The translations under genes and the position numbers were made by a program. Positions 1 to 64,000 of a DNA stretch of 64,000 nt are shown here, in pieces. Source of the stretch: Escherichia phage Phi1. The notes below the pieces were generated by a model. That model searched no databases. It was given only the letters and a program-made list of their open reading frames with translations, and was not told the DNA's origin. The stretch lies in sequence record EF437941; one strand, written 5' to 3'. How positions within the stretch are numbered: the first letter of the stretch is position 1; every line of letters begins with the position of its first letter.

Positions 1-770
1 AAACGGAACGTTGGCATGAATATGACATTCCCCCAGTCTTTCGGGCTAATCTCAACAAGTTTTGTTTTAATGTGTCCCGGTAGATATGCTTTGATCATGT
101 GATCACTTCCACGCATACCTTTTACATCGCTCCATTTGATTTTTAAGCGTGTTTTATTGCTCAAGGTAGGAGTAGATGCATATTGCTTTAAAAGTGCCTC
201 TAAAAACTGCTGACGGGCTTTAGGCGTTACATAGTGCAAGTTAAGACCCAACATTACAGTATTACCCGCCTTTGTCTTAGAATCACCCAGACAAATGATC
301 AGCGGGAAAACATCCCAATATGGCAAAGTGTCTTTATACTTCGCATCATACATAAAGGTATAGATTCGCCCTACTTGCGGTTTTACAATCTGGTGTCCCT
401 TTATTCCCGCTTTTATTGTTTTAGTAAACCACTCCTGTGATTTTTCTTTAGGGCGACTCTTTGATACAGCACGCATAGACGCACGAAAATCATTAATCAT
501 CATCATTGCGCGTTGCTGCTTATTGAGACCCTTTGCGCCTTTCCCTTTTAGTTTTTCAACTTCTATTGCTGTTTTAATTTCGCTGGGATAACGAGACATA
601 CTTTTAGTGAAAGTCGCATAGGCTATTCCCTTAGAATCTGCAAATGCTTTAGCTGTCATTCCTTTGGCTTTTGCTTTCGCAAATTCTACACCCAATTCGA
701 CCCACTGTTTAGACTTTCGTTTTTGGGGAGACGGCTTTTCGTCTTCGGTGATTATTTCAAATACGCTCAT
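1..770 (-). CDS. 2: DNA end protector protein gp2 (partial; C-terminus lies beyond the window start)
   Basis: Open - strand frame from ATG at 770..768 (RBS GAGGA upstream) to the window edge; sits downstream of gene 4 as in T4; not in ORF track because no stop in window. Confidence 0.55.
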   Translation of the reverse strand, partial: MSVFEIITEDEKPSPQKRKSKQWVELGVEFAKAKAKGMTAKAFADSKGIAYATFTKSMSRYPSEIKTAIEVEKLKGKGAKGLNKQQRAMMMINDFRASMRAVSKSRPKEKSQEWFTKTIKAGIKGHQIVKPQVGRIYTFMYDAKYKDTLPYWDVFPLIICLGDSKTKAGNTVMLGLNLHYVTPKARQQFLEALLKQYASTPTLSNKTRLKIKWSDVKGMRGSDHMIKAYLPGHIKTKLVEISPKDWGNVIFMPTFR

Positions 771-781
771 AATATTATCCT

Positions 782-1255
782 CTATTTGTTAAGCCCTTTA
801 AAGCCAAACACTTTCTTTAATGCATGTTCGGTTATGATCTTAAACTCCATGTTATGCTTTTGACATAATTTCACGGCAGCTAACCATTTTTCAGTATTTT
901 TTGTGTATGTCCATACTTCATGCATATATCGTTGCTTTGTCTTCGCGGTCATTCTTTTTGGCTTTTCCGGTGGCCTTGTCTCTTTAGCTGGTTTAACTTC
1001 CCATAAATGCTCCTTGCCATCATCAAACTTAACGTAAAAATCCATAAAGTATCTGTGTCTTTTTCCGTCTGTTGATGACTCATAAGGAATTACTACGGTC
1101 TCAGATCCCCATTTTGCAACTCTAGGATTGCGGTCTAGCCACTGCATGATCCATCTTTCCCAGCTTGAACGGTATGTGATCTTACGTATATCCCCTTTAT
1201 ACTTTTTCTTATTCTCAGGAACATACTTGCCCTTATAAGTGTTAGATCCTCCCAT
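782..1255 (-). CDS. 4: head completion protein gp4
   Basis: 157-aa ORF, ATG with RBS AAGGGTG; divergent from gene 53 across a short late-promoter region, as in T4. Confidence 0.65.
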   Translation of the reverse strand: MGGSNTYKGKYVPENKKKYKGDIRKITYRSSWERWIMQWLDRNPRVAKWGSETVVIPYESSTDGKRHRYFMDFYVKFDDGKEHLWEVKPAKETRPPEKPKRMTAKTKQRYMHEVWTYTKNTEKWLAAVKLCQKHNMEFKIITEHALKKVFGFKGLNK

Positions 1256-1270
1256 TTTAGCACCCTTTAT

Positions 1271-1278
1271 TATAAATA
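1271..1278 (+). promoter_or_regulatory. T4-type late promoter TATAAATA upstream of gene 53
   Basis: Exact TATAAATA 33 nt upstream of the gene 53 ATG. Confidence 0.6.
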
Positions 1279-1310
1279 CATAATACTATTTATCAATTGA
1301 GGGTGCTAAA

Positions 1311-1865
1311 ATGCTCTTTTCTTTCTTCCCTGCCATTGAATACAACGGCAAGATGATTACTGACATTGTGCGCAATTACCGCGCATATTTCAACGCAATA
1401 ATTTCTGATTATAACATACAAACATATTACATTCAAGGTAGTCCACGACCGGAACAAGTTGCATATGAAGTATACGGAAACCAACAACTTTACTGGATCT
1501 TGCTGATGCTTAATGACGTATACGATCCGTTTCATGACTGGATCACCGATCAAGAGACAGCATATGAATCAGCCGAACAGCGATATGCAAATGTAGGAGG
1601 AAATCAAGTATTATACCACGTTGATATTGACGGAAACAAGTATTGGAATCTTACCGAATATCCGAAAGGATCAAGCAATTGGTATGATAAAGGGGATATT
1701 CATCACCGTCATTTGCAGTTTCAGGGTGCATTATCGGCAGTAGACACACTGGAAGATGCGATCCTCCGTAATGAGGAACGACGCAAGATCAAGATCATAG
1801 ATCCTACACAAATTAAACAATTTATTAACGCATTCATTCGAGAAATGGAAAAGGCTGATGTGTAA
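1311..1865 (+). CDS. 53: baseplate wedge protein gp53
   Basis: 184 aa; YYIQGSPRPEQ and LYWILLMLND segments match my recollection of T4 gp53; synteny 53-5-6-7-8. Confidence 0.85.
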   Translation: MLFSFFPAIEYNGKMITDIVRNYRAYFNAIISDYNIQTYYIQGSPRPEQVAYEVYGNQQLYWILLMLNDVYDPFHDWITDQETAYESAEQRYANVGGNQVLYHVDIDGNKYWNLTEYPKGSSNWYDKGDIHHRHLQFQGALSAVDTLEDAILRNEERRKIKIIDPTQIKQFINAFIREMEKADV

Positions 1866-1876
1866 GGTGATTAATT

Positions 1877-3676
1877 ATGCTAATGTTTAATAACTCCGTT
1901 AAATGGTTTACCGGAATTGTAGAAAACAGGGAAGACCCATTAATGCTGGGGCGTGTTCAGGTTAGGATTCATGGTATACATCCCTCGCTATCCGCACACG
2001 GTGACATTCAAGGTCTTCCAACCGAAGATCTATTATGGATTACGCCAGTACAAGATATTACAAGCGCGGCGATCTCCGGTATAGGTCAAAGCCCTACTGG
2101 TATTGTTGAAGGTTCAATGGTATTTGGTTTGGCTTTAGATGAACGTTATTTAAACTGCGTTATTCTGGGTACTATTGCCGGACAATATACAGAGAAACCA
2201 CTCACTACAGAGGGTTTTTGCGACCCTTCTGGTGCATATCCTCGTTATATTGGTAATGATGTTAATATTCTTGCTCGTGGCGGTATTAACCCAGAAACCG
2301 GACAAACAACAAAACCTGATAGTGTCTATATTCGAGATGAAAACACTGGAGTTGCAGTAAATCCAGACGACGAGCCATTAGACCAAATTCCGGTTGATGA
2401 TAATCCTGATTTTACAATCGAAAAAATGCTGCGGGGCGATGAGGGATATCGCGAGAAATGGTATCTTGATTCAGAAGGATATCCGACAATAGGCATCGGG
2501 CATTTGATCATTTATAAGAAAACCAGTGATCTGGGTATTATCAATAATGAACTTTCTAAGCTGGTAGGGCGTGAAGTTACAAACGGAAGACTTACCGCCG
2601 AAGAAGTTAGTAAAGTATTTGCCGACGATATAGAAAAGACTCGTCGTGATATGCGCAAACATCCACGAATTGCACCTGTCTATAATAAATGTAATGCCTC
2701 ACGTCGTATGGCATTAGAAAATATGGCGTTTCAAATGGGTGTTGGTGGATTGGGTAAATTTAAGAATAGTCTTGCTGCGATGTTAGCGGAAGAATGGAAA
2801 CAAGCCTATGATGGATTACGTCAATCGGTATGGGCTAACCAAACTCCAGGACGCTCCAGCCGTGTTTCTAAAATTATTTTAACTGGTAACTTAGAATCAT
2901 ATGGCGTAATTGCTCCAAAGAAAGAGGAATCAATTTCTGATGATCCGCGAGCACGTTTGAGAAATGCCCGTATTGCTGCCTATAAGACGCAGAGAGCAGA
3001 AGAAGACCCAGAAGCACCGTTTACCCCACAAGACACACGAATCATGTTTAAAGAGCCTAAGAGTTCGTATTCCGCAAGGTATCCATATAACCATGTGTAC
3101 GAGTCAGAGAGCGGTCATATTATCGAGATTGATGATACTCCTTCTCATGAGCGATATCATCGTAAACATCCTTCGGGTACATTTGAAGAAACCAGACCGG
3201 ACGGAACGAGGGTAGAAAAGATTGAAGGTGATGATTATCTAATCGTTAAACAAGGCAGGAAAGTAAACGTTAAGGGTAATTTGCAAGTTGTTGTTGAAGG
3301 TGACGCGCAAGTTTATTATATGGGTAATGTGATGCAAACCGTTGATGGTAACGTCACTGAATTTATTCGTGGTAATGTTAATCAGACCGTTGAGGGTACA
3401 GCTAATATGCATGTTGTAGGTGATGTTACCGCTCAGCTTGACGCTAATTTAACGGCTAATGTCAAGGGTAATGCTGAATTAATGATCGAGGGTAACACTA
3501 CAGAGACAATTAAAGGTAACTATGATTTAACCGTTGAGGGTAATTTTAATATGACCGTCAATGGCACTAAATCAGATCAGGTTAATGGTGACTGGTCCCG
3601 TAATTGTGGTGCAAGCGTTAAAGATATTGCATCTGGTACAGTTAAAATTGATGGTAGCCGTATTGATCTTGGGTGA
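1877..3676 (+). CDS. 5: baseplate hub subunit and tail lysozyme gp5
   Basis: 599 aa; T4-lysozyme-like motif YLDSEGYPTIGIGH; C-terminal VxGxxxxx beta-helix repeats; synteny. Confidence 0.9.
   Translation: MLMFNNSVKWFTGIVENREDPLMLGRVQVRIHGIHPSLSAHGDIQGLPTEDLLWITPVQDITSAAISGIGQSPTGIVEGSMVFGLALDERYLNCVILGTIAGQYTEKPLTTEGFCDPSGAYPRYIGNDVNILARGGINPETGQTTKPDSVYIRDENTGVAVNPDDEPLDQIPVDDNPDFTIEKMLRGDEGYREKWYLDSEGYPTIGIGHLIIYKKTSDLGIINNELSKLVGREVTNGRLTAEEVSKVFADDIEKTRRDMRKHPRIAPVYNKCNASRRMALENMAFQMGVGGLGKFKNSLAAMLAEEWKQAYDGLRQSVWANQTPGRSSRVSKIILTGNLESYGVIAPKKEESISDDPRARLRNARIAAYKTQRAEEDPEAPFTPQDTRIMFKEPKSSYSARYPYNHVYESESGHIIEIDDTPSHERYHRKHPSGTFEETRPDGTRVEKIEGDDYLIVKQGRKVNVKGNLQVVVEGDAQVYYMGNVMQTVDGNVTEFIRGNVNQTVEGTANMHVVGDVTAQLDANLTANVKGNAELMIEGNTTETIKGNYDLTVEGNFNMTVNGTKSDQVNGDWSRNCGASVKDIASGTVKIDGSRIDLG
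3290..3640 (+). repeat. gp5 C-terminal beta-helix coding repeats
   Basis: Translated repeats of the form V-E/D-G-N-x-x-x-T/N (VEGDAQVYY, VDGNVTEF, VEGTANMH, VKGNAELM, IEGNTTET, VEGNFNMT, VNGTKSDQ). Confidence 0.8.
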
Positions 3677-3684
3677 GGTAACTA

Positions 3685-4251
3685 ATGGTTGAAATTCTTC
3701 CGATGAGTTCAAAATTGGAGGATATCAGCGAGCGAGAAATCTTTGAGGTGGTGTTCTCTTATAAAGCAACTCCACCAGATGCAAATACCACATACACGAT
3801 TAAAGAGTTTAAGATCAGCGAGTATCGCCCTAATAAGGGCGTTACCGTTGAAGAAACTAAAATATCTGGTGAGTATAGGGATAGTTTTTCGCTTGGCGCG
3901 GATTCTCTTAAATATATAACGAAAGATAGAATTAAAAAATCTGCCGGAAGTTTTGATGATTTACCAGATCCAACTACCGCAGATCTATATTATTTTAACG
4001 CTCCTACACGTCTACAGGAGGTTTATACTTATAAAGTAACCCTAACCTATATCCAATCTGTTTCAGAGTCTTCTGGTGGTTCTGGTGAAGGAAATAGTGG
4101 TGGTTCCAATAGCCGAGAGGGTGCTGGTGAAACTAATCCTCCTCCGGTAGTAACCGAACACACAATAGAGAAAGTTTATACTCAAACCGTTTTTGGAAAT
4201 TGGGATGTGTGGGCGCAGCAACTAAGAGATTATGTACATAGGGGTGTTTAA
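3685..4251 (+). CDS. hypothetical protein in the gp5.1/5.3 position
   Basis: 188-aa ORF with RBS GTGAGG; Gly/Ser-rich segment [17 protein letters not shown]; lies between genes 5 and 5.4. Confidence 0.5.
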
Positions 4252-4544
4252 TGGCTGGATTATCCTACGATAAAGCTAAAACTACAGGGCACGGAAACTA
4301 CCCACCTACTGTAATTAATGCAACTCAATCTAAGGTATTTGTTGAGGGTATCCCTGTATTAGTCGAAGGAGACCCAATTACACCACATACAAAAACAACA
4401 AAGCCTTATGATACACACGGGGGAACTACGGTCGCCAGTACCCCGAAAGTATTTGTTACCGGAAAGAAAGCAATTCAAATGGCAGATCGTATTAGCTGTG
4501 GCGATACCGTCGCTATGGCATCACCGAAGGTATTCATAAAATGA
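4251..4544 (+). CDS. 5.4: PAAR-repeat spike tip protein gp5.4
   Basis: 97 aa, same length as T4 gp5.4; coupled start/stop junctions with neighbours. Confidence 0.7.
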
Positions 4545-6445
4545 CAAAGCAAAAGATTACACAAATTCCTGATATTTTTAATGCTGCTACGTTTGATGAA
4601 ATTAAAAGCGCATTAACAGACTGGATGAGAAACCAGGAAGAATTTAAAGATTTTGATTTTAATGGTGCTGGTATTAACGTATTGATGGACTTGCTCGCAT
4701 ATAACACTCTGTATATTCAGCAATTCGCTAACGCCGCGCTATATGAATCTTTTATCAGAACGGCAATTAAGCGTAGTTCAGTTGTTCAAGCCGCGCAAGA
4801 TTTAGGATATTTGCCAGCAAGTAAAACTAGTGCATCGACTACAATTATGTTGCACGTAACACATCCGCGAAATCCGGCAAGTATTCGAATCCCACGAGGA
4901 ACTAAATTTATTGCAAGTGTGGATCGCCAGACGTCTTATCCGTTTGTGACTACCGAAGACGTTGTGAGCGTTTTAGGTTCAAATGGTTTATATACGCCTA
5001 TGCTTAAAGTCGCACAAGGTCGTATTGTTCGTACAGAAATGTTATTTGATCCGAAGAAACAAATTCTGATCCGCGATCCTGATATTGACCGCGCTCAGGT
5101 TAAATTGTGGGTAGACGGTGCTGAATGGAAAGACTGGACGCGAGAAAGCATTGTTAATGCAACTGGCGCTAGTAATATTTTCTATATGCGTGAAACCGTA
5201 GACGGTCATACAGAAATCTTCTTTGGTGAAGGTGAATCAACTTTATCTGCTGCTGGCGGGGCGCTGGAAGCAAATTATATTGGTGGACTTAAGCCGTCAA
5301 CTGGTGCTAATATTGTTATCGAATATATTAGCACTAAAGGCGCGGAAGCAAACGGTTCAGTTAATTTTACATATGCGGATACCCTTGCATCTATCTCTAT
5401 TGTTAAAATTATTGAGAATCCGACAAATGATCGTGATTATGTCGGTGCAGATGGTGGTGGTGACCCTGAATCAATCGAACGTATCCGTGAACTTGCTCCG
5501 GTAATGCGTGAATCTCAGCGTCGTTGTGTTACTGCTTCTGACTATGAGGCTTTTGTATCTAGCCGTTTTGGTAGTATTGTTCAGGCGGTACAATGTTTCA
5601 CCGACCGAGAAAAACCGGGTTATGCTTTTGTTGCTGTTAAGCCTAAATCTGGCTTGCGTTTGACAACTGTTCAAAAAGAAGATATGCGGGATTATCTGGC
5701 AAAATATAATCTTGCCCCTATCACGCCGAGCATCATTGACCCTAACTATCTGTATATTAAACAGAATATTAAAGTTTCCTATTCAATCAATGACTTGTCA
5801 GAATCAGAGCAGTGGTTGCGCGGTGCGGTTATTGATCAGATTGATGCATATTATACCGACGAAGTGGAAATTTTTAACCAGACCTTTAGTAAGTCTAAAA
5901 TGCTTGCTCGTATTGACAAAGCTGATGTATCTGTGATAGGTTCTAGTGCAGAAATAGAGATGGTGCGAGAGATCGACAACTTCTATAAAGCGCCTATGGC
6001 TGGAATCAAGTTTTTAAACCAGTATAAGAGCGGAATCAAGTCTAGTTCATTCAACTTCGAAAAGGACGACAAGCAATATCCGATCCATTATGTAAGTACA
6101 GAAATGAACAAAGAATCCGGTTTAGCTAAATTGCTGGTTGGACCTTTCCCTGTTGATTCTACAATCGCTTTACCGCACTATTCCGGCACTGATTTTGATA
6201 AAGAGGTTATCGACGGTGCGGACCTATACTTTGAGGTTGGAGAGGTTCAGCATTATGACGACCTTATTTCATGGGATCTGGGTAAACTGAATATCAATAG
6301 CGATCGCTTTACTGGTTCATATATTGAGTTGACAGCTAAACCGATTGCTGATAACATCTTTACTAAAGACGGTTCTTTGATCGTGTTTGAAAACGATCTC
6401 CGTCCTCAGTACACAACTATTAGTCTGGAGGCAATTGCTCAATGA
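4541..6445 (+). CDS. 6: baseplate wedge protein gp6
   Basis: 634 aa; overlapping junctions with 5.4 and 7; synteny. Confidence 0.85.
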
Positions 6446-9400
6446 TTAAAGCGCCTAGTGTAACTAGCTTGACAATAGAAAAATTGTCTGCTAATCAGGC
6501 GTATATCACATGGGATGACGTAGGCGAAAACTTCTTTTATTTTGTGGAGTTAGCCGAAACCAGAACACGAGACGGGGAGGTCATCCCCGTCGATGAGTTA
6601 AGCTGGGTAAACCTGGGATATACTGCCGAACAAAACTGGTTTGAGGATAAAAACCTTTTTCCAGAATATTATTACAAGTTTCGTGTAGCAGTAGCCGCAG
6701 AAGGATTTGAACAAAGTAAATGGGTTGAGACAGAAGAGTTTCAGACATTTAAAACAAACGCATATAATTTTTCTATGATGCGAGAGTTCAACCTTGCAAA
6801 CGAGTTTGTTAAGCAAAAGTTTACATATGATAATCGTGATTATATTAAATTCAATACTGATTTAATTCAAGCATCATTGATGAAGGAAGATTTTGTCTTT
6901 AGTCCTGAATATGCAAACATGACAAATATCTCAAACTACATTGTAGTTGATGAGAACTTTCATGAAATACAGGATCACATAGAAAAAGTTTGTACTGATA
7001 TAAACCGCACAATGTTAGCGGAAATGAACGGTGTTTTGTACCTTTTCGAACGGTTCCAGCCGATCGTGAAAGTGTCAAATGATAAAGGCCAATCATGGAA
7101 AGCATACAAGGCTTTTAATGATCGTGTAGGCAATCCGGTTTCCCGCACATGCGTTTATCAGTCTAAAACCACTACTTACGTTTTAGGATATGACCGAATC
7201 TTTTACGGACGACAAGCTAGCGATACTCGATGGATCGCGGACGATGTTCGATTTAGTGATGATACGATCACTTTTGCAAAGGTCGGTGACGAGAACGATT
7301 TAGGCTTTGACGTTGAGGTCTTTGGTGTATTTTCCAGATTAACAGGGGACACCACAAAATACGCCGAAGCTATGGCGTGCAGTGACGATTATTTGTGGGT
7401 TGGTGCTAAAGATGTTATTCGCCGGATTCGTCTTAAGAATACTCCAGTTGATACCGTACAGGGTTCTCCTACGTTTGGCGAAAAAATATTCGACCCTGAT
7501 GTTATCCGAGTAACAGGAAATGATAAAGCTGTCATTCAGAAAATGGATGTGATCGACGGTAAATTGCTTGTATTTGTTACGGGTGAAGTTAAACAGCGTT
7601 ATCAAGATCCAACTAAACCAGAAAACGTTGTTCCGTCAGATGATGCGGGTGTATACTTAATAGGGAGTGATGGTCTGTCTTTTCAGAGAGTATTTGGCAA
7701 CACTCCGCAGGAAAGGGAATATATTCAGCACGGGTTCAGTAATATGTCAACCAATGGTGATGAGGTGTTCATAAGCCATTATAATCATCACTTCGAAAGC
7801 ATTTTACCTGATCCAGAAACTGCCGCGAAATATGAATTAGGCGAAGCTGTGAAATATTCTCAGGAGCCAACTTATCTAACTGATAAGAAAATACATCAAA
7901 CTACTTTCAGAGCAAGTTATGATGATTTGCGTATTTGGGAGCTAGGACCGCAAGCGTATTATAATGAGGCTGATTATACATGGATGCGTCGAAACGGTGT
8001 CCGTGTGTGGATCACAAATGATAATCGCCCGTTGGTTGTTTATCCAGAGGTTATCTATACTCAAGAAGTTGATACATCTGGCATTCTTGACCAAAATAGG
8101 GTTAACCGAGAAGTTTATGATAAAGGGACCGTGACCTGTTATCTTAACAATGTTAAATTTGAAGGATTCAAACAATATGCATCCGGTGTAATGTTCCATA
8201 AAAACACAGGAGAGATCATTGGATTCTATCAATTTAATTATCGTGTTCGTGATCAGGTTGGTGTATATTGGAAACCTACAAATGTAGCATTTGTTGCTGA
8301 ATTGCAAAATCAGGTTCGAGAGGTTCCCTGGGTTCCGGTTCACTACGATCGAGAGCAAGACCCAGATTTGCGACCTTTACTGAATAAGATGACACCGGAT
8401 AGCTTTTTACTTGAGAACGAAAATTTCAGAAAATTCTCTGAATATTATCTGCAATTCTTAAGTGATGGTTCAGGAACATATTATAATAAACTAAAAAATC
8501 TGATTAAAAACAAATATCCACGCGAGCAAGATGCATATGAGTATCTTTGGTCAGAGATGAACAAACGAAACATATATGCAGATAAAAACAAGCGAGATGC
8601 GGTAGTAAGATTCTTTGAATCCCGCAAATCAGATTTTTATTCCACTAAGGGCGTGGAGGCTTCTTATAAGTTCTTGTTTAAGTTACTTTATAATGAAGAT
8701 GTGGAAATTGAGGTTGAATCACAAGCCGGACTAGAGTATGATATTGTTGTTAGTTCAACGAACATTGACGAGGATATCGTAGGTCGCACGATTTATACTC
8801 CAACCGGACGGGCTAACGTGACGTATCTTGAAAGGGAATATGAAGGTGGTCGCCTACGCTGGCGAGTAACCATTCATAACCTGATCGGGCGGTTCGAAGA
8901 AGGTCAAGTGATCAAATCAGAGAAAACAGCGTTTGAAGGGATGATCCTTGTTGGTGTACGTGGTAAAGAGTTGTTGAGTAGTTCAATCGACTATATCAAC
9001 CGCTCACGAAGCCAATACACCATGAAGATTAAAAGTGCATTGCCAGTTTCGCGCTATGCAAATGATGTAATGCGATTCGTTCATCCTGTCGGCTTTGGTT
9101 TTATCGGTGTTACCCTGCTTACGATGTTCATTAACAGCGGGTTGAGCATGAAGCACACCGAGACTATAATTCAATCTCTGAAAAATTATAAGTTTGACAG
9201 CGGATTGCCTAGCGTGTATCCTGATCGGGTGGCAGACCTTGACGTTGACGGAAACATTAAGAAAGACCCGCTTACCGGAAAAGCATTATATTTGACTTCA
9301 CCTTTAATTGGTGATGAATTTCCGGTTCCTCCTGAATATGATCAGGAGAACAGCGAATTGTTCCACGGACTTAAAGCAAGCGAACGAAGATTTGCAATGA

Positions 9401-9528
9401 GTCCACTGTTTGACCAGTCGGCGGTAACATTCTCTATGTTCCGTGAACTTGTAGATAAACGGTTGAAGGATAATATAGGGAATCCACGCGATCCGAAGAA
9501 TCCGACACAGAGGAAAATTAATGGCTAA
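6442..9528 (+). CDS. 7: baseplate wedge initiator gp7
   Basis: 1028 aa (T4 gp7 is about 1030 aa); synteny. Confidence 0.85.
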   Translation: MIKAPSVTSLTIEKLSANQAYITWDDVGENFFYFVELAETRTRDGEVIPVDELSWVNLGYTAEQNWFEDKNLFPEYYYKFRVAVAAEGFEQSKWVETEEFQTFKTNAYNFSMMREFNLANEFVKQKFTYDNRDYIKFNTDLIQASLMKEDFVFSPEYANMTNISNYIVVDENFHEIQDHIEKVCTDINRTMLAEMNGVLYLFERFQPIVKVSNDKGQSWKAYKAFNDRVGNPVSRTCVYQSKTTTYVLGYDRIFYGRQASDTRWIADDVRFSDDTITFAKVGDENDLGFDVEVFGVFSRLTGDTTKYAEAMACSDDYLWVGAKDVIRRIRLKNTPVDTVQGSPTFGEKIFDPDVIRVTGNDKAVIQKMDVIDGKLLVFVTGEVKQRYQDPTKPENVVPSDDAGVYLIGSDGLSFQRVFGNTPQEREYIQHGFSNMSTNGDEVFISHYNHHFESILPDPETAAKYELGEAVKYSQEPTYLTDKKIHQTTFRASYDDLRIWELGPQAYYNEADYTWMRRNGVRVWITNDNRPLVVYPEVIYTQEVDTSGILDQNRVNREVYDKGTVTCYLNNVKFEGFKQYASGVMFHKNTGEIIGFYQFNYRVRDQVGVYWKPTNVAFVAELQNQVREVPWVPVHYDREQDPDLRPLLNKMTPDSFLLENENFRKFSEYYLQFLSDGSGTYYNKLKNLIKNKYPREQDAYEYLWSEMNKRNIYADKNKRDAVVRFFESRKSDFYSTKGVEASYKFLFKLLYNEDVEIEVESQAGLEYDIVVSSTNIDEDIVGRTIYTPTGRANVTYLEREYEGGRLRWRVTIHNLIGRFEEGQVIKSEKTAFEGMILVGVRGKELLSSSIDYINRSRSQYTMKIKSALPVSRYANDVMRFVHPVGFGFIGVTLLTMFINSGLSMKHTETIIQSLKNYKFDSGLPSVYPDRVADLDVDGNIKKDPLTGKALYLTSPLIGDEFPVPPEYDQENSELFHGLKASERRFAMSPLFDQSAVTFSMFRELVDKRLKDNIGNPRDPKNPTQRKING

Positions 9529-10516
9529 TGAAAATAGTGTGATCTATCGCTCAATCATTACTAGTAAATTCAGAACGGAAAAACTTCTGAATTTCTATAA
9601 TTCTGTAGGCGATGGGGCAAATCAAATTACAATTTATGGAACGTTTGGACGTTCGGAGCCGTGGTCAGAAAACGAAAAAGAGGTGGGCTTTGCCCCACCT
9701 TATCCGACCGATTCAACGGCTGGTGTTGTTGACATGTGGACCCATATGATGGGGGCGGTTAAGATTAACAAATCACTTCTTGATGCGGTTATCCCTCGTA
9801 AAGATTGGGGTGATACCGGACAGGATAACCCGCGCACATTCTTTATCAATGACATTGTTGTTGTCAACTCAGCACCATATAACCGAACTGATGTTGGTAG
9901 CGGCTGGATGGTGTATCGCGTAACCGATGTTCCTGATCGCGGTTACTGCTCGATTTCAAGCATTGACGCTAAAGTAGAGTGTTTGAAGTTGGGCGGAAAG
10001 TGGACACCCACTCATGAATCAATTGCGCCACCTGTAGGAAAGGGCGATTCTATTGATATGGGTGATGGGTATCGTTGGGAATATCTGTACACAATTCCAC
10101 CTGATGCGGCGATCAACCGTTGCACCAATGAACATATTGTTGTTCCATTCCCGGATGAATTGAGACAAGATCCGGCGCGTTGGGGCTATGACAATGTGAT
10201 CACCTGGTATAATGACTATAATCTGCTTTATCGGCTGAAAGTAGTAACTTTGCGTTTTCAGGCTTATATGGACTCTGCGCAATTCCCAACTACCGCGTTA
10301 GTGGGTAATACTGGTTTCCGTCAGTTAAGCATTATCCTTAACCCATTGGAAAAGAAAGCACGCCCTAGCGATCCAGACGTTAAAGCGGTTCAAGATAAGT
10401 ACCGTCCGCAAGACTTAGAGCCACACTCAGGAGAAATGATCTACATGGAAAACCGACAACCTATCGTTCGGTCATTAGATCAAACAGAACTTGTTTCTGT
10501 ATTGTTTGAGTTCTAA
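9521..10516 (+). CDS. 8: baseplate wedge protein gp8
   Basis: 331 aa (T4 gp8 about 334 aa); synteny. Confidence 0.8.
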   Translation: MANENSVIYRSIITSKFRTEKLLNFYNSVGDGANQITIYGTFGRSEPWSENEKEVGFAPPYPTDSTAGVVDMWTHMMGAVKINKSLLDAVIPRKDWGDTGQDNPRTFFINDIVVVNSAPYNRTDVGSGWMVYRVTDVPDRGYCSISSIDAKVECLKLGGKWTPTHESIAPPVGKGDSIDMGDGYRWEYLYTIPPDAAINRCTNEHIVVPFPDELRQDPARWGYDNVITWYNDYNLLYRLKVVTLRFQAYMDSAQFPTTALVGNTGFRQLSIILNPLEKKARPSDPDVKAVQDKYRPQDLEPHSGEMIYMENRQPIVRSLDQTELVSVLFEF

Positions 10517-10530
10517 GTGTATGATTTAAA

Positions 10531-10557
10531 AGCCAATTCGAGAGAGTTGGCTTTTTC
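10531..10557 (+). terminator. rho-independent terminator after gene 8
   Basis: Hairpin AGCCAA-loop-TTGGCT followed by TTTTT. Confidence 0.6.
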
Positions 10558-10567
10558 TATTTTGGGT

Positions 10568-10597
10568 GTTTACAATCTTGTCTGGTAAAGGTATAAT
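10568..10597 (+). promoter_or_regulatory. sigma70-type (early) promoter for the methyltransferase island
   Basis: GTTTACA, 17-18 bp spacer, TATAAT; about 35 nt upstream of the 85-aa ORF. Confidence 0.6.
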
Positions 10598-10629
10598 GCT
10601 CACATCTAAACAACGGAGGAGGATAAATT

Positions 10630-10887
10630 ATGGCACGTCGTAAATTTACAGATAATTGTGAAGCAATTCAGGTATCCCCTTGCGGTTGGGATGTGATCGC
10701 GAACGGTGAAAAGATTGGAGAGATCATCGATCATACTCATTCATCACTAGCCGATTACACCGATGAACTATGGGAGGGTATCAACTTCATGAATGACACT
10801 AAACGATTCAAGACTATCGACGAAGCTATCTATTTTGTGTATAATCCAACTTTCGGTATGTGGGGAACTAGAAAATGGCACGCGTAA
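10630..10887 (+). CDS. hypothetical protein (85 aa)
   Basis: ATG with RBS GGAGGAGG; first gene of the island inserted between genes 8 and 9. Confidence 0.55.
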   Translation: MARRKFTDNCEAIQVSPCGWDVIANGEKIGEIIDHTHSSLADYTDELWEGINFMNDTKRFKTIDEAIYFVYNPTFGMWGTRKWHA

Positions 10888-11207
10888 ATATTAAATTGCA
10901 TTACACAATGAATAAAGCTAAGTTCCCAATGCAAAAGCATTACTATGGTCTACGTGCACAAGATCCCAAACTCTATGGTACTCATTGGTTTTGTAAACAT
11001 GATAACCAATGGCACACATACGAAGAAATGAACGAGATGATGAAACAGGGTATTGAATTTAGTTATTCTAACTATGACCATCGTATAACTTGCATTCGAA
11101 AATTGAAACGATGGATTCGTAAGAATCCGCAATTTAAAAACTTTGTGTTCTTTATGTCTCATGTTTATTTGGGACATAGCGTTACCGTCACAGCAAAGGT
11201 TAAATAA
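10875..11207 (+). CDS. hypothetical protein (110 aa)
   Basis: ATG overlapping the upstream ORF end; Cys/His-containing; no recognised motif. Confidence 0.5.
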   Translation: MARVNIKLHYTMNKAKFPMQKHYYGLRAQDPKLYGTHWFCKHDNQWHTYEEMNEMMKQGIEFSYSNYDHRITCIRKLKRWIRKNPQFKNFVFFMSHVYLGHSVTVTAKVK

Positions 11208-12046
11208 TGGCACGACTTTCTAAACAAGAACAAAAATTACATAACCGAGCAATGGAGTTGATTAATTCAGATCGTCCATTGACATATGAAGAAAAAGAAT
11301 TTTGCTATAATAACTATCATGGCGATGGGCTAGGTGGTTCCGGTGCATTCTTTACCCCAGAAGGGCTTGCATGGGATTTTACCATCGATGCACATTGCAC
11401 AGGAAAAGTATTAGATCTTTGTGCTGGGATCGGTCGCTTATCTTTTTGTATGTTACATCGTTGTAAGCCAGAAAAGATCGTATGCGTCGAACTCAATCCA
11501 GAATTTGCGCGGATTGGCAAGCGACTATTACCGGAGGCAGAATGGATCACCAGCGATGTATTCGAATTTGAGTCAAACGAAAAATTCGATGTGGTGATCA
11601 GCAATCCACCCTTCGGGAAAATCAATACAACCGACACAAAGGATGTATTTGAGTACACTGGCGGCGAATTTGAATTTAAGGTTATGACATTAGGCCAGAA
11701 GTTTGCCGATGTAGGTTATTTTATTGTTCCTTCTGGTTCCGCTGGTTTTGCCTATTCCGGCAGACCTTATTATGACGGGACCATGAAGTCTAATAAATAT
11801 CTAAAATGGAGCAAACAAACTGGTTTGGTGACTTATGCCGGATGTGGGATCGATACATCAATCTATCGCGATGAATGGCATAGTACCAACGTTTTAACAG
11901 AAGTGGTTGAGGTTCGGTATTACGAAAAAGAAGCCGTAGAAGCTCCTAAATCACGTCCTAACGAACAAATAGAAGAAAGTAAGGAGATTACCTTACCGAA
12001 ACAGGAAAGCGAGTCTGGGACGCTCTCAGATTTGTTTGACATTTAA
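11207..12046 (+). CDS. SAM-dependent methyltransferase, amino-MTase (NPPF) type, putative DNA N6-adenine methyltransferase
   Basis: Motif order FFTP (X) - VLDLCAGIG (I) - VISNPPFG (IV), typical of gamma-class amino-methyltransferases; 279 aa. Confidence 0.6.
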   Translation: MARLSKQEQKLHNRAMELINSDRPLTYEEKEFCYNNYHGDGLGGSGAFFTPEGLAWDFTIDAHCTGKVLDLCAGIGRLSFCMLHRCKPEKIVCVELNPEFARIGKRLLPEAEWITSDVFEFESNEKFDVVISNPPFGKINTTDTKDVFEYTGGEFEFKVMTLGQKFADVGYFIVPSGSAGFAYSGRPYYDGTMKSNKYLKWSKQTGLVTYAGCGIDTSIYRDEWHSTNVLTEVVEVRYYEKEAVEAPKSRPNEQIEESKEITLPKQESESGTLSDLFDI

Positions 12047-12051
12047 TTATA

Positions 12052-12077
12052 AGCCGTCCTTGTGGGCGGCTTTTTTG
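12052..12077 (+). terminator. rho-independent terminator after the methyltransferase
   Basis: Hairpin AGCCGTCC-loop-GGGCGGCT followed by TTTTTT. Confidence 0.6.
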
Positions 12078-12086
12078 TATGTATTT

Positions 12087-12094
12087 TATAAATA
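12087..12094 (+). promoter_or_regulatory. late promoter TATAAATA upstream of gene 9
   Basis: Exact TATAAATA 28 nt upstream of the gene 9 ATG. Confidence 0.6.
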
Positions 12095-12121
12095 ATACAT
12101 CATAACATGAGGAATTAAACA

Positions 12122-12976
12122 ATGGCACAAGTTCCAAAGAAAAGAATAGACACAGGTACTGTCGGCAATCCATCGACTGGCGATATCTTATATGATGGCG
12201 GTAATAAAATTAACGATAACTTTGATTCAATATATGACGCATTTGCTGATCAGCGGTTTAAAGACGTAGACCACGGCGTGGGAAGAATGGTTATTCATGC
12301 AACCGGATACTATCAGAAGCATCCACGTCAAAGCTACGCTGGTTCCGCTGTTGAGATTGGGAGTCTACACGATATCGATACAACTCAAGGCGCACTTATT
12401 GCTATTCTACCTAAAGCAAAGGTTGGCGAGGGTGTTGTATTCATAAATAGTAACGGTAGCCTTTCAACGACTACACCGCTCAATATTCGAACTCAAGCAG
12501 GTGATTCTATTAGCGGGTATTCCGGTGATGCTACAATAACACAACCATTTTCAAAAGTCACTGTTTGGTGTACTGCCGTTGAAGGTAGTCGCGTAACATG
12601 GCGATTGGGTATCGAAAGTATGTTTACCGATACAACAACGCCATTAGATAAAACAGTTAACGTAACTGGAGTAGCAACAAACGTTGCTATTGCCGCAAAA
12701 ACAGAATATGTTTCCATCAAATTATTAACTACCGCTAGCAATACATCCGGTTCAAAAATGCGTTCAAGTGAAACGCTACTGATGATTGATTCTAAAGCCG
12801 GAAAAGTTTATGCGACGGAATATGCAGTTTTGCAGAAGACAGAAGATGAACTATACACGGTTCGTTATTTCATCGGTTCCGGCGATAAAGTATATGCAGA
12901 GTATAAGGCTACTGGCGAAAATATTCGTTTAGCAGTTAAAGCCGTAGACACTATTAAAATCGGGGTTGCTACATGA
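12122..12976 (+). CDS. 9: baseplate wedge / long tail fibre connector gp9
   Basis: 284 aa; N-terminal KKRIDTGTVGNPSTGDILYDGGNKIN resembles T4 gp9; synteny. Confidence 0.85.
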   Translation: MAQVPKKRIDTGTVGNPSTGDILYDGGNKINDNFDSIYDAFADQRFKDVDHGVGRMVIHATGYYQKHPRQSYAGSAVEIGSLHDIDTTQGALIAILPKAKVGEGVVFINSNGSLSTTTPLNIRTQAGDSISGYSGDATITQPFSKVTVWCTAVEGSRVTWRLGIESMFTDTTTPLDKTVNVTGVATNVAIAAKTEYVSIKLLTTASNTSGSKMRSSETLLMIDSKAGKVYATEYAVLQKTEDELYTVRYFIGSGDKVYAEYKATGENIRLAVKAVDTIKIGVAT

Positions 12977-14775
12977 AACAATTAATTAATATCGGTAACG
13001 TTGTTGATGACGGTACAGGTGATTATCTAAGAAAAGGCGGTCAAAAGATTAATGACAACTTTTCTGAACTTTATACTAAGCTGGGGGATGGTGATATCCC
13101 TCATGCATCCGGCGCGTGGAAAACTCACACACAACCAGTATTAAAACCAAATTTTGGTGATGCATGGGCGATTAATACAACGAACAACGCTGTTTCTGTT
13201 GAATTACCTAAAGGAAGCGCGAGTGATTACAATAAAACAATTAAACTTCGTGATGTTTGGCGCTCATGGGCTGCACATAACGTAACATTGAAGCCAGCAC
13301 AAGGTGATACCATTAAGGGATCTCCAATCGACCGTGAGTTGTATAAAGATTTCATGGATGTTGAATTGGTTTATTGTGCGCCCGGACGTTGGGAATATGT
13401 CGAAAATAAACGAGTAGATACTATCACCACTTCCGATTTAAGCACAGTCGCTAAGGAAGTTTATATTGCAACCGAAGGACAAACAGACTTCCCTAATGTG
13501 TTTGGTTCCAATACTTACAATATTCGAAATGTTGAAGTGTATTATCGCGGTAACTTGCTTTATTATGGCAAGGATTTAACCGATGATTCTAACTATGGTT
13601 CAATCGGTGAAAACGGTGATATTGTTCCGCTGGACGGTAAAAGCATTAAATTACGCTTCCCTTGTTCGGCGGGTGATACCATTCAAATCATCACTTATAT
13701 GGACGGTATCGCATCCTTCCGGTCAAGCTATATTACTCATACAATCCGCGTTTATGAAACAGGAATGACCACTTTGGAATCCATCCCAGGTGAAGTTTGG
13801 GTTGGTGAACTAGCTAATAAGAAAGAATTTACTAATGCGGAATTAGGCGTAAGTAAGAGAGATCTTATTAATCCAAATTCATTTGAATTGCTGATCAACG
13901 GCACACAAATGATTAAAGCGGGTGATGCGGATTTACCTTCCTTTATTTGTGAAGGCGCTGACGGTGAAACAGAAGAAACTTGTGCACTTGCTGGCGGTCA
14001 ATGGGTGGAATCTGGGGAAGATTATTCATTGATGTTCGACGAAAACAGCGTGGTGACCGGTATTAAATTATCTAAAGCACTAGATAACCGAGACACTATC
14101 ACTATTCGCTGGTTTAATAATGATATCGGAACATTAATGGAATGGGACGGTGTAGGCGGTATTAAAGAAAAAGCAGATAAAATCTATCTTAATAACGAAG
14201 ATGAAGTTACGCTGACAAATCGAATTGAATATACCGATTTCCAGAATCCAAGCCAAGCAACTAAACGCCCAATGGAAGATTATACAGGTCGTGTGATGGA
14301 TATCTATTCCATATTCGATATTTTCTATCCTATAGGCACAATTTATGAAAATGCGCATAACCCAGCTAACCCAGCGACATATATGGGATTTGGTACATGG
14401 GTACGTTATGCAGAAAAAGAATTTTTAGTTGGTTGGTCTTCTGACGCAAGCGATCAAAACTTCGCACTAAACAACAACGATCTTGATACACATGGTCAAC
14501 CTACACACACCGCAGGGGGTAACGGTGGTGATGTTGCATACCAGATCAAGAAAAATATGATTCCTGAATTACAGAGCGACGATCGAGTTCTTGTAAAAGA
14601 TGATAACGGAAATATTATTATCGGTGGTTGTCAGGTAGACCCTGATGCAGTAGGTCCAGCGTTTACCAAATATCGCGAAGATAATATTAAAGTTAATCAG
14701 GGAAATACCGACCCGTCAATGATTGGTATTCTTCCCCCATACAGAACTGTCTATCGTTGGTTAAGGGTAGGTTAA
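12973..14775 (+). CDS. 10: baseplate wedge subunit and tail pin gp10
   Basis: 600 aa; N-terminus MKQLINIGNVVDDGTGDYLRKGG close to T4 gp10; synteny. Confidence 0.9.
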   Translation: MKQLINIGNVVDDGTGDYLRKGGQKINDNFSELYTKLGDGDIPHASGAWKTHTQPVLKPNFGDAWAINTTNNAVSVELPKGSASDYNKTIKLRDVWRSWAAHNVTLKPAQGDTIKGSPIDRELYKDFMDVELVYCAPGRWEYVENKRVDTITTSDLSTVAKEVYIATEGQTDFPNVFGSNTYNIRNVEVYYRGNLLYYGKDLTDDSNYGSIGENGDIVPLDGKSIKLRFPCSAGDTIQIITYMDGIASFRSSYITHTIRVYETGMTTLESIPGEVWVGELANKKEFTNAELGVSKRDLINPNSFELLINGTQMIKAGDADLPSFICEGADGETEETCALAGGQWVESGEDYSLMFDENSVVTGIKLSKALDNRDTITIRWFNNDIGTLMEWDGVGGIKEKADKIYLNNEDEVTLTNRIEYTDFQNPSQATKRPMEDYTGRVMDIYSIFDIFYPIGTIYENAHNPANPATYMGFGTWVRYAEKEFLVGWSSDASDQNFALNNNDLDTHGQPTHTAGGNGGDVAYQIKKNMIPELQSDDRVLVKDDNGNIIIGGCQVDPDAVGPAFTKYREDNIKVNQGNTDPSMIGILPPYRTVYRWLRVG

Positions 14776-14776
14776 T

Positions 14777-15421
14777 ATGATTTCGAAAACACGTTCAAAA
14801 GCTAGTGTATTTTCCAGCGATGCGGCGTTTATTTCATACGATCCAGGATCGAAAGATCCTGTTATCGGTGGTTCTCGTCCTATTGGTGGTGTTAATGTCG
14901 ATCAATCAAGAAAAGGTTCCTATGTAAGCAACGTTCAATCTGCAATTGATGACCTTTATTCATTGTCAATGATCCGAATTGGTGATGTGTTGGTTACAAC
15001 CAACTCAACTCCACCACAAGCCGCAGGACAGATTGAAACTCTGTCATTTTCTGGTTCTGTTAATAATCAGCATAATCCAGACGCAAACAAAGTATTAATT
15101 GATGTTTTGGGTTATCCATTTATTGTTGATGTTGGGTCTTCCGGCGTTTCTCTATGTGAGAAAGTAACGGAAAAATTTACCGAACTAATGAATAAAAACA
15201 TTATGTTCAAAGAAGTAAAAAGAAAAGGAAGTAGCAACGACCAATTAGAAATTCATTATATCGATTCTCTTGAACATCCACCAACCGATATTAGCAAGTA
15301 CGGAATTACAATCACAGGAAATGTTGATTCTCCTGCTCGTGTTGGTTATGGTTCATGGTCTCGAATGGGTACAGAAGAGAAATTTGGAACTACCCTATAT
15401 TATTTCAAACGTATTGCATAA
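14777..15421 (+). CDS. 11: baseplate wedge subunit gp11
   Basis: 214 aa (T4 gp11 about 219 aa); synteny. Confidence 0.8.
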   Translation: MISKTRSKASVFSSDAAFISYDPGSKDPVIGGSRPIGGVNVDQSRKGSYVSNVQSAIDDLYSLSMIRIGDVLVTTNSTPPQAAGQIETLSFSGSVNNQHNPDANKVLIDVLGYPFIVDVGSSGVSLCEKVTEKFTELMNKNIMFKEVKRKGSSNDQLEIHYIDSLEHPPTDISKYGITITGNVDSPARVGYGSWSRMGTEEKFGTTLYYFKRIA

Positions 15422-15432
15422 GGTGATGTATA

Positions 15433-16833
15433 ATGGCAAACAATACTATTAACCATGTAAAAGACGATGCTCAATACGTCAAGTTTAACCCTGTAAATGA
15501 TTGGCCTCAAAGCATTACCAACGTACAAGCGGCTTTAGCCGCTATTAATGGCTTTGCCGTAAATGGATTACCGGACGCTACGGAAGATACAGCCGGGATC
15601 GCTGCAATCGCAACTCAGGAAGAAGTAAACGACGGGACAGTAGACAATAAGATCGTGACTCCAAAAACACTGGCTGTTAAAATGTCACGTCCAGATGCTA
15701 CAAAAGAAGTAAAAGGCATTACCCGATTTGCCACGATGGAAGAATCGCTGCAAGAGAGCAACGAGAACATGGCAATCGGTCCAGACACACTAAACCATTA
15801 CTTCACCACTAAAAAGGCGTCAGAGAGCGTTCAGGGGACTATTAAGATATGTTCTCTTGAGGCGGCAAAGATTGGCAGTGATGACACAATGGCAGTAACA
15901 CCGAAAAAGATGCACACTGCCATTGCACAGATTGTACCGGGATTAATTCCAGATCAAAACACAGCAACCGAAAGCACACAGGGTTTAGTTCAGTTAGCAA
16001 CCAGTGCGCAAGTTTTACAAGGCCAGATTCGAGAAGGTTTTGCAATTAGTCCTTATGCATTTGCAAATGCTCGCGCCAATGAGAATCAGGCGGGTACTGT
16101 TAAGATCGCCAACCAGTCACAGATGAATGCTGGTTCAGATGATACTGTAGTTGTTTCTGCCAAGAAGTTTGCAAGCACTAAGGCAACAACGTCTCAATAC
16201 GGTATTGTTAAACTACGAGACACCGTAGGAAGTGAGGCTAACGCTGCACTATCAGCAAATGCTAAGGTTCTTCCTAGCACTGGCGGTACGGTAAGCGGAA
16301 ACGTCTATAAAGGTTCAAACTCAGACGGCAACCAGTTTGTTACTAAAAATGAATTAGCGAATCATGCAATGCCAATTGGTGGTATTATCCTTTCTGGATT
16401 CAATGCCGATCGAGGTGACTTTCTGATCTGTAATGGTCGTTCACTGAATAAAAATCAATATCCGCAATTATTTTCTGCGATTGGTTATACCTTTGGTGGT
16501 TCAGGTGACAATTTTAACATTCCTGATATGCGCGGTTTAGTTGCTCGTGGTTGCGATCATGGAAGAAACCTTGATCCAGGTCGTCGATTTGGTTCTTATC
16601 AAGAAGACGCAATGCAGAGAATCACTGGTAAATTCCCTGTAGCTGACCGCTGGCGCGGTTGGTATGGTGGCGCATTTACTGCACAGCGCGGTCAATGGAG
16701 CACGAACTATAAAAACGGTGGTGGTGATGATTGGGGTACTACTGTTAACTTTGACTCAGGAAGATCCGTAAGAACGGCTAACGAGACTCGCGTCAAGAGT
16801 CTGGCATTAAACTATATCATAAGGGTGCGCTAA
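15433..16833 (+). CDS. 12: short tail fibre protein gp12
   Basis: 466 aa; N-terminal region and C-terminal PDMRGLVARG / LNYIIRV resemble T4 gp12. Confidence 0.9.
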   Translation: MANNTINHVKDDAQYVKFNPVNDWPQSITNVQAALAAINGFAVNGLPDATEDTAGIAAIATQEEVNDGTVDNKIVTPKTLAVKMSRPDATKEVKGITRFATMEESLQESNENMAIGPDTLNHYFTTKKASESVQGTIKICSLEAAKIGSDDTMAVTPKKMHTAIAQIVPGLIPDQNTATESTQGLVQLATSAQVLQGQIREGFAISPYAFANARANENQAGTVKIANQSQMNAGSDDTVVVSAKKFASTKATTSQYGIVKLRDTVGSEANAALSANAKVLPSTGGTVSGNVYKGSNSDGNQFVTKNELANHAMPIGGIILSGFNADRGDFLICNGRSLNKNQYPQLFSAIGYTFGGSGDNFNIPDMRGLVARGCDHGRNLDPGRRFGSYQEDAMQRITGKFPVADRWRGWYGGAFTAQRGQWSTNYKNGGGDDWGTTVNFDSGRSVRTANETRVKSLALNYIIRVR

Positions 16834-18602
16834 TGATTGAACAATTAAACATCCACGAGATCCCACATGTTGACGGTGTACCAAGCGAAGGACAGCACCG
16901 TATTATTTGGATCAAGAATGGCGAATGTTTAAGCGCAGCAACGACACAGACTGGCAATGACGGGACGCTTAACCGCGCCCCGGTTGCAATTCAAGAAAAC
17001 GTTGCACGCGTAAACGAAAACGCAAAATCAACCGTCGCTAAAGTTAACGAGGTTGTAACGGCGGTTAACGATATTAAAACAACTTTAGGGGTAATTTCTG
17101 ACGGAAGTATCATTGATGTGGTTAACCAGACTGTCGCAAAAGTTGAATCCGTCGAAGAGAACTTAGGAGAAACAGCAAGAACTCTGCAAACAACGGTAGA
17201 CGCTGTATCAGAACTTAACATCAAGATTGGTGATCGCCCCGCTGCCGATCCGAGCACAAGAACAATCTATGATGACATTTCTTTCATCAAACAAGAAATG
17301 GGTTCTTATCCTAACTTTAATATCAATGGTTCCCCTGATGCTGGCAGTTCCGGTTCTGGCATCAAATACCGAGTTATTCAGAATACCGCAGCATTAAATG
17401 ACCACGGTCGCCGAATCGTTCAGCTTGAAAACGACTGGCAAGATTCTGACGTAGGCGAGTTAACAAGACAAGTTAACAAAATGCGCAGTGAGATCGGCGA
17501 CACGTCTCTTGCAACACAAGAAAATGTGTATGTTCGTCTCCGCACCAACGCAAGAAACATTGCTAACATATCAAACGAAGTTCTAGAAGTCAAGAAAGCA
17601 ATTTTGTTTGATTCAATCCCTGATATCGGGACTAAAGTCACTACTCTGGGAACTAATTATGAACTTCTAAACAATGATGTTAATGGTGTAGATTCTGGTA
17701 TTCGTCCTCGTCTTCTGGCTGTCGAGAATAAGATCGGAACGCCTCAATCGGCTGGAAGCATTGATTATCGATTAACCAACACAGAGCGAGAATTTTTAGA
17801 TCTTAAACAGGTTGTTGGTGTAAGCGGTGCTGACGGTTTGCGCGGTGAAGTTGTTCGACTTTCCAATGAGATTGGCACTGACAGCGATCGACATACTCTA
17901 GCCGGACGTCTTAAAGTTGTAGAAAACACTCAGGGTCGGTTAGAAGCAAGCGTACAGGACATGGAACAGATTGTAGGTGATCGCGAATCAGGTTTGACCG
18001 CTGGCGTTATTAAACTATCAAGTGATATCTATGGCGATGATGGTTCAGAAGATCCATTTACTCAGAAAGGCGTGATTAAAATCGTCAAAGAGCTACAAAC
18101 ATCTAACGGAAACAAAGTAGATGATGTACCTGATGACGGTTTCCATTATCTGCGTAAGCGCGGAGAATGGGTGCAAGTTGCATATGCTGCTGGAGCATTT
18201 AAAAATACCGCAGATATTACGGTTGAACTCGACGAACAGGATGTTTATAAACCGATTCCGCTTAACGACATGGCGGCAGAAGTTAATGCTCGTCAAATGG
18301 TGAAAAGTGAATCTGTTGTTACCGTTCAGGACAAAGGTTTATTCCGTTGTGTATTCCGTTGTGCTGTACAAGCTCAACATAATGCAACATTCATTGTTGC
18401 GATTTTCAAAAATGGACAGATGGTATATGAAGCGAAAAATGGTCATTACGGCACAGACGAATTGATCAGCTATTCTACCAGTGCTTTCCTAAATATTGAA
18501 AAGGGCGATCAAATTAACATCCGTATTAAGGGTGTATCTGTCGAAGCAGTAGCACAACCAGTACAAATTAAAGAGTTCCTCTTTGGGATTTCTCCGGTAT
18601 AA
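16833..18602 (+). CDS. wac: fibritin (whisker antigen control) with extra C-terminal C1q/TNF-like domain
   Basis: 589 aa; N-terminus VDGVPSEGQHRIIWIKNGE like T4 Wac; foldon-like GFHYLRKRGEWVQV followed by about 130 extra residues. Confidence 0.85.
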   Translation: MIEQLNIHEIPHVDGVPSEGQHRIIWIKNGECLSAATTQTGNDGTLNRAPVAIQENVARVNENAKSTVAKVNEVVTAVNDIKTTLGVISDGSIIDVVNQTVAKVESVEENLGETARTLQTTVDAVSELNIKIGDRPAADPSTRTIYDDISFIKQEMGSYPNFNINGSPDAGSSGSGIKYRVIQNTAALNDHGRRIVQLENDWQDSDVGELTRQVNKMRSEIGDTSLATQENVYVRLRTNARNIANISNEVLEVKKAILFDSIPDIGTKVTTLGTNYELLNNDVNGVDSGIRPRLLAVENKIGTPQSAGSIDYRLTNTEREFLDLKQVVGVSGADGLRGEVVRLSNEIGTDSDRHTLAGRLKVVENTQGRLEASVQDMEQIVGDRESGLTAGVIKLSSDIYGDDGSEDPFTQKGVIKIVKELQTSNGNKVDDVPDDGFHYLRKRGEWVQVAYAAGAFKNTADITVELDEQDVYKPIPLNDMAAEVNARQMVKSESVVTVQDKGLFRCVFRCAVQAQHNATFIVAIFKNGQMVYEAKNGHYGTDELISYSTSAFLNIEKGDQINIRIKGVSVEAVAQPVQIKEFLFGISPV

Positions 18603-18608
18603 GAAATT

Positions 18609-18632
18609 AAAGGGGCGTTAAGCCCCTTTTTC
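18609..18632 (+). terminator. rho-independent terminator after wac
   Basis: Hairpin AGGGGC-GTTAA-GCCCCT followed by TTTTT. Confidence 0.65.
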
Positions 18633-18647
18633 GTTATAGGTGATATT

Positions 18648-19580
18648 ATGTCAGGATATGTAACCAACAACCCAAGAGAATTAAAAGACGCTATTCTGCG
18701 TCGTTTAGGCGCACCAGTAATTAACGTAGAAGTAACAGAAGACCAGATTTACGATTGTATTCAGAGAGCATTAGAACTCTATGGGGAATATCATTTCGAT
18801 GGTGTGAATAAAGGATATAAAGTATTTCGTGTTAGTGCAGAGCAAGCGCAACATGGGGTATTTGATTTGAGCGATTCTGGAGTATTCGCAGTAACTAAAA
18901 TAATTCGAACAAACGTAGGTAGCGCGGCTACGATGGATGGCACTGCCGTTTATCCGTGGTTTACTGACTTTCTGTTGGGTTTAGCGGGTGTAAATGGAGG
19001 TTTAGGATCTGGCTGTAGTAAATTTTATGGTCCAAATGCAATGGGCGGTGATCTAGGATATTTCGAACAGCTTATGAGCTATCGAGCCACTATGCAAAAT
19101 ATGCTTAATCCTCTTCCCGATTACTGGTATAACAGCGCAAACGGACAACTTAAGATTACAGGAAACTTCCGAGAAGGTGATCTCATTGTTGTTGAATTAT
19201 ATGTTAAAAGCTATGTAGACGTTCCTGATATGATCGGCGCGGTTGCTGGTTATGCTCATGCTGGAGGATGTTCTACCGCTGGCGGGATTAGCGCCGTTTA
19301 TGATAATCCAACTGCTGGTTTAAGCGGGATTGTTGCTGGCATGGGACCAATCAGTGAGAACAAACAGGGCGCATATAATAACCGTTGGGTGAAAGATATG
19401 GCTACCGCCTTCACTAAGGAGGTTTGGGGGTCCATCATGGCTAAACATCAAGGTCTGCAATTACCCGGTGGTGTCACTGTTGATGGTATCCGAATCATTG
19501 AAGAAGCACGCGCCGACATTGAGAAATTGCGACAAGAACTAGAATTATTAGATCCTCCGTTCGGCATCCTCATGATTTGA
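18648..19580 (+). CDS. 13: neck protein gp13
   Basis: 310 aa (T4 gp13 about 309 aa); synteny. Confidence 0.8.
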
Positions 19581-19589
19581 TTAAATGTG

Positions 19590-19632
19590 TTGACTAATAT
19601 GTTCTCGTTAGTGTATGATCTGACGAGAACAT
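19590..19632 (+). promoter_or_regulatory. sigma70-like promoter inside a 10-bp inverted repeat, upstream of the GIY-YIG gene
   Basis: TTGACT, 18 bp, TATGAT; inverted repeat ATGTTCTCGT ... ACGAGAACAT brackets the -10 region. Confidence 0.5.
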
Positions 19633-19646
19633 AAAAGGAGAATCAT

Positions 19647-20231
19647 ATGGCATATTATTATCTATATCAAATAACAAATAATTTAAATGGGATGGTCTAT
19701 GTTGGTATGAGAACGTCCAAAAAACCAATAGAAAAGGATTCTTATTGGGGGAGCGGAAAACGAATTAAAAGAGCAATAAAAAAGTATGGAATAGAGAACT
19801 TCACAAAAACTATTCTTTCCACACACAACACGTTAGAAGAACTAGCTTTAGCAGAAAAAAAGATAGTGACTAAGGAATTTGTAGAAAGAGAAGATACATA
19901 TAATATTGCTCTGGGTGGAGTGAATAGAGGTTCTTTGTGGGATGACATGGACGAAGAAACCAAAAATGAAGCAAGAAGAAAAATATCTGAAAAAGCATCC
20001 AGTCGAAAAAGAGAATCTCACTCAGAAGAGACTAAAAATAAAATGAGTCAATCGGCAAAAAATAGAAATAGAGATTGGGAAAATTTTAAAGGCGCAAGAA
20101 AAATTATGGCAGAAGGTGTTCTATACTTAACCACTCAAGAATGTTGTAGAAAGTATGGGATATCAGCCGCTTCTATGAGGAAACGAGTAAAGTCAACCGC
20201 AGAAAAATGGAAGGAGTTTTATTATGTTTGA
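19647..20231 (+). CDS. GIY-YIG homing endonuclease (Seg-like)
   Basis: N-terminal [19 protein letters not shown] (GIY-YIG motif), conserved R and YGIENF block, NUMOD-like [10 protein letters not shown]; inserted between genes 13 and 14. Confidence 0.8.
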
Positions 20232-20964
20232 CTCTACATTATTTGCCAGATTGGAGTCACAGAAGGATTATGAGAACACTAGACAAACAGAAATTCTCAA
20301 TCCTTATGTGAATTTCAATTCACATACAAATACACAAACTCTAGCCGATATTATGGTTGCCGAGTCTATACAAATGCGCGGCGTCGAGATGTACTACATA
20401 CCGAGAGAATTTGTTAAACCTGATATGATATTTGGGGAGGATGTACAAAGCAAATTCACTAAGGCGTGGAAGTTTGCAGCGTACATAAATTCTTTCGATG
20501 GGTATGAGGGCGCTGGCAATTTCTTTCAATCTTTCGGTTATACCGCTAATGATGAATTAACCATAACCATAAATCCAAATTTATTCAAACATCAAGTAGA
20601 CAACAAAGAGCCTAAATCCGGCGATTTGTTTTACATTCCTATGAGCAACGATTTATTCGAAATCTCATACGTCGAGCCATATCAGCCGTTTTTTCAGGCT
20701 GGCAAAAATGCCATGCGTAAAATTATTGCAGAGAAATTCGTGTATAGCGGTGAGGAATTGCGACCAGAATTACAACGCAATGAGGGAATTAATGTTGATG
20801 AGTTTGCGGATCTGGACCTTGCACCAATCACTAATCTGGACGGGTTAACAGATATCAACTTAGATCAGTACAAAGAAGATAAGCAATTCAGAAGCGAAGG
20901 ACAAGATTTTATTGATCCGTTTGATCCTATTAATGGCAAGGGTTCACCTTTCGCCGATTTTTGA
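20224..20964 (+). CDS. 14: neck protein gp14
   Basis: 246 aa; synteny; start overlaps the end of the endonuclease gene. Confidence 0.8.
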
Positions 20965-20990
20965 TAAATACTCATAAACAAGGGGGTCAA

Positions 20991-21824
20991 ATGTTCGGTT
21001 GGCACTATAATTCGTCAATTAGACGGTATATTGTATTGCTGGGTAATTTATTCTCCGGCGTACAAATTAAAAGGGTGCGTAGCGACGGTGAGCGTTTTAT
21101 TAAAGTTCCTATCACCTACGCAAAGAAAGAAAAATTCATGATGAGTCTGGACAAATATAACAATATCTCAAGTGAGGAAGATGTAGCAAAGGTAGAAACT
21201 ATTTTACCGCGTATGTGTCTTTCTTTGATTGATATGACATACGCCCAGAACTTTAAAACAAATATTGCAAATAAGACAGTACCAAAATATACGGCTGATG
21301 GAATCAGGAGTGTGACACAATATAATCCTGTACCATATAAGTTTACCTTCGAGTTAGGGATTTATACGCGTAACGAAGATGATATGTTTCAGATAATTGA
21401 ACAGATTCTTCCTTACTTCCAGCCTCATTTTAACTGTAAGATTAAAGAACTACACGGTAATGATGTATGGATTGATCGAGATATTCAGGTCACAATTAGT
21501 TCTATTACTCCAGATGAACAGGTAGGCGAAGATAAGTTTTCTCGTCGTCGTCTTGAGTGGACCATTATGTTCGAATTTATCGGCTTTATATATCCTCCAG
21601 CTACCGACGTTAAGGGGGAAATTAGAACGATTTATCTTGATTTTCATGCCAATTCTCGTGAATTGAATCCTAGCGGTAATTTTGAATCAGTGGATCACGA
21701 GGTCGTTAAACGTGACGTCGAGCAAGAAGATTGGGACGGAACTATCAAAGAATCATATTCTAGTGATATTCCAATACCAGTTGCACCGACTCCACCGGGT
21801 CCACGTATTGTAAGAGAATTTTAA
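20991..21824 (+). CDS. 15: tail sheath stabiliser / tail completion protein gp15
   Basis: Start moved from the TTG in the ORF track to ATG at 20991 (RBS AAGGGGG); N-terminus MFGWHYNSSIRRY resembles T4 gp15. Confidence 0.85.
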   Translation: MFGWHYNSSIRRYIVLLGNLFSGVQIKRVRSDGERFIKVPITYAKKEKFMMSLDKYNNISSEEDVAKVETILPRMCLSLIDMTYAQNFKTNIANKTVPKYTADGIRSVTQYNPVPYKFTFELGIYTRNEDDMFQIIEQILPYFQPHFNCKIKELHGNDVWIDRDIQVTISSITPDEQVGEDKFSRRRLEWTIMFEFIGFIYPPATDVKGEIRTIYLDFHANSRELNPSGNFESVDHEVVKRDVEQEDWDGTIKESYSSDIPIPVAPTPPGPRIVREF

Positions 21825-21837
21825 GAGGTAATTTATT

Positions 21838-24158
<2,321 letters not shown>

Positions 24159-24189
24159 CGATAATGCATAAAAAGATGAGGAAATTCTA

Positions 24190-26190
24190 ATGACTCTATT
24201 ATCACCGGGTTTCGAAACGAAAGAAACTACTCTCTCCACTACCATTGTGCAATCTGCGACTGGTCGCGCGGCACTGGTAGGTAAATTCCAATGGGGTCCA
24301 GCTTTCCAGATTATTCAAGTAACTAATGAAGTTGAATTAGTTAATAAATTTGGTCAGCCGGATAATAACACCGCAGACTATTTCATGAGCGGGGCTAACT
24401 TCCTCCAGTACGGTAATGATCTGCGTGTTGTTCGTGTATTGAATAAAGAAAAAGCGAAAAACGCAACCGCACTGGCTGGTAACATCGAGTTTGAAATCAC
24501 AAACGAAGGTTCAAACTATGAAGTAGGCGATACCATCAAGATTAAACATAACCGTCAAGATATTGAAACGGCGGGTAAAGTAACTAAAGTTGATGGTGAT
24601 GGTAAAGTTAAGGGCGTATTTATCCCAACTGGTAAAATTATCGCTCACGCTAAAGCAATCGGTGTATATCCAGAACTTGATGGCGATTGGACGGCAGAGT
24701 TCACTTCTTCGTCGGGTAACGGTAGTGCGGCGCTGTCAGTAACGAAAATTGTTACTGATTCCGGTCTTCTGTTAACGGATCTGGAAACTTCCCGCGCCAA
24801 TATCACAAATCAAACTTTCTTGACTAAACTCCAGAAGTATGATATGCCAGCGGTAAGCGCGATCTATGCTGGTGAGATTGGCAACTCGCTGGAAGTTGAA
24901 ATTCTGGCACGTAGTGCGTTTAAGAACACTGCACCAGATCTGACCATGTATCCTTATGGTGGCGAGCGCACCGCAGCACGCAACCTGATTCCATATGCAC
25001 CGCAGAATGATAATCAATATGCATTTATTGTTCGTCGCGATGGTGTTGTGGTAGAATCCTATGTACTGTCTACTCTGAAAGGGGATAAAGACGTATATGG
25101 CAATTCTATCTACATGGACGACTTCTTTGGTCGTGGTTCTAGCCAGTACATCTATGCAACCGCTCAAGGGTGGGTAGATGGTTTCAGTGGTATTATCTCT
25201 CTTGCCGGTGGTGTTTCTGCTAACGAAGCAACGACTGGTGGAGTTGGTGCTGATCCGTTCATCGGTGCGATGATGCAAGGTTGGGGTCTGTTTGCTGAAC
25301 GAGAATCTATTCACGTAAACCTGTTGATCGCTGGTGCATGTGCTGGCGAAGGCGATGCGTTCTCTACCGTACAGAAACATGCTGTTTCCATCGGTGATGA
25401 GCGTCAGGATTGCTTAGTAATGGTTTCTCCGCCACGTAGCACTGTTGTTAATATTCCGGTGACTACTGCAATTGATAACCTGATTGCATGGCGCGAAGGT
25501 TCAGGAAACTATAATGAAAACAACATGAACATTAATACCACTTACGCGGTTATTGATGGTAACTACAAATATCAGTATGACAAATACAACGACGTAAACC
25601 GTTGGGTTCCGTTGGCTGCTGATATTGCTGGTTTGTGCGCTCGTACTGATGCTGTATCCCAGCCGTGGATGAGTCCGGCAGGTTATAACCGTGGTCAGAT
25701 CATGAACGTGGTTAAACTGGCAATTGAGCCTCGCAAGGCGCACCGCGATCGTCTGTATCAGGCTGCAATTAACCCGGTGATCGGTGCTGGTGGTGAAGGG
25801 TTTATCCTGATGGGTGATAAAACCGCTACGACTGTTCCTAGCCCGTTTGACCGCATTAACGTCCGTCGTCTGTTTAACATGCTGAAAAAGAATATCGGTG
25901 ATTCAAGCAAATACAAACTGTTTGAAAACAACGATAACTTTACTCGCGCTTCCTTCCGTATGGAGGTTTCGCAATATCTCAGCACGATTCGCTCTCTGGG
26001 TGGCATTTATGACTTCCGAGTACAATGCGACACCACGAATAACACGCCGGATGTAATTGATCGTAACGAATTTGTTGCTAGTATGTTCATCAAACCAGCA
26101 AAATCGATCAACTATATCATGCTCAATTTCACTGCTGTTGCAACTGGTTCTGATTTTGACGAAATTATCGGTCCAGTTAACCAGGCATAA
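24190..26190 (+). CDS. 18: tail sheath protein gp18
   Basis: 666 aa (T4 gp18 about 659 aa); synteny. Confidence 0.9.
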   Translation: MTLLSPGFETKETTLSTTIVQSATGRAALVGKFQWGPAFQIIQVTNEVELVNKFGQPDNNTADYFMSGANFLQYGNDLRVVRVLNKEKAKNATALAGNIEFEITNEGSNYEVGDTIKIKHNRQDIETAGKVTKVDGDGKVKGVFIPTGKIIAHAKAIGVYPELDGDWTAEFTSSSGNGSAALSVTKIVTDSGLLLTDLETSRANITNQTFLTKLQKYDMPAVSAIYAGEIGNSLEVEILARSAFKNTAPDLTMYPYGGERTAARNLIPYAPQNDNQYAFIVRRDGVVVESYVLSTLKGDKDVYGNSIYMDDFFGRGSSQYIYATAQGWVDGFSGIISLAGGVSANEATTGGVGADPFIGAMMQGWGLFAERESIHVNLLIAGACAGEGDAFSTVQKHAVSIGDERQDCLVMVSPPRSTVVNIPVTTAIDNLIAWREGSGNYNENNMNINTTYAVIDGNYKYQYDKYNDVNRWVPLAADIAGLCARTDAVSQPWMSPAGYNRGQIMNVVKLAIEPRKAHRDRLYQAAINPVIGAGGEGFILMGDKTATTVPSPFDRINVRRLFNMLKKNIGDSSKYKLFENNDNFTRASFRMEVSQYLSTIRSLGGIYDFRVQCDTTNNTPDVIDRNEFVASMFIKPAKSINYIMLNFTAVATGSDFDEIIGPVNQA

Positions 26191-26224
26191 TCAGTAAATT
26201 AGCATAGATTAAAAGTTAAATCAA

Positions 26225-26250
26225 GCGGGGAGAAAATCCCCGCTCTATTA
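26225..26250 (+). terminator. hairpin (putative terminator / RNA stability element) after gene 18
   Basis: GCGGGGA-GAAAA-TCCCCGC stem-loop, weak T-run. Confidence 0.4.
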
Positions 26251-26263
26251 AGGAATATCAATT

Positions 26264-26758
26264 ATGGCACTCGATTTGAATGATATTACACGCGGTTTCG
26301 AGTCTGGCGATTTTGCTCGTCCTAACCTGTTTGAAGTTGAGATCCCGTATCTGGGGCAAAACTTTAAGCTGATGTGTAAGGCTGCGACTGTCCCGGCTGC
26401 TACCGTAGAAAAAATTGCTATAGGCTATCAAAACCGTAAAATTAACATCGCTGGCGACCGTGTATACGACGACTGGACCATCACTGTATTCAACGATGAC
26501 GCACACAAGATCCGTGATGCTATCGTTGCATGGAGCGATCAGACACACGGCACTGGTTCGGCGATCACTGGTGCAACTCCTGCACAATATAAGAAACAAG
26601 CTATTGTTCGTCAACTTAACCGTAACACCGAATCAACTAGCGAAAAAACATTGTACGGTATTTTCCCTACCAACGTTGGTGAAGTAACCCTCGATTGGGA
26701 ACAAAACAACGAAGTTGAAACGTTTGAAGTTACTTTTGCTATCGATTGGGTAGAATAA
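26264..26758 (+). CDS. 19: tail tube protein gp19
   Basis: 164 aa (T4 gp19 163 aa); synteny. Confidence 0.9.
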   Translation: MALDLNDITRGFESGDFARPNLFEVEIPYLGQNFKLMCKAATVPAATVEKIAIGYQNRKINIAGDRVYDDWTITVFNDDAHKIRDAIVAWSDQTHGTGSAITGATPAQYKKQAIVRQLNRNTESTSEKTLYGIFPTNVGEVTLDWEQNNEVETFEVTFAIDWVE

Positions 26759-26770
26759 ATATATTATCAT

Positions 26771-26789
26771 GCGGGGAGAAGTTCCCCGC
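26771..26789 (+). terminator. hairpin after gene 19 (same family as the one after gene 18)
   Basis: GCGGGGAG-AAGT-TCCCCGC stem-loop; no clear T-run. Confidence 0.35.
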
Positions 26790-26816
26790 CTAATTTCTCC
26801 CAATTCGAGGTGAATA

Positions 26817-28382
26817 ATGTTTAGTAGATTAAAAATGCTTGCGCGTTGGGCTGATTTTGACAACGACAAATACGAAGAACAAATTAAAGATAAAGCAGAG
26901 TCTATCGCCGCACCTAAAAACAATGATGGTGCTACGGAAGTAGAAATTAATGATAATTTACCTGCTAGCGCGTGGAACTCTCTTACCCAGCAATTTTACA
27001 GCACCGACCAGAAAATCAGCACAACTAAGCAATTAGTTAACACATATCGCGGTTTGATGAATAACCATGAAGTCGAAAACGCTGTACAAAATATCGTTAA
27101 CGATGCGATTGTATTTGAAGAAGGTCATGAAGTTGTTTCATTAAATCTTGAGGCGACTGGCTTTAGTGAATCTGTAAAAGAGCGCATTCATGAAGAATTT
27201 AAAGATCTTTTAAACACTATCCAGTTTGATAGGCGCGGTCAGGATATGTTCCGTCGCTGGTATGTAGATTCGCGTATTTTCTTCCATAAGATCATCGGTA
27301 AAAATCCAAAAGATGGTATCGTAGAATTACGCCAGCTTGACCCACGTAATCTTGAATATGTTCGCGAGATCATTACAGAAGACACACCGGAAGGTAAAAT
27401 TTATAAAGCAACGAAAGAATATTTCATTTACACTGTAGGCAATAGCTCTTATTGCGCAGGTGGTCAAGTATTCTCTCCTAATAGTCGCGTTAAAATCCCG
27501 CGTAGTGCTATTACATACGCTCACAGCGGCTTGATGGATTGTGATGATAAATATATCATTGGTTATTTGCATCGGGCTGTTAAGCCAGCAAACCAGCTTA
27601 AATTGTTGGAAGACGCAATGGTCGTTTATCGTATCACGCGTGCACCGGAACGCCGAGTGTTCTTTATTGATACCGGAAACATGAACAACCGCAAGGCTGC
27701 ACAGCACATGAACTCAGTGGCACAGTCTTTTAAAAACCGCGTTGTTTATGATGCATCGACTGGTAAACTTAAAAACCAGCAAGCAAATCTATCAATGACA
27801 GAGGACTACTGGTTACAGCGTCGAGATGGTAAAGCAATCACCGACGTTACTACTTTACCCGGTGCATCCGGTATGAGTGATATCGATGATATTCGCTACT
27901 TTAACCGTAAATTGTATGAAGCGTTGCGTGTACCATTGTCACGCAGTAATCTCTCCGATGCTAATATGGTGATCGGTGGTGACGGTTCAGAAATTACTCG
28001 CGATGAGTTGGAATTTTCGAAATTCATTAGAACTCGGCAATCACAGTTTTCGGAAGTATTGCGCGATCCTCTGAAATATAATCTGATTCTCAAAAATGTA
28101 ATTACGGAAGATGATTGGGATCGTGAAATAAATAATATCAAGGTGGTTTTCCATCGGGACTCTTACTATACAGAAGTTAAAGACGCGGAAATTTTAGAAC
28201 GTCGAATCGGTCTAATCGAACGTATTACACCTTACATTGGTAAATATTTCTCTAACCAGACAGTGATGCGTGACATTCTGAAATATACCGATGACCAGAT
28301 GGACACCGAGAAGAAACAGATCGAAGAAGAAGCGAACGATCCGCGCTTTAAACAAACTCCCGATGAAATAGAGGATTTTTAA
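26817..28382 (+). CDS. 20: portal vertex protein gp20
   Basis: 521 aa (T4 gp20 about 524 aa); synteny. Confidence 0.9.
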   Translation: MFSRLKMLARWADFDNDKYEEQIKDKAESIAAPKNNDGATEVEINDNLPASAWNSLTQQFYSTDQKISTTKQLVNTYRGLMNNHEVENAVQNIVNDAIVFEEGHEVVSLNLEATGFSESVKERIHEEFKDLLNTIQFDRRGQDMFRRWYVDSRIFFHKIIGKNPKDGIVELRQLDPRNLEYVREIITEDTPEGKIYKATKEYFIYTVGNSSYCAGGQVFSPNSRVKIPRSAITYAHSGLMDCDDKYIIGYLHRAVKPANQLKLLEDAMVVYRITRAPERRVFFIDTGNMNNRKAAQHMNSVAQSFKNRVVYDASTGKLKNQQANLSMTEDYWLQRRDGKAITDVTTLPGASGMSDIDDIRYFNRKLYEALRVPLSRSNLSDANMVIGGDGSEITRDELEFSKFIRTRQSQFSEVLRDPLKYNLILKNVITEDDWDREINNIKVVFHRDSYYTEVKDAEILERRIGLIERITPYIGKYFSNQTVMRDILKYTDDQMDTEKKQIEEEANDPRFKQTPDEIEDF

Positions 28383-28622
28383 ATGAAACAATTTATCGAA
28401 GCAATTAAAACTCGCGATCTAACGCTGATCGAAAAAGAATTTGATAAGATCATGGAGGCTAAAAAAGCCCAGATCATCGAATCTCAGCGTGTCGAAATCG
28501 CATCCAGTATCATGATCGAAGGTGAAGAAGAAAAAGACCGCGATGATGAAGATATGGAAGATGAGGACGACGAAGACGAAGATCGCAAAGACGATAAAAA
28601 AGACAAAGAAGACGACGAATAA
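28383..28622 (+). CDS. 67: prohead core protein gp67
   Basis: 79 aa with strongly acidic C-terminus (DEDMEDEDDEDEDRKDD); position 20-67-68-21. Confidence 0.7.
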   Translation: MKQFIEAIKTRDLTLIEKEFDKIMEAKKAQIIESQRVEIASSIMIEGEEEKDRDDEDMEDEDDEDEDRKDDKKDKEDDE

Positions 28623-28634
28623 TAGGAAGCCAAC

Positions 28635-29042
28635 ATGATTAAAGATTTTACTCCTAAAGCTGACTTAGAAACTTTTCTGCCGGAAGCACAGGAAAAATTG
28701 GACATGTTGGCTATGTTTGAGTCAGAAGAACTATTGAAAATCGTTGAAGGTATCTCCGAGGATGAGCCGGAACTGGCGGTAGCAATGCTGTCTATCATCG
28801 ACGGAATTACTGTAAATGAAGCAATGGTTAAACATGTAAACGCACGCGGGGAAGTTGCACGTAAGAAAGATCGCAAAACCCGTGAGCGTAATGCTTACAT
28901 GACTACTGGCCTAAGCAAAGCTAAACGCCGTCAAATTGCCCGTCGTGCTGCAAAAACCAAACGTGCAAATCCATCTATCGAACGTCATGCGGAACGTAAG
29001 CGCAAAAAAGCAATGCGTAAACGTAAGGCGTTAGGATTATAA
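28635..29042 (+). CDS. 68: prohead core protein gp68
   Basis: 135 aa, basic C-terminus; synteny. Confidence 0.7.
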   Translation: MIKDFTPKADLETFLPEAQEKLDMLAMFESEELLKIVEGISEDEPELAVAMLSIIDGITVNEAMVKHVNARGEVARKKDRKTRERNAYMTTGLSKAKRRQIARRAAKTKRANPSIERHAERKRKKAMRKRKALGL

Positions 29043-29053
29043 CAGGAAACAAC

Positions 29054-29749
29054 ATGGAAAAGAACGAATTACTGATCGAACAATGGGGCGTTCCTTGTGC
29101 TCGCGGTAGTTCGTCATTGCTTGAATCATTTGATGATAAGGCTACAGGAAATCTCTATATTCAAGGGATTTTCCTGCAAGCCGAAACAGTAAACCGTAAT
29201 AAACGCTGGTATCCTCGCAGTGTTCTAGAAAATGCGGTTACTAAATACATACATGAACAAGTTGAGACACATCAAGCTCTAGGCGAACTTAATCACCCAG
29301 CAAGAGCAATGCCAGATCCATCTAATGCTTGCATCATAATTGAAAAATTATGGTGGGAAGGTAATAACGTGATGGGTAAAGCCCGTGTTATTGAAGGGGA
29401 TAAAGGCGCAGGTGATAAACTTGCTGCACTGATTCGCGCTGGCTGGATTCCTGGCGTTTCATCCCGTGGATTGGGTCGTTTGAAAGACTCAGGTCGCGGA
29501 TACAATATTGTACAGGAAGGTTTTGTGTTGACGGTTGGTGTTGATGTTGTATGGGGTCCGAGCGCACCAGATGCGTGGGTAACTCCGGTGGTTGAGTCAA
29601 CGGATAGCGATTCTAGCGCGTCAGACGCACCAGAAAGCGATAAAACCGAAAAAGTGACTAACCCTACAGCCTCACAACAAAACATCGTAGAATCGAATAA
29701 TAGCGCGTTTATGGCGCTCGCAGAAGCGTTATCTAAACGCTATAAATAA
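29054..29749 (+). CDS. 21: prohead core scaffold protein and protease gp21
   Basis: 231 aa; synteny between 68 and 22. Confidence 0.8.
   Translation: MEKNELLIEQWGVPCARGSSSLLESFDDKATGNLYIQGIFLQAETVNRNKRWYPRSVLENAVTKYIHEQVETHQALGELNHPARAMPDPSNACIIIEKLWWEGNNVMGKARVIEGDKGAGDKLAALIRAGWIPGVSSRGLGRLKDSGRGYNIVQEGFVLTVGVDVVWGPSAPDAWVTPVVESTDSDSSASDAPESDKTEKVTNPTASQQNIVESNNSAFMALAEALSKRYK
29741..29748 (+). promoter_or_regulatory. late promoter TATAAATA upstream of gene 22
   Basis: Exact TATAAATA overlapping the gene 21 stop. Confidence 0.55.
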
Positions 29750-29780
29750 TAACGTCGTTATCAACAAGAAGGTTATAACC

Positions 29781-30575
29781 ATGCTTAAAGAAATGCTGCT
29801 CGAAGAAGCAAAACAGATCACCGTAGACGTTGCTCTCGATGACCTGTTTGAATCCGTCGAACTGTCGCCGGAAGTAAAAGAAAATTTTGGTACTATCTAC
29901 GCTCAGGCGGTAAAAGCTAATGCTGTTGCTCTGGCAGAAAGCCACATTGAAAAAATCGCCGCTAAAGCCGATGAACTGGTAGAATCAAAGGTCGAAGAAG
30001 CACGCACCGAGATTGAAACCAAACTGTACGAAGATGCAGATAAATTCCTGAATCACTTAGGCGCTAAATGGCTGGCAGAAAATAAAGAAGCCGTTACCCG
30101 TAATATTAAAGCGGATCTGTGCGAATCCCTGATTGGTTCTCTGAAAGATGTTTTCGTTACTCACAATGTTGTAGTACCGGAAGAATCTGTAGACGTTGTT
30201 GCTGAACTTGACGAAGCACTCAAAGAAGAAAAAGAAAAAACCTCTGAACTCTTTGATGCCAAACTGCAACTTGAAAGCGAAATTCGTGGCATGAAGCGCG
30301 AACAAGCGATCAATGAAAGCACTCGTGATCTTTCCGATACTCAGAAAGAAAAAGTAACCGCGCTGATTGAAGGTCTGGAATATAGCGAAACTTTCGATAA
30401 GAAATTAACTGCAATTGTCGAAATGGTTGCTAAGAAAGAAGACAAACAAGCGAAGATTGAAGAATCACTAAATACTGATGCCGACAAGCTGAATGTTATT
30501 GCAGAAAATGTCGAAAAATCAGATAAAAAGGCAACTGTAGATTCCGGCGTATCCCGCTACCTGAATTTCATCTAA
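29781..30575 (+). CDS. 22: prohead core scaffold protein gp22
   Basis: 264 aa, acidic coiled-coil-like composition; synteny. Confidence 0.8.
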   Translation: MLKEMLLEEAKQITVDVALDDLFESVELSPEVKENFGTIYAQAVKANAVALAESHIEKIAAKADELVESKVEEARTEIETKLYEDADKFLNHLGAKWLAENKEAVTRNIKADLCESLIGSLKDVFVTHNVVVPEESVDVVAELDEALKEEKEKTSELFDAKLQLESEIRGMKREQAINESTRDLSDTQKEKVTALIEGLEYSETFDKKLTAIVEMVAKKEDKQAKIEESLNTDADKLNVIAENVEKSDKKATVDSGVSRYLNFI

Positions 30576-30593
30576 TGTAATTCAAATCTACTT

Positions 30594-30601
30594 TATAAAT
30601 A
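30594..30601 (+). promoter_or_regulatory. late promoter TATAAATA upstream of gene 23
   Basis: Exact TATAAATA 33 nt upstream of the gene 23 ATG. Confidence 0.65.
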
Positions 30602-30634
30602 CTTTAGGTTAACAACAAACAAGGTTTAAAGAAC

Positions 30635-32221
30635 ATGAAAACTACCAAAGAACTGATGGAAAAATGGTCCCCGCTGCTGGAGAACGAAAAACTGCCGGAA
30701 ATCGCAACTGCGTCTAAGCAGAAACTGGTTGCTAAAATTCTGGAATCTCAGGAAGCGGATTTTGCTGTAGACCCGATCTATAAGGATGAAAAAGTTGTTG
30801 AAGCATTCGGTGGCTTTATCGCAGAAGCCGAAGTTGCTGGCGACCACGGTTATGACGCATCTCAGATCGCGGCTGGTCAGACTACCGGTGCAATCACCAA
30901 CGTAGGTCCGGCTGTTATCGGTATGGTTCGCCGTGCTATCCCTAACCTGATCGCATTTGATATTTGTGGTGTTCAGCCGATGAGCACTCCGACTAGCCAG
31001 ATCTTTGCAATCCGTTCTGTATACGGTCCTAACCCGCTGGCGTCTCAGGCTAAAGAAGCATTCCATCCGATGTATGCACCTGATGCGTTCCATAGCTCTC
31101 TTGCTGCTAAAGGTGCAGCTGTAGGTTCTCCGACCGGGACTCCGTTTGCTAAACTGGCAATCGGTACTCAGATTGAAGCGGGTGATATTGTACATCACAC
31201 CTTCGCAGAAACTGGCATTGCGTATCTGCAAAACGTTACCGCAGAACAAGTAACCCCGACCAAAGCTGGCAGCGAGTCCGAAGATGAAGTTGTCATGAAG
31301 CTGATGGAAGAAGGTAAACTGGCTGAAATCGCTTTCGGTATGGCGACTTCCATTGCCGAAATTCAGGAAGGCTTTAACGGTTCCAGCAATAACCCGTGGG
31401 CTGAAATGTCAATGCGTATTGACAAACAGGTTGTTGAAGCGAAATCTCGCCAACTGAAAGCCCGTTACTCTATCGAAGTTGCGCAGGATCTGCGTGCTGT
31501 ACACGGTATGGATGCTGACGCTGAACTGAATGCTATCCTGGCTAACGAAGTTCTGCTTGAAATCAACCGTGAAATCGTTGACGTCATCAACTTTACCGCT
31601 CAGGTTGGTAAGACTGGTATGACTCAGACCGTTGGTTCTAAAGCTGGTGTATTTGACCTGCAAGACCCGATCGATACTCGCGGTGCTCGTTGGGCTGGTG
31701 AATCCTTCAAATCTCTGATCTACCAGATCGACAAAGAAGCTGCTGAAATCGCTCGTCAGACTGGTCGCGGTGCTGGTAACTTTGTTATCGCTTCCCGTAA
31801 CGTTGTAAACATTCTTGCTTCTGCTGATCAGGGTATCAGTCTTGCTATGCAGGGTGCTGCAAAAGGTCTGAATACCGACACCACTAAAGCTGTGTTCGCT
31901 GGTGTTCTGGCTGGTAAGTACAAAGTGTTCATCGACCAGTATGCTCGTCAAGACTACTTCACCGTAGGTTACAAAGGCGACAACGAAATGGATGCTGGTA
32001 TCTACTATGCTCCGTATGTTGCTCTGACTCCGCTGCGTGCAACTGACCCGCAGTCTTTCCACCCGGTTCTGGGCTTCAAGACTCGCTATGGCATCGGTAT
32101 TAACCCGTTTGCAGACAGCAAATCCCAGGCACCGTCCGCTCGCATCACCTCCGGTATGTTGAGCAAAGACAGCGTAGGTAAAAACGCATACTTCCGTCGT
32201 GTATGGGTTAAAGGTTGCTAA
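30635..32221 (+). CDS. 23: major capsid protein gp23
   Basis: 528 aa; codon usage typical of a highly expressed gene; synteny. Confidence 0.95.
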   Translation: MKTTKELMEKWSPLLENEKLPEIATASKQKLVAKILESQEADFAVDPIYKDEKVVEAFGGFIAEAEVAGDHGYDASQIAAGQTTGAITNVGPAVIGMVRRAIPNLIAFDICGVQPMSTPTSQIFAIRSVYGPNPLASQAKEAFHPMYAPDAFHSSLAAKGAAVGSPTGTPFAKLAIGTQIEAGDIVHHTFAETGIAYLQNVTAEQVTPTKAGSESEDEVVMKLMEEGKLAEIAFGMATSIAEIQEGFNGSSNNPWAEMSMRIDKQVVEAKSRQLKARYSIEVAQDLRAVHGMDADAELNAILANEVLLEINREIVDVINFTAQVGKTGMTQTVGSKAGVFDLQDPIDTRGARWAGESFKSLIYQIDKEAAEIARQTGRGAGNFVIASRNVVNILASADQGISLAMQGAAKGLNTDTTKAVFAGVLAGKYKVFIDQYARQDYFTVGYKGDNEMDAGIYYAPYVALTPLRATDPQSFHPVLGFKTRYGIGINPFADSKSQAPSARITSGMLSKDSVGKNAYFRRVWVKGC

Positions 32222-32305
32222 TATAAGACATTCCTGAAAACTCCGGTCGGGTGCAATACCCGACTTATCATAAACCTTATGACAGTGTAAAGTGTTAATT
32301 CCAAA

Positions 32306-32335
32306 GGGAAGACTCGAAAGGGTCTTCCCTTTTTG
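32306..32335 (+). terminator. rho-independent terminator downstream of gene 23
   Basis: Hairpin GGGAAGAC-TCGAAAG-GTCTTCCC followed by TTTTT. Confidence 0.7.
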
Positions 32336-32350
32336 CGTATTATATCCCGT

Positions 32351-32358
32351 TATAAATA
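32351..32358 (+). promoter_or_regulatory. late promoter TATAAATA in the 23-24 intergenic region
   Basis: Exact TATAAATA. Confidence 0.45.
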
Positions 32359-32528
32359 AGGTTGCAAGCCTATATTCTACTGGGAGCGAAAATAGATACA
32401 CACAACAAAGACAGGAAGATGCAGAACATCGGTGGCTATGATATGTGTGATTGCTTTTGATGCTGGATTTATTAAAACACAACAAACAATTTCACCAATT
32501 TTCGTAGTAACTGCATGGCAAAGGACCA

Positions 32529-32666
32529 ATGAATGAAATGAGCGTTCATGTTGATATTGGGTCGGATAGATTTGGTAGATATACAGATCTGGTGTATGTC
32601 GACCTTGTTATGGCATTCCAGCGTGACGCTAGCGGTAATTTTTGGTTTTGGTACGCTGTTCCCTGA
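32529..32666 (+). CDS. small hypothetical ORF (45 aa)
   Basis: ATG-initiated 45-codon ORF with weak RBS in the 23-24 intergenic region; could be non-coding. Confidence 0.2.
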   Translation: MNEMSVHVDIGSDRFGRYTDLVYVDLVMAFQRDASGNFWFWYAVP

Positions 32667-32698
32667 ATTAACCCAAAATTCTCCATAAGGAGGAATGC

Positions 32699-32851
32699 AT
32701 GAGTAAGAAAGAAAACAGCTATGTTATGACTCGTAAGGAATACAACGAATTGATGTTAGCATTAGCTTATGCAATTATTCGTTCTGATCATGCAATTAAT
32801 ATGGTAAACAAAGTTAACCGTAGCGTTGATAATGTTTCTAGGAAGAAGTAA
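32699..32851 (+). CDS. small hypothetical protein (50 aa)
   Basis: ATG with strong RBS AAGGAGGA; followed by a hairpin terminator; below the ORF-track length cut-off. Confidence 0.4.
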   Translation: MSKKENSYVMTRKEYNELMLALAYAIIRSDHAINMVNKVNRSVDNVSRKK

Positions 32852-32860
32852 GTTTATTTT

Positions 32861-32888
32861 GGAATCCTTCGGATTCCTTTTTCTTTTT
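32861..32888 (+). terminator. rho-independent terminator
   Basis: Hairpin GGAATCC-TTC-GGATTCC followed by a T-rich run. Confidence 0.6.
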
Positions 32889-32889
32889 G

Positions 32890-32897
32890 TATAAATA
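32890..32897 (+). promoter_or_regulatory. late promoter TATAAATA upstream of gene 24
   Basis: Exact TATAAATA 37 nt upstream of the proposed gene 24 ATG. Confidence 0.6.
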
Positions 32898-32934
32898 TGA
32901 TATATCCATTAAGGCAAATACAGGATTCATAAAC

Positions 32935-34176
32935 ATGACTCATATTTTTACTGAACTGTTGCGGGAATCTACTTCCTCAGTAGCTAACCAGACAGCGCGA
33001 CCGCAACTATTATCATTAACTCGCGCGGTAAACAACCTGATTTTCTCTGATCTGGTAGCGATCCAGCCAACGGATCAACCAGTATCTGCATTGTACGGCC
33101 TACGTTATCTTAATCATGATGGTCAGATGACTTTCCGAACTGCTGCAACCTACGGTGGAGCGGTTGGTGATCGCACAGAGATTGAAGAGTTTTCAAAAGA
33201 AAAATCTTATGACGAAGGCGCACTATTCAAATCAGGCGATGTTGTATACGAAGTTGTGACCGCTGGTACAGTCGGTGAAGATGCCGCAACTCCAGAAGCT
33301 GCGATCTTTAAAGGCGTAATGACAAACAAAATTCGTTTCTATAGCGATTGTGCATCGGTAGAATACTTTGAAGATAAAAACACCGAAATTGCGTCTACCT
33401 CTATGCAGTTTGACAAGTGGCAAGTTAATGTAGGTTCTCGTAAACTGAAAACCTCGTTCACCACTGAATTAATGCAGGATCTTGAGGCAAGCCAAATCAA
33501 CTCTGAAAACTCTGTAATTGATCTTCTGGCTACTGTTGCTTCCGAAGAGATCAACAAAGATATTATTCAGAAGTTGATCACTGTATCATCTCGCTATAAA
33601 ATTAAAGGGATCACCCCTGATGGCGTACTTTCTCTCGTTAGCGTTCAGGATGCACCAACACAAGCGCGTGAACTTTACCGCTATGCTTGCGAGATGAGCA
33701 ATCAAATGTTGCGGACTTCCTCCTTTGCTGGTACATACGTTTTGGCGTCTTCTCGCGTGGTTGGCCTCCTGCAATCTTCCGGTTGGATGGAAGAAACCGA
33801 CAATGCTCTAAGCGAAGGTCGTCTACGTTGCGGTCTGGAAGTGTACGCAGACACGACAACACCTTTCGATTATATGCTCGTTGGTTGTAAGCACATGATC
33901 GGTGATATGGAGAGTGTAGGTTCTCTGTTCTACTCCCCATATACAGAAGCCGACGGCGCTGGCGCGTATAAGAGTGTAATTGACCCTAATAGCTTCCAGC
34001 ATCATGTAGCTATTATGAATCGTTATTCACTCTCTGTCAACCCATACACATCAAAAGTTGATCAGGAAGAACACCAGGTCATCAAGGGTGACGATTGGGG
34101 TAAAATGGCTGGACGTTCAGAAATGTCCTACATTTTAGGAATCGAACTGCCACCGCTTGAGATTGACAACGCTTAA
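32935..34176 (+). CDS. 24: head vertex protein gp24
   Basis: Start moved from the track TTG (32887) to ATG at 32935; N-terminus ...ELLREST... resembles T4 gp24. Confidence 0.85.
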   Translation: MTHIFTELLRESTSSVANQTARPQLLSLTRAVNNLIFSDLVAIQPTDQPVSALYGLRYLNHDGQMTFRTAATYGGAVGDRTEIEEFSKEKSYDEGALFKSGDVVYEVVTAGTVGEDAATPEAAIFKGVMTNKIRFYSDCASVEYFEDKNTEIASTSMQFDKWQVNVGSRKLKTSFTTELMQDLEASQINSENSVIDLLATVASEEINKDIIQKLITVSSRYKIKGITPDGVLSLVSVQDAPTQARELYRYACEMSNQMLRTSSFAGTYVLASSRVVGLLQSSGWMEETDNALSEGRLRCGLEVYADTTTPFDYMLVGCKHMIGDMESVGSLFYSPYTEADGAGAYKSVIDPNSFQHHVAIMNRYSLSVNPYTSKVDQEEHQVIKGDDWGKMAGRSEMSYILGIELPPLEIDNA

Positions 34177-34764
34177 CTAAATATCTAACCAAGACAAGTC
34201 AGATCCGCCCAAGATTTTTTCGACGGCGGATCTATTTTCTTGATGATATAAGTTAAAACATGGTATCCCATGTCTACGGGCAACATAAACAGCAATTCGA
34301 GTTCCTCCCGAAACGATTCCATTAACTTCTTTCGCCCAGAATATCACACAATCTACAGGATCATCAAGTGTCTCACCTAAGACTTGAGCAACATTTCTAG
34401 AAAACAGATTTTGCATGTATAACGGTATAGAACGAGGATTATCATAAACGTGTTCTAATTCATCCATCGCCAGATTTTTTTGTTCTAAGGTTTGCCATGC
34501 AATCACATCATGACCGTTATGCTTGTGGTCATAAAACTTCCAATTTGGAATGAAAATTTTTCTATAATCTGGATCGTAATACTTCATGAAAGCATTGTCC
34601 ATACCGTAAGCCCCTCCAGAATGCGCTACAACGCGATTTTCTGACAATACCCTCCCAATGGTACTAGCCATTATCAAAATGTCGCTAGGCGCTTTTCTAG
34701 AGCCGATTAAAGCACATCTACGAAGTGGTTTTACTCCAAATAGATCTTGTAACTGGTCAAACAT
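34177..34764 (-). CDS. DprA/Smf-like SLOG-family Rossmann-fold protein
   Basis: 195 aa; GSRKAP...VVAHSGGAYGMDNAF resembles the GSR...SGGAxGxD signature of DprA/SLOG proteins; RBS GGAGGA; stop codon abuts the gene 24 stop. Confidence 0.5.
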   Translation of the reverse strand: MFDQLQDLFGVKPLRRCALIGSRKAPSDILIMASTIGRVLSENRVVAHSGGAYGMDNAFMKYYDPDYRKIFIPNWKFYDHKHNGHDVIAWQTLEQKNLAMDELEHVYDNPRSIPLYMQNLFSRNVAQVLGETLDDPVDCVIFWAKEVNGIVSGGTRIAVYVARRHGIPCFNLYHQENRSAVEKILGGSDLSWLDI

Positions 34765-34916
34765 AATATTTCCTCCATAGAAAGCAATATCATACTACAA
34801 GTTAATAACAAATACAAGTATCCGCGTAGCGGAAGCGAGCACAGCGAGCAATAAAACACTTCCAGTAATTGATTAATAAATGTTCGAAACAAATTTTTAT
34901 TATTCTATAAGATAAG

Positions 34917-34942
34917 TCTTCGTTTTGATCATAATTTAATCA
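34917..34942. repeat. 26-bp direct repeat, copy A
   Basis: TCTTCGTTTTGATCATAATTTAATCA; identical copy 149 bp away in an ORF-free region. Confidence 0.8.
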
Positions 34943-35065
34943 TACATGTAAAAACTACACAAAAGGATATCGCTTCGCGAACTCCTACGGAGTATAACAT
35001 TTGTGTTACAATATGTAGTGATTAATAATTAACCAAAGATACATTTTCTATGTTCTAAAGATCTT

Positions 35066-35091
35066 TCTTCGTTTTGATCATAATTTAATCA
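35066..35091. repeat. 26-bp direct repeat, copy B
   Basis: Identical to copy A; on the + strand copy B reads TTGATC, 17 bp, TATTAA (promoter-like). Confidence 0.8.
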
Positions 35092-35143
35092 AACAGTATT
35101 AATATTGTGCACATGTAAACTAAAATTATGTTAATAACAGATA

Positions 35144-35169
35144 CAAAAAAGCCGCCCCAAAGGACGGCT
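35144..35169 (-). terminator. rho-independent terminator (- strand) after the 145-aa gene
   Basis: On the - strand: AGCCGTCC-TTTG-GGGCGGCT followed by TTTTTT. Confidence 0.65.
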
Positions 35170-35177
35170 AATGTTAA

Positions 35178-35615
35178 TTATTTGTTGATAACGATCTGAT
35201 TTCGGCGAATGGTAACATTACTCTTAGAGATGATCAGATCATCCGGCACTACGTTAGTTTTGTATGGTTGGAAGCGAACAAGCATCTGATTGCGTTTAGA
35301 CCCTTCCTTAATCTTGATTTCCATCTGGATATTGTTGCCTACGTGAGCAACCGCAATTTCACCTTTATTCTCATAGACCCACTTGCTGGTAACGTCTCCA
35401 GCAAAAGCCTTAATAACTTGCAATGCTTCGTCGTATGCGGTAGAGCTGTGAACTTTCAGAAGGCCAGCCGTAGCAAGACGTGAGCAGGTGATCGCCGGAG
35501 ATTGCCAAACATCAACATTAATTTGCTCAATCAGAGTAACACCGCCCTGATCAACTGCTTTAAATGCTTCGAACATTGCCTTTTTCATTGCTACGTGGTT
35601 TTTACGGAATTTCAT
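35178..35615 (-). CDS. hypothetical protein (145 aa)
   Basis: ATG with RBS GAGGTGA; no recognised motif. Confidence 0.55.
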   Translation of the reverse strand: MKFRKNHVAMKKAMFEAFKAVDQGGVTLIEQINVDVWQSPAITCSRLATAGLLKVHSSTAYDEALQVIKAFAGDVTSKWVYENKGEIAVAHVGNNIQMEIKIKEGSKRNQMLVRFQPYKTNVVPDDLIISKSNVTIRRNQIVINK

Positions 35616-35661
35616 AATTAGTCACCTCTATTGATTAGTTATTCAGAATATTAATTACAAA

Positions 35662-35937
35662 TCAGGACATTGCCCGTTTGAATGCGTCCATTATAACAGT
35701 GTTATTTGGCTTGTCAACACGTTTTTGAACTTTATTTTTAAATTTTTTGTTGATGTGGTGTTTACGATAAACAACCTTTTCACGGTTGGCGTAAGCCTCG
35801 CGTGCGTCTTTTACCATCAACCATGCCTTAGCCGCATCTTGTCCGCTGATCCCGCCAATCTTCTTAGCAATATCAACAAAATTAAGACCGTGGTCTTCGC
35901 GTAGCATGTAAACCATTAACGCTGTTTTCTTGTCCAT
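35662..35937 (-). CDS. putative helix-turn-helix DNA-binding protein (91 aa)
   Basis: Internal ATG of the 127-aa track ORF that overlaps the stop of the upstream membrane-protein ORF; HTH-like segment ALMVYMLREDHGLNFVDIAKKIGGISGQDAAKAW. Confidence 0.4.
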   Translation of the reverse strand: MDKKTALMVYMLREDHGLNFVDIAKKIGGISGQDAAKAWLMVKDAREAYANREKVVYRKHHINKKFKNKVQKRVDKPNNTVIMDAFKRAMS

Positions 35938-36134
35938 CACTTCGCCCCATTGACGATTAACAGGATAGTGATCAGCACCGGAAACTGGATCATGATAGTG
36001 CCAATAAACCGGATAAATGCATTTTCTGACTTCCACACATGACATGCGACTAGCTGATAGACCATCGTTGAAACCAGAACTAGGATATAAACCGAAAGCG
36101 GTGTAACTTCGATTAGTCGGGAAATCTCATTCAT
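35937..36134 (-). CDS. small membrane protein (65 aa, two predicted TM helices)
   Basis: ATG with RBS GAGGTGA; two hydrophobic stretches; stop overlaps the start of the next ORF. Confidence 0.45.
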   Translation of the reverse strand: MNEISRLIEVTPLSVYILVLVSTMVYQLVACHVWKSENAFIRFIGTIMIQFPVLITILLIVNGAK

Positions 36135-36261
36135 ACTTCACCTCATACATTCATAAACACAACAACGAATAATACAGTAACAGTTATCAACGCCATTTTC
36201 AACCCCATATTCATAATATTTTCTTCGCCTCACTATGGACAATAGCATGTCGATGCGTGCC

Positions 36262-36289
36262 ATTATAGGCATCTAAATCGCTCTGTCAA
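36262..36289 (-). promoter_or_regulatory. consensus sigma70 promoter (- strand)
   Basis: On the - strand: TTGACA, 16 bp, TATAAT; drives the membrane-protein/HTH pair through a roughly 120-nt leader. Confidence 0.6.
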
Positions 36290-36293
36290 GCAC

Positions 36294-36324
36294 AAAAACA
36301 AAAAAGCCACCCCGAAGGATGGCT
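36294..36324 (-). terminator. rho-independent terminator (- strand) after hoc
   Basis: On the - strand: AGCCATCC-TTCG-GGGTGGCT followed by TTTTTTGTTTTT. Confidence 0.65.
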
Positions 36325-36335
36325 GATAGATTTCA

Positions 36336-37550
36336 TTAAGCAGGATGCGTTTCACGAATGCGTAGAACTCGCTCTAACGTCTCTCGGTCCAGTTTATGTA
36401 ACTCTTTGGAATGATACATGAAACCATTGCGAGATTCCATGCAAGTGCAATCACTATATTTTTCTTCCGCTGCCGCGATTGTCTCCAGATCTTTGGCGTA
36501 CTTGCTGGTTGAATAAACTTCTCGATCACGCCACTCTAACCCAGCCTCATTGAATTTAACAATCTCGTCAAATACCCACCATCCAATGTAGATAAATGAA
36601 GTTTTGCGCCACGGGATCGGGTGTACGTAACGAAACATTTTAACAACTTCCATTGAACATTTTCGGCTTGTACTTGCTGCAACTTCTACTGTTTCATCTT
36701 CGATCTGTTGATATAGTTTAGCAACACACCAGAATTTGGCTGTGTCATCGTAAGTAACACTCTCTTTGAACAGATGACCGTCTGGCATGATAGAAAATCC
36801 TTCCAGTGCTTCGCCGACCTCACTACCGATTAGAGTCGGTGACGGTTGCCCTTCGCGCTGCAAATACCAGTTATATTTGATCGTCAAATTAGGCATACCG
36901 CTAGAATCGCCTACAATGTCCTCTGACACAACATAATTAAGTGATATCTCATTACCTAGTGCCACGGTCTTTGATTCCACCACATCCTGATCTACGTTCA
37001 TTGTTGCCAGCATGATTTTAGTCGATGCGCTAGCGGCTGAATCTTCCGACTCACCCCACACTTTTACAGTATACAAGCCGTTTTTATCTGCTGTAAATTC
37101 TCGGATTGTAATATCCTGTTTTGTGTCTATAACGTCTTCGCCCTTACTCCAACTATAATGTAGTTCATAGTCGTCTGCTGGAGTCTTCCCACCAGAAAAT
37201 TTTACTGTTGCATGTAATTCTACGTCTTTTTGTGATGATACGTAAAAATGCTGCGGTTCGGTGATATTTACGATTAATTCAGCTTCTTCCATGAGGAAAA
37301 CTTCAGATTCTACTGATTCCGTCGTATCGGTATCTTGTACCGTTACTTTATAGCTACCCGCATTTTCACTTGTTGCGTCTGCTACAGTTAGCGTAGCTGT
37401 GTTATTTTCATGCGGTTGGTCGTCTTTTGTCCATGTATATGTCAAATTGCTGGGTAATGGTTCGTCACCCGCTACAGTCGCCGTTAAGGTGAAACCATCT
37501 CCAGCAAGAAAACATCTTTTGTTAGATTGTATTGATACTGTGAAAGCCAT
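36336..37550 (-). CDS. hoc: highly immunogenic outer capsid protein Hoc (Ig-like domains)
   Basis: 404 aa; C-terminal YVHPIPWRKTSFIYIGWWVFDEI...ESRNGFMYH closely resembles the T4 Hoc capsid-binding C-terminus. Confidence 0.8.
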   Translation of the reverse strand: MAFTVSIQSNKRCFLAGDGFTLTATVAGDEPLPSNLTYTWTKDDQPHENNTATLTVADATSENAGSYKVTVQDTDTTESVESEVFLMEEAELIVNITEPQHFYVSSQKDVELHATVKFSGGKTPADDYELHYSWSKGEDVIDTKQDITIREFTADKNGLYTVKVWGESEDSAASASTKIMLATMNVDQDVVESKTVALGNEISLNYVVSEDIVGDSSGMPNLTIKYNWYLQREGQPSPTLIGSEVGEALEGFSIMPDGHLFKESVTYDDTAKFWCVAKLYQQIEDETVEVAASTSRKCSMEVVKMFRYVHPIPWRKTSFIYIGWWVFDEIVKFNEAGLEWRDREVYSTSKYAKDLETIAAAEEKYSDCTCMESRNGFMYHSKELHKLDRETLERVLRIRETHPA

Positions 37551-37645
37551 ATAAAGCCACTCCCATCGAAAATCCGAATTTAATTAATTGAAATAGTTGA
37601 TTGTCATCAACCAGATAACCATTGCGAGATTCCAATACATGAGTA

Positions 37646-37810
37646 TTAGAATAGTGATGCAACGAGGCCGAAATAGTATCGATCTCGTCTGGGTATTTGT
37701 TCTGCTATAAAGTCTGCTGTACTAACAACAATCTTTAACAGAAGTGGATGACCAACGGAGCCATAAACCGGATCTTCTGTTTGATGTAATACATTGATTT
37801 TGTTAGACAT
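37646..37810 (-). CDS. hypothetical protein (54 aa)
   Basis: Start set to the ATG with RBS AGAGGA (track lists a longer 62-aa ORF). Confidence 0.35.
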   Translation of the reverse strand: MSNKINVLHQTEDPVYGSVGHPLLLKIVVSTADFIAEQIPRRDRYYFGLVASLF

Positions 37811-37890
37811 GTAGTATCCTCTTTTTAATTGCATAACGGAACTACAATTAAAATTATAACAAATATTTCACAACTTTTATCACCCAAAAA

Positions 37891-38616
37891 TTACTTGAGT
37901 GTGTGGAATTGGCTATGTTTAGTCTCTCGCACCTTGACAGACCCATCGCGTTTGATATAATAGATCAGTGACTTGAGGGTGTCGTGTACATACGCGTGCG
38001 GGAAACGCTCTGGATACTTCTTCCAATCTGGAGTATTAACGATCCAGTCGAAAATCCACCACGGGCAGGAGTAGTAACCACGACCGCCACCGATCAAACA
38101 AATGGTCGGACGGAAACCAGTAAGATCGCAAAATGAATCAGTGTCATGTGCTGGGGAACGATGTTCTGCTTCGTCAGAGAAAATGTTTGCTACCGGAGAT
38201 TTCACTTTAACTTCCGGTGCTTCTTCAACATCTGACTTAACTTCTTCGACCACTTGTTCAACTGCTGGAGATTCTTCTTTTGTTTCTTCAATGACGATCT
38301 CAGGTTCTTTCATTGCTTCACCCAGAGACGGATCAACTTCGTCAAATACTACTTTATCATCTGCGGTATCTGCTGCCAGAATAAGATCGTTAATACTGGT
38401 TCCTTCTGCCGGAGTTTCTTCTTCCATTTCGGAAGCCAGTTTAGTTAATTCGGTTTCTACGAACTCGATCATGTTCTCTAGCGAGAGCGTCTTTTTGACC
38501 TTTATATCAAATTGTTTTGCGTAGTCCGCTAATTCTGTTTTAGCTGTTTTCTGTGCTTCTTTGTCGTCGGACGCCGCAATAGCGCGGAGTTCTTCGAAAT
38601 ATTCTTTATCAAACAT
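37891..38616 (-). CDS. Inh-like protein (tentative), acidic N-terminal region and Cys-containing C-terminal domain
   Basis: 241 aa; RBS AGGAGA; sits between hoc and uvsW where T4 has inh; identity rests on position only. Confidence 0.4.
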   Translation of the reverse strand: MFDKEYFEELRAIAASDDKEAQKTAKTELADYAKQFDIKVKKTLSLENMIEFVETELTKLASEMEEETPAEGTSINDLILAADTADDKVVFDEVDPSLGEAMKEPEIVIEETKEESPAVEQVVEEVKSDVEEAPEVKVKSPVANIFSDEAEHRSPAHDTDSFCDLTGFRPTICLIGGGRGYYSCPWWIFDWIVNTPDWKKYPERFPHAYVHDTLKSLIYYIKRDGSVKVRETKHSQFHTLK

Positions 38617-38643
38617 GTTATTCTCCTGATTGGGGGGTGTTTG

Positions 38644-38651
38644 TATAAATA
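38644..38651 (+). promoter_or_regulatory. late promoter TATAAATA upstream of uvsW
   Basis: Exact TATAAATA 36 nt upstream of the uvsW ATG. Confidence 0.55.
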
Positions 38652-38687
38652 TTTGTATACTGTATTTATTGAGTGAGGCTATTCGCT

Positions 38688-40190
38688 ATGCAAGATATTA
38701 AAATTCACTTTCTGAACTACTCTCATGTTCAAATTGAATGTAGCGATTCAATTTTATTAGAAATGCGAGATTATTTTAGTTTTGAAGTCGAGGGAGCGCG
38801 GTTTCAAAAAAGATTTAAGTATGGTGGATGGGATGGGCGTATTCGTCTTTTAGATTACAACGGAAAGCTGCCAATCGGCCTAACTAAAACCGTGGGAATC
38901 TTCGCTAAAAATATGGGCTATAGCGTATGGGTAGATCCTCGCTTATTCGAAAAAGAACAAGTTACAGAAGAAGAAATTACAAAATGGTGTAATGACTTAG
39001 AATTATATTCCGGTGCTAACAGGATCACCCCTCATTGGTATCAATCAAAGGCCGTCTTTGAAGGTATTCATCATAAACGCCGTATGTTAGTTTTGCCTAC
39101 GTCCGCTGGTAAATCTGCGATTGCTTGTATGTTGTCTCGTTGGTACTTAGAGAATTACGAAGGGAAAGTGTTGATCATCGTTCCTACCACGTCGCTAGTG
39201 CTGCAAATGCGTGATGACTTTGTTGATTATCGCCAGTTTCCTTATGAAGCAATTCATACTATCATGAGCGGTACTAGTAAACACGTAGGTGATCGCCTGA
39301 TCGTTGTTAGTACGTGGCAATCTGCATGTAAACAACCTCGTGAGTGGTTCCAACAATTCGGGATGGTTATTGTTGACGAATGTCACAAAGCCACTGCTAA
39401 AAACCTGCTAAACATCGTTACTGATATGGATCATTGCCAATTTAAGATCGGCATGACTGGTTCCCCTCGTGACGGGAAAGCTAACATGATGCAGTATGTC
39501 GGGCTTTTCGGTGATATTTCTAAGATCGTGAGTATTGACCGCCTGATGGAAGAAGGGCAGGTGACAAAACTGAAAATTAACTGTCTTTTCCTTCGTTATA
39601 CCGATGAGGAATGTAGCGCGGTTAAGGGGCGAGAATATGCGGAAGAGATCAAGTATATTACGTCTAACCCACGACGAAATAAGTTTGCTTGTAATTTGGC
39701 GCTAAAACTCGCTAAGAAGGGAGAAAACGTATTCCTGATGTTCCGCAATACTAAGCACGGAAAACTTATGTATGATGCGTTACAGAAGGTACACGACAAG
39801 GTTTATTATATTGACGGTGGAGTTAAGACAGAAGAACGTGATGAATTTAAGAAAATGGCGGAGGGTGACACCGGGATCATTTGTGTTGCGTCTTATGGTG
39901 TGTTCTCTACTGGTGTTTCAATTAAGAATTTGCACCATGTTATTTTCGGTCATCCAGTGAAGGAATCAACTATCGTTCGTCAGAGTATCGGTCGTGCATT
40001 GCGTAAACATGGTTCGAAAGACATTGCAACGGTCTGGGATCTTATAGATCATCTGGCGGTGAAGACAAAGAGCAAGAATGCTAAGAAACAGTTTAGTCAC
40101 CTTAATTATGCTCTTAAACATGCCCTTGAAAGAATAAAAATTTACAACACCGACCGATTCGAATATGTCACGAAAACCATCGAGATATAA
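38688..40190 (+). CDS. uvsW: UvsW DNA/RNA helicase
   Basis: Start moved from the track GTG to ATG at 38688 (MQDIKIHF... like T4 MDIKVHF); Walker A LVLPTSAGKS, DExH-like VIVDECHKA. Confidence 0.9.
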   Translation: MQDIKIHFLNYSHVQIECSDSILLEMRDYFSFEVEGARFQKRFKYGGWDGRIRLLDYNGKLPIGLTKTVGIFAKNMGYSVWVDPRLFEKEQVTEEEITKWCNDLELYSGANRITPHWYQSKAVFEGIHHKRRMLVLPTSAGKSAIACMLSRWYLENYEGKVLIIVPTTSLVLQMRDDFVDYRQFPYEAIHTIMSGTSKHVGDRLIVVSTWQSACKQPREWFQQFGMVIVDECHKATAKNLLNIVTDMDHCQFKIGMTGSPRDGKANMMQYVGLFGDISKIVSIDRLMEEGQVTKLKINCLFLRYTDEECSAVKGREYAEEIKYITSNPRRNKFACNLALKLAKKGENVFLMFRNTKHGKLMYDALQKVHDKVYYIDGGVKTEERDEFKKMAEGDTGIICVASYGVFSTGVSIKNLHHVIFGHPVKESTIVRQSIGRALRKHGSKDIATVWDLIDHLAVKTKSKNAKKQFSHLNYALKHALERIKIYNTDRFEYVTKTIEI

Positions 40191-40233
40191 TAAATAGGGG
40201 CTTTAATGCCCCTCTATTCTACGGAGATTACAA

Positions 40234-40470
40234 ATGATTAGCTTTAAACGTTTTTTGGTTGAGGCCGCTATTGACGGTTTCATGCGTAAGATTTATTCTT
40301 GTAATACTATCGAGGGATTAAATGAACTTGAGGCATATTATGAGAAGCGCAAGAAAGAAACAGAATTGAAACCTGCTGATGATATTTCGATCCGTGATGC
40401 CATCGCTGGACGCCGTAAGCAATTGGAAGCGGACAACGAGCCAGAAGAGGAGCCGGAAGAGGATTTTTAA
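40234..40470 (+). CDS. uvsW.1: UvsW.1-like small acidic protein
   Basis: 78 aa directly after uvsW with RBS; acidic C-terminus. Confidence 0.65.
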   Translation: MISFKRFLVEAAIDGFMRKIYSCNTIEGLNELEAYYEKRKKETELKPADDISIRDAIAGRRKQLEADNEPEEEPEEDF

Positions 40471-40473
40471 GAT

Positions 40474-40500
40474 ATAAAAAAGCCCCATCAATGATGGGGC
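40474..40500 (-). terminator. hairpin terminator between convergent genes
   Basis: GCCCCATCA-ATG-ATGGGGC stem-loop flanked by an A-run on + (T-run on -). Confidence 0.55.
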
Positions 40501-40533
40501 AAAATAAACCAATTAAAATCGGTTATCAACAAA

Positions 40534-40710
40534 TTACATTAACAGCATTGTTTGCTCTACGAGTTGTTCTTGTTCTTCGCCGTTCGCATCTTCACTAATC
40601 GAACGTTCTGTTACTAGCTGTAAGCAGTAGCCAGTGTGAACAACGCCGTTTTCTGTCTGGACTGATAACGCATCCTCGACAGGTTGTTTACAACAAATAC
40701 AGATTTTCAT
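40534..40710 (-). CDS. small Cys-rich protein (58 aa), uvsY.-2 position
   Basis: ATG with RBS AGGAGG; CICC...C Zn-ribbon-like spacing; below the ORF-track cut-off. Confidence 0.5.
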   Translation of the reverse strand: MKICICCKQPVEDALSVQTENGVVHTGYCLQLVTERSISEDANGEEQEQLVEQTMLLM

Positions 40711-40731
40711 AAAAATTCCTCCTGCATGTAT

Positions 40732-41139
40732 TTAGCGACCAGATTCCAACATACGCAATTCTATAGCATTCTTGATCGCAAAGCCACGAGATTTAACGAT
40801 ATCAAGTGCGCGACCAGCAAAATCCATTACCATCTGGTAATATGCAATTTTTGTATCAAGCGGTAAGATCTCGTCGTCTGCTGCCATGACAACTTTCAAT
40901 TCTGATTTCTCATATTCAGCACGACACCAGTCATCACTACGGTTAGTGTAAAAGTCAAGACGATTTTTCATAGCCTTTTTCTTTTTAGCCTCAAGTGCAA
41001 TCGTCTCTCTTTTCGCCTCGCTGTAAATCCTTAACCACTTTGAGTATACTACCGGATTATTCAGCGCCTCCCATTGCAACTTAGTCGCATCGATCTTCAT
41101 GTCAGCTTCTAATTGTTCTTTCAAATCGTTTAGGTCCAT
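40732..41139 (-). CDS. uvsY: UvsY recombination mediator
   Basis: 135 aa; YSKWL and C-terminal KSRGFAIKN resemble T4 UvsY. Confidence 0.85.
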   Translation of the reverse strand: MDLNDLKEQLEADMKIDATKLQWEALNNPVVYSKWLRIYSEAKRETIALEAKKKKAMKNRLDFYTNRSDDWCRAEYEKSELKVVMAADDEILPLDTKIAYYQMVMDFAGRALDIVKSRGFAIKNAIELRMLESGR

Positions 41140-41186
41140 AATATCCCCTTATTCACACTAAGACCTATATCATATCACACACAAAA

Positions 41187-41573
41187 TCACTTTGCAAGTC
41201 TTATGCGTAGTTGTTCAAGATCATCTGGGTTATCTATTACTGAAAAGTAGATTGATACTATGATTGAGTTATCGTCGTACTGCGGAGTTACTTCTACTGT
41301 CAGGTTTCGGACCCGTGGTTCATAGTTTCGGATCGCCTCATTGATGTTTTTTGATAAGGTATCCACTGTCAGTGGGTTCATGTTCTCAAACAGTGATTTA
41401 TTGAGATCGCATCCAAACAGTGGATCAAATGGACGAGACCCCTTGCGAGTAGTCACGATCAGTAGAATAGAATCTTTAACCGCTTTAATACCTATGTTCT
41501 TTTTAACGTCGTTATTCCACGATCTGGATATATTGAGATCCAAATCAGTATACATCTGATTAATAGTTGCCAT
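41187..41573 (-). CDS. 25: baseplate wedge protein gp25
   Basis: Start moved to ATG at 41573 (RBS GAGGT); TTRKGSRPFDP.FGCDL and FSVIDNPDD match T4 gp25. Confidence 0.9.
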   Translation of the reverse strand: MATINQMYTDLDLNISRSWNNDVKKNIGIKAVKDSILLIVTTRKGSRPFDPLFGCDLNKSLFENMNPLTVDTLSKNINEAIRNYEPRVRNLTVEVTPQYDDNSIIVSIYFSVIDNPDDLEQLRIRLAK

Positions 41574-41581
41574 GTTATACC

Positions 41582-42211
41582 TCAAAGAATTTTAAGGAAA
41601 CTGGATAGACCTGATAATGAATATACACCAGATTCCCCGCATTCGCACTTGATCGGTACTGCCAGCGTGATTTGATTTCTTGTTAGCTCGTCGATCACTT
41701 CTTCCACTTTATCCGTGGTAAGCATATCCAGCACGCGGTCAAAGTCCTGTGCGTTCAGGTCGTCTATATTGAATTGTTGATCGCCGATCACGATATATTC
41801 GATACATGCAATTACCATCTGCATAATATCAACATCTTCTGTAAACTTAGGTTGACGAAACTTGATTTTTACTTGTCCTAAGTCCAGAATATACGGTTCA
41901 ACTTCTGGTATCTGTGTGCGTGAAACATCAAGAGAATATACTTTCTCTTTATTGCATACACCACACACCCAAGTAGCATCAATTTTCATCTTATTGAGGC
42001 TGTGACACCATAAGAGAAGAAAAAGATATTCTGCTTCGCATTTCTCTAGCTCTAATGCATTGATCCCCGTACATTCATGTATGATCTCTATAACAACCTC
42101 TGACAGCTTGCCAGTCTCTTTTGCTGCTACCAGTTTTTGAAATTCGCCGAAGGTGAAAGCACGGGCGTGTATCAACTTTTCGCCTAATTGGATCTTGAAA
42201 AAGTATTGCAT
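41582..42211 (-). CDS. 26: baseplate hub protein gp26
   Basis: 209 aa; synteny 25-26-51. Confidence 0.75.
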   Translation of the reverse strand: MQYFFKIQLGEKLIHARAFTFGEFQKLVAAKETGKLSEVVIEIIHECTGINALELEKCEAEYLFLLLWCHSLNKMKIDATWVCGVCNKEKVYSLDVSRTQIPEVEPYILDLGQVKIKFRQPKFTEDVDIMQMVIACIEYIVIGDQQFNIDDLNAQDFDRVLDMLTTDKVEEVIDELTRNQITLAVPIKCECGESGVYSLSGLSSFLKIL

Positions 42212-42253
42212 AATAAAACACCCTTTATAAACACATAGAATTATTTAGTATTT

Positions 42254-42261
42254 TATAAATA
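42254..42261 (+). promoter_or_regulatory. late promoter TATAAATA upstream of gene 51
   Basis: Exact TATAAATA 21 nt upstream of the gene 51 ATG, in the divergent 26/51 region. Confidence 0.55.
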
Positions 42262-42281
42262 CCCGAAAGGGGGATTATACC

Positions 42282-43052
42282 ATGAATATTATCCGAATAA
42301 AACTACCGGAAGGTGTGCAGAGATTTAAACCATTCACGGTAAAAGATTATAGAGATTTCCTTCTGGTGTCAACCGAAATTAAGATGAATCCAGAAGAAGA
42401 ACAAACGATTCTTGATGAGCTATTAGAAGAAATATATCCAGACGTAGATCCGGCATTTCGTGAATATATTTTCCTGAATGTCTTTACTAGTTCAATTGGT
42501 AAAACTAAAATACCTCTTTGTTTTACTTGCCCGACTTGCAACAAAGAAAGAAAAATGTTGCTTAACTTACAGGTTGAAGCACTAAAACCAATCGTTCTAG
42601 AGGCCGCAGGGCTTAAAATAACTTTCCGGTATGTTAAACCATCAACCGACTATGCAAAAACGTTTCTGGATGCGATAGAGCGTGTATCTGATGGTATTAA
42701 TGATTATCTATGGACTGAATTGCCGGAAGAAGTTAGAGAACAGGTTATCGATTCAATCTCATTTGCTGAATTTGAAGAAGTTGTTAAGCAGATGCACACA
42801 ATCAAGATCGAACAAAAGATATCTTGTTGTGAAAGTCATGACCTGAAATACATAGGTCTTCTTCCATTATTCAAATTGTTGTTGAATCCAGATGAGTTAT
42901 TCATCTTTTATCGAATAAACCATCTATTGGCAAAATCAAATTATTCTATCAGTGATCTTATGGATATGTTACCGGTCGAGAGAAACATTGCACTGACACT
43001 GGTCGAGAAAGACGTAAAAGAGGCAAATAATGCAAAGAACGGGGTTTCCTAA
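42282..43052 (+). CDS. 51: baseplate hub assembly catalyst gp51
   Basis: 256 aa; divergent from gene 26 as in T4. Confidence 0.75.
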   Translation: MNIIRIKLPEGVQRFKPFTVKDYRDFLLVSTEIKMNPEEEQTILDELLEEIYPDVDPAFREYIFLNVFTSSIGKTKIPLCFTCPTCNKERKMLLNLQVEALKPIVLEAAGLKITFRYVKPSTDYAKTFLDAIERVSDGINDYLWTELPEEVREQVIDSISFAEFEEVVKQMHTIKIEQKISCCESHDLKYIGLLPLFKLLLNPDELFIFYRINHLLAKSNYSISDLMDMLPVERNIALTLVEKDVKEANNAKNGVS

Positions 43053-44139
43053 TGTCTCAATAAAACTTTATCAGGATTATGAGGCATTTCTAAATCATCG
43101 CTTTATAGAATTGGGTGCTACCTTTGTTACAATGACTCTGCGTGATTCGATTCGTGGGGTGAACGAAGGATTGTTGCAATTCTATGATAATAAGGCGATG
43201 CATACAAAATTAAACGGGAGAGAGATCATTCAGATTTCGCTATCCACTGCTAATACAGATGAAGTGTTTAACCGAATCTATGGTATCTCTCATAGTAATG
43301 TAACAATTGACCAAAAATCCGACAACATTTTAACATTCCAGTTAAAGAGCTATCACGAAACACTAAACCTTAAATTTTCTCGCTCATTGACAAATAACGC
43401 TGTTAATAACGTAACTAGCATGATTGATGCCATCTATAAGGAAGTTCCTTTATGGAAACCTACTATAAAGGGTGATAACGTTGTTATTCCTCGTTGTCCG
43501 TGGGTTAGTACCATAAATGACTATATGGATTTTGTGAGGGCATACGGGCAAAGCGTAGAAACAGAGTCTTTCGTGTATTGCTGGGAAGATTTTGATGGTA
43601 TAACGATCGCTGGACACGATACAATATTAAAAAATGAGCCAATACCAGCTATAATCTGTGAGCCTAGACTCATGGGGCAATTTATTGATATGTCGCCTAA
43701 TCTGATGGTTTTTAATTTCGAGTGGCAGACTAAGAGCAATGCTAAAGTTAAAAATTCATTTAGCAATGTGACATACACAACTATTGATTTTGTTACTAAG
43801 CAGTATAATAAAATTATTGTTGGTAATGGTGATAATATTGCACACTTTGCTCATGGTGGCGCTTATGGCGATTTAACTTATAAGAATGCGTTTTTGGAAG
43901 GATCTAAACTTGCCACAATAGAACAATATGATTCATATGCTACCGCCGTGTGTCACGGTAATTTTTCGTTGCGCCCCGGTATGGTTATTCGATTCTTTGA
44001 TGAGAAGCAACAAGCACGCAATGATTTTATTGTTGACGAAGTGGTGCATGAAATTAGCCGAGAGCAATCATTAACTCACCTGTATATGATCGGTAACAGC
44101 GAAGAATTACAGGAAGTCAAATTTGAAGGTAAGATATAA
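43030..44139 (+). CDS. 27: baseplate hub protein gp27
   Basis: 369 aa; N-terminus MQRTGFPNVSIKL...MTLRDS resembles T4 gp27. Confidence 0.85.
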   Translation: MQRTGFPNVSIKLYQDYEAFLNHRFIELGATFVTMTLRDSIRGVNEGLLQFYDNKAMHTKLNGREIIQISLSTANTDEVFNRIYGISHSNVTIDQKSDNILTFQLKSYHETLNLKFSRSLTNNAVNNVTSMIDAIYKEVPLWKPTIKGDNVVIPRCPWVSTINDYMDFVRAYGQSVETESFVYCWEDFDGITIAGHDTILKNEPIPAIICEPRLMGQFIDMSPNLMVFNFEWQTKSNAKVKNSFSNVTYTTIDFVTKQYNKIIVGNGDNIAHFAHGGAYGDLTYKNAFLEGSKLATIEQYDSYATAVCHGNFSLRPGMVIRFFDEKQQARNDFIVDEVVHEISREQSLTHLYMIGNSEELQEVKFEGKI

Positions 44140-44657
44140 TGACAGAAACTAAACCTATGTTAAAATTTGTTGTTCCTGTAAAAAAATTAGAGATAAACGG
44201 GAAACATATCAAGATCCCAAAAATGGGGATTAAGCAACATCGATTATTAAAAGATGTTCGTAGCTGTGATGAAACATTAAAGATTCTTCTTGATTCAATC
44301 TGTCCTGGGTTAAACGCTGCCGAGTCTGAATTGGTTATGCTTAACCTTTGTGCGTTTAATGGTAAGTGTCTGGAAGAAAAAGATGGTCTTAAGCTGTCTG
44401 ATGTGTATATTTGTACAGAGACTGAATTTACTTTAAATGGTAAAGTCTTTAAATTTAAAAATCCAATGTACACTTCTGACCCCATTATCGATGACGCTGA
44501 TTTCTTGAGTCATCATTATCACGATCCTAGTGTAGACTTCCATGATTTCCCAGCTTTTATTATGGATTGGGCTACAGGATTAAGAAAAACTATTGCGCTG
44601 GATACACCGGAAGGTACTATCTATGGTGGAATTAACATATTGGATCGCCTATCATGA
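44139..44657 (+). CDS. 28: baseplate hub distal subunit gp28
   Basis: 172 aa (T4 gp28 about 177 aa); synteny. Confidence 0.75.
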   Translation: MTETKPMLKFVVPVKKLEINGKHIKIPKMGIKQHRLLKDVRSCDETLKILLDSICPGLNAAESELVMLNLCAFNGKCLEEKDGLKLSDVYICTETEFTLNGKVFKFKNPMYTSDPIIDDADFLSHHYHDPSVDFHDFPAFIMDWATGLRKTIALDTPEGTIYGGINILDRLS

Positions 44658-46387
44658 ATGACGCATTAACATCATTTCGCGGGATGCGCAAGGAAGCGGA
44701 AGAAAACCCGATTGATAAACTTAACAAATTAGATAAACTTGATTCTATTGATAATTTGCAAGCCGCTACCGAATTGGTGGCGGAGACAGTAGAACAAAAA
44801 TCTAATGAAGTTGTTGGTGCGGTCGAGGATAACACCGCAGCCAATGAATTGACGGCAGAAAATACACAATCTACCGCTGGCAATACCAAAAAAACTTATG
44901 AAGAATTGCAAAAACTCAATAATTTCTCTTCTCAGATGAATGAGAAATTACGTGGTTTTGGTGTTATGATGGAACGTAGATTTGGTGTTGTCAGTAAAAT
45001 GGCTAGCGGTATTGGTGCGATTGAAGAAGCACTGAAAAAACCGGAACAACCGCAAACAATGCCATCACCTCAGCCAGTTTTGCCTACTGTACCGGAACAG
45101 CCTAATAATGACAACTATCAAGGTCTTCCAAAGAAAAAACCGGATGTTGATGACCGAAAGAAAAAGAACGCCGCAGATAAGCGTAATGCCGATTCTATGG
45201 AAAATCTTCTTAAAGTTGTTCGTGGAGGATTTAAAGAAACCATAGGTATCTCTAATAAGGTCTTAGGGATGTTATTTAAGATCACCTTGACCGCTATGGC
45301 AGAAGCCGCAAAATGGGGTGCTATTTTGATGGGTATTGTTTTTGTCATTGATACCCTGATGGTTCATTTCAGATATTGGAGTGATTTATTCGAAACAAAA
45401 TTCAATGAATTTATGGATAAGGCCGGAGGATGGGCTGGTCCTATTAGCGATATTTTAACTACTGTTCGTCAGGTTCGAGATTATTGGTCTAAAGGAGAAT
45501 ATAAAGAATTAATTAAATCGCTGGTTATGGGTATTGGTGATGCATTCTATAAAACCTTTATCCAACTTGATCGAATTATCACTACTGGTATTGCTAAAAT
45601 TCTTCGTATGATCCCTGGTATGGGTGATTATGCCGATAAGTTAGAATACGGTGCTTTAAAGTCTGCTGTCGCTCAAGGCTATACGCCAAATGAAAGAGAA
45701 CTCGAATTAATGGATAAGGTCGAGTCTGAACATGAAGAAGACAAATATGGAGAGCGTACTGGTTGGACCGGAAAAGCCCGTGACATTGGCGAAGCTATTG
45801 GGGATTCTATTAAGGATAAAGTTAACGAAGGTCTTGTTAGTCTGGGCTGGAGAGATCAAAAGGATGTTGACGCAGAGAAACGACAAGAAGAATTAAAACG
45901 CGGGGAATATAAGTCTGTTTCTGCTGAACAACGATCTGCTAGTCGTAAACTTAGAATTAAAAGCGAGGGCGCGATCAATAATATTAATGAAGTTATGGAG
46001 AATTTGAGCGGTGACTATGACAAAGAAAGAATGGGAGAGTTGAAAAAGGATATTGATGTTTACCGTGAGCAAGTTCAAGATCCTACATTAGTTGAAAGTG
46101 ATCGTTCTCAGTTAGAGCGTCTTATTGAAAAATTTGATGAGATGTATGCTGATAAAACTAATGGTGTGGTTCCAACTAATCCTGTTCCTGCAACTGAAAC
46201 GGAAACAGCAAAACAAGCGGAACGTACTGAACAAATGCAGAAACAAGCTGCAATCCAGCAACAAACGACAAATCAGACCTCAAACGTAAATAATACACAA
46301 ATTGTAACAAACAATAGAACTGTTAAACAGGGTGCACCAACAACTAGAATTGATGCCCCCGGTACAATTAATATGGGGAACTTTTAA
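44654..46387 (+). CDS. 29: baseplate hub / tail length determinator gp29
   Basis: 577 aa (T4 gp29 about 590 aa); synteny. Confidence 0.8.
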   Translation: MNDALTSFRGMRKEAEENPIDKLNKLDKLDSIDNLQAATELVAETVEQKSNEVVGAVEDNTAANELTAENTQSTAGNTKKTYEELQKLNNFSSQMNEKLRGFGVMMERRFGVVSKMASGIGAIEEALKKPEQPQTMPSPQPVLPTVPEQPNNDNYQGLPKKKPDVDDRKKKNAADKRNADSMENLLKVVRGGFKETIGISNKVLGMLFKITLTAMAEAAKWGAILMGIVFVIDTLMVHFRYWSDLFETKFNEFMDKAGGWAGPISDILTTVRQVRDYWSKGEYKELIKSLVMGIGDAFYKTFIQLDRIITTGIAKILRMIPGMGDYADKLEYGALKSAVAQGYTPNERELELMDKVESEHEEDKYGERTGWTGKARDIGEAIGDSIKDKVNEGLVSLGWRDQKDVDAEKRQEELKRGEYKSVSAEQRSASRKLRIKSEGAINNINEVMENLSGDYDKERMGELKKDIDVYREQVQDPTLVESDRSQLERLIEKFDEMYADKTNGVVPTNPVPATETETAKQAERTEQMQKQAAIQQQTTNQTSNVNNTQIVTNNRTVKQGAPTTRIDAPGTINMGNF

Positions 46388-47445
46388 TGAAAATTAGTGT
46401 TATCAATGATGCCGTTGATAGCTTTAAAGCGGGGGTTAAAACCTCCGCTGGTTTTACCTCAAAAAATAAAGGGAAAACATTAACCGCTCAATTCCCCGCT
46501 GAACGTGCTAGCGGTAATGATGCTAGCGGTTATTATATCAACGACTTATATAATAATGGTCTGTTATTCACTGCATACGATTATACATCTCGTACTACTG
46601 GATCGTTGCGTGATTTCAGGAAAAAGAAAAATGTTGCTAGCGGTTTTGGCGGTAGCGTTAATATCGCTGGTTTTGATTTAAATTTGGGAGGGAGAAATGC
46701 TGCATTTGATCGAGAGGCAATTGCTAATATTCTTCTTCCTCGTAGTCAATCTGACGTTGACGCTGCTAGCCATAAGTTTAATGATGTTGGTGAATCTGTC
46801 ATTTCTCGCGGCGGTGGTACTTTAGGCGGTGCTCTTTCTAATATGGCATCTACTGCCGTTTTTGGTGGTATCGAAAGTATTACTGGTGGATACCTTGCCG
46901 ATCACGGTGAACAGATTTATAATACTGCGCGAAGCATGTATGCGGGTGCTGACGCACGAACTAAAAACTACGTATGGCATTTAACCCCACGTAGTATTGA
47001 AGACCTTCGCAATATTCTGATCATATACGAAACGTTTTTAGAATTGTCTTATGGATCTAGTGGTATTTCCAGCACCGCAAAAGAATTAAAAGCGGAAGTT
47101 GATGCGTGGTATAAAAATACACTATTGAGAAAATCCACCCCAGAGGAAGCGAAGAGAAATGATACTCTGTTTGAAGGGATCACCGATTTTCTATCAAACG
47201 CAATTACTGTATCTAACCCGACAATATGGATGATCTCTAACTTCGGTAAGCGTACATCGTTTGAAGGGCGTAGCGATGCATTTGGCCCCGCTCAGATCTC
47301 AAGTGTACGTCTGGACAAGTCGCCTGATGGTAAGTTTAATGGCCTTGCTATTTCTCCTAACTTGCCTAGTACATTTGTTCTTGAAGTATCATTTAGAGAG
47401 ATCTTGACACTTTCCCGTGGTACTATATTTGGGAGTGCGGTATAA
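46387..47445 (+). CDS. 48: baseplate tail tube cap gp48
   Basis: 352 aa; synteny. Confidence 0.8.
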   Translation: MKISVINDAVDSFKAGVKTSAGFTSKNKGKTLTAQFPAERASGNDASGYYINDLYNNGLLFTAYDYTSRTTGSLRDFRKKKNVASGFGGSVNIAGFDLNLGGRNAAFDREAIANILLPRSQSDVDAASHKFNDVGESVISRGGGTLGGALSNMASTAVFGGIESITGGYLADHGEQIYNTARSMYAGADARTKNYVWHLTPRSIEDLRNILIIYETFLELSYGSSGISSTAKELKAEVDAWYKNTLLRKSTPEEAKRNDTLFEGITDFLSNAITVSNPTIWMISNFGKRTSFEGRSDAFGPAQISSVRLDKSPDGKFNGLAISPNLPSTFVLEVSFREILTLSRGTIFGSAV

Positions 47446-48377
47446 TGTTTGATTTAAATGATTTTAACGAACAAGCCGCTAACCTTGACTTTCAGCGATC
47501 CAACTTATTCAGCGTGGCATTTGCCACCACTCCAAGTAATAAGACACAAGCGATCCTAGAAAGTATGGGCGGGGCGGTATATGATATTATACCAAATGCA
47601 TTAAATGACTATTTCGGGATTACTCGTGGTGATTATACTGACGCATTAACAAATCTTGCTGTACAGGGTGTTAGGCGTGCTGTTGATTCATCCGGTGTCA
47701 AAAAGTATCTTTTAGGTGCAATGTCATCCCGCGTAGTTCAATCTCTTCTGGGGCAATTTGATGTTGGTACATATGCGCTTGACTGGTTCAATATGGCATA
47801 TAAGACAAGCGGTCTTCTGGTGTATGCTGTTAAGGTTCCAGAAAACAGATTGAATTATGAAATGGACCGTAACCACAATGCGCCAAACATTCGAATTACC
47901 GGACGTGATTTTGATCCGCTTGTGTTGAGCTTTAGAATGGACTCTAGCGCATCAAACTATAGAGCAATGCAAGATTGGGTTAACTCAGTAGAAGACCCCG
48001 TCACAGGGCTTCGTGCGCTTCCTGTTGACGTTGAAGCGGATATTCAGGTCAACTTACATAACCGAATGGGAGTCCCTCACACGATCATGATGTTTAATGG
48101 TTGTGTTCCTGTTGGTGTGAGTGCACCGGAATTAACCTATGAAAACAACAACGAAATTACAACATTCGATGTTGTTTTTGCGTATAGGACTATGCAAACT
48201 GGTGCTGTAGGAGAGCAAGCCGCGCGAGAATGGATTGAGGATAAGGCAATAAACGCAATAACAAACACTTTCGGCAATAATTTACTTGATAGTGGGTTAT
48301 CTGCTGCTGGTAATGCTTTATCGCGTCTAAATGGCGTTGGTGGGCGTGTGGTGAATACTGTCACCAACTGGTTCTAA
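47445..48377 (+). CDS. 54: baseplate tail tube initiator gp54
   Basis: 310 aa; synteny. Confidence 0.8.
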   Translation: MFDLNDFNEQAANLDFQRSNLFSVAFATTPSNKTQAILESMGGAVYDIIPNALNDYFGITRGDYTDALTNLAVQGVRRAVDSSGVKKYLLGAMSSRVVQSLLGQFDVGTYALDWFNMAYKTSGLLVYAVKVPENRLNYEMDRNHNAPNIRITGRDFDPLVLSFRMDSSASNYRAMQDWVNSVEDPVTGLRALPVDVEADIQVNLHNRMGVPHTIMMFNGCVPVGVSAPELTYENNNEITTFDVVFAYRTMQTGAVGEQAAREWIEDKAINAITNTFGNNLLDSGLSAAGNALSRLNGVGGRVVNTVTNWF

Positions 48378-48384
48378 TAAGCGA

Positions 48385-48410
48385 AAGGCGGGGATAATCC
48401 CCGCCTTTTT
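48385..48410. terminator. bidirectional hairpin terminator between gene 54 and the lipoprotein gene
   Basis: AAAGGCGGGGA-TAAT-CCCCGCCTTT stem-loop with A/T runs on both sides. Confidence 0.7.
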
Positions 48411-48894
48411 ATTTTGCTAAATCATTGCAATATTTTAGTGCCTTAGTTTGAAATTCTGCGCTGTTAAGTTCTTCATAACGGTCATAATCACCGTTTAATG
48501 CTGCCTTTCTTGCTTCTTGCTCTATCTGCATGTCAGACATGATAATACAGCGATCCCGCGCTTTCATCTTCTCAAGTTGTATAGACTCTTCTTTCTGCTT
48601 GCGCAATTCTTCTTGACGCTTCTTTTCTTCTTGTGCTTTCTCTTCCCGCGCTTCTTTGATTGCATCCTTGAACATCTGCGTTTGTGGTGCTAAACCAACT
48701 TTAACGCGATCCACGTCTCGACGTTCCATTTTAGAAATAAAGCATGATTCGATCTGATCATCACTTGCATATGCTGCTTTACATTCACGAAGCAAGAAAA
48801 CCGGATCTGATTTAGCATTCATCATAGCTTCCATGTTGGCACAACCAGTAAGCATGAATGCAGCCGCAAGACCAATCAGTTTAATCATTTTCAT
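48409..48894 (-). CDS. putative lipoprotein (signal peptide plus lipobox LTGC)
   Basis: N-terminus MKMIKLIGLAAAFMLTGC; Lys/Glu-rich coiled-coil-like middle; start overlaps the stop of the upstream ADP-ribosyltransferase gene. Confidence 0.6.
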   Translation of the reverse strand: MKMIKLIGLAAAFMLTGCANMEAMMNAKSDPVFLLRECKAAYASDDQIESCFISKMERRDVDRVKVGLAPQTQMFKDAIKEAREEKAQEEKKRQEELRKQKEESIQLEKMKARDRCIIMSDMQIEQEARKAALNGDYDRYEELNSAEFQTKALKYCNDLAK

Positions 48895-49715
48895 TTAGTC
48901 ACCTCACCGAAAATTGTAAATTGTCTACGATTCTCATCGCCGAAAGATTCTACTACGTCGTTTACCTTGACGCAAGTCCCGCGCGGTAAAATTACTTCAC
49001 ATTCGCAAGGGTTCCATGCAATTGACCCAACAACAAAACCTTTATGATCTTTTACGTCAATTACCCATGATACATTACAAGAATGTTGCATCTTTCCGGT
49101 CATGGATTCATATCGATTCTCACAATAAAGGCTAGTGCTATTTGAAAGCCAGCCTCCAAAGATGATCGGTGTCATGCTGGTCGATACAAAGTTTTTAAAG
49201 GTAAACTCCTTATCTTCAATAATACGCTCTATTGTCTGAATGTCAAGATGTTGACCGCGATAAAGAGTACCGTTTAACTTTTCGGTTTTATCCATGACAC
49301 AATCCATCAAATCAACAATCTCTGATATCTCATCGGTCATGTCTTCTTCCCCTAAGAGAGCACCATTTACCCATTCGTATTGTTCAGACACATAATCACA
49401 GATTGCATTATATTCTGCTGGGGTTATGTTGTTATGTTTGTAATGTTTGAATACATTATCTCCAAAGTCTTCGGAGTGTACTTCATACATCACATTAATG
49501 ATTTTCTTGACAAATCCATAATCTTGTGTCTCACGCTCAAGGAAGCGGATAACCTTCACATAATCATCAAAGTTAATCTGATCGCTGATCATCTCAGTGA
49601 TCATGTAACCATTAATCCCCTCAATGTCATATGTTTCGATGTAATTATCCATACGTTCCATCATTGATTCGCGTGATTCTTCTGAAAGACGAAAATCCTG
49701 TAATTTCTTGAACAT
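48891..49715 (-). CDS. ADP-ribosyltransferase, Alt-like paralogue (274 aa)
   Basis: R-S-E motifs LYRGQH / FKNFVSTSMTPIIFGGW / ECEVILPRG parallel to those of Alt; RBS GGAGG. Confidence 0.7.
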   Translation of the reverse strand: MFKKLQDFRLSEESRESMMERMDNYIETYDIEGINGYMITEMISDQINFDDYVKVIRFLERETQDYGFVKKIINVMYEVHSEDFGDNVFKHYKHNNITPAEYNAICDYVSEQYEWVNGALLGEEDMTDEISEIVDLMDCVMDKTEKLNGTLYRGQHLDIQTIERIIEDKEFTFKNFVSTSMTPIIFGGWLSNSTSLYCENRYESMTGKMQHSCNVSWVIDVKDHKGFVVGSIAWNPCECEVILPRGTCVKVNDVVESFGDENRRQFTIFGEVTK

Positions 49716-49793
49716 TTTAAACCTCCCATATAACAGAAAACGGGGCTAGTATAAAACTAGTCCCCGTTTGAGTCAACCATTATTTCTTAAAAA

Positions 49794-51845
49794 TTACATT
49801 TTAAATTTATCTGGCATTGCGTCTACAGATACCAGATCAGCGATAAGCTGACGTAGAGTTGCCTTATCTGCTTTCTTACGTTCGGTTTTAGCTTCGCTAA
49901 TGAAGCTGGAGAAAGACAGGTCAGAAGCAGGTTTAACAACACCTTCACGGATGAATGCATCACCGTCCGCGATCATCTCACCAGATTCTTGTAATGCTGC
50001 CAGTTCACTTTTGTTCATAATATGTGCCTCAATGTAATAAGTTTCTTGTGAATCCGTAGATGCCGTAGCACGAGTTACCGTATCAAAGGATAACACAACA
50101 CCGCGAGGAAGTAAAATCTCGCATTCTTTGTAAGCAAATGCTTTGTTACCTACTGGCAATACAGGGATGTTTTCCGCGCCAGCAATGGAGAAAGCAACAT
50201 TAGCGCCACCTTCACCGCGAGATCCAGCCATAGAATCTACCCCAGCAACGGCACTAGCCACGTTTGCATTCCAGCCGCCAAAAATGTTAGGTGCAAGGGA
50301 AGTGCTCACGTAGTTTTTAAAGTAAAACGCTTTTTGCTTACGTGCAGTTTCCCACATTTGAGACCGGAAGTCCATACCACGATACAGAATAGTACCCGGA
50401 TCAAGTTTAACGCCATAGTTAGAGAAGGCATTATCCAGTGCATCGCACATCTTGACCAATTCTTCTGGATCTGCGATTCCCTCAAACTCTTCCAGCTTGC
50501 GATCAGTTAGGAAGTTGTTCATATTGATGTATGCTGCATCGGCATATTCGCTCAACACAAAACCTTCCGCGCCCGGCAGATCAAGATCAATATCTGCCAT
50601 CATTTCACCCATGTTGCTAGCAATTGCTTCAAACATACCGGACGCAACATTACGAAGGGCATCGGTTTTAATCTGGGTGATATGACTACGCAGCATTTCA
50701 GCTTTTACATCTGCTGGCATAGACTGGTCTACTCGATCCATTGCCAGGGCGGTGATCTTGTTTTCGAATACTTCCTCGCTCATGATTTCTTTTAAGCGTT
50801 TGATTGATGCTGCGATAACTTCCGCAGACAACGGATCATATTGATCCTGAACTTTTACCAGTTCGCTTACTGCGTATTTTGCATCGGCTTCGCTTTCAAA
50901 AATAGTACGCATGAAACCATAGCGAGTGATAATATCACTTGTCCAGTCATTCAGAGAACGGGCGGTTGAACGTTCTAAGGCTTGACGGTCAATCAGAGTA
51001 TTAAACTGTTTCTTAGGTTCTGCTTCGGTGATATCTTCTTCCGGTTTAAGATTAATTTTTTCTGGATGATTCACATAGTCGCTGTTATAGGTCGCTTGAG
51101 TTTTCAGCATTTCTTCTTTAGTCAAACGAGATTTAGCCGCTACGCGTTGTTCCGCTTCCGCGTTTCGTTCTTCTTCTGACACAAGACTAGCCGCATATGC
51201 CTCATCTTTAGTCAGAGATTCACCAGTAGCCTTAGATACCCAGCGATCACCTAAATCACTTTCTACTTTAGTGAACAAGGATTCATCAAGTTTAATCCCT
51301 TTAATCTTATCAATCGCCATCCCGCGACGCTTGACAACAACTAAAGCGATCTTTTTGCTGGTCATTACTTCCTGCTGGAATACTTCAAACTTCGGTGTAC
51401 GACGCACCAAACGCTCTATAACGCGCTTAACCAGTTCGGTCTTACCTTTCATGCGGGATACGTTAAAACGGAACATAACAGCGTCTAATTGCGCTTTACG
51501 GGCTGTTTCCATAACCACATCAAACGCACTTGCCATAACTGCAATCGGGTTATCGCCTAGACCATTTTTAAGCTGTACAATACGACCGCTTTTGTTCATT
51601 TCGCACAGTACAACATGTGCGGTCTTGTCACCCATACGAATGATTTTAGGTGTTTTGTTGGTGAAGTTACAAAGACGGACAATCACATCTTTATCGCGTG
51701 TCTGTACTGCAAAAAGCTGTTTAGGATTCTGCTTCGGCTTTAAGCACTGTACCGGAGCAATACTGCCAAAGTTTTCTTCCTCTTCCGTCAACAGCCATTT
51801 CTCGAAAGATTCAATCATTAGATCGTCGATTTCTAAGTTAAACAT
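49794..51845 (-). CDS. alt: ADP-ribosyltransferase Alt
   Basis: 683 aa (T4 Alt 682 aa); LYRGMD / FKNYVSTSLAPNIFGGW / ECEILLPRG; position after gene 54. Confidence 0.85.
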   Translation of the reverse strand: MFNLEIDDLMIESFEKWLLTEEEENFGSIAPVQCLKPKQNPKQLFAVQTRDKDVIVRLCNFTNKTPKIIRMGDKTAHVVLCEMNKSGRIVQLKNGLGDNPIAVMASAFDVVMETARKAQLDAVMFRFNVSRMKGKTELVKRVIERLVRRTPKFEVFQQEVMTSKKIALVVVKRRGMAIDKIKGIKLDESLFTKVESDLGDRWVSKATGESLTKDEAYAASLVSEEERNAEAEQRVAAKSRLTKEEMLKTQATYNSDYVNHPEKINLKPEEDITEAEPKKQFNTLIDRQALERSTARSLNDWTSDIITRYGFMRTIFESEADAKYAVSELVKVQDQYDPLSAEVIAASIKRLKEIMSEEVFENKITALAMDRVDQSMPADVKAEMLRSHITQIKTDALRNVASGMFEAIASNMGEMMADIDLDLPGAEGFVLSEYADAAYINMNNFLTDRKLEEFEGIADPEELVKMCDALDNAFSNYGVKLDPGTILYRGMDFRSQMWETARKQKAFYFKNYVSTSLAPNIFGGWNANVASAVAGVDSMAGSRGEGGANVAFSIAGAENIPVLPVGNKAFAYKECEILLPRGVVLSFDTVTRATASTDSQETYYIEAHIMNKSELAALQESGEMIADGDAFIREGVVKPASDLSFSSFISEAKTERKKADKATLRQLIADLVSVDAMPDKFKM

Positions 51846-51878
51846 TTTATATCCTCTAGTTGATAACCTATAAACCTA

Positions 51879-51886
51879 TATTTATG
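51879..51886 (-). promoter_or_regulatory. possible late promoter variant CATAAATA upstream of alt
   Basis: One mismatch from TATAAATA on the - strand, about 35 nt upstream of the alt ATG. Confidence 0.3.
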
Positions 51887-51912
51887 AAAAAGGGGCTTAA
51901 CGCCCCCCTTTT
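51887..51912. terminator. bidirectional hairpin terminator
   Basis: AAAAA-GGGGC-TTAAC-GCCCC-CCTTTT. Confidence 0.6.
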
Positions 51913-51913
51913 A

Positions 51914-52126
51914 TTATAATGCACCATCGAGCAATTGCTCTAAGGTGTATCCTGAATAGTCTTTTTCAATCAGGGTATATTTTCCTACTCGTTTAATACA
52001 ACCGCGCATTTCAACGTATTCTGCGTAGTTGATGGTACGAGTTGTTCCATCTTCCAGTAATGCAGTACCGATTTCGTTAATGCGGTCATAAGTTACGTCG
52101 GTAATGATGATTTCGATGTTAGCCAT
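51914..52126 (-). CDS. hypothetical early protein (70 aa)
   Basis: ATG with RBS AAGGAG; begins MANIE like the 83-aa ORF at 54252..54503. Confidence 0.5.
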   Translation of the reverse strand: MANIEIIITDVTYDRINEIGTALLEDGTTRTINYAEYVEMRGCIKRVGKYTLIEKDYSGYTLEQLLDGAL

Positions 52127-52201
52127 TTGATACTCCTTAGTAGTTCGTTTCGGTATGGGTGTATTATGATATACACCCTCTGTTATGTCAACAACTTTTT
52201 A
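52127..52201 (-). promoter_or_regulatory. early promoter cassette 1
   Basis: On the - strand: A-run, TTGACA, 17 bp, CATAAT, conserved leader CCGAAACGA, RBS. Confidence 0.6.
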
Positions 52202-52378
52202 GAACATTTTTGAAATTAATTTTGCTTTGATTTCGCAGAGAACACCTAAAGATTTCTCGTCACCCGCTTTTGCTGCTTCTGATTGCATTTTTGAAATGGC
52301 TTCAATGTCAGTGCAATTATAAGCCGCTTGAACTTTAGCGATTGCGATGATTGCCGATTCGATGGTTAAGTGTTTCAT
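52202..52378 (-). CDS. hypothetical early protein (58 aa)
   Basis: ATG with RBS AGGAGA; below the ORF-track cut-off. Confidence 0.45.
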
Positions 52379-52447
52379 GTTTGATTCTCCTTTCGTTTCG
52401 GTATGTGTGTATTATGGGGGATCACCGATCCCCCTGTCAACAACTTT
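52379..52447 (-). promoter_or_regulatory. early promoter cassette 2 (GATC palindrome in spacer)
   Basis: TTGACA, spacer GGGGGATCGGTGATCCCCC, CATAAT, conserved leader. Confidence 0.6.
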
Positions 52448-52966
52448 TTAGTTATTTTTTAATTGCTCATCTTGCAATAGGGAAATCACATGCTGGCGAT
52501 GTTCTTCCGATTGAGGGACACCGAAAAAGTTTGTTTTGTAGAAATACTCTAATCGGTCTTCTCGTGTGCTCTCTTCCATCATGATCGCGGGTAGTCCGAG
52601 ATTTCGGAAACGTCGCTTTTCTGCTGGCGTAAAATCACTGTAATACAGCATAGAATCATCGTTACCAGCAATGCTAAACTCATCATTCATGAAGGAGAAT
52701 ATTGCGTTTAAACGCTGTTTACCGTCCACGATTTCGATCTCATAGCGAGAGCCATCATCAATCTTAGCCATTGCGATAGCACCAACCGGAAAATCATTAA
52801 TCAGGTTTTCGATAAACATACGTTTGTTTTCGGTGTCCCATACCAAAGGACGCTGATAATCTGGGTTCATGTTGATATAGCCATCTTCTAACCACGCCTC
52901 ATAAACAGAGATGACAAAGTTTTTAGTATTGGTATAGTAACGGCGTTTAGGCGTTAAACGGTTCAT
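52448..52966 (-). CDS. DUF262 / ParB-like nuclease-NTPase domain protein
   Basis: Start set to ATG at 52966 (RBS AGGAGA); PDYQRPLVW ... FIENLINDFPVGAI ... IVDGKQRLNAI matches the DUF262 signature (pFQR..W / DGQQR). Confidence 0.65.
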   Translation of the reverse strand: MNRLTPKRRYYTNTKNFVISVYEAWLEDGYINMNPDYQRPLVWDTENKRMFIENLINDFPVGAIAMAKIDDGSRYEIEIVDGKQRLNAIFSFMNDEFSIAGNDDSMLYYSDFTPAEKRRFRNLGLPAIMMEESTREDRLEYFYKTNFFGVPQSEEHRQHVISLLQDEQLKNN

Positions 52967-52967
52967 G

Positions 52968-53300
52968 TTATAGTCTCCTGAATGGATCATCACGTAAATC
53001 AATATCTTTTAAGAACTCATCCCATGAATGGCGGATATTGTTCTTAATTCTCCAGATAAGCGCAGGGATTGAACGCTCTCCCATCTGGAAGTAAGGATCA
53101 TATGATCCGTATGCCCAATATGCTACTACAATTCCACAATCAGCGCAATAATATTCTATTTCACTTGCTGGCGACCAAAGTCCATCAATATGATCGGTGA
53201 TCCTGCTTTCGATGTTATGGCTATGGCAATCAGGGCAACGGATGCAATGACCTTGTTTATCGTAATTTGACGTTAGCGAATACTTAAACAATCTCATCAT
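52968..53300 (-). CDS. Zn-ribbon protein (110 aa)
   Basis: CIRCPDCHSH ... YCADCG Cys/His clusters; translationally coupled to neighbours. Confidence 0.5.
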   Translation of the reverse strand: MMRLFKYSLTSNYDKQGHCIRCPDCHSHNIESRITDHIDGLWSPASEIEYYCADCGIVVAYWAYGSYDPYFQMGERSIPALIWRIKNNIRHSWDEFLKDIDLRDDPFRRL

Positions 53301-54013
53301 AGATCCTTATTGGCTTCAAATACTGCCTTTGCGAATCCTCGCGGGGTAAGTGACCTGATAGTCTTTGTTCTGGTTCCTTTCCCGCCTAGCTTAGAATGCT
53401 GTTTACTGTACCCTTTATTAATATGCAACGGTTTCTTTTCTGGCATTATAAAGCCTTGTCCGGTCCATAAGCAAGTCTTTTTCGGGTACATATCACGGGC
53501 GGCAATATACTCAGGAAACGTAGGATGTTTATCATCTTCCGGCAAATAACCGCCATATTCCCACGGATGGAACATGTAATCAGGCTTACGCCACATACTA
53601 GAGATAACGCTTACAGGATTCTCTATCATGTAGGGAACTCCTAGCCATTCACCCAAATAAGCGGTTATTTTAGCTGCCCGTACATCATGAACTTGAATCA
53701 ATGGTCCTTGTTCTCGTTTCTTTCGTTCAAAGTGTGCAGCGCCACTAACAGCTAAATTGGTGCACGGTGGGAATGCAAATATAATATCCGGTTTCCCCCA
53801 TTCAAGGTCCATTGCTCTTTCCAGCCAGTTCAAATCAATCCAGGTGTTTACATAAGTAATGTTTGGATGTTCAAATCTGGTATTATACTTTTTGTATGTA
53901 CCGTGGTCGGCGTCATCCGCATTAAAGCAGACTACCTTATGACCTGCTTTAGCCCATTCTAGCCCCATTATCCCCGATCCGTCAAAGTTGCAGAATATTA
54001 ATTTTTGTTTCAT
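53297..54013 (-). CDS. C5-cytosine methyltransferase-like protein (truncated, 238 aa)
   Basis: Motif I FCNFDGSGIMGLEWAKAG (FxGxGG), motif IV FAFPPCTNLAVSG (PC), motif VI MIENPVS (ENV-like), C-terminal SLTPRGFAKAV; no obvious target-recognition domain. Confidence 0.55.
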   Translation of the reverse strand: MKQKLIFCNFDGSGIMGLEWAKAGHKVVCFNADDADHGTYKKYNTRFEHPNITYVNTWIDLNWLERAMDLEWGKPDIIFAFPPCTNLAVSGAAHFERKKREQGPLIQVHDVRAAKITAYLGEWLGVPYMIENPVSVISSMWRKPDYMFHPWEYGGYLPEDDKHPTFPEYIAARDMYPKKTCLWTGQGFIMPEKKPLHINKGYSKQHSKLGGKGTRTKTIRSLTPRGFAKAVFEANKDL

Positions 54014-54255
54014 ATACGACCCTTTAACCCAGCACAGATTTTAGTCGGTTCTTTACCGTGCCACATTAAGTAAAGTCCGTTAATGCGACCTTGTTTTGTG
54101 TGTGATTCTTTTCTGATCTTCTTATAGTGTCGTGCTTCCTCAACTGATTGTTTAGAATACCAATCATAAAGGAAGAGGCACAAAGGCCAACCATTAGCGG
54201 CCTTAATGCAGTTATTAAGAAATTCCTTATTGCGTTTAATTAATTTTCTTTTCAC
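54010..54255 (-). CDS. hypothetical protein (81 aa)
   Basis: GTG start overlapping the upstream stop; coding status less certain. Confidence 0.4.
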   Translation of the reverse strand: MKRKLIKRNKEFLNNCIKAANGWPLCLFLYDWYSKQSVEEARHYKKIRKESHTKQGRINGLYLMWHGKEPTKICAGLKGRI

Positions 54256-54503
54256 GCTGCCCCCATTGGTTTGATAGTAACAGAATCTAAAAGACCTTTG
54301 TTAGCCAGTTCGCGGCAAGTTTTCAGATCCGTAACTTCCCAGCCAGCCGCAATCAGGTTATCGATGAGGCTGTTAGCTACTTCCTCGCTCATGAAAGAGC
54401 ACTGTTTGCCGATGGTGTAGCGCACACGATGTAATTTCAGTTTACGGAAGCCTTTAACGTTCAGGTCTTTAGCGATTTTCTTTGCGGTTTCGATGTTAGC
54501 CAT
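54252..54503 (-). CDS. hypothetical protein (83 aa), first gene of the operon
   Basis: ATG directly downstream of early promoter cassette 3. Confidence 0.5.
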   Translation of the reverse strand: MANIETAKKIAKDLNVKGFRKLKLHRVRYTIGKQCSFMSEEVANSLIDNLIAAGWEVTDLKTCRELANKGLLDSVTIKPMGAA

Positions 54504-54587
54504 TGTTTGATTCTCCTAAGTGGTATCTCGTTTCGATGGTTGTATTGTAGGGGGAGTTATCCTCCCCTGTCAACACTTTTTATAAAA
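54504..54587 (-). promoter_or_regulatory. early promoter cassette 3
   Basis: TTGACA, palindromic spacer GGGGAGGATAACTCCCCC, conserved leader and RBS. Confidence 0.55.
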
Positions 54588-54755
54588 TTATTTGTTAATT
54601 TCTGGTGCGTTGCTAGGATAGTAACCTTCTTTAACTCCGAGGTATTTCGCAACCATCCCTACAATCTTCTGTGCTACTACAATGTCAAATTTCAGATAAT
54701 CTTCGCCGTGGGTTTCAATGATATATGCTTCACATGCTGCTTTAGTCTCGAACAT
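54588..54755 (-). CDS. hypothetical protein (55 aa), copy 1 of a duplicated gene
   Basis: MFETKAACEAYIIETHGEDYLKFDIVVAQKIVGMVAKYLGVKEGYYPSNAPEINK; paralogue at 57863..58030. Confidence 0.55.
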   Translation of the reverse strand: MFETKAACEAYIIETHGEDYLKFDIVVAQKIVGMVAKYLGVKEGYYPSNAPEINK

Positions 54756-54831
54756 TTTGATTCTCCTATTTCGTTTCGGTATGTGTGTAGTATAGGGGAT
54801 CTCCCGACCCCCGTCAACAACTTTTTTAAAA
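54756..54831 (-). promoter_or_regulatory. early promoter cassette 4
   Basis: TTGACG, spacer GGGGTCGGGAGATCCCC, conserved leader. Confidence 0.55.
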
Positions 54832-55113
54832 TTATTCGTGATTAGTTTCGATGTTGTGCATTTTGCACCAGTTCAACCAATCACCCATATCTTGATAGTT
54901 GATGCTTTTATCTGCTGCCATCGTTTTTGTCTTGATACCCATATGTGCGTTATGAGTAAGCATTTTTACAGTGAACTCAATTTTATCGCCTTTAGCTTTA
55001 ACATCAACCAGTTTGGTCCACTGGCTACCAGCGCCGCGAATGTTCATACCAACGATGTTTCCGATGTATGCTTCTTTGTTTTTCAGGATTTCGGTTGCTT
55101 TGATGAATTTCAT
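54832..55113 (-). CDS. hypothetical early protein (93 aa)
   Basis: ATG with RBS GGAGAA. Confidence 0.5.
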   Translation of the reverse strand: MKFIKATEILKNKEAYIGNIVGMNIRGAGSQWTKLVDVKAKGDKIEFTVKMLTHNAHMGIKTKTMAADKSINYQDMGDWLNWCKMHNIETNHE

Positions 55114-55183
55114 TTTTGATTCTCCAGTTCGTTTCGGTATGGGTGTATTATGCTATGTTCTTACTTTGGTGTCAACAACTTTT
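55114..55183 (-). promoter_or_regulatory. early promoter cassette 5
   Basis: TTGACA, 17-19 bp, CATAAT, conserved leader. Confidence 0.55.
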
Positions 55184-55453
55184 TTAGATATTTTCAGAAA
55201 TAAATTTTAAAACTTGACGTAAATGTTTCTCATCTTTGATAGTCGCCGGAAGTTCTTCTTTTACTTCCTGTGCAAGATAGATATTTCCGTTCCAAGTGAA
55301 AGATCCGTCTTTGTTTACGCGATAGCTGAACATCCACTCGCAATCATTTTCGATTTCATATACACACAGAAGGGTGTAATCGTTAAAGCTATTGATTTCA
55401 AGGTCGAAGCCGTGACGTTTTGCAAAGTTGGTAGTGGTTTTAGTCAGTGCCAT
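55184..55453 (-). CDS. hypothetical early protein (89 aa)
   Basis: ATG with conserved leader and RBS. Confidence 0.5.
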   Translation of the reverse strand: MALTKTTTNFAKRHGFDLEINSFNDYTLLCVYEIENDCEWMFSYRVNKDGSFTWNGNIYLAQEVKEELPATIKDEKHLRQVLKFISENI

Positions 55454-55545
55454 TGTTTGATTCTCCTAAGTGGTATCTCGTTTCGATGGGTGTATTATGC
55501 TATAGGTCGGATCTGGTGTCAATTCTTTTTTTAAAATTTTATGCA
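55454..55545 (-). promoter_or_regulatory. early promoter cassette 6
   Basis: TTGACA variant with conserved leader. Confidence 0.5.
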
Positions 55546-55572
55546 ATAAAAAAGCCGACGCTAAGGTCGGCT
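55546..55572 (-). terminator. rho-independent terminator (- strand)
   Basis: On the - strand: AGCCGACC-TTAGC-GTCGGCT followed by TTTTTTATT. Confidence 0.65.
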
Positions 55573-55579
55573 AATAAAA

Positions 55580-55888
55580 TCATTTAGACAAATAATCATT
55601 CAGTGCAATCCGGTCGGCGTATGCTGGTGTTACGTCAATCGCAATCACTTTAACGCGTGCTTTCTTGCGACCTGGGTTTTCACGTAACCAGTGCTCATGA
55701 CCGTGAACATTTTTATACTGCGATGCTTCTTCGAAGGTACGGATCGGACCTGGGTAATCAGCGTAAAGGATCTCTAGATCTTCGGTGATGTAAAAATATA
55801 CATCATAATTACTGTTCTCTAGTTTAAGCAGAGACTTTCGGAACATTGGGAGATTTTCGCGGGTAAATTCAAAGATATTATCTTTCAT
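55580..55888 (-). CDS. HxHW-motif small protein (102 aa), family member
   Basis: HGHEHW ... VIAIDVTPAYAD. Confidence 0.55.
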   Translation of the reverse strand: MKDNIFEFTRENLPMFRKSLLKLENSNYDVYFYITEDLEILYADYPGPIRTFEEASQYKNVHGHEHWLRENPGRKKARVKVIAIDVTPAYADRIALNDYLSK

Positions 55889-55938
55889 AGTATTATCCTC
55901 AATAGTTGGATGAGAAGGGGCGTTAACGCCCCCATATA

Positions 55939-56226
55939 TTAAAACAGTCCTTCATGTACACCGTAGTAGAGTTCGTCGCTGATAATTTCATTAATGCGAC
56001 GGTGTGCATATTCCTGATTTGCGAAGTTGTCAGCAAGTTCTACTTTAGTTTCGCCGTCATGAGTCCATTTAGTGATAACTTTACCATCTGCAAATTTGAA
56101 GTTGAACTCTTTAGCTACTGCATCGCGTACCAGACGTGCAAACTTATTGTTGCGGATTGCATTGTCGGTTTCGTGTGAAGCGTGAGCAAATTTGTTAACT
56201 TTCAGAGTGATAGTGATGTATGCCAT
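55939..56226 (-). CDS. hypothetical early protein (95 aa)
   Basis: Shares the AKEFN.K segment with the ORF at 59265..59576. Confidence 0.5.
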   Translation of the reverse strand: MAYITITLKVNKFAHASHETDNAIRNNKFARLVRDAVAKEFNFKFADGKVITKWTHDGETKVELADNFANQEYAHRRINEIISDELYYGVHEGLF

Positions 56227-56307
56227 AATTTGATTCTCCTAGTTAGAAAGTGTATCTCGTTTTGATGGGGATATTATGCTATATCCCCGATCCGGTGTCA
56301 ACACTTT
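56227..56307 (-). promoter_or_regulatory. early promoter cassette 7
   Basis: TTGACA, spacer with GATC, conserved leader. Confidence 0.55.
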
Positions 56308-56586
56308 TTATAAAATAATTTTTTGATATTTTTCTATGATGTTCGTGTAAGTCACATCAACCGCTAGCACCGTTGCTTCGAATCCACCGTTTAGCCAATG
56401 GCTATGATCATGGTCGTGAAAGAAACCTAGACCAGTACGAAGACCTTCTTTATATTCTGCGCGTACATTCAGTTTGTCGTCGATAAACAGATAAAACCAT
56501 GAATTTTTACTAGGATTGATGATACAACCTTTCAGATTAGGGAGAATATCACGACTAAGAATAAACTTATCACCTACTTTGAACAT
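56308..56586 (-). CDS. HxHW-motif small protein (92 aa)
   Basis: Start set to ATG at 56586 (RBS GAGGA); HDHDHSHW ... VLAVDV. Confidence 0.55.
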   Translation of the reverse strand: MFKVGDKFILSRDILPNLKGCIINPSKNSWFYLFIDDKLNVRAEYKEGLRTGLGFFHDHDHSHWLNGGFEATVLAVDVTYTNIIEKYQKIIL

Positions 56587-56590
56587 AATA

Positions 56591-56911
56591 TTAGTCCTCA
56601 CTTATAAGGTCAAACCAATTGTTTTTCGCATAATGCTTAATGCGTGCTTGATCTGCTTCCGCTGGTGATAGATTCCATGCAACCACTACAACTTCTGACG
56701 CATCGTCATCCGTTTCTGATACCCAATGATTGTGATTCATACAGTTATTTGCTATCGAGTGAGCAAATGATTTCATCACTGGAGACGTATAATCATAGTA
56801 ACGGATTTTCAGATTTTCATCAACATACAAATAGATCGTATAAGGTTTATATTCAGTAACCAGTAACAGACAGTTACGCAATTCTGGGAAAATCTTTTTA
56901 GTTAATTTCAT
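56591..56911 (-). CDS. HxHW-motif small protein (106 aa)
   Basis: NHNHW ... SPAEAD. Confidence 0.5.
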   Translation of the reverse strand: MKLTKKIFPELRNCLLLVTEYKPYTIYLYVDENLKIRYYDYTSPVMKSFAHSIANNCMNHNHWVSETDDDASEVVVVAWNLSPAEADQARIKHYAKNNWFDLISED

Positions 56912-57113
56912 ATTCTAGTTCTCCGTAATACACGGTAATCCATTTTTCTTCATACTTTGTATCTTTCCAACACACAATACCGTTTACTGTGCAATCTTTG
57001 GAATTGACGAATGATTCATATTGTTCCGCATCTTCCATCATTTCATGAGCGGTCTTTTCATCGAATATATCGCAGATCGCTTTATATGCTCGATAATCTT
57101 TAAATTTGCTCAT
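56898..57113 (-). CDS. hypothetical protein (71 aa), tandem paralogue B
   Basis: Start set to ATG at 57113; MSKFKDYRAYKAI... Confidence 0.5.
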   Translation of the reverse strand: MSKFKDYRAYKAICDIFDEKTAHEMMEDAEQYESFVNSKDCTVNGIVCWKDTKYEEKWITVYYGELEYEIN

Positions 57114-57115
57114 AA

Positions 57116-57325
57116 TTAACACCACTCAAGAGTTTTTGAAAACACATCTATCCATTGTTGAGTATATGCGGTTTCTTTCCATGATACAATACCAGTCGAA
57201 TAATGGTTTTTGTTTCCAGAAAAGGACGGGCATTTTGATGCATCTTCCATCATCTTTTCGGCGAACTCTGGTTCGTATACTCGCAAGATCTGTTGATATG
57301 CTTTATAATCTTTAAACTTACTCAT
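57116..57325 (-). CDS. hypothetical protein (69 aa), tandem paralogue A
   Basis: MSKFKDYKAYQQI...; similar to the adjacent 71-aa ORF. Confidence 0.5.
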   Translation of the reverse strand: MSKFKDYKAYQQILRVYEPEFAEKMMEDASKCPSFSGNKNHYSTGIVSWKETAYTQQWIDVFSKTLEWC

Positions 57326-57606
57326 AACAACACCACCGATACATCGTAATCATTCGCGGCCTTATCGGCTTCTTCAACCGACATAATACCTTCTGCGACA
57401 ATTGGCATAGGGTGATCGTGATTCCACCAATGGTCATGTATATCAATTTCAGTTTTGCCGGAAAATGAATCATGTTTGACGTTTTTCACTTTATACCCGA
57501 TGTGACCGTCGTGGTCAATAAAGATATAGTTTCCGAAAATCGGTGTCTGTAAAATCATACCGAAAAATTTTTCTTTGTTGTTCGGGTCGAGTGTAATCAT
57601 TTTCAT
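57322..57606 (-). CDS. HxHW-motif small protein (94 aa)
   Basis: HDHWWNHDH ... EEADKAANDY. Confidence 0.55.
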   Translation of the reverse strand: MKMITLDPNNKEKFFGMILQTPIFGNYIFIDHDGHIGYKVKNVKHDSFSGKTEIDIHDHWWNHDHPMPIVAEGIMSVEEADKAANDYDVSVVLL

Positions 57607-57618
57607 AATATATTCCTC

Positions 57619-57798
57619 TTAGAAAGGGATGGTCATTTCTTGAGCTTGTACATTCTCATTAGGATTAAACTTAATCCAACCGATATTGTCTACCAGCATA
57701 TGCACATTTTTATCATATCCTACGTGAGTAGTCAACACTAAATGTGATTTACCTTCAACGATGATTTCCATGTACTTCTGAACTTCGATAGCTTTCAT
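57619..57798 (-). CDS. hypothetical protein (59 aa)
   Basis: ATG with RBS GGAGAA immediately downstream of promoter cassette 8; below the ORF-track cut-off. Confidence 0.4.
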   Translation of the reverse strand: MKAIEVQKYMEIIVEGKSHLVLTTHVGYDKNVHMLVDNIGWIKFNPNENVQAQEMTIPF

Positions 57799-57862
57799 TT
57801 TGATTCTCCGTTTGTTGTCTTGATGGGAGTATCTTACTACTCCCTTTAATCATTGTCAACTA
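57799..57862 (-). promoter_or_regulatory. early promoter cassette 8
   Basis: TTGACA, 17 bp, TAAGAT. Confidence 0.5.
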
Positions 57863-58030
57863 TTATTTGTTAATTTCCGGTGCGTTGCTTGGATAGTAAC
57901 CTTCTTTAACACCCAGATATTTTGCAACCATTCCGGTGATCTTCTGTGCTACTACGATATCGAATTTCAGGTAGTCTTCACCGTGGGTTGCTACAAAGTA
58001 TGCTTCGCATTCTGCTTTAGTCTGGAACAT
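57863..58030 (-). CDS. hypothetical protein (55 aa), copy 2 of a duplicated gene
   Basis: Start set to the internal ATG at 58030; MFQTKAECEAYFVATHGEDYLKFDIVVAQKITGMVAKYLGVKEGYYPSNAPEINK. Confidence 0.55.
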   Translation of the reverse strand: MFQTKAECEAYFVATHGEDYLKFDIVVAQKITGMVAKYLGVKEGYYPSNAPEINK

Positions 58031-58100
58031 TTTGATTCTCCTATATCTCGTTGGTATGTGTGTAGTATAGGGGATCGGTGATCCCCTGTCAACAACTTTT
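58031..58100 (-). promoter_or_regulatory. early promoter cassette 9 (GATC palindrome)
   Basis: TTGACA, spacer GGGGATCACCGATCCCC, conserved leader. Confidence 0.6.
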
Positions 58101-58409
58101 TTATTCTTCATCTTCATTTTTATCTTTATATGCGTACTTCATAAATTTGTCTGCTACTTTGTCCGCGTTTTCAGGTTCTACGTCTGACGCTAGGACAACA
58201 GCTAGTTCGGTTTTGTCGTTTCCATCATACCAATGATTATGAGTGTCGTTTTCTTCGATATAAAACGAATCATTTGGAGTTGTGCGACAATATACGTCTA
58301 AATTCCCATCGATATAAAAGATCCAATCCGAATACAAAATGATTGCGTTAGCCAGATTTTTATTGTCTCTTACAAAAGGTTCCGCGACAAATAGCTTAGT
58401 TTGTTCCAT
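58101..58409 (-). CDS. HxHW-motif small protein (102 aa)
   Basis: Start set to ATG at 58409 (RBS GAGGA); THNHW ... AVVLASDVEPENAD. Confidence 0.5.
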   Translation of the reverse strand: MEQTKLFVAEPFVRDNKNLANAIILYSDWIFYIDGNLDVYCRTTPNDSFYIEENDTHNHWYDGNDKTELAVVLASDVEPENADKVADKFMKYAYKDKNEDEE

Positions 58410-58425
58410 AATATTTTCCTCAAAA

Positions 58426-58617
58426 TTATACAGCTTCGTAAACTTCCCAATGTTCAGCGCCAACACGCTTAACGAAAAGGTTTTCTTTGATGTTATTCAT
58501 AAACGTCTGGATGGATTTAATGCGGTTGGAAGGTTTCCAGTCTTCGTTGGCATTGCGATGATACATAATAACATTACCAGTTCGCTTATATTCAGCAACC
58601 ATTTTAAGACCACACAT
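58426..58617 (-). CDS. hypothetical protein (63 aa)
   Basis: ATG with RBS GAGGA. Confidence 0.45.
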   Translation of the reverse strand: MCGLKMVAEYKRTGNVIMYHRNANEDWKPSNRIKSIQTFMNNIKENLFVKRVGAEHWEVYEAV

Positions 58618-58674
58618 AATATTATCCTCAATTTGTGGGAGAGTATTACCCCTCCCAATGATTGTTATGTTATA

Positions 58675-58995
58675 TCACACAAAATGGCGTGTCAATGCTT
58701 CTTTTGCGGTTCCGCTAAGACTTTCGATCTCGCCTGGCATAACATCAACCGCCAGAACTTCTACAACATCCTCGGACCCTAACCAGTGAGTATGGCCTTT
58801 GTAGAACTTGATAACCAGACTACCTTCCTCATCCCATTTAACACTATCGCTAGCCCACCACACATCACCGTCGATAAAGTTGATGTAAAGCACACTACGC
58901 CACATTGAATTAATTACTTTCAATACTGCGCCTTTCATCTCTTCCACGGTATGGTCTTCCATTTTGAAGACCTCACCTACCTGAACTTTTGCCAT
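58675..58995 (-). CDS. HxHW-motif small protein (106 aa)
   Basis: GHTHW ... VLAVDVMPGE. Confidence 0.55.
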   Translation of the reverse strand: MAKVQVGEVFKMEDHTVEEMKGAVLKVINSMWRSVLYINFIDGDVWWASDSVKWDEEGSLVIKFYKGHTHWLGSEDVVEVLAVDVMPGEIESLSGTAKEALTRHFV

Positions 58996-59012
58996 TTAGT
59001 CACCTCTCTTTA

Positions 59013-59192
59013 TTACATAACAATCACGCCAGCCGTTGAAAGTTGATGTTTCAACTGAGCATTTTCTGCTACCGTCAAATCAATGATTTCTTGTGACGCT
59101 GCAATCATATATCCATTGGTGATATTGTTTTGCATCAGTTCAATGGTTTCTTCGTTGTAGCGGATTTTAGCGATGATTTCGTTGAAGTTCAT
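59013..59192 (-). CDS. hypothetical protein (59 aa)
   Basis: ATG with RBS AGGAGA downstream of promoter cassette 10; below the ORF-track cut-off. Confidence 0.4.
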   Translation of the reverse strand: MNFNEIIAKIRYNEETIELMQNNITNGYMIAASQEIIDLTVAENAQLKHQLSTAGVIVM

Positions 59193-59264
59193 GATTGATT
59201 CTCCTAGTTCGTTTCGGTATGTGTGTATTATAGGGGATCTCCCGATCCCCTGTCAACAACTTTT
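59193..59264 (-). promoter_or_regulatory. early promoter cassette 10 (GATC palindrome)
   Basis: TTGACA, spacer GGGGATCGGGAGATCCCC, conserved leader. Confidence 0.6.
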
Positions 59265-59576
59265 TTAAAGTTTTTCCATGATAACGGTCATAATTACATC
59301 TTCTGCGCGAGCGGTCAGATTATCAGCGTCAGCATGTGGGCGGTTGGTTGTTACAGAGATAACACCGTTGCGCACTGGTTTGATATTGATATCAAGATGA
59401 TCCGCGAAACGTTCGCCAGTTACAGAATGAATTTTGGTGTTAAATTCTTTTGCCAGTGCCTTGCGAACTTCACGAATCAGGGTAGCGTTTTTCAGTTGGT
59501 TCTCCGCGCTCATGGTCTTCTGGGTGTTCATGGTTCCGTCGAAGTCAATCATTGGCAGCGTTACGATGTATTTCAT
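59265..59576 (-). CDS. hypothetical early protein (103 aa)
   Basis: ATG with conserved leader and RBS. Confidence 0.5.
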   Translation of the reverse strand: MKYIVTLPMIDFDGTMNTQKTMSAENQLKNATLIREVRKALAKEFNTKIHSVTGERFADHLDINIKPVRNGVISVTTNRPHADADNLTARAEDVIMTVIMEKL

Positions 59577-59663
59577 TTTTGATTCTCCGTTTAAGAAAGT
59601 GTGTTTCGTTTTGATGTGTGTATTATAAGGGGATCACCGATCCCCTGTCAACAACTTTTTGAA
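59577..59663 (-). promoter_or_regulatory. early promoter cassette 11 (GATC palindrome)
   Basis: TTGACA, spacer GGGGATCGGTGATCCCC, conserved leader. Confidence 0.6.
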
Positions 59664-60140
59664 TTATTTTTCTTGATGCTCGCGCTCGTACTTTTCGAAA
59701 TAAAATTCTACTGGCTGATCGTGGATTGAAAGCAAGCCAAAGCGTTTAGCCGCTCGCAATCCCATATTGCGCTGAATGTACTTCTGGAAGTTCTCGCGTA
59801 TACACTTACGCCAGGATTCTAAGCCCATACAGCTTTTATAAAGATTGCATTGCACACACGCCGGATTCATGTTATCAAGTATATCATGCTCCGGTTTATG
59901 CATTCCTACAACCTTATACTTCCACGATCCATCATCATTACGAGCAATTCGTCCATTTTCATCATAGACTACCTTTGAGCGTCGTAATACTGGTTTGATG
60001 TGGTCTGCGTGCCAGCGATCCCCTAGTTCCTCGCCACAATAGGCACAACGTCCACCATATTTCATTTTCAGGATCTGGCGTTGCTCTTTCTTTGACAATT
60101 TTTTAGGTTTAGGGGCTTTCGCCCCTTCATTATCACACAT
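59664..60140 (-). CDS. HNH endonuclease
   Basis: CAYCGEELGDRWHADHIKP plus NMNPACVQCNLYK (HNH motif with paired Cys clusters); start overlaps the ligase gene end. Confidence 0.75.
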   Translation of the reverse strand: MCDNEGAKAPKPKKLSKKEQRQILKMKYGGRCAYCGEELGDRWHADHIKPVLRRSKVVYDENGRIARNDDGSWKYKVVGMHKPEHDILDNMNPACVQCNLYKSCMGLESWRKCIRENFQKYIQRNMGLRAAKRFGLLSIHDQPVEFYFEKYEREHQEK

Positions 60141-61629
60141 CGAATACCTCTTTTACTGTATTTGCAGTGGTCTTGTCGTAGCGAATACGTTTGATGATCG
60201 GGAGAAATAAAGAGAACTCCGGTTCATCTTCTTTACGTGATTTGCTTCGAATGTACCCGTTGCATGTCATCTCAATGACTTTTCCGACCAGGTTATGCCG
60301 TTCAGCCCATAACATTTCTCGGTCAAGATCATTTCGACGATCGAACGGAATTACACGTTCAATACCATCATCACATTTTTCGGTTGTGGTGTCAGTCAAT
60401 CCCGATCCGGTGTTAGTCATCATTCGTCCGCACGCACTACGGACAGTAAAACCGCCCACCTTATTAGGATCTTTACTATGCGGATATACATCAACAATTT
60501 CCGCGTCGAAGTCAATCACTTCTTTAAATTTAACCTGATCTTTACTGCGACGATCTTCAAATACACCATGTAAATTTTTAAGGATAATACCTTCTAATCC
60601 CATGTTTACATAGCGATGATATACTTCGCGAGCTTCATCGAGATTGTTAACTACGGTATTTTCGATTATCTGAACACGAGGATCGTTAAGTTCTTCAACA
60701 ATCTGTTTTAGTTCCTCAAATCGATCTTTATACTGCTTCGTTGCTTTCTCGTTACCGTAGTACACATCACGGTCGATAACATCCCAGACAGTGTAAACAA
60801 TACATTGGGCTTCTTCTTTTGGAATAGTTCCTTTCAGTGATTTGTTGAGGATACCATTTCCGGTCTGACGATCTGCAACAACGGATTCTTTCACTGCTTC
60901 CGTTACTGGCGTTAATGGCATTTCCTCTTCTTCAAATATCCATGACAGAGTACCATCATAAACGCTCTCAACGAAGTTCTGCGCTGGTGTTTGCGAAAGG
61001 GTAGGCATATATACCAATTCGCCATCTAGAACAATTCCACGGCCTCGTAAACGCTCTAAAACCGCAAACAAATCATCAAGCCCTTGATAGGTATTACCTG
61101 AGCGGGTATAGATTGCTAATGTTTCCCCGTCAATATCAGCCATCCCACGAGCGCCATCGCTTTTAAGTTGTGCATACGCCGGATACTTGATATTAGCAAT
61201 AGTCTTGTCAGAACATGACGATGCAAGGTGGCACGGCTGCTGGGGGATCAGTTTCTTCCATACCTTGTTTGCAGTGGTAGCGGAACAACCGCATTCCAGG
61301 TCACGATTCAGGACCATCATTGCAACTTTAGCATCATCCTCTGACAAGCAAGTCAGAGTATCGGTAACTAGCTGTAATGCTGCATTACCAGTTACTTGAC
61401 GCGTGGCAAGTTTATTTTTAAAGACCTGTAATGCACCGGATAAAGACAATACAGACGAATAACGCGATGGTTTATCGTATTTCTTTACGCCAAACGTAAC
61501 CTGTTTGCAATATGCCAGATAAAAGCATTCTTTCAGCGTTTCATTGCTCGCGGATTCTTTCAGAATCTTTTCTTTCAGCGATGTTTTGTCTGTTGCTGCA
61601 AGCTGATTAATGATATTAAGAATTGACAT
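60133..61629 (-). CDS. 30: ATP-dependent DNA ligase gp30
   Basis: Start set to ATG at 61629 (RBS GAGGTGA); adenylation motif KSDGAR; overall resemblance to T4 ligase. Confidence 0.9.
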   Translation of the reverse strand: MSILNIINQLAATDKTSLKEKILKESASNETLKECFYLAYCKQVTFGVKKYDKPSRYSSVLSLSGALQVFKNKLATRQVTGNAALQLVTDTLTCLSEDDAKVAMMVLNRDLECGCSATTANKVWKKLIPQQPCHLASSCSDKTIANIKYPAYAQLKSDGARGMADIDGETLAIYTRSGNTYQGLDDLFAVLERLRGRGIVLDGELVYMPTLSQTPAQNFVESVYDGTLSWIFEEEEMPLTPVTEAVKESVVADRQTGNGILNKSLKGTIPKEEAQCIVYTVWDVIDRDVYYGNEKATKQYKDRFEELKQIVEELNDPRVQIIENTVVNNLDEAREVYHRYVNMGLEGIILKNLHGVFEDRRSKDQVKFKEVIDFDAEIVDVYPHSKDPNKVGGFTVRSACGRMMTNTGSGLTDTTTEKCDDGIERVIPFDRRNDLDREMLWAERHNLVGKVIEMTCNGYIRSKSRKEDEPEFSLFLPIIKRIRYDKTTANTVKEVFDV

Positions 61630-62095
61630 TTTCACCTCGTTTTGTTAAACGTTCACGAATATCATTGAGGATACTACAAAATTCCGATTCAGTCAATATA
61701 GTCTTTAACGGATCAGTTCCACCTATACTATGACGCAATTTCTTATTTCCGGTAGCGAGTAATGCTTTACAAAATTCTGGGTTATTCCGTGCCATCGTAA
61801 CAAATGCCAGATGTACCAGTCTGTAATAATGCTCACTCATTCGATGAATCGGGCGACCCTGAAAATATAACATGTGATTCTCTATCTTTTCGGTCCTTCC
61901 GGTTCTTTTTGCTTTGCCACCGTGCATCAAAAAGATTTCTCTTTGTCTCTGAGGGTTCTTAAATCTTAGCCCCTGTAAAAATCCTTCTGTGCTGTTAATA
62001 TCGCAACCAAATAGACGGAATGGTCTTTTATTGAAATTACTCAATTCACCCGATGGATAAGGTCCACCCGCATAGATATCAATTTCAGAAGTCAT
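61616..62095 (-). CDS. possible NADAR/YbiA-like (DUF1768) protein
   Basis: Loose matches to YbiA-like motifs: GELSNF, STEGFLQGLRF, ALLATGNKKL; 159 aa; overlaps the ligase start by 14 nt. Confidence 0.45.
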   Translation of the reverse strand: MTSEIDIYAGGPYPSGELSNFNKRPFRLFGCDINSTEGFLQGLRFKNPQRQREIFLMHGGKAKRTGRTEKIENHMLYFQGRPIHRMSEHYYRLVHLAFVTMARNNPEFCKALLATGNKKLRHSIGGTDPLKTILTESEFCSILNDIRERLTKRGENVNS

Positions 62096-62249
62096 TGAAA
62101 CTAATCTCGCTAATCAGAGAGAACGGATCATAATCGTCACTAGGAATATCGATAGTAATCGAGTGAGGGTTTACCCATACACCAAACTGGTCTTCTTCGG
62201 TGAATACTTCGGTATGGATTTCGTGGATGTTTACATTCATAGTTTTCAT
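62085..62249 (-). CDS. hypothetical protein (54 aa)
   Basis: ATG with RBS AAGGAA; end overlaps the NADAR-like gene start; below the ORF-track cut-off. Confidence 0.35.
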   Translation of the reverse strand: MKTMNVNIHEIHTEVFTEEDQFGVWVNPHSITIDIPSDDYDPFSLISEISFNDF

Positions 62250-62332
62250 AATAAAATTCCTTAATAATCAATAACTTACAAAATCATATAGCCAAAATAT
62301 AGGCGGGATTATTACCCGCCGTTTAAAAATCA

Positions 62333-62656
62333 TTAACCGTAAACTACCACAATATTCTGTTTGTGCGTTACAGTCCATTTCAGGTCGATCTCTTCTTCCT
62401 TCTTAACGCCGTTAATAACGTCTGGATGAGGAACTTTATTCATCTTTCCATGTGGCAGTAAAACAGTTTTACCCAGCAATTCTTTATCTACCGTCTCGCC
62501 AATATCAATAATCTTACCTACCAGCGGAATCTCACCCATAGTGCGCTTTTGCTCAATAATGATCCCCATAGAGCTTTTTACTTCGGTCCCTGCGCTTTCT
62601 GCTTTAGCTTCGATAATTACATAATCACCAAGTGCTTTAGGAGTTTTAACGGTCAT
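62333..62656 (-). CDS. 31: GroES-like co-chaperonin gp31
   Basis: 107 aa; GDYVII and NKVPHP segments resemble T4 gp31; position between ligase and cd. Confidence 0.7.
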   Translation of the reverse strand: MTVKTPKALGDYVIIEAKAESAGTEVKSSMGIIIEQKRTMGEIPLVGKIIDIGETVDKELLGKTVLLPHGKMNKVPHPDVINGVKKEEEIDLKWTVTHKQNIVVVYG

Positions 62657-62697
62657 AATTTTATTACCTCTTCAAATCAATACAGTTTAATGATGAA

Positions 62698-63018
62698 TTA
62701 TTTATAAATTTCGACGATCTGCGCTGGAGTCAGCCCGTCTACATTAATCAGACTATCAAGCCCAAAACTACGGAAACCTTCAACTGCAATTTCATATACT
62801 GGCAAAGATGTTTCTGATTCTTTACGCGGTTTTTCGACATTAGGAACTAACCACTTTTCGTATGTTTCGAAAGGCATCAGTGCCGGATCTCGCGTGGCGA
62901 TCATCTCGCGGACAGTACCATCTTTCTTAGTAAACTGCAAAGAGTGAGTACCGACCGAAAACATTTTCTTTAGTGCTTCACGAAGTGCGATATTATCAAT
63001 TTGTTCAGTCATTATCAA
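62698..63018 (-). CDS. hypothetical protein (106 aa)
   Basis: ORF overlapping the cd 3' end; no recognised motif. Confidence 0.45.
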   Translation of the reverse strand: MIMTEQIDNIALREALKKMFSVGTHSLQFTKKDGTVREMIATRDPALMPFETYEKWLVPNVEKPRKESETSLPVYEIAVEGFRSFGLDSLINVDGLTPAQIVEIYK

Positions 63019-63511
63019 TACCCTTCAAATCAGTCAATAATTCTTTTGGAATACGAGTGATCGTAATATCTGCATTGTTCAGAATATCAGCCCAATCACG
63101 CCCACCATTTCGATCATATGTGTCGCAATAATATAGATGTTTAATTCCACTGTTTGCAATTGCTTTAGCGCAATCTGGACATGGTGAAGCAGTACACCAC
63201 ATACTAGCGCCTTCAATCGATACACCGCTACGGGCAGCAAACAAAATAGCATTTAATTCAGCGTGGATCTCGTTTTTCTGTGACCATGCACTATGCTCTG
63301 GTCGTTTTTCTGGGATCATTTTGCCTTCATCATCCAGCCAACCGCTTTTATGTGCATGACAGCTACAATTTACTTGCCCTGCTGGAGTGCCGTTAAATCC
63401 AGTAGAAATAATTCGCCCGTCTTTTTCGATTAGTGCTCCTACCTTCCACGAAACACATTTAGAGTTCTTTGCGATTAGATAGGCGATCTGCATGTAAGTT
63501 TGTGACAACAT
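63005..63511 (-). CDS. cd: dCMP deaminase
   Basis: Zn-binding deaminase motifs HAELNAI and PCPDCAKAI; 168 aa. Confidence 0.9.
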   Translation of the reverse strand: MLSQTYMQIAYLIAKNSKCVSWKVGALIEKDGRIISTGFNGTPAGQVNCSCHAHKSGWLDDEGKMIPEKRPEHSAWSQKNEIHAELNAILFAARSGVSIEGASMWCTASPCPDCAKAIANSGIKHLYYCDTYDRNGGRDWADILNNADITITRIPKELLTDLKGIDND

Positions 63512-63532
63512 AATATAATCCTCACATATTAA

Positions 63533-63736
63533 TTAACCGTATACGCGAAAGTATTCTACTGATCCGTCGCTATACTGTTTTACATTGAATGTATTCACAC
63601 CATGATTATTTCTCATGATGACATATACACTGCGACGTTCATCGCTAAACGGCATAACTGGCGCTGGTTCAATATCAACACTAAAACCACGTTTAGCAAG
63701 TGCTTCGCCTAATTGCTTGAGTTTATCGGTAAACAT
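63533..63736 (-). CDS. hypothetical protein (67 aa)
   Basis: ATG overlapping the stop of the upstream pseT. Confidence 0.45.
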   Translation of the reverse strand: MFTDKLKQLGEALAKRGFSVDIEPAPVMPFSDERRSVYVIMRNNHGVNTFNVKQYSDGSVEYFRVYG

Positions 63737-64000
63737 TAAAAGTCTCCGTAGTTAACCTGAAAACATTCTACACCAATTGAGCGGTACATGTCAACCACTT
63801 GATCACGGTCATCTACTGCCAAAACAACATGATAACGCGGTGCAATTTCAGAGAAGAAAATCTCTTTCTTCACTTCATGATCAGGACGACGATCATTAGT
63901 TTCACGTTGAAAGTGATCACTAGGTTCAATACCCTGTTCACGCAACCATTGCAGAGTATCTTCTTCGCAAACATCCTCACGTCCTGAGCATGTAATGATA
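63736..64000 (-). CDS. pseT: polynucleotide kinase/phosphatase PseT (partial; 3' end only, start beyond window)
   Basis: C-terminus ...EIFFSEIAPRYHVVLAVDDRDQVVDMYRSIGVECFQVNYGDF resembles the T4 Pnk phosphatase-domain C-terminus; frame open to the window edge. Confidence 0.75.
   Translation of the reverse strand, partial: IITCSGREDVCEEDTLQWLREQGIEPSDHFQRETNDRRPDHEVKKEIFFSEIAPRYHVVLAVDDRDQVVDMYRSIGVECFQVNYGDF

Follow-up and report, generated by a model that had tools for sequence, protein, structure and literature searches.

Early genes of T4-type phages have tandem early promoters and long untranslated leaders. Among the T4 replication origins, oriF and oriG comprise a promoter and an AT-rich unwinding element, and oriE comprises iterons and an untranslated RNA. 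For RB49 and phi1, promoter-early stem-loop (PeSL) cassettes have been described (Arbiol et al. 2010, PMC2839356; Comeau et al. 2014, PMC4122927). PeSLs are dispersed in approximately 50 copies per genome, each directly upstream of an ORF whose Shine-Dalgarno sequence and start codon form the 3′ end of the cassette, and have promoters identical or nearly identical to the sigma-70 consensus; their stem-loop, often of the form GGGG...CCCC, can terminate or attenuate upstream transcription (PMC2839356).

The locus considered here is situated in a stretch of 64,000 nucleotides from Escherichia phage Phi1 (EF437941), referred to below as the window, which is part of a Krischvirus (RB49-like) genome. 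The 2 kb around the repeat described below are 99-99.8% identical to Krischvirus genomes (GEC-3S, ECD7, RB49, JSE and others); this 2-kb query matched 57 GenBank Krischvirus records, each covering at least 80% of it. The gap at 34765-35177 (413 bp) extends exactly from the start codon of a DprA-like gene to the stop codon of a 145-aa ORF. The former (34177..34764, minus strand) is RB49 ORF164c, a DprA-like/SLOG gene (PF02481, below cut-off; phrog_768); the latter (35178..35615, minus strand) is RB49 ORF165c, which has no assigned function and matches no Pfam family. To the left, gene 24 runs convergently towards the DprA-like gene, and genes 24.3 (DUF2774) and hoc are located upstream of ORF165c on the minus strand.

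Read along the minus strand, the gap contains a terminator (T1), unit B, the mini-hairpins H1/H2, unit A, a GCTCGC box with hairpin H4, a candidate promoter (P3), and the GGAGG and ATG of the DprA-like gene. This arrangement resembles the PeSL cassettes in that it is found in the same phage group and combines a stem-loop terminator, an AT-rich stretch and a sigma-70-type early promoter-like site. T1 has a PeSL-type stem-loop belonging to a dispersed family, H1, H2 and H4 being much smaller; one relative, L026, has a cassette-type gene insertion, and the short flanking repeats fit the recombination model of PMC2839356. In contrast to PeSLs, the promoter-like hexamers of the gap are weak (8/12) rather than near-consensus, units A and B are followed by hairpins and not by ORFs, and only the module of H4 and P3 precedes a gene. 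Furthermore, the unit is present at one locus only, solely the T1 hairpin being dispersed, and its promoter boxes stand back to back around one palindromic −35. The best, though unproven, reading of the spacer would be that of a locus-specific variant related in kind to PeSL cassettes. The stacking of several sigma-70-type sites before one gene, with small stable hairpins between them, also recalls the tandem early promoters of T4-type phages; here, however, the two distal candidate units represent a conserved duplication with its own hairpin punctuation.

The gene-free spacer and its duplicated unit

The region had been described in a preliminary account as 413 bp free of ORFs between two minus-strand genes, and this description holds. 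The sole ORF in the gap, a TTG ORF of 53 aa called by few annotators, is disrupted in near-identical phages by single-nucleotide indels (34768, 34852 and 34864), and for that reason is not regarded as coding. Small ORFs are annotated in the gap in the FL38, Delraymugoa and SSG23 records (window 34731-34892 and the equivalent positions in relatives), and the UPWr_E1 record extends the DprA-like gene into it; the same three indels argue that these small ORFs and the extension are over-calls. Micro-ORFs starting in the repeat (MIKTK...) have no Shine-Dalgarno sequence and are not conserved. The idea that the gap is a decayed remnant of the genes found upstream of the DprA-like gene in relatives (RNA ligase 2, small ORFs) was rejected, as tblastn of the gap returned nothing, and an inflection in GC skew tracks gene orientation only.

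The perfect 26-bp direct repeat noted in that account was recovered as reported. The sequence TCTTCGTTTTGATCATAATTTAATCA occurs on the plus strand at 34917-34942 and 35066-35091, with a start-to-start spacing of 149 bp. Allowing up to 3 mismatches uncovered no third copy in the 64-kb window, and none of 100 dinucleotide shuffles contained any match, so the repeat is not attributable to chance. Similarity between the copies continues over 38 nt in all, at 89% identity, and another exact match, the 10-mer TGATTAATAA, is found at 34870-34879 and 35019-35028, in the same 149-bp register. Gapped alignment indicates a diverged duplication of approximately 95 bp, with only about 55-60% identity outside the core. 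A profile built from 13 units with nhmmer matched units A and B and nothing else in the window, and the unit is thus specific to this locus. On these alignments, the 26-mer is best described as the conserved core of an AT-rich unit of approximately 75-95 bp present in two tandem copies, and not as an isolated repeat.

The repeat is by no means absent from related phages, an outcome that would have counted against a function. Its core is located at two places in 57/57 GenBank Krischvirus genomes, the 26/38-mer occurring twice per genome; beyond Krischvirus, nothing above chance was found among 50,697 phage records. The copies are nevertheless not identical throughout the genus. In both G2248 (L006) and PHB13 (L011), the GATC of both cores is lost through changes at the same offset (34928 and 35077; A to T and A to G), and KMB43/Delraymugoa and Makalu_001 have each altered one core copy. 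G2248 and PHB13 have a third change at 35081, and 3/4 of the gap substitutions common to both fall in the 52 bp of the cores. Avoidance of GATC, or control by Dam, was considered and rejected: G2248 and PHB13 lose the core GATCs but gain one at 34527, the gap is not enriched in GATC, and most relatives have no GATC in the −35.

Outside the genus, Muldoonvirus, Jiaodavirus and Gualtarvirus have no gap, the DprA-like gene following closely on RNA ligase 2 or small ORFs; they also lack ORF165c, which in GenBank is confined to Krischvirus. ORF165c was also searched for in viral contigs, metagenomes and a large protein collection, and relatives with 92, 89, 88, 69, 58 and 56% identity were found. 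A long ORF-free gap precedes the DprA-like gene in every ORF165c relative whose contig extends that far: it measures 574 nt in L022, 446 nt in L025, 404 nt in L029 and 326 nt in L030, where the DprA-like proteins are, respectively, 87, 89, 57 and 50% identical to that of the window. The gap and its tandem units thus survive at identities of 56-58% for ORF165c, 50-57% for the DprA-like protein and 61-72% for gp24. Because T4-type genomes are tightly packed, a gene-free spacer of 330-570 nt that has persisted through 40-50% protein divergence is unlikely to serve no purpose.

Each relative has two tandem units, with the exception of L028 (69% ORF165c identity). There (L028:2948-3233) a single unit is followed by H1, H2 and then directly by the GCTCGC box; this observation is provisional, as the contig ends soon after, but the duplication accordingly does not appear to be universal. 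The constant parts of the unit are the core TTG ... (A/G)(T/G)CAAA(A)CG with ATTAATTATACT upstream of it, a downstream TCT(C/T)TATA box and a 3′ arm of the form TTGG(A/T)TAAT(T/A)ATTAA(T/C)CAC. In L022, 17-22/26 positions of the 26-mer match those of the window, and in L022, L025 and L027 overall 14-22/26 do so; when the window is compared with these three, conservation in the core does not exceed that in the remainder of the unit. L029, the most distant lineage, contains TTGATTAAAATATGATCAAACGTCAT twice, which is almost the core of the window. The homogenization of different tracts in different lineages points to a mosaic or concerted pattern and not to simple constraint; the perfect 26 bp are a lineage-specific state of a deeply conserved element and not an invariant sequence.

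Two of the relatives differ in other ways. In L026 (2996-3810), two ORFs are inserted exactly between ORF165c and T1, the first with a CapR/treble-clef zinc-finger domain (PF21817, E 3e-7) and the second with a VYVFG...KYGIT motif that is T5orf172/GIY-YIG-like in appearance. The insertion looks like a mobile nuclease gene that has brought an upstream terminator of its own, and its site is the one expected for a cassette-shuffling hot spot. In L022 (2270-2440), approximately 190 nt of extra leader, containing the long hairpin GATACCCTAAAA...TTTTAGAGGGTAT, separate P3 from the DprA-like gene, which has a different N-terminus (MSDYISQLDQ...).

Hairpins and promoter-like sites

T1, the intrinsic terminator of ORF165c (35144..35169, minus strand), was identified in the terminator scan and is annotated as a terminator in the GEC-3S, G37-3, G2248 and Makalu records. 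Its stem-loop, AGCCGTCC-TTTG-GGGCGGCT (35150-35169), has 8 pairs and is followed by a T-run at 35144-35149. A compensatory change from G-C to A-T occurs in relatives, and one U-G pair is workable only on the sense strand. Hairpins of the same family (AGCCRYCC-loop-GGRYGGCT with a T-run) are present at 12052-12080 (plus), 36298-36324 (minus) and 55548-55575 (minus), where they are directly followed by TTGACA-17-TATAAT, TTGACA-CATAAT or the late TATAAATA; to judge by these sequences, they are textbook PeSL cassettes. Downstream of T1 in the gap there is a degenerate GTTTACA without a proper −10.

Unit B (35015..35092, minus strand), which was delimited with nhmmer and with four-unit and multi-lineage alignments, consists of its core, a −10-like box and a 3′ arm ending in TTATTAATCAC. 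The core (35066..35091) includes the palindrome TGATCA (35075-35080) and, on the minus strand, the heptamer pair TGATTAA-N4-TGATCAA. Unit A (34869..34943, minus strand), the second AT-rich copy, has its core at 34917..34942, with TGATCA at 34926-34931, and forms an imperfect 31-nt inverted repeat (34870-34900/34912-34942). Between the units are H1 (34982..34992), a mini-hairpin CTCC-GTA-GGAG with a GNA triloop on the minus strand, and H2 (34970..34980), TCGC-GAA-GCGA, with a GCGAAGC core. Beyond unit A, the GCTCGC-TGT-GCTCGC box (34835..34849), which is conserved in L022, L025, L028 and L029 and has no variable sites within the genus, is followed by H4 (34821..34833), TCCGC-TAC-GCGGA with a T-rich tail, which was classed as terminator-like in the terminator scan; all four lie on the minus strand. 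The gap ends with the Shine-Dalgarno sequence GGAGG (34776-34772) and ATG (34764-34762) of the DprA-like gene (34762..34776, minus strand), the RBS being annotated in the Makalu_001 record.

A check of RNA structure and covariance had been proposed with a small RNA in mind, and its outcome was divided. H2 and H4 covary. The GCGAAGC of H2 is invariant in six lineages, with compensatory changes in two outer pairs, whereas the pairing of H1 is kept across lineages in different sequences (ATCC-GAA-GGAT, CATGCC-GATA-GGCATG). For H2, 95.7% of cells were paired, and for H1 and H2 together 92.7%, as against 21-56% in slid controls. For H4, 100% of cells were paired, with one compensatory pair (C-G to G-C in L022 and L025); over all these hairpins, the range was 93-100%, and 20-56% with the partners slid. 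A conserved fold spanning the unit, however, was not supported. The long hairpin between core and 3′ arm folds strongly in L029 and L030 alone (z −4 to −6); L025 and L027 do not have it. It has no G-U strand asymmetry and displays no compensatory change within the genus. The covariance models of Rfam 15 gave no match in the gap of the window or of five relatives, the best score falling far below gathering, on the terminator.

The core palindrome TGATCA can be read as the shared −35, together with spacer, of back-to-back sigma-70-type promoter-like sites. In the plus-strand register, TTGNNN-16/17-TATAAT with a perfect −10 is found in L022 (both units), L025-A, L027 (both) and L028, in the variants TTGATT-16, TTGCTT-16, TTGATG-16/17 and TTGCTA-17; in each relative that has it, the TATAAT site is the top antisense PWM match of the gap. 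At the same position, L029-B has TATATT, L025-B has TATAAATA, and L029-A and L030 lack the promoter. In the gene-sense register, (A)TGATCA or TTGAAC-16/17-TATAAT, again with a perfect −10, is found in L028, L029-B and L030 (both), and ATCAAA-18-TATAAT in L029-A. Across all gaps, 12-13/21 TATAAT hexamers are located 16-18 bp from a core −35 on one strand or the other, and nearly every unit of the family has a well-formed promoter on at least one strand. As a separate observation, the TATAAATA of L025-B, which stands antisense where sister lineages have TATAAT, is the T4-type late-promoter consensus; here a promoter of early type may have turned into a late one.

The window itself has the weakest units of the family. 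Sites in the sister lineages match 9-10/12 consensus positions, with a perfect TATAAT; the gap of the window has no TATAAT at all, its best sites match 8/12, and a minus-strand scan at 9/12 passes none. No late promoter TATAAATA, MotA box, DnaA box, IHF site or FNR site was found in it. On the plus strand, unit B has TTGATC (35074-35079)-17-TATTAA (35097-35102), at 35074..35102, and unit A has no site, its −10 having been lost through a deletion of approximately 18 nt. On the minus strand, unit B has TGATCA (35080-35075)-17-TAGAAC (35057-35052), at 35052..35080, which is weak and lacks the final T, and unit A has TGATCA (34931-34926)-18-TAGAAT (34907-34902), at 34902..34931, where the single within-genus change in the −10 (34905, KMB43) gives TAAAAT and still fits the consensus. 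P3, the candidate proximal promoter of the DprA-like gene (34789..34817, minus strand), reads TTGTAT (34817-34812)-17-TATGAT (34794-34789). It is the best sense-strand PWM match in the gap, and its position and spacing are kept in L022 (TTGTTT-17-TATGAT), L025 (TTGTTT-17-TATAAT) and L029 (TTGATT-17-TATAGT). Since PWM scores for single sites do not rise above those of AT-rich sequence after shuffling, the argument for promoters rests on positional conservation.

Two further promoter-like sites were observed outside the gap. A perfect TTGACA-16-TATAAT with an extended-10 TG (35690-35717, minus strand), inside the 3′ end of the DUF2774/24.3 ORF (35662..35937) and 75 nt upstream of the ORF165c start, is probably an early promoter that drives ORF165c from within coding sequence. 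A TTGACA-17-CATAAT (11/12; 34012-34040, minus strand), lying within the 3′ end of gene 24, antisense to it, a short way downstream of the DprA-like gene, may be a chance occurrence or an antisense promoter against a late gene.

Variation among 19 distinct aligned Krischvirus sequences bears on the choice of strand. The fraction of variable sites was 0.00 for H1/H2 and for H4 and the box, 0.07 for P3, 0.04-0.08 for the minus-strand-downstream parts of the units, 0.08-0.12 for the cores and 0.19-0.25 for third codon positions in the flanking genes; it was highest in the gap, at 0.37-0.40, in the stretches just minus-strand-upstream of the cores (34943-34969 and 35092-35143). The cores are constrained, although not invariant, within the genus, and, as they and the sequence downstream of them on the minus strand are less variable than third codon positions, they are under purifying selection. 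The minus-strand −10 and the sequence that follows it fall in constrained segments, whereas the plus-strand −10 and transcript start fall in hypervariable ones, which makes the minus strand the better promoter candidate in Phi1. In unit B, the −10 is poor on both strands and the core is still perfectly kept, which suggests a role for the core beyond that of a −35 box.

Alternative explanations

One alternative is that each core is the −35 of a plus-strand promoter directed away from the DprA-like gene. Its antisense transcript would span T1 as well as the 3′ end of ORF165c, and might block read-through, trigger RNase III cleavage of early mRNA, or act as a primer. An antisense promoter in copy B was part of the preliminary description, and it was borne out to the extent that the hexamers are present at the stated spacing, that the core does supply a promoter −35 and spacer, and that the orthologous sites are well formed in sister lineages. 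Indeed, with TATAAT in L022, L025-A, L027 and L028, the plus-strand promoter is the best-formed element of the family, and its −35 TTG is retained even in the G2248 and PHB13 variants. In Phi1 it looks decayed, however: the site matches only 8/12 consensus positions and the consensus scan is silent on it, TATTAA in B has no T at −7, and A has no −10. The TATTAA hexamer is unchanged in the 19 sequences, yet lies inside the hypervariable 35092-35143; the segments that would hold the −10 and RNA start range in length from approximately 35 to 95 nt between lineages. There is also no terminator in that orientation, and L029-A and L030 have no plus-strand promoter. This alternative is considered unlikely.

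A second possibility is that the cores are repeated protein-binding sites, built on two TGATYAA heptamers in 11-bp phase, of which the 3′ arms hold degenerate inverted versions, and that a phage or host DNA-binding protein would recognize them, the sites forming either an operator that controls the DprA-like gene or, in this AT-rich spacer, a replication origin of iteron-like type. The heptamers are strongly enriched in the window (6, as against 0.31 expected) and in L029, and the gap always accompanies ORF165c. They are nearly absent, however, in L022, L025 and L027 (ORF165c 88-92%) and present in L029 (56%), a distribution contrary to that expected if a protein and its site had evolved together; the heptamers were rejected on this account as an ORF165c binding site. 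Foldseek of ORF165c against the PDB gave no significant match, the protein has no Pfam family, and its initiator-like fold is weak. With respect to an origin, the gap resembles those of T4 in being non-coding and AT-rich, in its repeats (both direct and inverted), in its promoter-like elements, which express no protein, and in a mini-hairpin of the d(GCGAAGC) type. It differs from them in having no MotA or DnaA box, and also lacks an IHF site; there are just two direct copies 149 bp apart rather than a phased iteron array, and L028 has one unit. A binding site or origin of this kind is therefore judged improbable.

It could also be proposed that the spacer is a neutral relic, that is, a tandem duplication or a stack of empty PeSL cassettes left after gene loss, whose copies, in a highly recombinogenic phage, are kept alike solely by gene conversion, the 26-mer itself being functionless. 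The units of L022 do bear the signature of concerted evolution, being 72% identical to each other (104 nt at 89%) as compared with 54-67% between orthologous units, and the lineage-specific homogenized tracts, the variation of the cores within the genus and the presence of genes instead of a gap upstream of the DprA-like gene outside the lineage are in keeping with this proposal. Against it, variation in the cores, unit bodies and hairpins is 2-5 times lower than at third codon positions, or nil; the arrangement has outlasted 40-50% protein divergence in densely packed genomes; both copies persist in 57/57 Krischvirus genomes even though a direct repeat of 26-38 bp invites deletion; and no trace of the relatives' genes is found in the gap. 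Neutrality is considered improbable.

Finally, it is quite improbable that the locus is a bidirectional promoter switch, built on one palindromic −35, whose transcripts would be short and non-coding or would act as primer RNAs at a replication origin.

Proposed role of the spacer

It is most likely that the gene-free duplicated spacer carries promoter elements. More specifically, the AT-rich duplicated units are proposed, with a probability of roughly 0.45, to be auxiliary promoters of the sigma-70 type, acting mainly on the gene-sense strand and feeding the DprA-like gene or short RNAs. Units B and A would serve as auxiliary upstream early promoters on the minus strand, in the interval between terminator T1 and the conserved proximal P3. 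Their transcripts would be punctuated by the GNA-loop hairpins H1/H2 and H4, and would continue into the DprA-like gene, giving it a long leader; alternatively, they might end at the hairpins as short non-coding RNAs. No Krischvirus transcript data were found in the literature searched, and it is from sequence that we infer the firing of these sites in Phi1, their strand and the role of their transcripts.

If the units are merely stacked weak auxiliary promoters, the locus is an ordinary regulatory region. Should the bidirectional switch prove to be correct, it would be the first conserved non-coding RNA or origin locus that comparative genomics has defined in RB49-type phages, and might act together with the lineage-specific ORF165c next to it. 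To our knowledge, the replication origins of RB49-type phages are unmapped. As regards RNA, a review of T4 in 2010 stated that no trans-acting small RNA had been functionally characterized in that phage and that its relatives might supply candidates (PMC3014915). The spacer is a compact and testable candidate for a small RNA or a replication origin. It also offers a view of the evolution of a promoter-terminator cassette, through duplication, concerted evolution and an apparent shift of promoter strand around a shared palindromic −35.

Follow-up and report, generated by a model that had tools for sequence, protein, structure and literature searches.

The DNA considered here is a stretch of 64,000 nucleotides from Escherichia phage Phi1 (sequence record EF437941), which is referred to as the window. 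It derives from a Krischvirus, i.e., an RB49-like coliphage of the T4 type, and it is 99.5% identical to the phages MIZ6 and GEC-3S. The locus comprises the following features, all of them on the minus strand.

36336..37550, minus strand: hoc, gene of the head outer capsid (decoration) protein, 404 aa
36299..36324, minus strand: intrinsic terminator of hoc (stem-loop 36324-36305), the stem-loop half of a promoter-early stem-loop (PeSL) cassette
36262..36289, minus strand: sigma70-consensus early promoter, TTGACA-16-TATAAT
36215..36255, minus strand: probable true 5' untranslated region, approximately 40 nt, with the mini-ORF's Shine-Dalgarno sequence at its end
36143..36214, minus strand: mini-ORF of 23 aa, MNMGLKMALITVTVLFVVVFMNV, inside the 'leader'
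36045-35662, minus strand: 127-aa ORF of the mechanical ORF list, merging the 91-aa ORF
35937..36134, minus strand: gene of a 65-aa membrane ORFan with two predicted transmembrane (TM) segments, RB49 ORF167, phrog_16558
35662..35937, minus strand: gene of a 91-aa DUF2774 protein, ortholog of T4 gp24.3, RB49 ORF166 "gp24.3"
35690..35717, minus strand: second perfect early promoter, TTGACA-16-(TG)TATAAT, within the final codons of the 91-aa gene and serving the 145-aa gene
35178..35615, minus strand: 145-aa gene of unknown function, RB49 ORF165, phrog_15652, last gene of the unit
35144..35169, minus strand: intrinsic terminator ending the unit, AGCCGTCCTTTGGGGCGGCTTTTTTG, a near-copy of the hoc terminator

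The late gene hoc, taken from the ORF list and annotated under this name at the homologous position in RB49 and GEC-3S, borders the unit on its upstream side; its stop lies at 36336, and the terminator comes next. The latter was found by a terminator scan and reads AGCCATCC-TTCG-GGGTGGCT followed by TTTTTT, giving an 8-bp stem with a UUCG loop. It is also annotated in the records of GEC-3S and Makalu_003, and in the work of Nolan et al. 2006 it is named 'RB49ORF167c<--hoc'. Its stem is preserved in relatives by paired changes, for instance GCCATCC/GGGTGGC versus GCCGTCC/GGGCGGC in lineage L044. The -35 element of the promoter is located 9 nt past the T-run (TTGACA 36289-36284, spacer of 16 nt, TATAAT 36267-36262). 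Terminator and textbook promoter are both found where the initial annotation had placed them, the hexamers matching the consensus at 12 of 12 positions. Six perfect TTGACA/TATAAT promoters are present in the 64-kb window, compared to 0.19 expected from shuffles, so that they are regarded as real early promoters and not as chance occurrences. Across the 21 relatives in which promoter and mini-ORF were aligned, neither the two hexamers nor the spacing of 16 nt changes, although several positions of the spacer vary. Scans of IMG/VR and metagenome contigs yielded no more than a few further relatives. Transcription would start at approximately 36255, about 7 nt past the -10 hexamer. RB49-type phages are without MotA and middle promoters and possess only the early and late promoter classes. 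The HMM catalogue of RB49 early promoters by Nolan et al. contains the downstream promoter of the unit (Pe:98401), but the upstream one is not listed there.

Judged by its features, and not by a catalogue entry, the hoc terminator with the adjacent promoter is a PeSL cassette as described for RB49 and phi1 by Arbiol et al. 2010. That publication (PMC2839356), with roughly 50 PeSLs catalogued for RB49, names hoc among the known genes linked to PeSLs and includes reporter evidence for active PeSL promoters and stem-loops. The promoter at the present site is identical to the E. coli sigma70 consensus; a predicted terminating stem-loop lies upstream of the -35 element, which is one of the five allowed positions; and the site is intergenic, beside ORFans, with a gene content differing between related genomes. 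Common to PeSLs and this site are also the joining of a strong sigma70 promoter to a stable G/C stem-loop terminator and a T/A-rich stretch upstream of the -35 element. There are differences, however. The stem-loop upstream of the -35 element is here the conventional hoc terminator, whereas a GGGG...CCCC stem between the hexamers is found at 59227 and 59622 of the window and not at this site. In addition, the variable ORFs abut the conserved DUF2774 gene, with no second PeSL downstream of them.

A leader of about 120 nt had been assigned to this promoter. As a distance this holds, the ATG of the 65-aa ORF (36134) being located approximately 121 nt from the presumed start at around 36255, but the leader is not empty, because it contains a conserved ORF of 23 aa (36214-36143), inside which a shorter form of 17 aa can start. 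The sequence that separates this mini-ORF from the -10 hexamer is hypervariable, 35 of 47 columns differing among the 21 sequences, with indels. At the start of the mini-ORF most lineages have GAGG-N8-ATG, its 17-aa core, MALITVTVLFVVVFMNV, starts at 36196 with GGGG-N6 ahead of it, and its TGA falls within the Shine-Dalgarno sequence (GAGGTG) of the 65-aa ORF. It is intact in each of the 21 aligned relatives, and among its 13 substitutions 8 are synonymous and 5 conservative (P=0.002-0.007); in phage FL15, an in-frame deletion of 12 nt recreates the 17-mer. Homologous or analogous peptides are encoded in L044 (17 aa) and L029 (18 aa). Comparison of the window with the L044 peptide gives identities of 9, 15 and 3 out of 17 at codon positions 1, 2 and 3, where the value for position 2 overstates homology, since hydrophobic peptides share T there by composition alone. 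The case for the mini-ORF is made by only 13 substitutions together with three lineages that have diverged, and M1, M3 or M7 may be its start codon. It does show what characterizes a coding micro-ORF: start, stop and frame are conserved, a Shine-Dalgarno sequence is present, and synonymous changes are in excess. To judge from these comparisons, the leader is very probably mostly coding, with a conserved hydrophobic ORF, and not an empty or structured RNA. An ORF of 17-23 aa is below the size that annotators usually call.

That the leader would instead be a non-coding regulatory RNA, such as an attenuator, a thermosensor or a riboswitch-like element in which the small ORF is accidental, is very improbable. 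It is true that the distance from the start site to the 65-aa ORF is unusual in its length when compared to most other consensus promoters of the window, whose leaders range from 34 to 134 nt and are devoid of a comparable ORF, and that its 3' two thirds are more conserved than the 65-aa gene. Against this, its 5' third is hypervariable with indels, the substitutions are mainly synonymous in one frame, the deletion in FL15 keeps the peptide, and divergent lineages retain a hydrophobic ORF from different DNA. Predicted folding of the leader is no better than that of shuffled sequences (z=+1.09; equalled or surpassed by 173 of 200 shuffles), and a search of Rfam at a permissive threshold returned no family for it, with sub-threshold sRNA noise on terminators only.

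Somewhat more weight, although it is still an unlikely reading, may be given to a purely regulatory leader ORF, the translation of which would deliver ribosomes to the next start or unmask it, the peptide itself being without function. In three lineages no more than about 10 nt separate the stop of the mini-ORF from the next start; in two of them this stop overlaps the next Shine-Dalgarno sequence (window, GTATGAGGTGAAGTATG; L029, ATGAGGTAAACTATG), and in L044 GAGACAAAGCATG comes after the TGA. The whole unit is, moreover, built of overlapping or abutting cistrons. Yet conservation is seen at the level of the amino acids with third codon positions free, and a hydrophobic character of TM length, which would not be needed for coupling alone, is common to all lineages. 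Besides, the micro-ORFs of L048 and L049 are approximately 80-90 nt away from the DUF2774 start. A translated hydrophobic peptide is the preferred reading of the leader. Other ORFs have been called in this region. The 44-aa ORF of GEC-3S (36272-36138) has its ATG inside the -10 hexamer, its frame is broken by a 7-nt indel between leader variants, and 4 of 4 substitutions checked by eye are nonsynonymous in that frame. The 37-aa ORFs of SSG23, UPWr_E1 and TB34 represent the mini-ORF extended at its N-terminus, and they likewise start inside the -10 hexamer.

The next cistron had been read as a two-helix membrane protein of 65 aa, which is borne out by its hydropathy. Kyte-Doolittle analysis gives hydrophobic segments at approximately residues 7-33 and 39-64 with a short polar loop between them, in line with the TM segments 7-29 and 39-61 predicted for RB49ORF167c by Nolan et al. 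2006; about 11, 8 and 3 residues would be left outside the membrane. That the frame is coding is indicated by a synonymous to nonsynonymous ratio of 58:60, compared to 25:93 and 18:100 in the other two frames. The protein is restricted to 57 Krischvirus records and to 3 clusters among 1.84 billion representatives. It has no match to a Pfam family (holin, antiholin, Imm etc.), and PHROG 16558 is listed as 'unknown function'. With amino-acid identities of 80-100%, versus 95-100% for the 91-aa protein in the same genomes, it evolves far faster than the latter.

Among Krischvirus-like contigs, the 65-aa membrane ORF is absent from L030 and L044, and in L029, L046, L048 and L049 it is replaced by unrelated hydrophobic micro-ORFs. 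The interval between promoter and DUF2774 gene is empty in L030, holds the 17-aa ORF in L044, and an 18-aa plus a 61-aa ORF in L029. Among the two-TM proteins encoded upstream of DUF2774 in the window, L029 and L032, no mutual sequence similarity is detectable. By these comparisons the stretch behaves as a variable slot in which lineages keep different hydrophobic micro-ORFs or none. Lying behind one conserved early promoter, it represents a concrete case of PeSL-associated plasticity. Its products resemble the small hydrophobic early proteins of T4-type phages in size (17-65 aa), in having one or two TM segments, in their position behind early promoters, and in being clade-restricted and fast-evolving residents of plastic regions; however, neither a sequence nor a family link leads from them to any characterized example of small phage membrane ORFs.

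The ATG of the 91-aa ORF at 35937 and the TGA that ends the 65-aa ORF have one base in common (TGATG; GAAGTGATGG), as had been noticed initially, and a GGGG is located 7 nt upstream. It had also been pointed out that the ORF list merges this ORF into one of 127 aa, which is indeed the case (36045-35662), and the upstream start of the latter was named as the outcome that would speak against the two separate genes. No stop interrupts this frame in the window or in 14 of the 26 relatives aligned for this extension, and the long form is found in the GenBank annotations of SSG23 and FL15 and in the metagenome gene call P0006. Nevertheless, in 8 of the 26 relatives the extension is stopped 3-4 codons before the 91-aa ATG, and 4 more are without an ATG. 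Substitutions in the extension frame are 18 synonymous versus 100 nonsynonymous, as opposed to 58 versus 60 in the 65-aa frame; Pfam DUF2774, T4 gp24.3 and the proteins of all other genera begin where the 91-aa ATG is located, and a GGGG/GAGG Shine-Dalgarno sequence precedes it by 7 nt. Hence, it is hardly credible that the 127-aa ORF is the true gene and the 65-aa ORF is not expressed. On comparative grounds the 127-aa ORF is an artefact, owed to a frame that happens to be open upstream, and the calls of 65 and 91 aa made at the outset are right. The conflict in public Krischvirus records, where 65 plus 91 aa compete with a single ORF of 124-127 aa and with the 44-aa ORF, is settled thereby.

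For the 91-aa protein, a three-helix helix-turn-helix (HTH) at residues 3-50, a basic tail at residues 51-79 (net charge +9) and a C-terminal helix are predicted. Residues 6-68 match Pfam PF11242 along profile positions 3-63 with 101 bits (cutoff 29.2; E=4e-29), and BLASTP against T4 gp24.3 gives 38% identity (E=6e-12). T4 24.2 was considered as a homolog as well, but it shows no similarity (E=28), whereas that of 24.3 is clear. The DUF2774/gp24.3 family is found in about 900 records of T4-type phages; literature searches on DUF2774, gp24.3 and 24.3/24.2/rnlB/hoc returned no papers. According to published omics data, T4 24.3 falls into the early class by its RNA and into the middle class by its protein, which was detected. 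Like its counterpart in the window, T4 gene 24.3 (PHROG 1566) is situated downstream of the hoc terminator, convergent with gene 24, and transcribed early. T4 gp24.3 is, however, shorter (56 versus 91 aa), since 11 residues in helix 3 and all of the C-terminal tail are missing. Its gene begins approximately 35 nt past the promoter region with no membrane ORFs between, and it is followed by 24.2 and rnlB, in contrast to the 145-aa and DprA-like genes of Krischvirus. In several genera of Tevenvirinae, a MotA-box-like TGCTTT is found upstream in place of the -35 TTGACA.

The putative HTH of the initial annotation is supported by the predicted model, which contains a three-helix HTH superimposable on sigma region 4, and the annotators of phage LC53 independently arrived at 'HHpred: RNA polymerase sigma factor'. 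In Pfam there is no match to Sigma70_r4/r4_2, DUF2774 being the only family at E<=1. A single-sequence search of the PDB with the 91-aa protein gave nothing meaningful, and a profile search returned only region 4 of RpoE, marginally (E=0.014). Foldseek against the PDB lists HTH proteins, none of them significant (all E > 0.3), and against viral models only uncharacterized T4-type proteins. There is no basic character in the putative recognition helix (net charge 0, family mean +1.3). Region 4 of sigma70 is the HTH that binds the -35 element and the flap; regions 2 and 3, which serve core binding and -10 recognition, are missing from the 91-aa protein, and this excludes it as a sigma factor. 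Conversely, sigma factors have neither the invariant EKVVYRK motif nor the basic tail that follow its recognition helix. From the model, the T4 gp24.3 family gains a testable structural hypothesis, namely a sigma-region-4-like HTH combined with the invariant basic EKVVYRK motif. It would be a rather far-fetched extension that the protein is an early, free-standing mimic of sigma region 4 that disturbs or redirects the host RNA polymerase, for instance as a competitor at the beta-flap, at -35 elements or at a region-4-binding factor, and that in Krischvirus-like phages it is tethered or gated at the membrane by co-translated micro-proteins of 17-65 aa; the slot would then be a diversifying regulatory module instead of an assortment of accessory ORFs unrelated to one another.

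In the initial annotation the two proteins were proposed to be an immediate-early regulator and its membrane partner. The early assignment is upheld by the promoter, which is of the sigma70-consensus class of RB49-type phages, and by the early RNA of T4 24.3. The partnership is not, because most DUF2774 genes are located directly behind their promoter; in T4 and in 6 of 7 other sampled Straboviridae genomes, DUF2774 is the first gene past the hoc terminator, with no membrane gene. By analogy to membrane anti-sigma factors, the 65-aa protein might tether and release the sigma-region-4-like protein, but such a functional pair is quite unlikely. Apart from the missing membrane neighbour in most genomes, L030 and L044 are without the 65-aa ORF, the three two-TM proteins are mutually dissimilar in sequence, and the rates of evolution of the 65-aa and 91-aa proteins differ strongly. 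The 65-aa protein would also offer little surface for binding, because of the approximately 11, 8 and 3 residues outside the membrane. Considering the gene order across lineages, the membrane-partner idea is weak, and the 65-aa protein is not an obligate partner.

Taken as a whole, the locus is probably an ordinary Krischvirus early unit, with a terminator and a consensus promoter, tightly packed small cistrons and the counterpart of gp24.3. Host RNA polymerase would fire the promoter within the first minutes of infection, and from approximately 36255 the transcript would cover the micropeptide ORF of 17-23 aa, the 65-aa two-TM ORFan, the 91-aa DUF2774 gene and the 145-aa gene. Translational coupling would carry ribosomes from cistron to cistron. 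Both small hydrophobic products would enter the inner membrane and be early accessory proteins specific to their lineage; the gp24.3-like protein would be cytoplasmic, with its sigma-region-4-like HTH and highly basic tail binding either nucleic acid or RNA polymerase. The arrangement is of an already known kind, i.e., a terminator-plus-consensus-promoter cassette ahead of small membrane proteins and a T4 gp24.3 counterpart, and holds no surprise for a T4 specialist. A new detail is that the long leader very probably encodes a tiny hydrophobic peptide; this adds a probable gene for a membrane micropeptide of 17-23 aa, which is overlooked by most annotations. The practical value lies in the annotation and in a pointer for experiments.

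At the downstream end of the unit, the second perfect promoter corresponds to Pe:98401 of RB49 in the work of Nolan et al. It is kept in all relatives, including L021, whose protein tail is altered by a frameshift. In all Krischvirus-like contigs, an ortholog of the 145-aa gene comes after DUF2774. The unit-ending terminator is annotated in GEC-3S as well as by Nolan et al., and is located 1155 bp from its near-identical counterpart, the upstream terminator of hoc.

Over the 1.3 kb around the unit, identity is 99.5% with Escherichia phages MIZ6, MIZ2, and MIZ3, 99.4% with GEC-3S and ECD7, and 98.6% with RB49; all matching records (57/57) are from Krischvirus, the RB49-like T4-type myoviruses. 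The gene order in RB49 is inh, hoc, ORF167 (65 aa), ORF166 ("gp24.3", 91 aa), ORF165 (145 aa), and ORF164 (DprA-like), with the genes from inh to ORF164 convergent with gene 24. GEC-3S has the same layout, with terminators annotated 3' of hoc and of the 145-aa gene. The promoter type, the terminator, the 65- and 91-aa ORFs, and the family to which the 91-aa protein belongs had all appeared in public annotation or the literature before. Added here are the resolution of conflicting gene calls (127 aa versus 65 plus 91 aa); a micropeptide gene that probably lies in the "leader" and that most records leave unannotated; the view of the stretch behind a conserved PeSL promoter (promoter-early stem-loop cassette) as a variable slot in which hydrophobic micro-ORFs reside; and model-based support, at the fold level, for the gp24.3 family having an HTH like that of sigma region 4. 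From 5' to 3', the unit comprises a terminator, a consensus promoter, a short UTR, a mini-ORF, the 65-, 91-, and 145-aa ORFs, and a terminator:

36336, - strand: end of hoc
36324-36299, - strand: intrinsic terminator after hoc, AGCCATCC-TTCG-GGGTGGCT and T-run
36289-36284 and 36267-36262, - strand: TTGACA and TATAAT, 16-nt spacer, 12/12 consensus
36214-36143, - strand: mini-ORF, 23 aa, MNMGLKMALITVTVLFVVVFMNV
36134-35937, - strand: 65-aa ORF, GAGGTG Shine-Dalgarno, two hydrophobic segments
36045-35662, - strand: 127-aa ORF of the mechanical ORF list
35937, - strand: start of the 91-aa ORF (the DUF2774 gene), GGGG seven nt upstream
35690-35717: second consensus promoter, within the 3'-terminal codons of the 91-aa gene, serving the 145-aa ORF

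The promoter which the initial annotation placed after the hoc terminator is present; in 21 relatives its hexamers and their 16-nt distance never change, while several spacer positions differ. The hoc terminator stem is preserved by paired changes in more distant contigs. Six perfect TTGACA-N15-19-TATAAT promoters occur in the window versus 0.19 expected from shuffles, so that these are phage early promoters and not chance matches. About 50 PeSL cassettes have been described in RB49 and phi1, each with a sigma70-consensus early promoter joined to a stem-loop terminator, and with AT-rich DNA upstream. Five positions are possible for the stem-loop, one of them upstream of the -35 element; promoter and terminator activity have been demonstrated by reporters, PeSLs are tied to ORFan insertions and deletions, and hoc is named among the associated known genes (Arbiol et al. 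2010, PMC2839356). All defining sequence features of a PeSL are present here. The classical form, with a GGGG...CCCC stem between the hexamers, is matched by the window's consensus promoters at 59227-59256 and 59622-59651 (-), where GGGGATC...GATCCCC lies between -35 and -10. Since motA and middle promoters are absent from RB49-type phages, sigma70-type promoters are their sole pre-late class. The unit would most likely be transcribed by the host sigma70 polymerase right after infection.

The long leader of the initial annotation is there as a stretch between promoter and 65-aa ORF, but most of it is probably coding. The 47 nt 3' of the -10 hexamer are hypervariable (35/47 columns differ, with 7- and 12-nt indels); conservation is higher in the next 72 nt than in the 65-aa gene. 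The mini-ORF, whose stop lies inside the Shine-Dalgarno sequence of the 65-aa ORF, is intact in 21/21 sequences of an alignment of the window, 12 GenBank Krischviruses, and 8 metagenome relatives, to which five more were later added. Its 13 substitutions are 8 synonymous and 5 conservative ones (M/V, M/I, T/I, G/R; P=0.002-0.007 against an expected synonymous share of 21-26%). An in-frame 12-nt deletion in phage FL15 yields MNMGLITVTVLFVVVFMNV, which from its third codon equals the 17-mer that begins at M7 in the window. GAGG-N8 precedes the first ATG in most lineages, and GGGG-N6 precedes M7 in the window. An RNA element was considered for the leader and is countered by the lack of a structure signal (fold z=+1.09) and of an Rfam match. 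Taken together, the leader quite probably encodes a real hydrophobic micropeptide, of 17-23 aa. In some public records an ORF of 44, 40, or 37 aa begins inside the -10 hexamer. The 37-aa ORFs of SSG23, UPWr_E1, and TB34 are in the mini-ORF frame, and the 44-aa ORF of GEC-3S is in another frame that is broken by indels; both calls were rejected.

Behind the promoter, lineages differ in content, and every occupant is hydrophobic.

Content of the slot, the stretch from the hoc-proximal promoter to the DUF2774 gene, in the window clade and in compared sequences (L-numbers)
Window clade: 17/23-aa ORF and 65-aa two-TM ORF
L030: empty; perfect TTGACA-16-TATAAT, 32-nt leader
L044, more distant Krischvirus-like contig: same promoter, 17-aa ORF MILVTVAVLLIVVFGNM alone
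L029, more distant Krischvirus-like contig: 18-aa ORF MILLPIVVIFVVVLKTMR, then 61-aa two-TM ORF
L046: 39-aa one-TM ORF and 22-aa ORF
L048: 44-aa ORF and 20-aa ORF (MEELLPLFVIIWIIIILSMG)
L049: 26-aa ORF and 20-aa ORF (MEELLPIYIILFLLIMMSFS)

Between the mini-ORFs of the window and L044, codon positions 1, 2, and 3 are identical in 9/17, 15/17, and 3/17 cases, the position-2 identity reflecting partly hydrophobic composition and not descent; different codons are used for 8/10 identical residues. This codon pattern, and the hydrophobic ORFs found in the same place in L044 and L029, also speak for a coding mini-ORF.

Public annotations of the locus conflict in GEC-3S (L002), SSG23 (L004), FL15 (L009), UPWr_E1 (L010), and TB34 (L013); in SSG23 and FL15 a long ORF (124 or 127 aa) is annotated and the 65-aa gene omitted. 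Upstream of the 91-aa ATG, a stop 3-4 codons away closes that long frame in 8/26 sequences, and in 4 more the frame has no ATG. In the 65-aa region, the 65-aa frame has 58 synonymous and 60 nonsynonymous substitutions, the other two frames 25:93 and 18:100, with stops. The Pfam DUF2774 alignment begins at residue 6 of the 91-aa protein, whose start position is that of T4 gp24.3 and of homologs from seven other genera. The 91-aa ATG overlaps the 65-aa stop by one base, within GAAGTGATGG, as initially described, and this overlap is TGATG or TAATG throughout the aligned sequences. The separate 65- and 91-aa calls therefore hold and the 127-aa merge does not. Translation would be coupled from cistron to cistron.

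The two-helix prediction for the 65-aa protein agrees with the TM segments 7-29 and 39-61 predicted for RB49ORF167c (Nolan et al. 2006). The protein is an ORFan, found in 57 records of Krischvirus only; of 1.84 billion cluster representatives, three clusters contain it. Pfam has no family for it, and its PHROG, 16558, is of the "unknown function" class. It evolves much faster than the 91-aa protein (80-100% versus 95-100% identity in the same genomes). Both its product and that of the mini-ORF would insert into the membrane. That it is a membrane partner of the 91-aa protein, as had been proposed, could be argued from L029 and L032, where a two-TM ORF also lies directly upstream of the DUF2774 gene; however, the three two-TM proteins are unrelated in sequence and have almost no soluble surface, and such a neighbour is absent from most family members, which makes the partnership a distinctly improbable, minority reading. 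L032 (2088-2556) is a T4-like metagenome contig without hoc, with inh followed by small ORFs; its unrelated 63-aa two-TM ORF overlaps the DUF2774 start by 8 nt, a second and independent instance of a small membrane ORF attached to a gene of this family.

The 91-aa protein is a DUF2774 member (Pfam, 101 bits) of a family with about 900 T4-type phage records. It is homologous to T4 gp24.3 (E=6e-12); gp24.2 was rejected as the homolog. T4 24.3 is classed as "early RNA, middle protein" in omics data (Wolfram-Schauerte et al. 2022), that is, transcribed early and detected as protein. The AlphaFold2 model (pLDDT 85, built from 66 family members) has helices 3-16, 20-27, and 32-50 above 95, low confidence at 51-79, and a helix at 80-90. 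The HTH assignment of the initial annotation gains from this predicted three-helix fold and from a match of the family profile to region 4 of an RpoE (E=0.014), also obtained by the annotators of phage LC53 with HHpred; against it, the HTH proteins listed by Foldseek are not significant and the Pfam models of sigma region 4 give no hit. Sigma regions 2 and 3 are absent. On the model, the protein appears to work like an HTH domain; it is not a sigma factor. Its third helix, at net 0 (family mean +1.3), is not basic; the segment behind it is net +9 with a near-invariant EKVVYRK motif. The protein would be cytoplasmic and might bind nucleic acid or RNA polymerase.

In T4 and six of seven other genera sampled, the DUF2774 gene directly follows the hoc terminator, without a membrane ORF; in Morganella phage MP1 other small genes precede it. 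In several MotA-containing genera, TGCTTT, which we read as MotA-box-like, stands upstream in place of TTGACA. In the hoc-DUF2774 intergenic regions of five Tevenvirinae-type sequences (L022, L024, L026, L027, L028), a TTGCTTTT-like sequence precedes a -10-like hexamer by about 12-13 nt, an arrangement resembling MotA-dependent middle promoters. Between phages that have MotA and phages that lack it, the gene seems to have exchanged one class of promoter for another.

The HMM-based RB49 early-promoter list of Nolan et al. includes the downstream site (Pe:98401, window 35717-35690) and not the upstream promoter of the unit, which calls for some caution about the latter. The downstream promoter DNA encodes VDK...VIM of the 91-aa C-terminal tail, which is restricted to the Krischvirus-like clade. 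In L021, a 1-nt deletion alters the tail and leaves the promoter DNA unchanged, which suggests that constraint acts on the promoter rather than on the peptide.

The second terminator lies 1155 bp from the first and repeats it at 80% identity. Direct repeats of 44 nt (36284-36327 and 35129-35172, 80% identity) bracket the mini-ORF and the three following genes; such repeats are proposed recombination sites excising mini-circles (Arbiol et al.). A third similar stem-loop lies at 12052-12077 (+). Between the second terminator and the DprA-like gene, about 385 nt of AT-rich DNA (34765-35150), without a convincing ORF or an Rfam match, contain a 38-nt direct repeat (34909-34946 and 35058-35095, 89% identity) and the 17-mer TTGTATNTGTTATTAAC 3' of each of two stem-loops. 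Within the 3' end of inh (37891-38616, -), a perfect antisense TTGACA-16-TATAAT with TG extension (37934-37961, +) is oriented to uvsW (38673 onward, +), about 710 nt off. Its 28-mer is also present in RB49 and GEC-3S, and it could yield a long uvsW leader or a transcript antisense to a late gene.

Follow-up and report, generated by a model that had tools for sequence, protein, structure and literature searches.

A short Alt-type ADP-ribosyltransferase gene and a cassette-swapped lipoprotein gene downstream of alt in Escherichia phage Phi1

The window analyzed here is a 64,000-nucleotide stretch of the Escherichia phage Phi1 genome (EF437941), a Krischvirus that is 99.6% identical to phage Cognac/GEC-3S. 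It holds the conserved array of alt, a short ADP-ribosyltransferase (ART) gene, and a lipoprotein gene found in RB49-like (Krischvirus and related) T4-type phages. The three open reading frames (ORFs) lie where the original prediction, made from the sequence alone, placed them (Table 1), and all contexts inspected keep the order alt, ART, lipoprotein gene, and convergent gp54, even where lipoprotein identity is as low as 23-25%. The terminator between the lipoprotein gene and gp54 has folding energies of -19.6 and -20.8 kcal/mol for its two strands, and in GEC-3S the equivalent site is annotated as terminating in both directions. No Rfam family was matched in a scan of 47.5-52.5 kb. The trio is already known from public annotation. 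In RefSeq the 274-aa ORF, RB49p183, is annotated as an ADP-ribosyltransferase resembling the C-terminal portion of T4 Alt, and a single GenBank record, that of W115, labels the 161-aa ORF "putative lipoprotein". RB49ORF183c was listed in 2006 as an alt duplication, alongside T4 alt.-1 and alt.-2 (PMC1524935), so the original observation of the pair adds little. A literature search for RB49p182/183 gave no functional or proteomic study, with mention only in the 2006 genome comparison, and no virion proteome of any Krischvirus covering the 274-aa ORF was found. The one new element is the behavior of the lipoprotein gene, a hypervariable cassette that near-identical phages exchange.

Table 1. Features of the alt-ART-lipoprotein region (window positions)
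Feature	Position	Strand	Evidence
Bidirectional terminator	48383..48409	both	separates lipoprotein gene from convergent gp54 gene
Lipoprotein, 161 aa (RB49p182)	48409..48894	-	lipobox, invariant Cys, AF2
Hypervariable cassette, mature part of lipoprotein	~48426-48857	-	identity drop versus other phages
Lipoprotein signal peptide codons; Cys18 codon (predicted lipid-modified)	48844-48894; 48841-48843	-	
Short Alt-paralogue ADP-ribosyltransferase, 274 aa (RB49p183/ORF183c)	48891..49715	-	Pfam, hhalign, AF2, Foldseek
Short ART catalytic codons R153; S178; E238; E240	49257-49259; 49182-49184; 49002-49004; 48996-48998	-	
alt intrinsic terminator hairpin, then UUUUCU	49738..49769	-	RNA fold
Sigma-70 early-type promoter, ART-lipoprotein operon	49748..49776	-	TTGACT-17 nt-TATACT in 78-nt alt-ART gap
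alt, full-length Alt-like ADP-ribosyltransferase, 683 aa	49794..51845	-	ORF, homology, RefSeq annotation in GEC-3S and RB49
Terminator hairpin of gene upstream of alt, then CATAAATA	51879..51910	-	sequence and hairpin search

The 683-aa Alt is 27% identical to T4 Alt over 695 columns (E=2e-61) and matches PHROG 802 (E=6e-180) and Pfam PF03496 (E=2.3e-9). Upstream of it, CATAAATA (51886-51879) agrees with the T4 late-promoter box at 7 of 8 positions and lies ~33 nt from the alt start, and the distant relative L007 likewise has a terminator followed by AATAAATA ahead of alt. Judged by the T4 consensus, CATAAATA would serve as a late promoter for alt. T4 expresses alt late, and its ModA and ModB are early proteins (PMC9697503).

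The 274-aa ORF had been read as an ART from an R-S-E signature, and all three elements (LYRGQH, FKNFVSTSMTP, and ECEVILPRG) are there. It scores 59.3 bits against PF03496 ADPrib_exo_Tox (cut-off 23.4; E=4.3e-16; residues 82-266); given this score and that of Alt, the motif match is far beyond chance. Residues R153, STS178-180, and E238xE240 are invariant in two alignments, one of them of nine sequences, and homologues at 30-45% identity still keep R, STS, and ExE. Structure prediction, proposed earlier as a check, recovered an ART fold: the AF2 model (pLDDT 82.3, pTM 0.79) matches Vis, Certhrax, C3bot, and CDTa in a Foldseek search of the PDB (E 1.6e-10 to 1e-8, probability 1.00), with iota Ia as a further hit (E~1e-10), and a profile search returned the PDB entries C3, VIP2, iota Ia, and CDTa. 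The sequence, the model, and the unvarying catalytic residues thus agree on an R-S-ExE ADP-ribosyltransferase whose modeled fold is of the Alt/VIP2 type. The ExE motif goes with arginine specificity in C3/iota-type ARTs, and the motif suggests that the short ART likewise acts on arginine.

The short ART was also said to be unrelated to Alt outside the catalytic signature. That description fits the first ~66 residues, a private helical N-terminus, and fails for the remainder, the catalytic domain (residues ~67-274): hhalign aligns residues 67-273 with Alt 397-610 (probability 99.9, E=7e-32). Alt 397-610 is the only part of the full-length architecture represented. The N-terminal ~390 residues of Alt are missing, and its C-terminal tail of ~70 residues, ending in a conserved ...P.KF motif, is absent from the entire short-ART clade. 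T4 Alt (NP_049811), a capsid-packaged arginine mono-ADP-ribosyltransferase, shares the catalytic domain family, the R-STS-ExE motifs, and the genomic neighborhood, with 31% identity over its residues 413-593 (E=1e-23). In contrast to T4 Alt, the short ART has only 274 residues, lacks the N-terminal part and tail, and has predicted early, not late, expression. It scores 88 bits against T4 Alt and 67 bits against the neighboring Alt, and is therefore not a recent local copy. These comparisons identify it, at the level of sequence, as a truncated Alt paralogue.

Calling the locus "not T4-like" was an overstatement, because T4 carries the alt-derived remnants alt.-1 and alt.-2 in the same gp54/alt interval and the literature already groups RB49ORF183c with them. 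The T4 remnants and ORF187c/188c of Aeromonas phage 44RR resemble the Krischvirus gene in this location and in their origin by alt duplication. However, alt.-1 and alt.-2 are broken and derive from the N-terminal part of alt, matching residues 27-126 of the window's Alt, whereas the Krischvirus copy retains an intact catalytic half. Comparison of alt.-1, alt.-2, and alt.-3 with the short ART and the lipoprotein showed no similarity. T4 ModA and ModB are, like the short ART, small stand-alone R-S-E ARTs, and early expression is predicted for the short ART too. They differ in Pfam/PHROG family, the short ART being of Alt type, and BLASTP against ModA, ModB, and RB49 ModB gave nothing significant (best E=0.07-0.4). 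The Krischvirus genome has three ART genes, as does T4; one is ModB-like, a separate gene adjoining srd, and there is no ModA.

The gap between alt and the short ART gene appears to contain both the end of one transcription unit and the start of another. The alt terminator folds at -18.9 kcal/mol (z=-5.45), a stability equaled by 0 of 200 shuffles, and is conserved with altered stem bases in L007, L011, and L013. The -10 hexamer of the ART promoter overlaps the loop and 3' arm of this hairpin. The promoter, TTGAC(A/T)-17-TATACT, is conserved in the same three relatives and in JK32 at an ART identity of just ~45%, and the GEC-3S annotation marks a promoter at the identical site. It also matches the description of RB49 early promoters, GTTGAC with an A-rich upstream region (PMC1524935). 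A promoter scan found 12 sites versus 10.7 expected from shuffles, which is not an enrichment; the promoter call therefore rests on position and conservation. On the minus strand, the interval 48-52 kb contains no TATAAATA, and there is no late box before the short ART, so at the level of promoter consensus there is no indication of late expression. The predicted coupling to the lipoprotein gene corresponds to an ATGA stop/start overlap (...ACT AAA TGA / ATG AAA ATG...), with GAGG 8 nt upstream. On this arrangement, alt transcripts would end at the terminator, host RNA polymerase would start there early in infection, and the short ART and lipoprotein genes would be co-transcribed from their own sigma-70 early-type promoter. 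Early timing of both products is thus a prediction from promoter sequence.

The lipoprotein signal and LTGC lipobox noted in the 161-aa protein hold up. The signal peptide, MKMIKLIGLAAAFMLTGC, fits a PROSITE PS51257-like pattern, with a charged n-region containing two Lys, a hydrophobic h-region, and the lipobox Cys18 within positions 15-35; the AV108/JK32 variant, MLNGC, falls outside the strict pattern. G17, C18, C38, C51, C116, and C156 are invariant across the family, and the four Cys of the mature part are as would be expected for a periplasmic disulfide-bonded protein. At the sequence level nothing is missing that would mark an envelope protein as exported, lipid-modified, and disulfide-bonded, and homologues keep these features down to 23% identity. 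Its AF2 model is all-helical (pLDDT 87.7), and the Lys/Glu-rich stretch lies within one predicted long helix (residues 72-133, ~62 residues). We propose Sec-dependent export with lipidation at Cys18; Ala at +2 would then direct the protein to the outer membrane, on its periplasmic face. The predicted architecture is all-alpha and includes two disulfides plus a helical stalk rich in Glu and Lys; the outer-membrane location is likewise predicted. In a set of 1.84 billion proteins, ~10 clusters belong to the family, with lengths of 155-174 aa throughout. It is a small orphan family confined to the RB49-like phage clade and always directly downstream of the short ART. Structure searches of the PDB and BFVD found no recognizable relative, and Pfam, NCBIfam, and PADLOC scans gave nothing above threshold. 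The family alignment was too divergent for deriving IMG/VR search patterns; in scans of IMG/VR for distant members, P0056 gave no pattern match and P0057 no confirmed relative.

The lipoprotein is exchanged within the genus as a gene-sized cassette. The genus carries at least three lipoprotein alleles, 29-49% identical, and Alt, the short ART, and gp5 are 98-100% identical; the genes flanking the cassette show 93-100% DNA identity. Against Whisky, nucleotide identity falls sharply from 100% to ~45% at ~48857, and against E26 it drops sharply at both borders of the lipoprotein gene. Between AV108 and JK32, divergence is limited to the C-terminal half of gp29 (46-69% nucleotide identity), a patch in gp48, and the lipoprotein (41-62%), and the DNA between these cassettes is mostly 84-100% identical, bar single windows at 74-80%. 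JK32 and Whisky have both lipoprotein type and gp29 type in common. Cassette exchange of this kind is typically seen in proteins that act at a conflict interface.

With these data in hand, the proposed role of the short ART can be weighed. It had been suggested that, like Alt, the short ART travels in the head and is injected, with the lipoprotein as its functional partner. The gene is indeed an Alt paralogue adjoining alt, the adjacency of ART and lipoprotein genes is very deeply conserved, and the ART N-terminus, MFKKLQDFRLSE, bears a loose resemblance to the T4 IPI leader MKTFKEF...E and has an L-x-E motif of the sort that the prohead protease cleaves. Head packaging is also presumed for many phage Alt/VIP2-type ARTs (PMC9503650). 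A capsid-targeting leader was nevertheless rejected: the IPI resemblance is not conserved in homologues P0044-P0047, and the loose pattern also matches the ModB homologue, whose T4 relative, ModB, is an early protein. Injection is further opposed by the conserved early-type promoter inside the alt terminator, the missing late-promoter box, and the absence of Alt's N-terminal half and conserved tail. As for partnership, lipoprotein alleles change independently of the ART, which is 98-100% identical across alleles only 29-33% identical, and the products would occupy different compartments. Nor is the 4-nt overlap distinctive: 11 of the 25 adjacent same-strand gene pairs in the GEC-3S gene table overlap, and 4-nt overlaps are routine in this genome. 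We consider the injected-partner proposal quite unlikely, although late read-through of the alt terminator is possible and could therefore allow some late ART synthesis and hence packaging. It is more improbable still that the gene is a decaying, functionless duplicate like alt.-1 and alt.-2, and we give this very little credence. Tandem alt duplications do decay in T4 (PMC1524935), but all relatives have an intact ORF of 264-288 aa, R/STS/ExE persist at 30-45% identity, the promoter and ribosome-binding site are conserved, and the ART fold is predicted with confidence. Most likely, the short ART is made in the infected cell and not carried in the capsid; its own sigma-70 promoter and the missing Alt N-terminal half and tail make it probably early, cytoplasmic, and not injected. 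It would mono-ADP-ribosylate arginines of cytoplasmic host proteins in a second wave after injected Alt, with timing resembling that of T4 ModA/ModB. The ART and the lipoprotein would work in separate compartments, with co-transcription as their sole link.

For the lipoprotein, we favor an early "lytic-conversion" role in the envelope, in which it may exclude superinfecting phage or, like T5 Llp, shield progeny from adsorbing to debris; the exclusion function is a guess by analogy. Like the lipoproteins T5 Llp, T1/phi80 Cor, and TP-J34 Ltp, and with the periplasmic T4 Spackle as a further comparison, it is a small phage envelope protein with a lipobox, and like Llp it is a predicted early product of a virulent phage (PMC11990801); it also evolves fast. 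Neither homology nor fold similarity to Llp, Cor, Ltp, Spackle, or TraT was detected; the PHROG Cor match (E=0.0074) covers only residues 1-45, signal peptide included, and does not establish Llp/Cor homology. Testing the alleles for covariation with gp38, gp5, and gp29 did not support any specific target. Receptor masking was rejected, as gp38 adhesin identity per genome shows no association with lipoprotein allele; both gp38 types (at least 94% and ~82% identical to RB49) occur with type-1 and variant lipoproteins. Spackle-like inhibition of the gp5 tail lysozyme was rejected because gp5 is at least 99% identical across all lipoprotein alleles. Exclusion directed at a periplasm-exposed tail part, the tape-measure protein gp29 or the hub, would be analogous to Ltp of Streptococcus phage TP-J34, a lipoprotein that targets the tape-measure protein (PMC3952083). 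The co-divergence of gp29, gp48, and the lipoprotein between AV108 and JK32 and the matching types of JK32 and Whisky fit this idea, and the pattern looked promising in the first three genomes examined. In the wider set, all four variant-gp29 genomes are among the eight with a variant lipoprotein, and none of the ~49 type-1 lipoprotein genomes has a variant gp29. However, E26, 011D4, G37-3, and PHB13 pair a variant lipoprotein with type-1 gp29, for which reason we downgraded the covariation to probable linkage; the two genes are only 2 kb apart, and linkage would therefore explain the residual association. The type-3 lipoprotein also occurs with two different gp29 types, and the Ltp-like HTH-repeat fold was not found, leaving a gp29 or hub target unlikely. 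A role in the phage's own envelope or lysis program, such as an outer membrane-peptidoglycan link, lysis timing, or a spanin accessory, with no exclusion, would suit the predicted outer-membrane anchor and the ~62-residue helix, similar in length to Braun's lipoprotein, as well as the retention of the gene and its position throughout the clade. The Whisky allele also weakly matches the NCBIfam Lpp/OprI alanine-zipper lipoproteins (E=0.017, below cut-off). Yet alleles of 29-49% identity, swapped among ~99% identical phages, are not what a housekeeping role would lead one to expect, expression is predicted to be early rather than late, and RB49 has spanins (pseT.2/pseT.3), a holin, and rI and rIII-type genes annotated elsewhere. 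We regard this role, too, as rather improbable.

The whole account, an early Alt-paralogue ART followed by an exported, cassette-swapped lipoprotein with a guessed envelope function, strikes us as about evenly poised between right and wrong. A bolder reading is that the 161-aa protein founds a new lytic-conversion lipoprotein family of virulent T4-type phages: early, anchored in the outer membrane, excluding competitors or protecting progeny from debris, polymorphic by cassette exchange, and possibly in an arms race with the C-terminal half of gp29. We put this forward as a tentative possibility that we would ourselves doubt.

The Krischvirus ART set differs from that of T4, with Alt, one ModB-like enzyme, and a predicted early paralogue of the Alt catalytic domain instead of ModA. 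This three-ART set offers a natural comparison for how ADP-ribosylation programs host takeover. The lipoprotein is among the most polymorphic genes of a genus with ~99% identical structural genes, and Krischvirus phages are used in therapy cocktails. If the lipoprotein mediates exclusion, it would affect the mutual interference of cocktail phages and would be the first such lipoprotein in T4-type phages.

A short ADP-ribosyltransferase (ART) and a lipoprotein are encoded directly downstream of alt, as the original prediction held. All three ORFs were found. The 274-aa ORF matches PF03496 (ADP-ribosyltransferase exoenzyme) in Pfam well over the curated cut-off (E=4.3e-16), and Alt of the window matches the same family (E=2.3e-9). 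The ART stop codon overlaps the start codon of the 161-aa ORF as ATGA, with a GAGG ribosome-binding site, and the 161-aa protein begins with MKMIKLIGLAAAFMLTGC, which satisfies a PS51257-like lipoprotein pattern. The 3.6 kb around both genes is matched at 98.5-99.6% identity by 57 sequenced Krischvirus genomes (RB49-like coliphages), most closely by Cognac and GEC-3S. On the plus strand the order is gp27-gp28-gp29-gp48-gp54, which converges with the minus-strand series alt, short ART, lipoprotein.

The two genes are real, yet public records and the literature already include them. RefSeq describes the RB49 counterpart, RB49p183 (ORF183c), as [quoted passage not shown]. The ORF downstream of the ART is named "putative lipoprotein" in the phage W115 record, and the KFS-EC copy is "Lipoprotein" in UniProt. 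Several other records carry it merely as "hypothetical protein", and E26 has an intact 170-aa ORF of a third lipoprotein type where its GenBank record shows no CDS. The description of this locus as not T4-like was overstated for the ART, since RB49ORF183c, 44RR ORF188c and T4 alt.-1/alt.-2 have been reported as paralogous alt duplications (Nolan et al. 2006, PMC1524935) and the gp54-alt gap of T4 also holds alt.-1, alt.-2 and alt.-3. It stands for the lipoprotein gene, which T4 lacks.

Coordinates of the features discussed, in the window unless another genome is named
Feature	Sequence	Position	Strand
gp29	window	44654-46387	+
gp48	window	46387-47445	+
Lipoprotein ORF	window	48409-48894	-
Short ART ORF	window	48891-49715	-
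ART N-terminus MFKKLQDFRLSE	window	49680-49715	-
alt (683 aa)	window	49794-51845	-
GGTTATCAAC(T/G)AG motif	window	51859-51868	-
GmrSD_N/DUF262 protein	window	52448-53002	-
DNA methyltransferase	window	53297-54013	-
gp29 and gp48 cassettes	AV108 (L017)	3241-3957, 4318-4497	
Lipoprotein, second signal-peptide type	AV108 (L017)	6179-6691	
Lipoprotein, second signal-peptide type	JK32 (L018)	13401-13913	
Type-3 lipoprotein ORF	E26 (L019, MN655998)	4501-5010	
gp29, two ORFs	Whisky (L004)	7017-8695	
Mod gene beside srd	RB49 (L006)	8917-9420	

ART residues 67-273 correspond to Alt 397-610 in a profile-profile alignment (probability 99.9, E=7e-32). The claim that the short ART is unrelated to Alt outside its catalytic motifs thus holds for the first ~66 residues, which are private, and fails for the remainder. 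The short ART scores better against T4 Alt 413-593 (31% identity, E=1e-23) than against the adjacent Alt (E=1e-16), and is therefore an old paralogue and no recent local copy. Similarity to T4 ModA, T4 ModB and the RB49 ModB homologue was not significant. R153, S178-T-S180 and E238-x-E240 are invariant among homologues at 23-83% identity, and the catalytic motifs are kept in yet more distant copies. The AlphaFold model (pLDDT 82, pTM 0.79) matches the structures of Vis, Certhrax, C3, CDTa and iota Ia (E~1e-10), so an ART fold is predicted, the opposite of the result that would have refuted the original reading. The short ART clade lacks a C-terminal tail that other Alt-like proteins retain, whether full-length or truncated. 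The ART N-terminus, MFKKLQDFRLSE, is loosely similar to the leader of T4 IPI, MKTFKEF...E, and has an L-x-E motif. This likeness is lost in more distant ART homologues, the ModB homologue fits the same loose pattern, and the leader is at best a weak hint of a capsid-targeting signal.

The short ART was also proposed to be injected. The 78-nt alt-ART gap contains TTGACT-17 nt-TATACT, a site annotated as a promoter in the GEC-3S record. Its spacer, -10 hexamer and next bases fold into a stable hairpin (-18.9 kcal/mol, z=-5.45); with the UUUUCU that comes after it, this is the alt terminator. Three distant metagenomic relatives (L007, L011 and L013), whose ART is only ~45% identical, retain both promoter hexamers and a hairpin whose stem bases differ. 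The late box TATAAATA is absent from the minus strand between 48 and 52 kb; upstream of alt are a terminator and CATAAATA (AATAAATA in L007). The T4 alt gene is expressed late and its product is incorporated in the virion, whereas ModA and ModB are made early (PMC9697503). From these features we infer that the ART-lipoprotein operon would be early and that the short ART would be synthesized inside the cell; the injection proposal is not supported. The inference stands at the level of consensus matches because a promoter scan by itself gave no enrichment over shuffles. RB49 segments and the window together hold exactly three ART genes: Alt, the short paralogue and one ModB-like gene beside srd. 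This single 167-aa Mod, which lies outside the window, resembles T4 ModB (33%, E=8e-11) more than it does ModA (23%, E=2e-6). No ModA or second Mod gene was found in these sequences, which makes a ModA-like second-wave role for the short ART plausible.

Around alt, other features were observed. A GGTTATCAAC(T/G)AG motif in its 5' UTR, upstream of the start codon, recurs in L007 and another relative (L020) despite Alt proteins only 38-46% identical, and might act as a translational operator or belong to the leader. A DNA methyltransferase is encoded two genes away from a stand-alone 184-aa GmrSD_N/DUF262 protein (Pfam E=5e-20; PADLOC NsnA E=7e-21, PD-T4-2_A E=4e-12). Although carried by a virulent phage, the latter looks like the N-terminal domain of a nuclease used in defence.

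Searched exhaustively by HMM, 1.84 billion representative proteins yielded a lipoprotein family of ~10 clusters (155-174 aa each), all with a lipobox. G17, C18, C38, C51, D60, G67, C116, G135 and C156 are invariant in the family alignment. Homologues as little as 23% identical retain the lipid-acceptor Cys and four more Cys, which is good though indirect evidence that the protein is exported, lipidated and disulfide-bonded. The +2 residue, Ala or Ser but never Asp, predicts an outer-membrane location under the Lol sorting rule. The AlphaFold model is confident and all-helical (pLDDT 87.7), with the Glu/Lys-rich segment inside a 62-residue helix. In every readable context, the family gene lies directly downstream of a 264-288-aa ART and converges on gp54, and the ART is preceded by a ~660-aa Alt wherever the contig extends that far. 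This synteny persists at 23-25% lipoprotein identity (L007-L009, L013, L020-L022), and the trio is therefore an old, stable feature of the clade.

Within Krischvirus, the lipoprotein is exceptionally polymorphic. Alt and ART of Whisky are 99.7% and 99.6% identical to those of the window, whereas the lipoprotein is only 32% identical; its first 19 residues are the same, and near 48857 the DNA drops from 100% to ~45% identity. AV108 and JK32 carry further versions, which tblastn with the window lipoprotein missed. In E26, replacement is limited to the lipoprotein ORF, with flanks 93-100% identical to the window on each side. Overall, three mature-protein alleles (29-49% identical) and two signal-peptide types are combined as mosaics, whereas gp5 is at least 99% identical among 58 Krischvirus records. 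The second signal-peptide type, MK(M/I)IKLIGLAALVAMLNGC (AV108, JK32), has Asn at lipobox -2, which the PROSITE pattern does not allow. Its pairing with two different mature alleles indicates that signal peptide and mature domain recombine separately.

Candidate partners were examined by covariation with the lipoprotein allele. None was seen for the ART or for the gp38 adhesin type, and gp5 is invariant. RB49, Cognac and Whisky use the O antigen and an OmpA-dependent receptor via gp38 (Efimov et al. 2022, PMC9569957); Cognac and Whisky carry different lipoprotein alleles. Divergent DNA between AV108 and JK32 is limited to the C-terminal half of gp29, a gp48 patch and the lipoprotein, with intervening DNA mostly 84-100% identical apart from single 74-80% windows. 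JK32 and Whisky have common lipoprotein and gp29 types. Covariation with gp29 was promising in these three genomes, but among all records four combine a variant lipoprotein with type-1 gp29, and linkage across 2 kb is the simplest account of the association that remains. Among Krischvirus genomes the C-terminal half of gp29, the tape-measure/hub protein, and the ~180-nt gp48 patch are themselves discrete hypervariable cassettes (43-78% nucleotide identity) amid 90-100% identical DNA, and gp51, gp27 and gp28 occur as two haplotypes, ~77-81% identical. In Whisky the gp29 annotation shows two ORFs (178 and 370 aa) where relatives have one of ~560-577 aa; either the tape-measure gene is truly split there, or a frameshift or sequencing error is the cause.

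The proposal that the lipoprotein is a partner of the ART is not supported. The two proteins would occupy separate compartments, the lipoprotein is swapped independently of the ART, and overlaps are routine: in the GEC-3S gene table, 11 of 25 same-strand neighbor pairs overlap, five by exactly 4 nt. We see co-transcription rather than a functional pair. The lipoprotein fits the pattern of a conflict-interface protein that is putatively early and envelope-located, clade-restricted, hypervariable and exchanged by recombination. Our best guess, a tentative one that is likelier to fail than to hold, is a role in exclusion or debris protection like that of T5 Llp, a precedent as cited in PMC11990801, with a variant directed at the tape measure counted in. 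The cassette polymorphism of the lipoprotein is a new observation and offers a modest new lead.

Follow-up and report, generated by a model that had tools for sequence, protein, structure and literature searches.

Organization of the cassette region

The window analysed here, a 64-kb stretch (64,000 nt) of the Escherichia phage Phi1 genome (record EF437941), belongs to a Krischvirus, an RB49-like T4-type coliphage. Between alt and the DNA ligase gene (gene 30) it carries 11 copies of a repeat of ∼80–95 nt, confined to positions 52124–59669 and without exception on the minus strand. Over 8.7 kb the region shares 98.8% identity with that of GEC-3S, in whose record the same 11 promoters are annotated. 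It is also syntenic with RB49 ORF185c–212c, the cluster with ORF192, ORF205/206 and ORF210/211 used by Arbiol et al. (PMC2839356). ORF192 and ORF211 are missing from the present isolate, and its combination of hairpin loops is its own. Most of the proteins encoded downstream of the cassettes have no Pfam match. The copies (PeSL P1 to P11) and one relative are as follows; free energies refer to the RNA hairpins.

59574..59669, minus strand, PeSL P1: -35 box 59651-59646, -10 box TATAAT 59627-59622, ATG 59576; spacer hairpin GGGGATCGGTGATCCCC at 59645-59629 with GATC at 59632 and 59639 (-12.6 kcal/mol, z -2.5); predicted target a 103-aa ORF (59265..59576) like RB49 ORF210; positional counterpart of RB49/phi1 PeSL211/210
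59190..59274, minus strand, PeSL P2: -35 box 59256, -10 box TATAAT 59232-59227, ATG 59192; spacer hairpin GGGGATCGGGAGATCCCC at 59250-59233 with GATC at 59236 and 59244 (-14.9 kcal/mol, z -4.5); four-gene module (59013..59192, 58675..58995, 58426..58617, 58101..58409)
58028..58110, minus strand, PeSL P3: -35 box 58092, -10 box TATACT, ATG 58030; hairpin GGGGATCACCGATCCCC at 58086-58070 with GATC at 58073 and 58080 (-12.8 kcal/mol, z -4.1); predicted target a 55-aa ORF (57863..58030) like RB49 ORF205; positional counterpart of PeSL206/205, where promoter activity was measured (PMC2839356)
57796..57879, minus strand, PeSL P4: -35 box 57859-57854, -10 box TAAGAT 57836-57831, ATG 57798; hairpin GGGAGTAGTAAGATACTCCC at 57844-57825, overlapping the -10 box (-12.2 kcal/mol, z -3.9); six-gene module extending down to 56308
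56224..56319, minus strand, PeSL P5: -35 box 56301, -10 box CATAAT 56278-56273, ATG 56226 (95-aa ORF); hairpin GGGGATATAGCATAATATCCCC at 56288-56267, overlapping the -10 box (-14.1 kcal/mol, z -2.9); a single GATC at 56289, outside the hairpin
55451..55575, minus strand, PeSL P6: -35 box 55522, -10 box CATAAT 55499-55494, ATG 55453; no spacer hairpin (0 kcal/mol); one GATC at 55510; separate canonical intrinsic terminator immediately upstream (stem 55572-55553, then a T-run)
55111..55193, minus strand, PeSL P7: -35 box 55175, -10 box CATAAT 55152-55147, ATG 55113; no hairpin and no GATC; 93-aa ORF like RB49 ORF193
54753..54835, minus strand, PeSL P8: -35 box TTGACG 54817, -10 box TATACT, ATG 54755; hairpin GGGGGTCGGGAGATCCCC at 54812-54795, containing a G.U wobble and a single GATC at 54798 (-13.3 kcal/mol); predicted target a 55-aa ORF (54588..54755), a paralogue of the P3 gene (89% aa identity); cassette and gene lie in a 300-nt repeat, D2
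54501..54591, minus strand, PeSL P9: -35 box 54573, -10 box TACAAT, ATG 54503; hairpin GGGGAGGATAACTCCCC at 54567-54551, no GATC (-12.3 kcal/mol, z -2.7); five-gene module (83, 81, 238, 110 and 184 aa), the 238-aa protein being annotated as a cytosine methyltransferase in relatives and the 184-aa protein being a GmrSD_N/DUF262 protein
52376..52458, minus strand, PeSL P10: -35 box 52440, -10 box CATAAT, ATG 52378 (59-aa ORF like RB49 ORF186); hairpin GGGGGATCGGTGATCCCCC at 52434-52416 with GATC at 52420 and 52427 (-15.2 kcal/mol, z -3.2)
52124..52209, minus strand, PeSL P11: -35 box 52191, -10 box CATAAT 52168-52163, ribosome-binding site GGAGTATCAA, ATG 52126; hairpin GGGTGTATATCATAATACACCC at 52178-52157, overlapping the -10 box (-12.1 kcal/mol, z -3.8); 70-aa ORF like RB49 ORF185, with a terminator (51892-51906) next, ahead of alt
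49714..49794, minus strand, related yet distinct promoter-plus-hairpin element downstream of alt: TTGACT, spacer of 17 nt, TATACT; hairpin AAACGGGG...CCCCGTTT overlapping the -10 box (-20 kcal/mol); no match to the cassette profile

Anatomy of the repeat

An nhmmer profile made from the 11 copies was searched against the 64-kb window. The copies scored E-values of 4e-21 to 1e-9 and the next match in the window had an E-value of 0.03; since the profile was built from these same copies, the search establishes their uniqueness within the window rather than discovering them independently. A preliminary description had counted at least 11 copies on the minus strand, and the number is exactly 11. 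A fixed-spacing promoter-plus-leader pattern gave eight matches, compared with 0.04 expected from shuffles.

Each cassette reads, in order, A-run, TTGACA, spacer, -10 box, conserved leader, GGAGAATCAA and ATG. The A-run (AAAAAGTTG) lies directly upstream of the -35 box in 10 of the 11 cassettes, and the upstream tract of P4 is AAATAATAG, with stop codons inside; the stop codon of the preceding gene thus falls in an AT-rich tract. The -35 box is TTGACA, as first described, in all copies except one with TTGACG. CATAAT, given as the -10 box, is present in five copies, while the other six have TATAAT (two), TATACT (two), TACAAT or TAAGAT (one each). Spacers of 17 and 18 nt occur as claimed, a 19-nt spacer never. 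With these spacers the hexamers match the sigma-70 consensus at 10–12 of 12 positions in all 11 copies. The single leader sequence of the preliminary description is in fact two subtypes, ACAC[AC]CATACCGAAACGA and ...CATCGAAACGAGATACC.... The window has 11 occurrences of GGAGAATCAA, and 10 fall inside cassettes (10 of the 11 copies); GGAG is invariant in all copies and the ATG follows the GGAGAATCAA motif by 4–7 nt, so that a Shine–Dalgarno sequence and a start codon close the repeat at its 3′ end. Two genes, with ATG at 54503 and 52126, do begin with the identical ATGGCTAACATCGAA, as had been noticed; the identity covers the first five codons and the proteins are otherwise dissimilar.

This anatomy agrees with that published for PeSLs, namely TTGACA-N17/18-TATAAT-like boxes, an AT-rich tract, a GN-loop-CN stem, a Shine–Dalgarno sequence and an ATG (PMC4122927). 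The setting also agrees, the cassettes lying upstream of small ORFans in a hyperplastic region of a T4-type genome. The likeness to promoter–stem-loop cassettes of such regions that had been pointed out is therefore real: the 11 repeats have strong sigma-70-type early promoters and are the PeSLs already published for the RB49 group (Arbiol 2010; Comeau 2014), in the same alt-to-gene 30 region. PeSL cassettes are already known, and the present region is the one in which they were first characterised. Compared with the RB49/phi1 PeSLs (PMC2839356), the genus, the hyperplastic region and the architecture are the same and nothing essential differs; there, as here, the upstream stop codon sits in an AT-rich tract, the stem covers the -10 box or falls between the two boxes, and the elements are associated with small ORFans and indels. 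The PeSLs/PmSLs of PST/T4 and nt-1/KVP40 (PMC4122927) embody the same composite terminator/promoter idea, with the same linker role proposed for modular shuffling. However, their promoters are TTTACW, TTGYVH or Mot boxes instead of near-perfect sigma-70 promoters, and their stems are AT-richer (A3-4G3-loop-C3T3-4, AGNA-loop-TCNT) whereas those described here have G4/C4 clamps.

Stability and position of the hairpins

A stable, G/C-clamped hairpin of 6–8 bp is present in 9 of the 11 cassettes, in six between the promoter's two boxes, -35 and -10, and in three over the -10 box (-35 boxes at 57859, 56301 and 52191); the copies with -35 boxes at 55522 and 55175 have none. The nine have the GN-loop-CN form of PeSL stem-loops; their folding energies range from -12 to -15 kcal/mol and their z-scores from -1.8 to -4.5. 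Across Krischvirus there are 22 distinct between-box variants with many different loops and with arms of the families GGGGATC/GATCCCC, GGGGAT/ATCCCC, GGGGAG/CTCCCC and CGGGGA/TCCCCG. The four non-Watson–Crick pairs found in Krischvirus variants are all G.T on the sense strand.

Because each hairpin lies upstream of the transcription start of its own cassette, the RNA form can exist only in read-through transcripts from upstream. The preliminary description would have abandoned its reading if the palindromes were transcribed as RNA hairpins rather than lying in promoter spacers. This is a false choice: the palindromes sit within spacers, and read-through from upstream would also carry them into RNA, in which form one RB49/phi1 counterpart was shown to act as a terminator (PMC2839356). 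A terminator scan of the minus strand called none of the nine cassette hairpins and only the separate site at 55572-55553. Spacer hairpins are followed by UAUAAU in place of a clean U-tract and the -10-overlapping hairpins by no U-tract, and we therefore rejected them as canonical rho-independent terminators, which combine a hairpin with a direct U-tract. In RB49/phi1 termination was shown for a single stem-loop, that of PeSL211/210, and PeSL206/205 was assayed as a promoter (PMC2839356).

Exchange of cassettes among relatives

The region was compared in ten relatives. Chimeric cassettes are found at four deletion junctions: in PHB13 the P10 spacer is joined to the P11 leader and ORF186 is gone, in MIZ4 the P8 flank is fused to the P11 leader, in G5211 the P1 flank is fused to the P3 leader with the loss of 1.5 kb, and in FL04 the P3 flank is fused to the P8 leader with the loss of 3 kb. 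All of the large multi-gene deletions seen among the relatives join two cassettes. The same hairpin ‘barcode’ appears at differing loci in different phages, two cassette-plus-gene modules are duplicated inside the window, and RB49 and JSE carry additional PeSL-flanked modules. In RB49/phi1, mini-circles arising from PeSL–PeSL exchange were detected for ORF192 and ORF210, with junctions mapped inside PeSLs by inverse PCR (PMC2839356). The chimeric junctions and the movement of hairpin variants between loci support cassette-mediated gene shuffling, as the preliminary description had proposed. By our tally over the ten relatives, 4 of ∼12 indel or replacement events end at ordinary gene junctions; with about one-third of events ending elsewhere, the cassettes are not the sole route of change.

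That last proportion would also fit a different explanation, in which the copies resemble each other through selection for a strong early promoter, leader and ribosome-binding site and do not cause the gain or loss of genes. Some coincidence is indeed expected, since cassettes occupy 11 of ∼24 gene junctions. We nevertheless regard this explanation as highly improbable: it does not account for the four independent deletion junctions at which the upstream flank or spacer of one copy meets the leader tail of a second, for the published mini-circle junctions falling inside PeSLs, for two unrelated proteins sharing their first five codons exactly, or for the duplication of a 300-nt cassette-plus-gene module.

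Arbiol et al. themselves raised the possibility that the stem-loop acts on DNA. If so, the GGGG...CCCC element would be mainly a recombination signal, as a cruciform or as a target for protein binding or cleavage, with termination secondary. Hairpin variants do shift between loci in phages otherwise 90–99% identical, and the joining of two cassettes in every large multi-gene deletion seen would follow. However, the crossover points that can be located lie outside the hairpin; the PHB13 exchange occurred between the -10 box and the Shine–Dalgarno sequence, and the published mini-circle junctions lie after the -10 box and before the ATG or Shine–Dalgarno sequence (PMC2839356). For the ORF192 deletion the AT-rich tract was proposed, a site that was inferred and not mapped (PMC2839356). 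The hairpin-less P7 and P6 still flank PeSL-bordered RB49 insertions (ORF192 and the ORF195–196 module), and the restriction of tolerated mismatches to G.T on the sense strand fits a role at the RNA level. T4-type recombination needs <50 bp of homology, and we know of no dedicated recombinase. A primary role as a DNA signal thus appears unlikely.

GATC sites in the spacer

The preliminary description reported six spacer palindromes with two GATC sites each. Six G-run/C-run palindromes do fill the spacer, but their GATC content varies. GGGGATC-N3/4-GATCCCC, with two sites, is found in 4 of the 11 copies (-35 boxes at 59651, 59256, 58092 and 52440); the copy at 54817 reads GGGGTC...GATCCCC, with one site and a G.T wobble (G.U in RNA), and the copy at 54573 reads GGGGAG-GATAA-CTCCCC, with none.

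In known Dam-sensitive promoters, such as IS10 transposase pIN, Mu mom, pap and agn43, strictly conserved GATC sites are part of the -35 or -10 box or of the binding site of a regulator. The cassettes share with these promoters the presence of GATC within promoter DNA and of a Dam-family enzyme from host and phage; they differ in that GATC is placed in the arms of a spacer hairpin, where it is interchangeable with non-GATC arms. Methylation- or protein-dependent control had been suggested on the strength of the palindrome. The paired sites would then form a Dam-methylation switch, or a site for SeqA or another protein, and promoter firing or cruciform formation would depend on the full, hemi- or unmethylated state of the phage DNA; early transcription might, for example, be confined to injected parental DNA. 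GATC is certainly concentrated in the spacers (11 in 193 spacer nt, compared with 6 per kb in the window). It occupies spacer nt 4–7 even in P5 and P6, where it is outside any hairpin, and the P6 site is kept in 10 of 10 counterparts although the bases that follow vary. A D12-class (Dam-like) adenine methyltransferase is encoded within the genus itself, and both PeSL papers (PMC2839356, PMC4122927) are silent on Dam and on the GATC content of this stem subfamily.

The sites are, however, not conserved at fixed positions across copies and sister phages. Two are present in only the four copies named; P2 counterparts have GGGGAGGTTAAACTCCCC, without GATC, in 5 of 10 relatives, P1 counterparts have lost one site in 5 of 10, and P5 counterparts have none in 2 of 10. 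At P10 and P8, A-to-G changes in sister phages destroy a GATC and keep the pairing as G.U. In a whole RB49-type genome 7 of ∼25 hairpin-bearing PeSLs have GATC arms, and among the spacer hairpins of phages outside Krischvirus that passed our hairpin filter GATC is found in 0 of ∼15 distinct ones. GATC is abundant genome-wide, with no avoidance. Among sister phages, cassettes preceding the same gene trade GATC stems for non-GATC stems, which shows that the hairpin is maintained and GATC is not; and as the copies are paralogues that exchange sequence, the enrichment does not represent independent events. Control by the palindrome, whether Dam-dependent or through a protein, is unsupported by these sequences, and we judge such a switch very unlikely. 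The simplest view is that GATC belongs to the sequence of one subfamily of hairpins and spread when sequence was copied from cassette to cassette.

Proposed role of the cassettes

The repeats are, with high probability, RB49-like PeSLs that act as early promoters, as hairpins attenuating read-through and as recombination substrates for module exchange. Each cassette fills the intergenic gap behind the stop codon of a small early gene. To the gene or small operon that follows it would contribute an A-rich UP-like tract, a near-consensus sigma-70 promoter that the host RNA polymerase, still unmodified, could use as soon as infection begins, an untranslated leader of conserved sequence and, as a strong ribosome-binding site, GGAG. 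The G/C-clamped hairpin fitted into the spacer or over the -10 box in nine copies would attenuate or terminate read-through transcripts, and each module may thereby be insulated; P6, one of the two hairpin-less copies, has its separate terminator at this place. Since ∼80 nt of shared sequence recur every 0.25–2 kb in one orientation, they are a substrate for phage homologous recombination, which could delete, duplicate or swap the intervening modules. For the present isolate this model draws on the anatomy of the sequence, the stability of the hairpins, synteny with RB49, the chimeric junctions and the exchange of hairpins from locus to locus. The RB49/phi1 counterparts are the source for promoter strength, for termination by a single stem-loop and for mini-circles (PMC2839356), and we infer that every individual copy in the window behaves like them.

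Arbiol et al. (PMC2839356) compared PeSL modules with lambdoid ‘morons’ and integron cassettes, in which small accessory genes likewise bring along their own signals for expression. Morons are not known to be mobilised via their regulatory sequences and integrons use a dedicated integrase and attC, whereas in PeSLs the regulatory cassette itself is the homology for general recombination. We give very little credence to the idea that the GGGGATC...GATCCCC subfamily is a methylation-sensing variant, whose GATC pairs 7–8 bp apart would distinguish parental from newly replicated DNA. If true, such hairpins would add a layer of timing or copy discrimination to the early promoters or to exchange, beyond what the PeSL papers describe.

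Promoter cassettes between alt and DNA ligase

When the minus strand was read from 51500 to 60200, about 24 short genes were found, all on the same strand, with a recurring block in 11 of the intergenic gaps.

Flanking genes, and cassettes P1-P11 by the start of the -35 box
49794..51845: alt, flanking gene
60133..61635: DNA ligase, flanking gene
59651, minus: P1, spacer GGGGATC-N3/4-GATCCCC, two GATC
59256, minus: P2, spacer as in P1, two GATC
58092, minus: P3, spacer as in P1, two GATC
57859, minus: P4, 7-8 bp hairpin overlapping the -10 box
56301, minus: P5, 7-8 bp hairpin overlapping the -10 box
55522, minus: P6, no hairpin
55175, minus: P7, no hairpin
54817, minus: P8, spacer GGGGTC-GGGA-GATCCCC, one GATC and a G.U wobble
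54573, minus: P9, spacer GGGGAG-GATAA-CTCCCC, zero GATC
52440, minus: P10, spacer as in P1, two GATC
52191, minus: P11, 7-8 bp hairpin overlapping the -10 box

The anatomy is the same by regex census, by promoter scan and by MAFFT alignment of the eleven copies. The 5' part is an A-run with the motif AAAAAGTTG, followed by the -35 box TTGACA (TTGACG in one copy), a spacer of 17 or 18 nt, the -10 hexamer, a leader of the form ACAC[AC]CAT... in two subtypes, an invariant GGAG (within GGAGAATCAA in 10 of 11 copies) and ATG. The preliminary description had allowed spacers of 17-19 bp, of which 19 is absent, and had given the -10 box as CATAAT, which holds for five copies but not for the other six (TATAAT twice, TATACT twice, TACAAT and TAAGAT). 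With a profile HMM made from those same copies, the eleven were recovered at E 4e-21 to 1e-9 and the next match in the window at E 0.03; this shows that the window holds no other cassette-like sequence, but it does not amount to finding the eleven independently. A search for a promoter-plus-leader pattern with fixed spacing gave 8 matches, where shuffles predict 0.04. The gap in the profile scores and the excess over shuffles together show that the repeat family is real, far beyond chance and limited to this interval. Of about 24 gene junctions, 11 carry a cassette, and the cassettes make up about 12% of the nucleotides.

Near-consensus sigma-70 promoters were also seen outside the profile matches on the minus strand, at 49748-49776, 36262-36289 and 34004-34040. 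A hairpin of 12-13 bp spans the -10 box of the promoter at 49776, and a short stem lies over that of the promoter at 36289.

Hairpins in the cassettes

Six spacers had been described as GATC palindromes. Palindromes with a G-run and a C-run do fill the spacer in six copies, but only four of them carry the double GATC. Folded as RNA, the nine hairpins gave -12.1 to -15.2 kcal/mol, with z of -1.8 to -4.5 against dinucleotide shuffles. The hairpins overlapping the -10 box are without a U-tract and were not called by a terminator scan. Directly upstream of the hairpin-less P6 lies a separate canonical terminator (55572-55553, then a T-run). An Rfam scan of 49500-60500 at E<=1 returned no known RNA family. 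Across 22 Krischvirus variants, all four non-Watson-Crick pairs were G.T on the sense strand and none was A.C, which is weak evidence for selection on a hairpin in read-through RNA rather than on a duplex-DNA site, the events probably not being independent.

A scan of IMG/VR for TTGACR-GGGG-N7-12-CCCC-(-10 box) found 73 loci (L015-L087), many on unrelated contigs, jumbo-phage contigs of 260-420 kb among them. The composite terminator-in-promoter design seems, from these matches, much wider than the T4-like phages of the published descriptions. Hairpins clamped by G4/C4 and exactly filling the -35/-10 spacer were seen on many non-Krischvirus contigs, including some of 262-424 kb (e.g. L040, L047, L061, L075 and L084).

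Relation to published PeSLs

By megablast, the region is 98.8% identical over its full length to Enterobacteria phage GEC-3S (genus Krischvirus, Straboviridae), in whose record promoters with -35 and -10 signals are already marked at these eleven sites; identity to about 60 other Krischvirus genomes is 90-98%. In RB49 the equivalent interval is ORF185c-ORF212c, within which ORF192, 205/206 and 210/211 all lie. RB49 and phi1 contain about 50 such motifs per genome, named promoter-early stem-loops (PeSLs), whose description includes an AT-rich tract containing the stop codon of the upstream gene, a sigma-70 consensus promoter, SD and start codon (Arbiol et al. 2010, PMC2839356). The RB49-type definition, TTGACA-N17-TATAAT with GN-loop-CN, was later restated and the concept widened to other T4-like phages (Comeau et al. 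2014, PMC4122927), and the 5' ends mapped on early transcripts fit the early-promoter consensus of RB49 (Nolan et al. 2006). The window cassettes belong to the same genus and locus as the RB49/phi1 PeSLs. Hence the main interpretation, promoter-stem-loop cassettes linked to gene shuffling, is right and was already known for this genus and locus (PMC2839356, PMC4122927); both the PeSLs and their link to shuffling could be recovered by a reader from sequence alone.

Judged by their downstream genes, P3 corresponds in position to PeSL206/205, and P1 to PeSL211/210. Promoter activity of whole PeSLs is very high: most clones acquired -35 or -10 mutations, and the only clone with a wild-type PeSL206/205 reached about 13,000 Miller units. 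The PeSL211/210 stem-loop reduced read-through to a degree comparable to rrnB T1, and recombination between neighbouring PeSLs excised mini-circles, whose junctions were mapped downstream of the -10 box and ahead of the SD or ATG (PMC2839356).

An HNH endonuclease gene (59664-60140, minus; Pfam HNH, E 5e-6) overlaps the DNA ligase end on one side and touches P1 on the other; in RB49, JSE, PHB13 and KMB43 a further ORF of 345 nt (ORF211) sits exactly between this gene and the cassette.

Shuffling among relatives

The flank, spacer, leader and downstream protein of each cassette were tabulated for the alt-to-ligase region of ten sister Krischvirus phages. At the junctions of four natural deletions the cassette is a chimera. 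In PHB13 ORF186 is gone, and the P10 flank and spacer run into the tail of the P11 leader; in MIZ4 ORF186-191 are gone, and the P8 flank is joined to the P11 leader; G5211 lacks 58118-59663, with the P1 flank joined to the P3 leader; and FL04 lacks 54827-57861, with the P3 flank ahead of the P8 leader and gene. Event ends were taken from coverage analysis, which gave the same ends for these four, and from direct reading of the cassette sequences. The extra modules of RB49 (ORF192, ORF195-196 and ORF211) and a 367-nt insert in JSE (54825-54831) entered at or beside cassettes. Four changes, smaller in size, have their ends at ordinary gene junctions: JSE has lost gene 189.1 and carries a 265-nt insert at 58995, 56344-57106 is replaced in JSE and KMB43, and 57328-57602 is missing or has diverged in G5211 and PHB13. 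By our own tally, roughly 8 of 12 events among the ten relatives are bounded by cassettes. Megablast breakpoints fell roughly half at cassettes and half elsewhere, some marking divergence rather than indels, and were not used as a statistic; greedy chaining of HSPs had merged or dropped segments, and only insertion-site positions were retained from it.

The hairpins themselves change place. The variant GGGGATCACCGATCCCC is at P3 in the window and at P2 in kvi, MIZ4 and RB49, while GGGGATCGGTGATCCCC is at P1 in the window and at P3 in KMB43, JSE and RB49. That one hairpin 'barcode' occupies different loci from phage to phage implies that cassettes often exchange sequence. Together with the chimeric junctions, it supports the proposal of cassette-mediated shuffling.

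The P3 and P8 modules of the window form a duplicate pair of 300 nt (54534-54833 and 57809-58108), a whole cassette with its 55-aa gene, 78% identical in nucleotides and 89% in amino acids. Two genes do begin identically, as reported, sharing their first 15 nt, ATGGCTAACATCGAA ('MANIE' proteins). No homology that would explain this was found between the products, which are otherwise unrelated, and the common start is consistent with a conserved block that would extend a few codons into the ORF. Relatedness between the P1 and P5 genes was not detectable.

Two further sets of paralogues were noted on the minus strand. Tandem genes of ~70 aa (56898-57113 and 57116-57325) both start MSKFKDY... and share an 88-nt repeat (72%). 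Six small genes (55580-55888, 56308-56586, 56591-56911, 57322-57606, 58101-58409 and 58675-58995; about 92-106 aa, 18-29% identical to the first) have an invariant H-x-H-W motif and are scattered across cassette-bounded modules; the two scanned matched no Pfam family.

GATC sites and methylation

The only part of the earlier reading that goes beyond the literature is that the spacer palindrome might confer methylation- or protein-dependent control; neither PeSL paper (PMC2839356, PMC4122927) mentions GATC, Dam or methylation. Dam-responsive GATC sites, if true, would add a new layer of early-gene regulation in a phage with close relatives that can have unmodified cytosine. The spacers contain 11 GATC in 193 nt, compared with 6 per kb in the window, and its position, spacer nt 4-7, is kept also in P5 and P6, there outside any hairpin. 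However, since the cassettes are sequence-exchanging paralogues, this enrichment reduces to about 3-4 independent stem families, and for that reason a formal enrichment test was rejected. GATC is also abundant rather than avoided (386 observed, 354 expected in the window; 929 and 885 genome-wide).

In relatives, GATC stems are freely replaced before the same gene. P2 has GGGGAGGTTAAACTCCCC in five of ten, P1 has GGGGAT-CACGT-ATCCCC with one GATC, likewise in five of ten, and P5 has zero GATC in two of ten; at P8 and P10, A-to-G changes abolish a GATC while a G.U pair is kept. In a whole RB49-type genome (OZ035808.1, L011-L014), GATC arms occur in just 7 of the PeSL-like promoters with a hairpin, about 25 in all, the others having GGGGAG/CTCCCC, CGGGGA/TCCCCG, -10-overlapping GGGAGTAG...ACTCCC, GGGGATAT...ATATCCCC or GGGTGTAT...ATACACCC. 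On unrelated IMG/VR contigs the inner stem positions pair and none has GATC; every GATC stem is on a Krischvirus contig. By the ten-phage comparison, the maintained feature is the hairpin, not GATC, and the comparative evidence speaks against Dam responsiveness. The observation of the cassettes was real, but the double-GATC palindromes were over-counted, and nothing here supports the idea of control by methylation. GATC is most simply read as a trait that hitch-hikes with the commonest stem family; that methylation modulates the cassettes is conceivable but improbable.

A further point in favour of the idea is that a Dam-like enzyme is encoded in the RB49-type genome, beyond the part covered by the window: a 270-aa D12-class N6-adenine DNA methyltransferase at 117166-117957 (minus; locus L013 about 17566-18357; Pfam PF02086, E 2e-30, DPPY motif). 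A tblastn search of the window with E. coli Dam gave no match.

GGCC (24 observed, 72 expected) and AGCT (122 and 203) are strongly under-represented in the window and GATC is not; the RB49-type genome has the same pattern (GGCC 89 and 184, AGCT 338 and 534). This looks like restriction-site avoidance in a lineage able to carry unmodified cytosine. A 238-aa ORF (53297-54013, minus), annotated in relatives as Dcm or C5-cytosine methyltransferase, has FPPC and ENP motifs by eye and no match in Pfam or NCBIfam. Two genes downstream in the same operon lies a 184-aa GmrSD_N (DUF262) domain protein (52448-53002, minus). This putative module may deserve attention in light of a 2026 report of unexplained cytosine hypermodification in Krischvirus SAP that is absent from the >99%-identical TB34 (PMC13390438).

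A model for the cassettes

We adopt the published PeSL model. Each cassette would terminate the preceding transcription unit, restart transcription from a very strong early promoter and supply a strong GGAG ribosome-binding site; repeated in direct orientation, it would act as a linker for homologous recombination. In T4, early mRNAs are cleaved by RegB at GGAG sites. Since RB49 has a divergent regB (PMC3014915), putative RegB cleavage of the cassette GGAG sites is plausible. Observed here were the anatomy, the stability of the hairpins and their persistence through sequence change, the synteny, the chimeric junctions and the duplication, and promoter strength, termination by one stem-loop and mini-circles were shown on the RB49/phi1 counterparts (PMC2839356). 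We infer activity for each of the copies in this isolate, and attenuation of read-through also by those hairpins that overlap the -10 box without a U-tract. The ten-phage comparison lends modest independent support to the published PeSL model.
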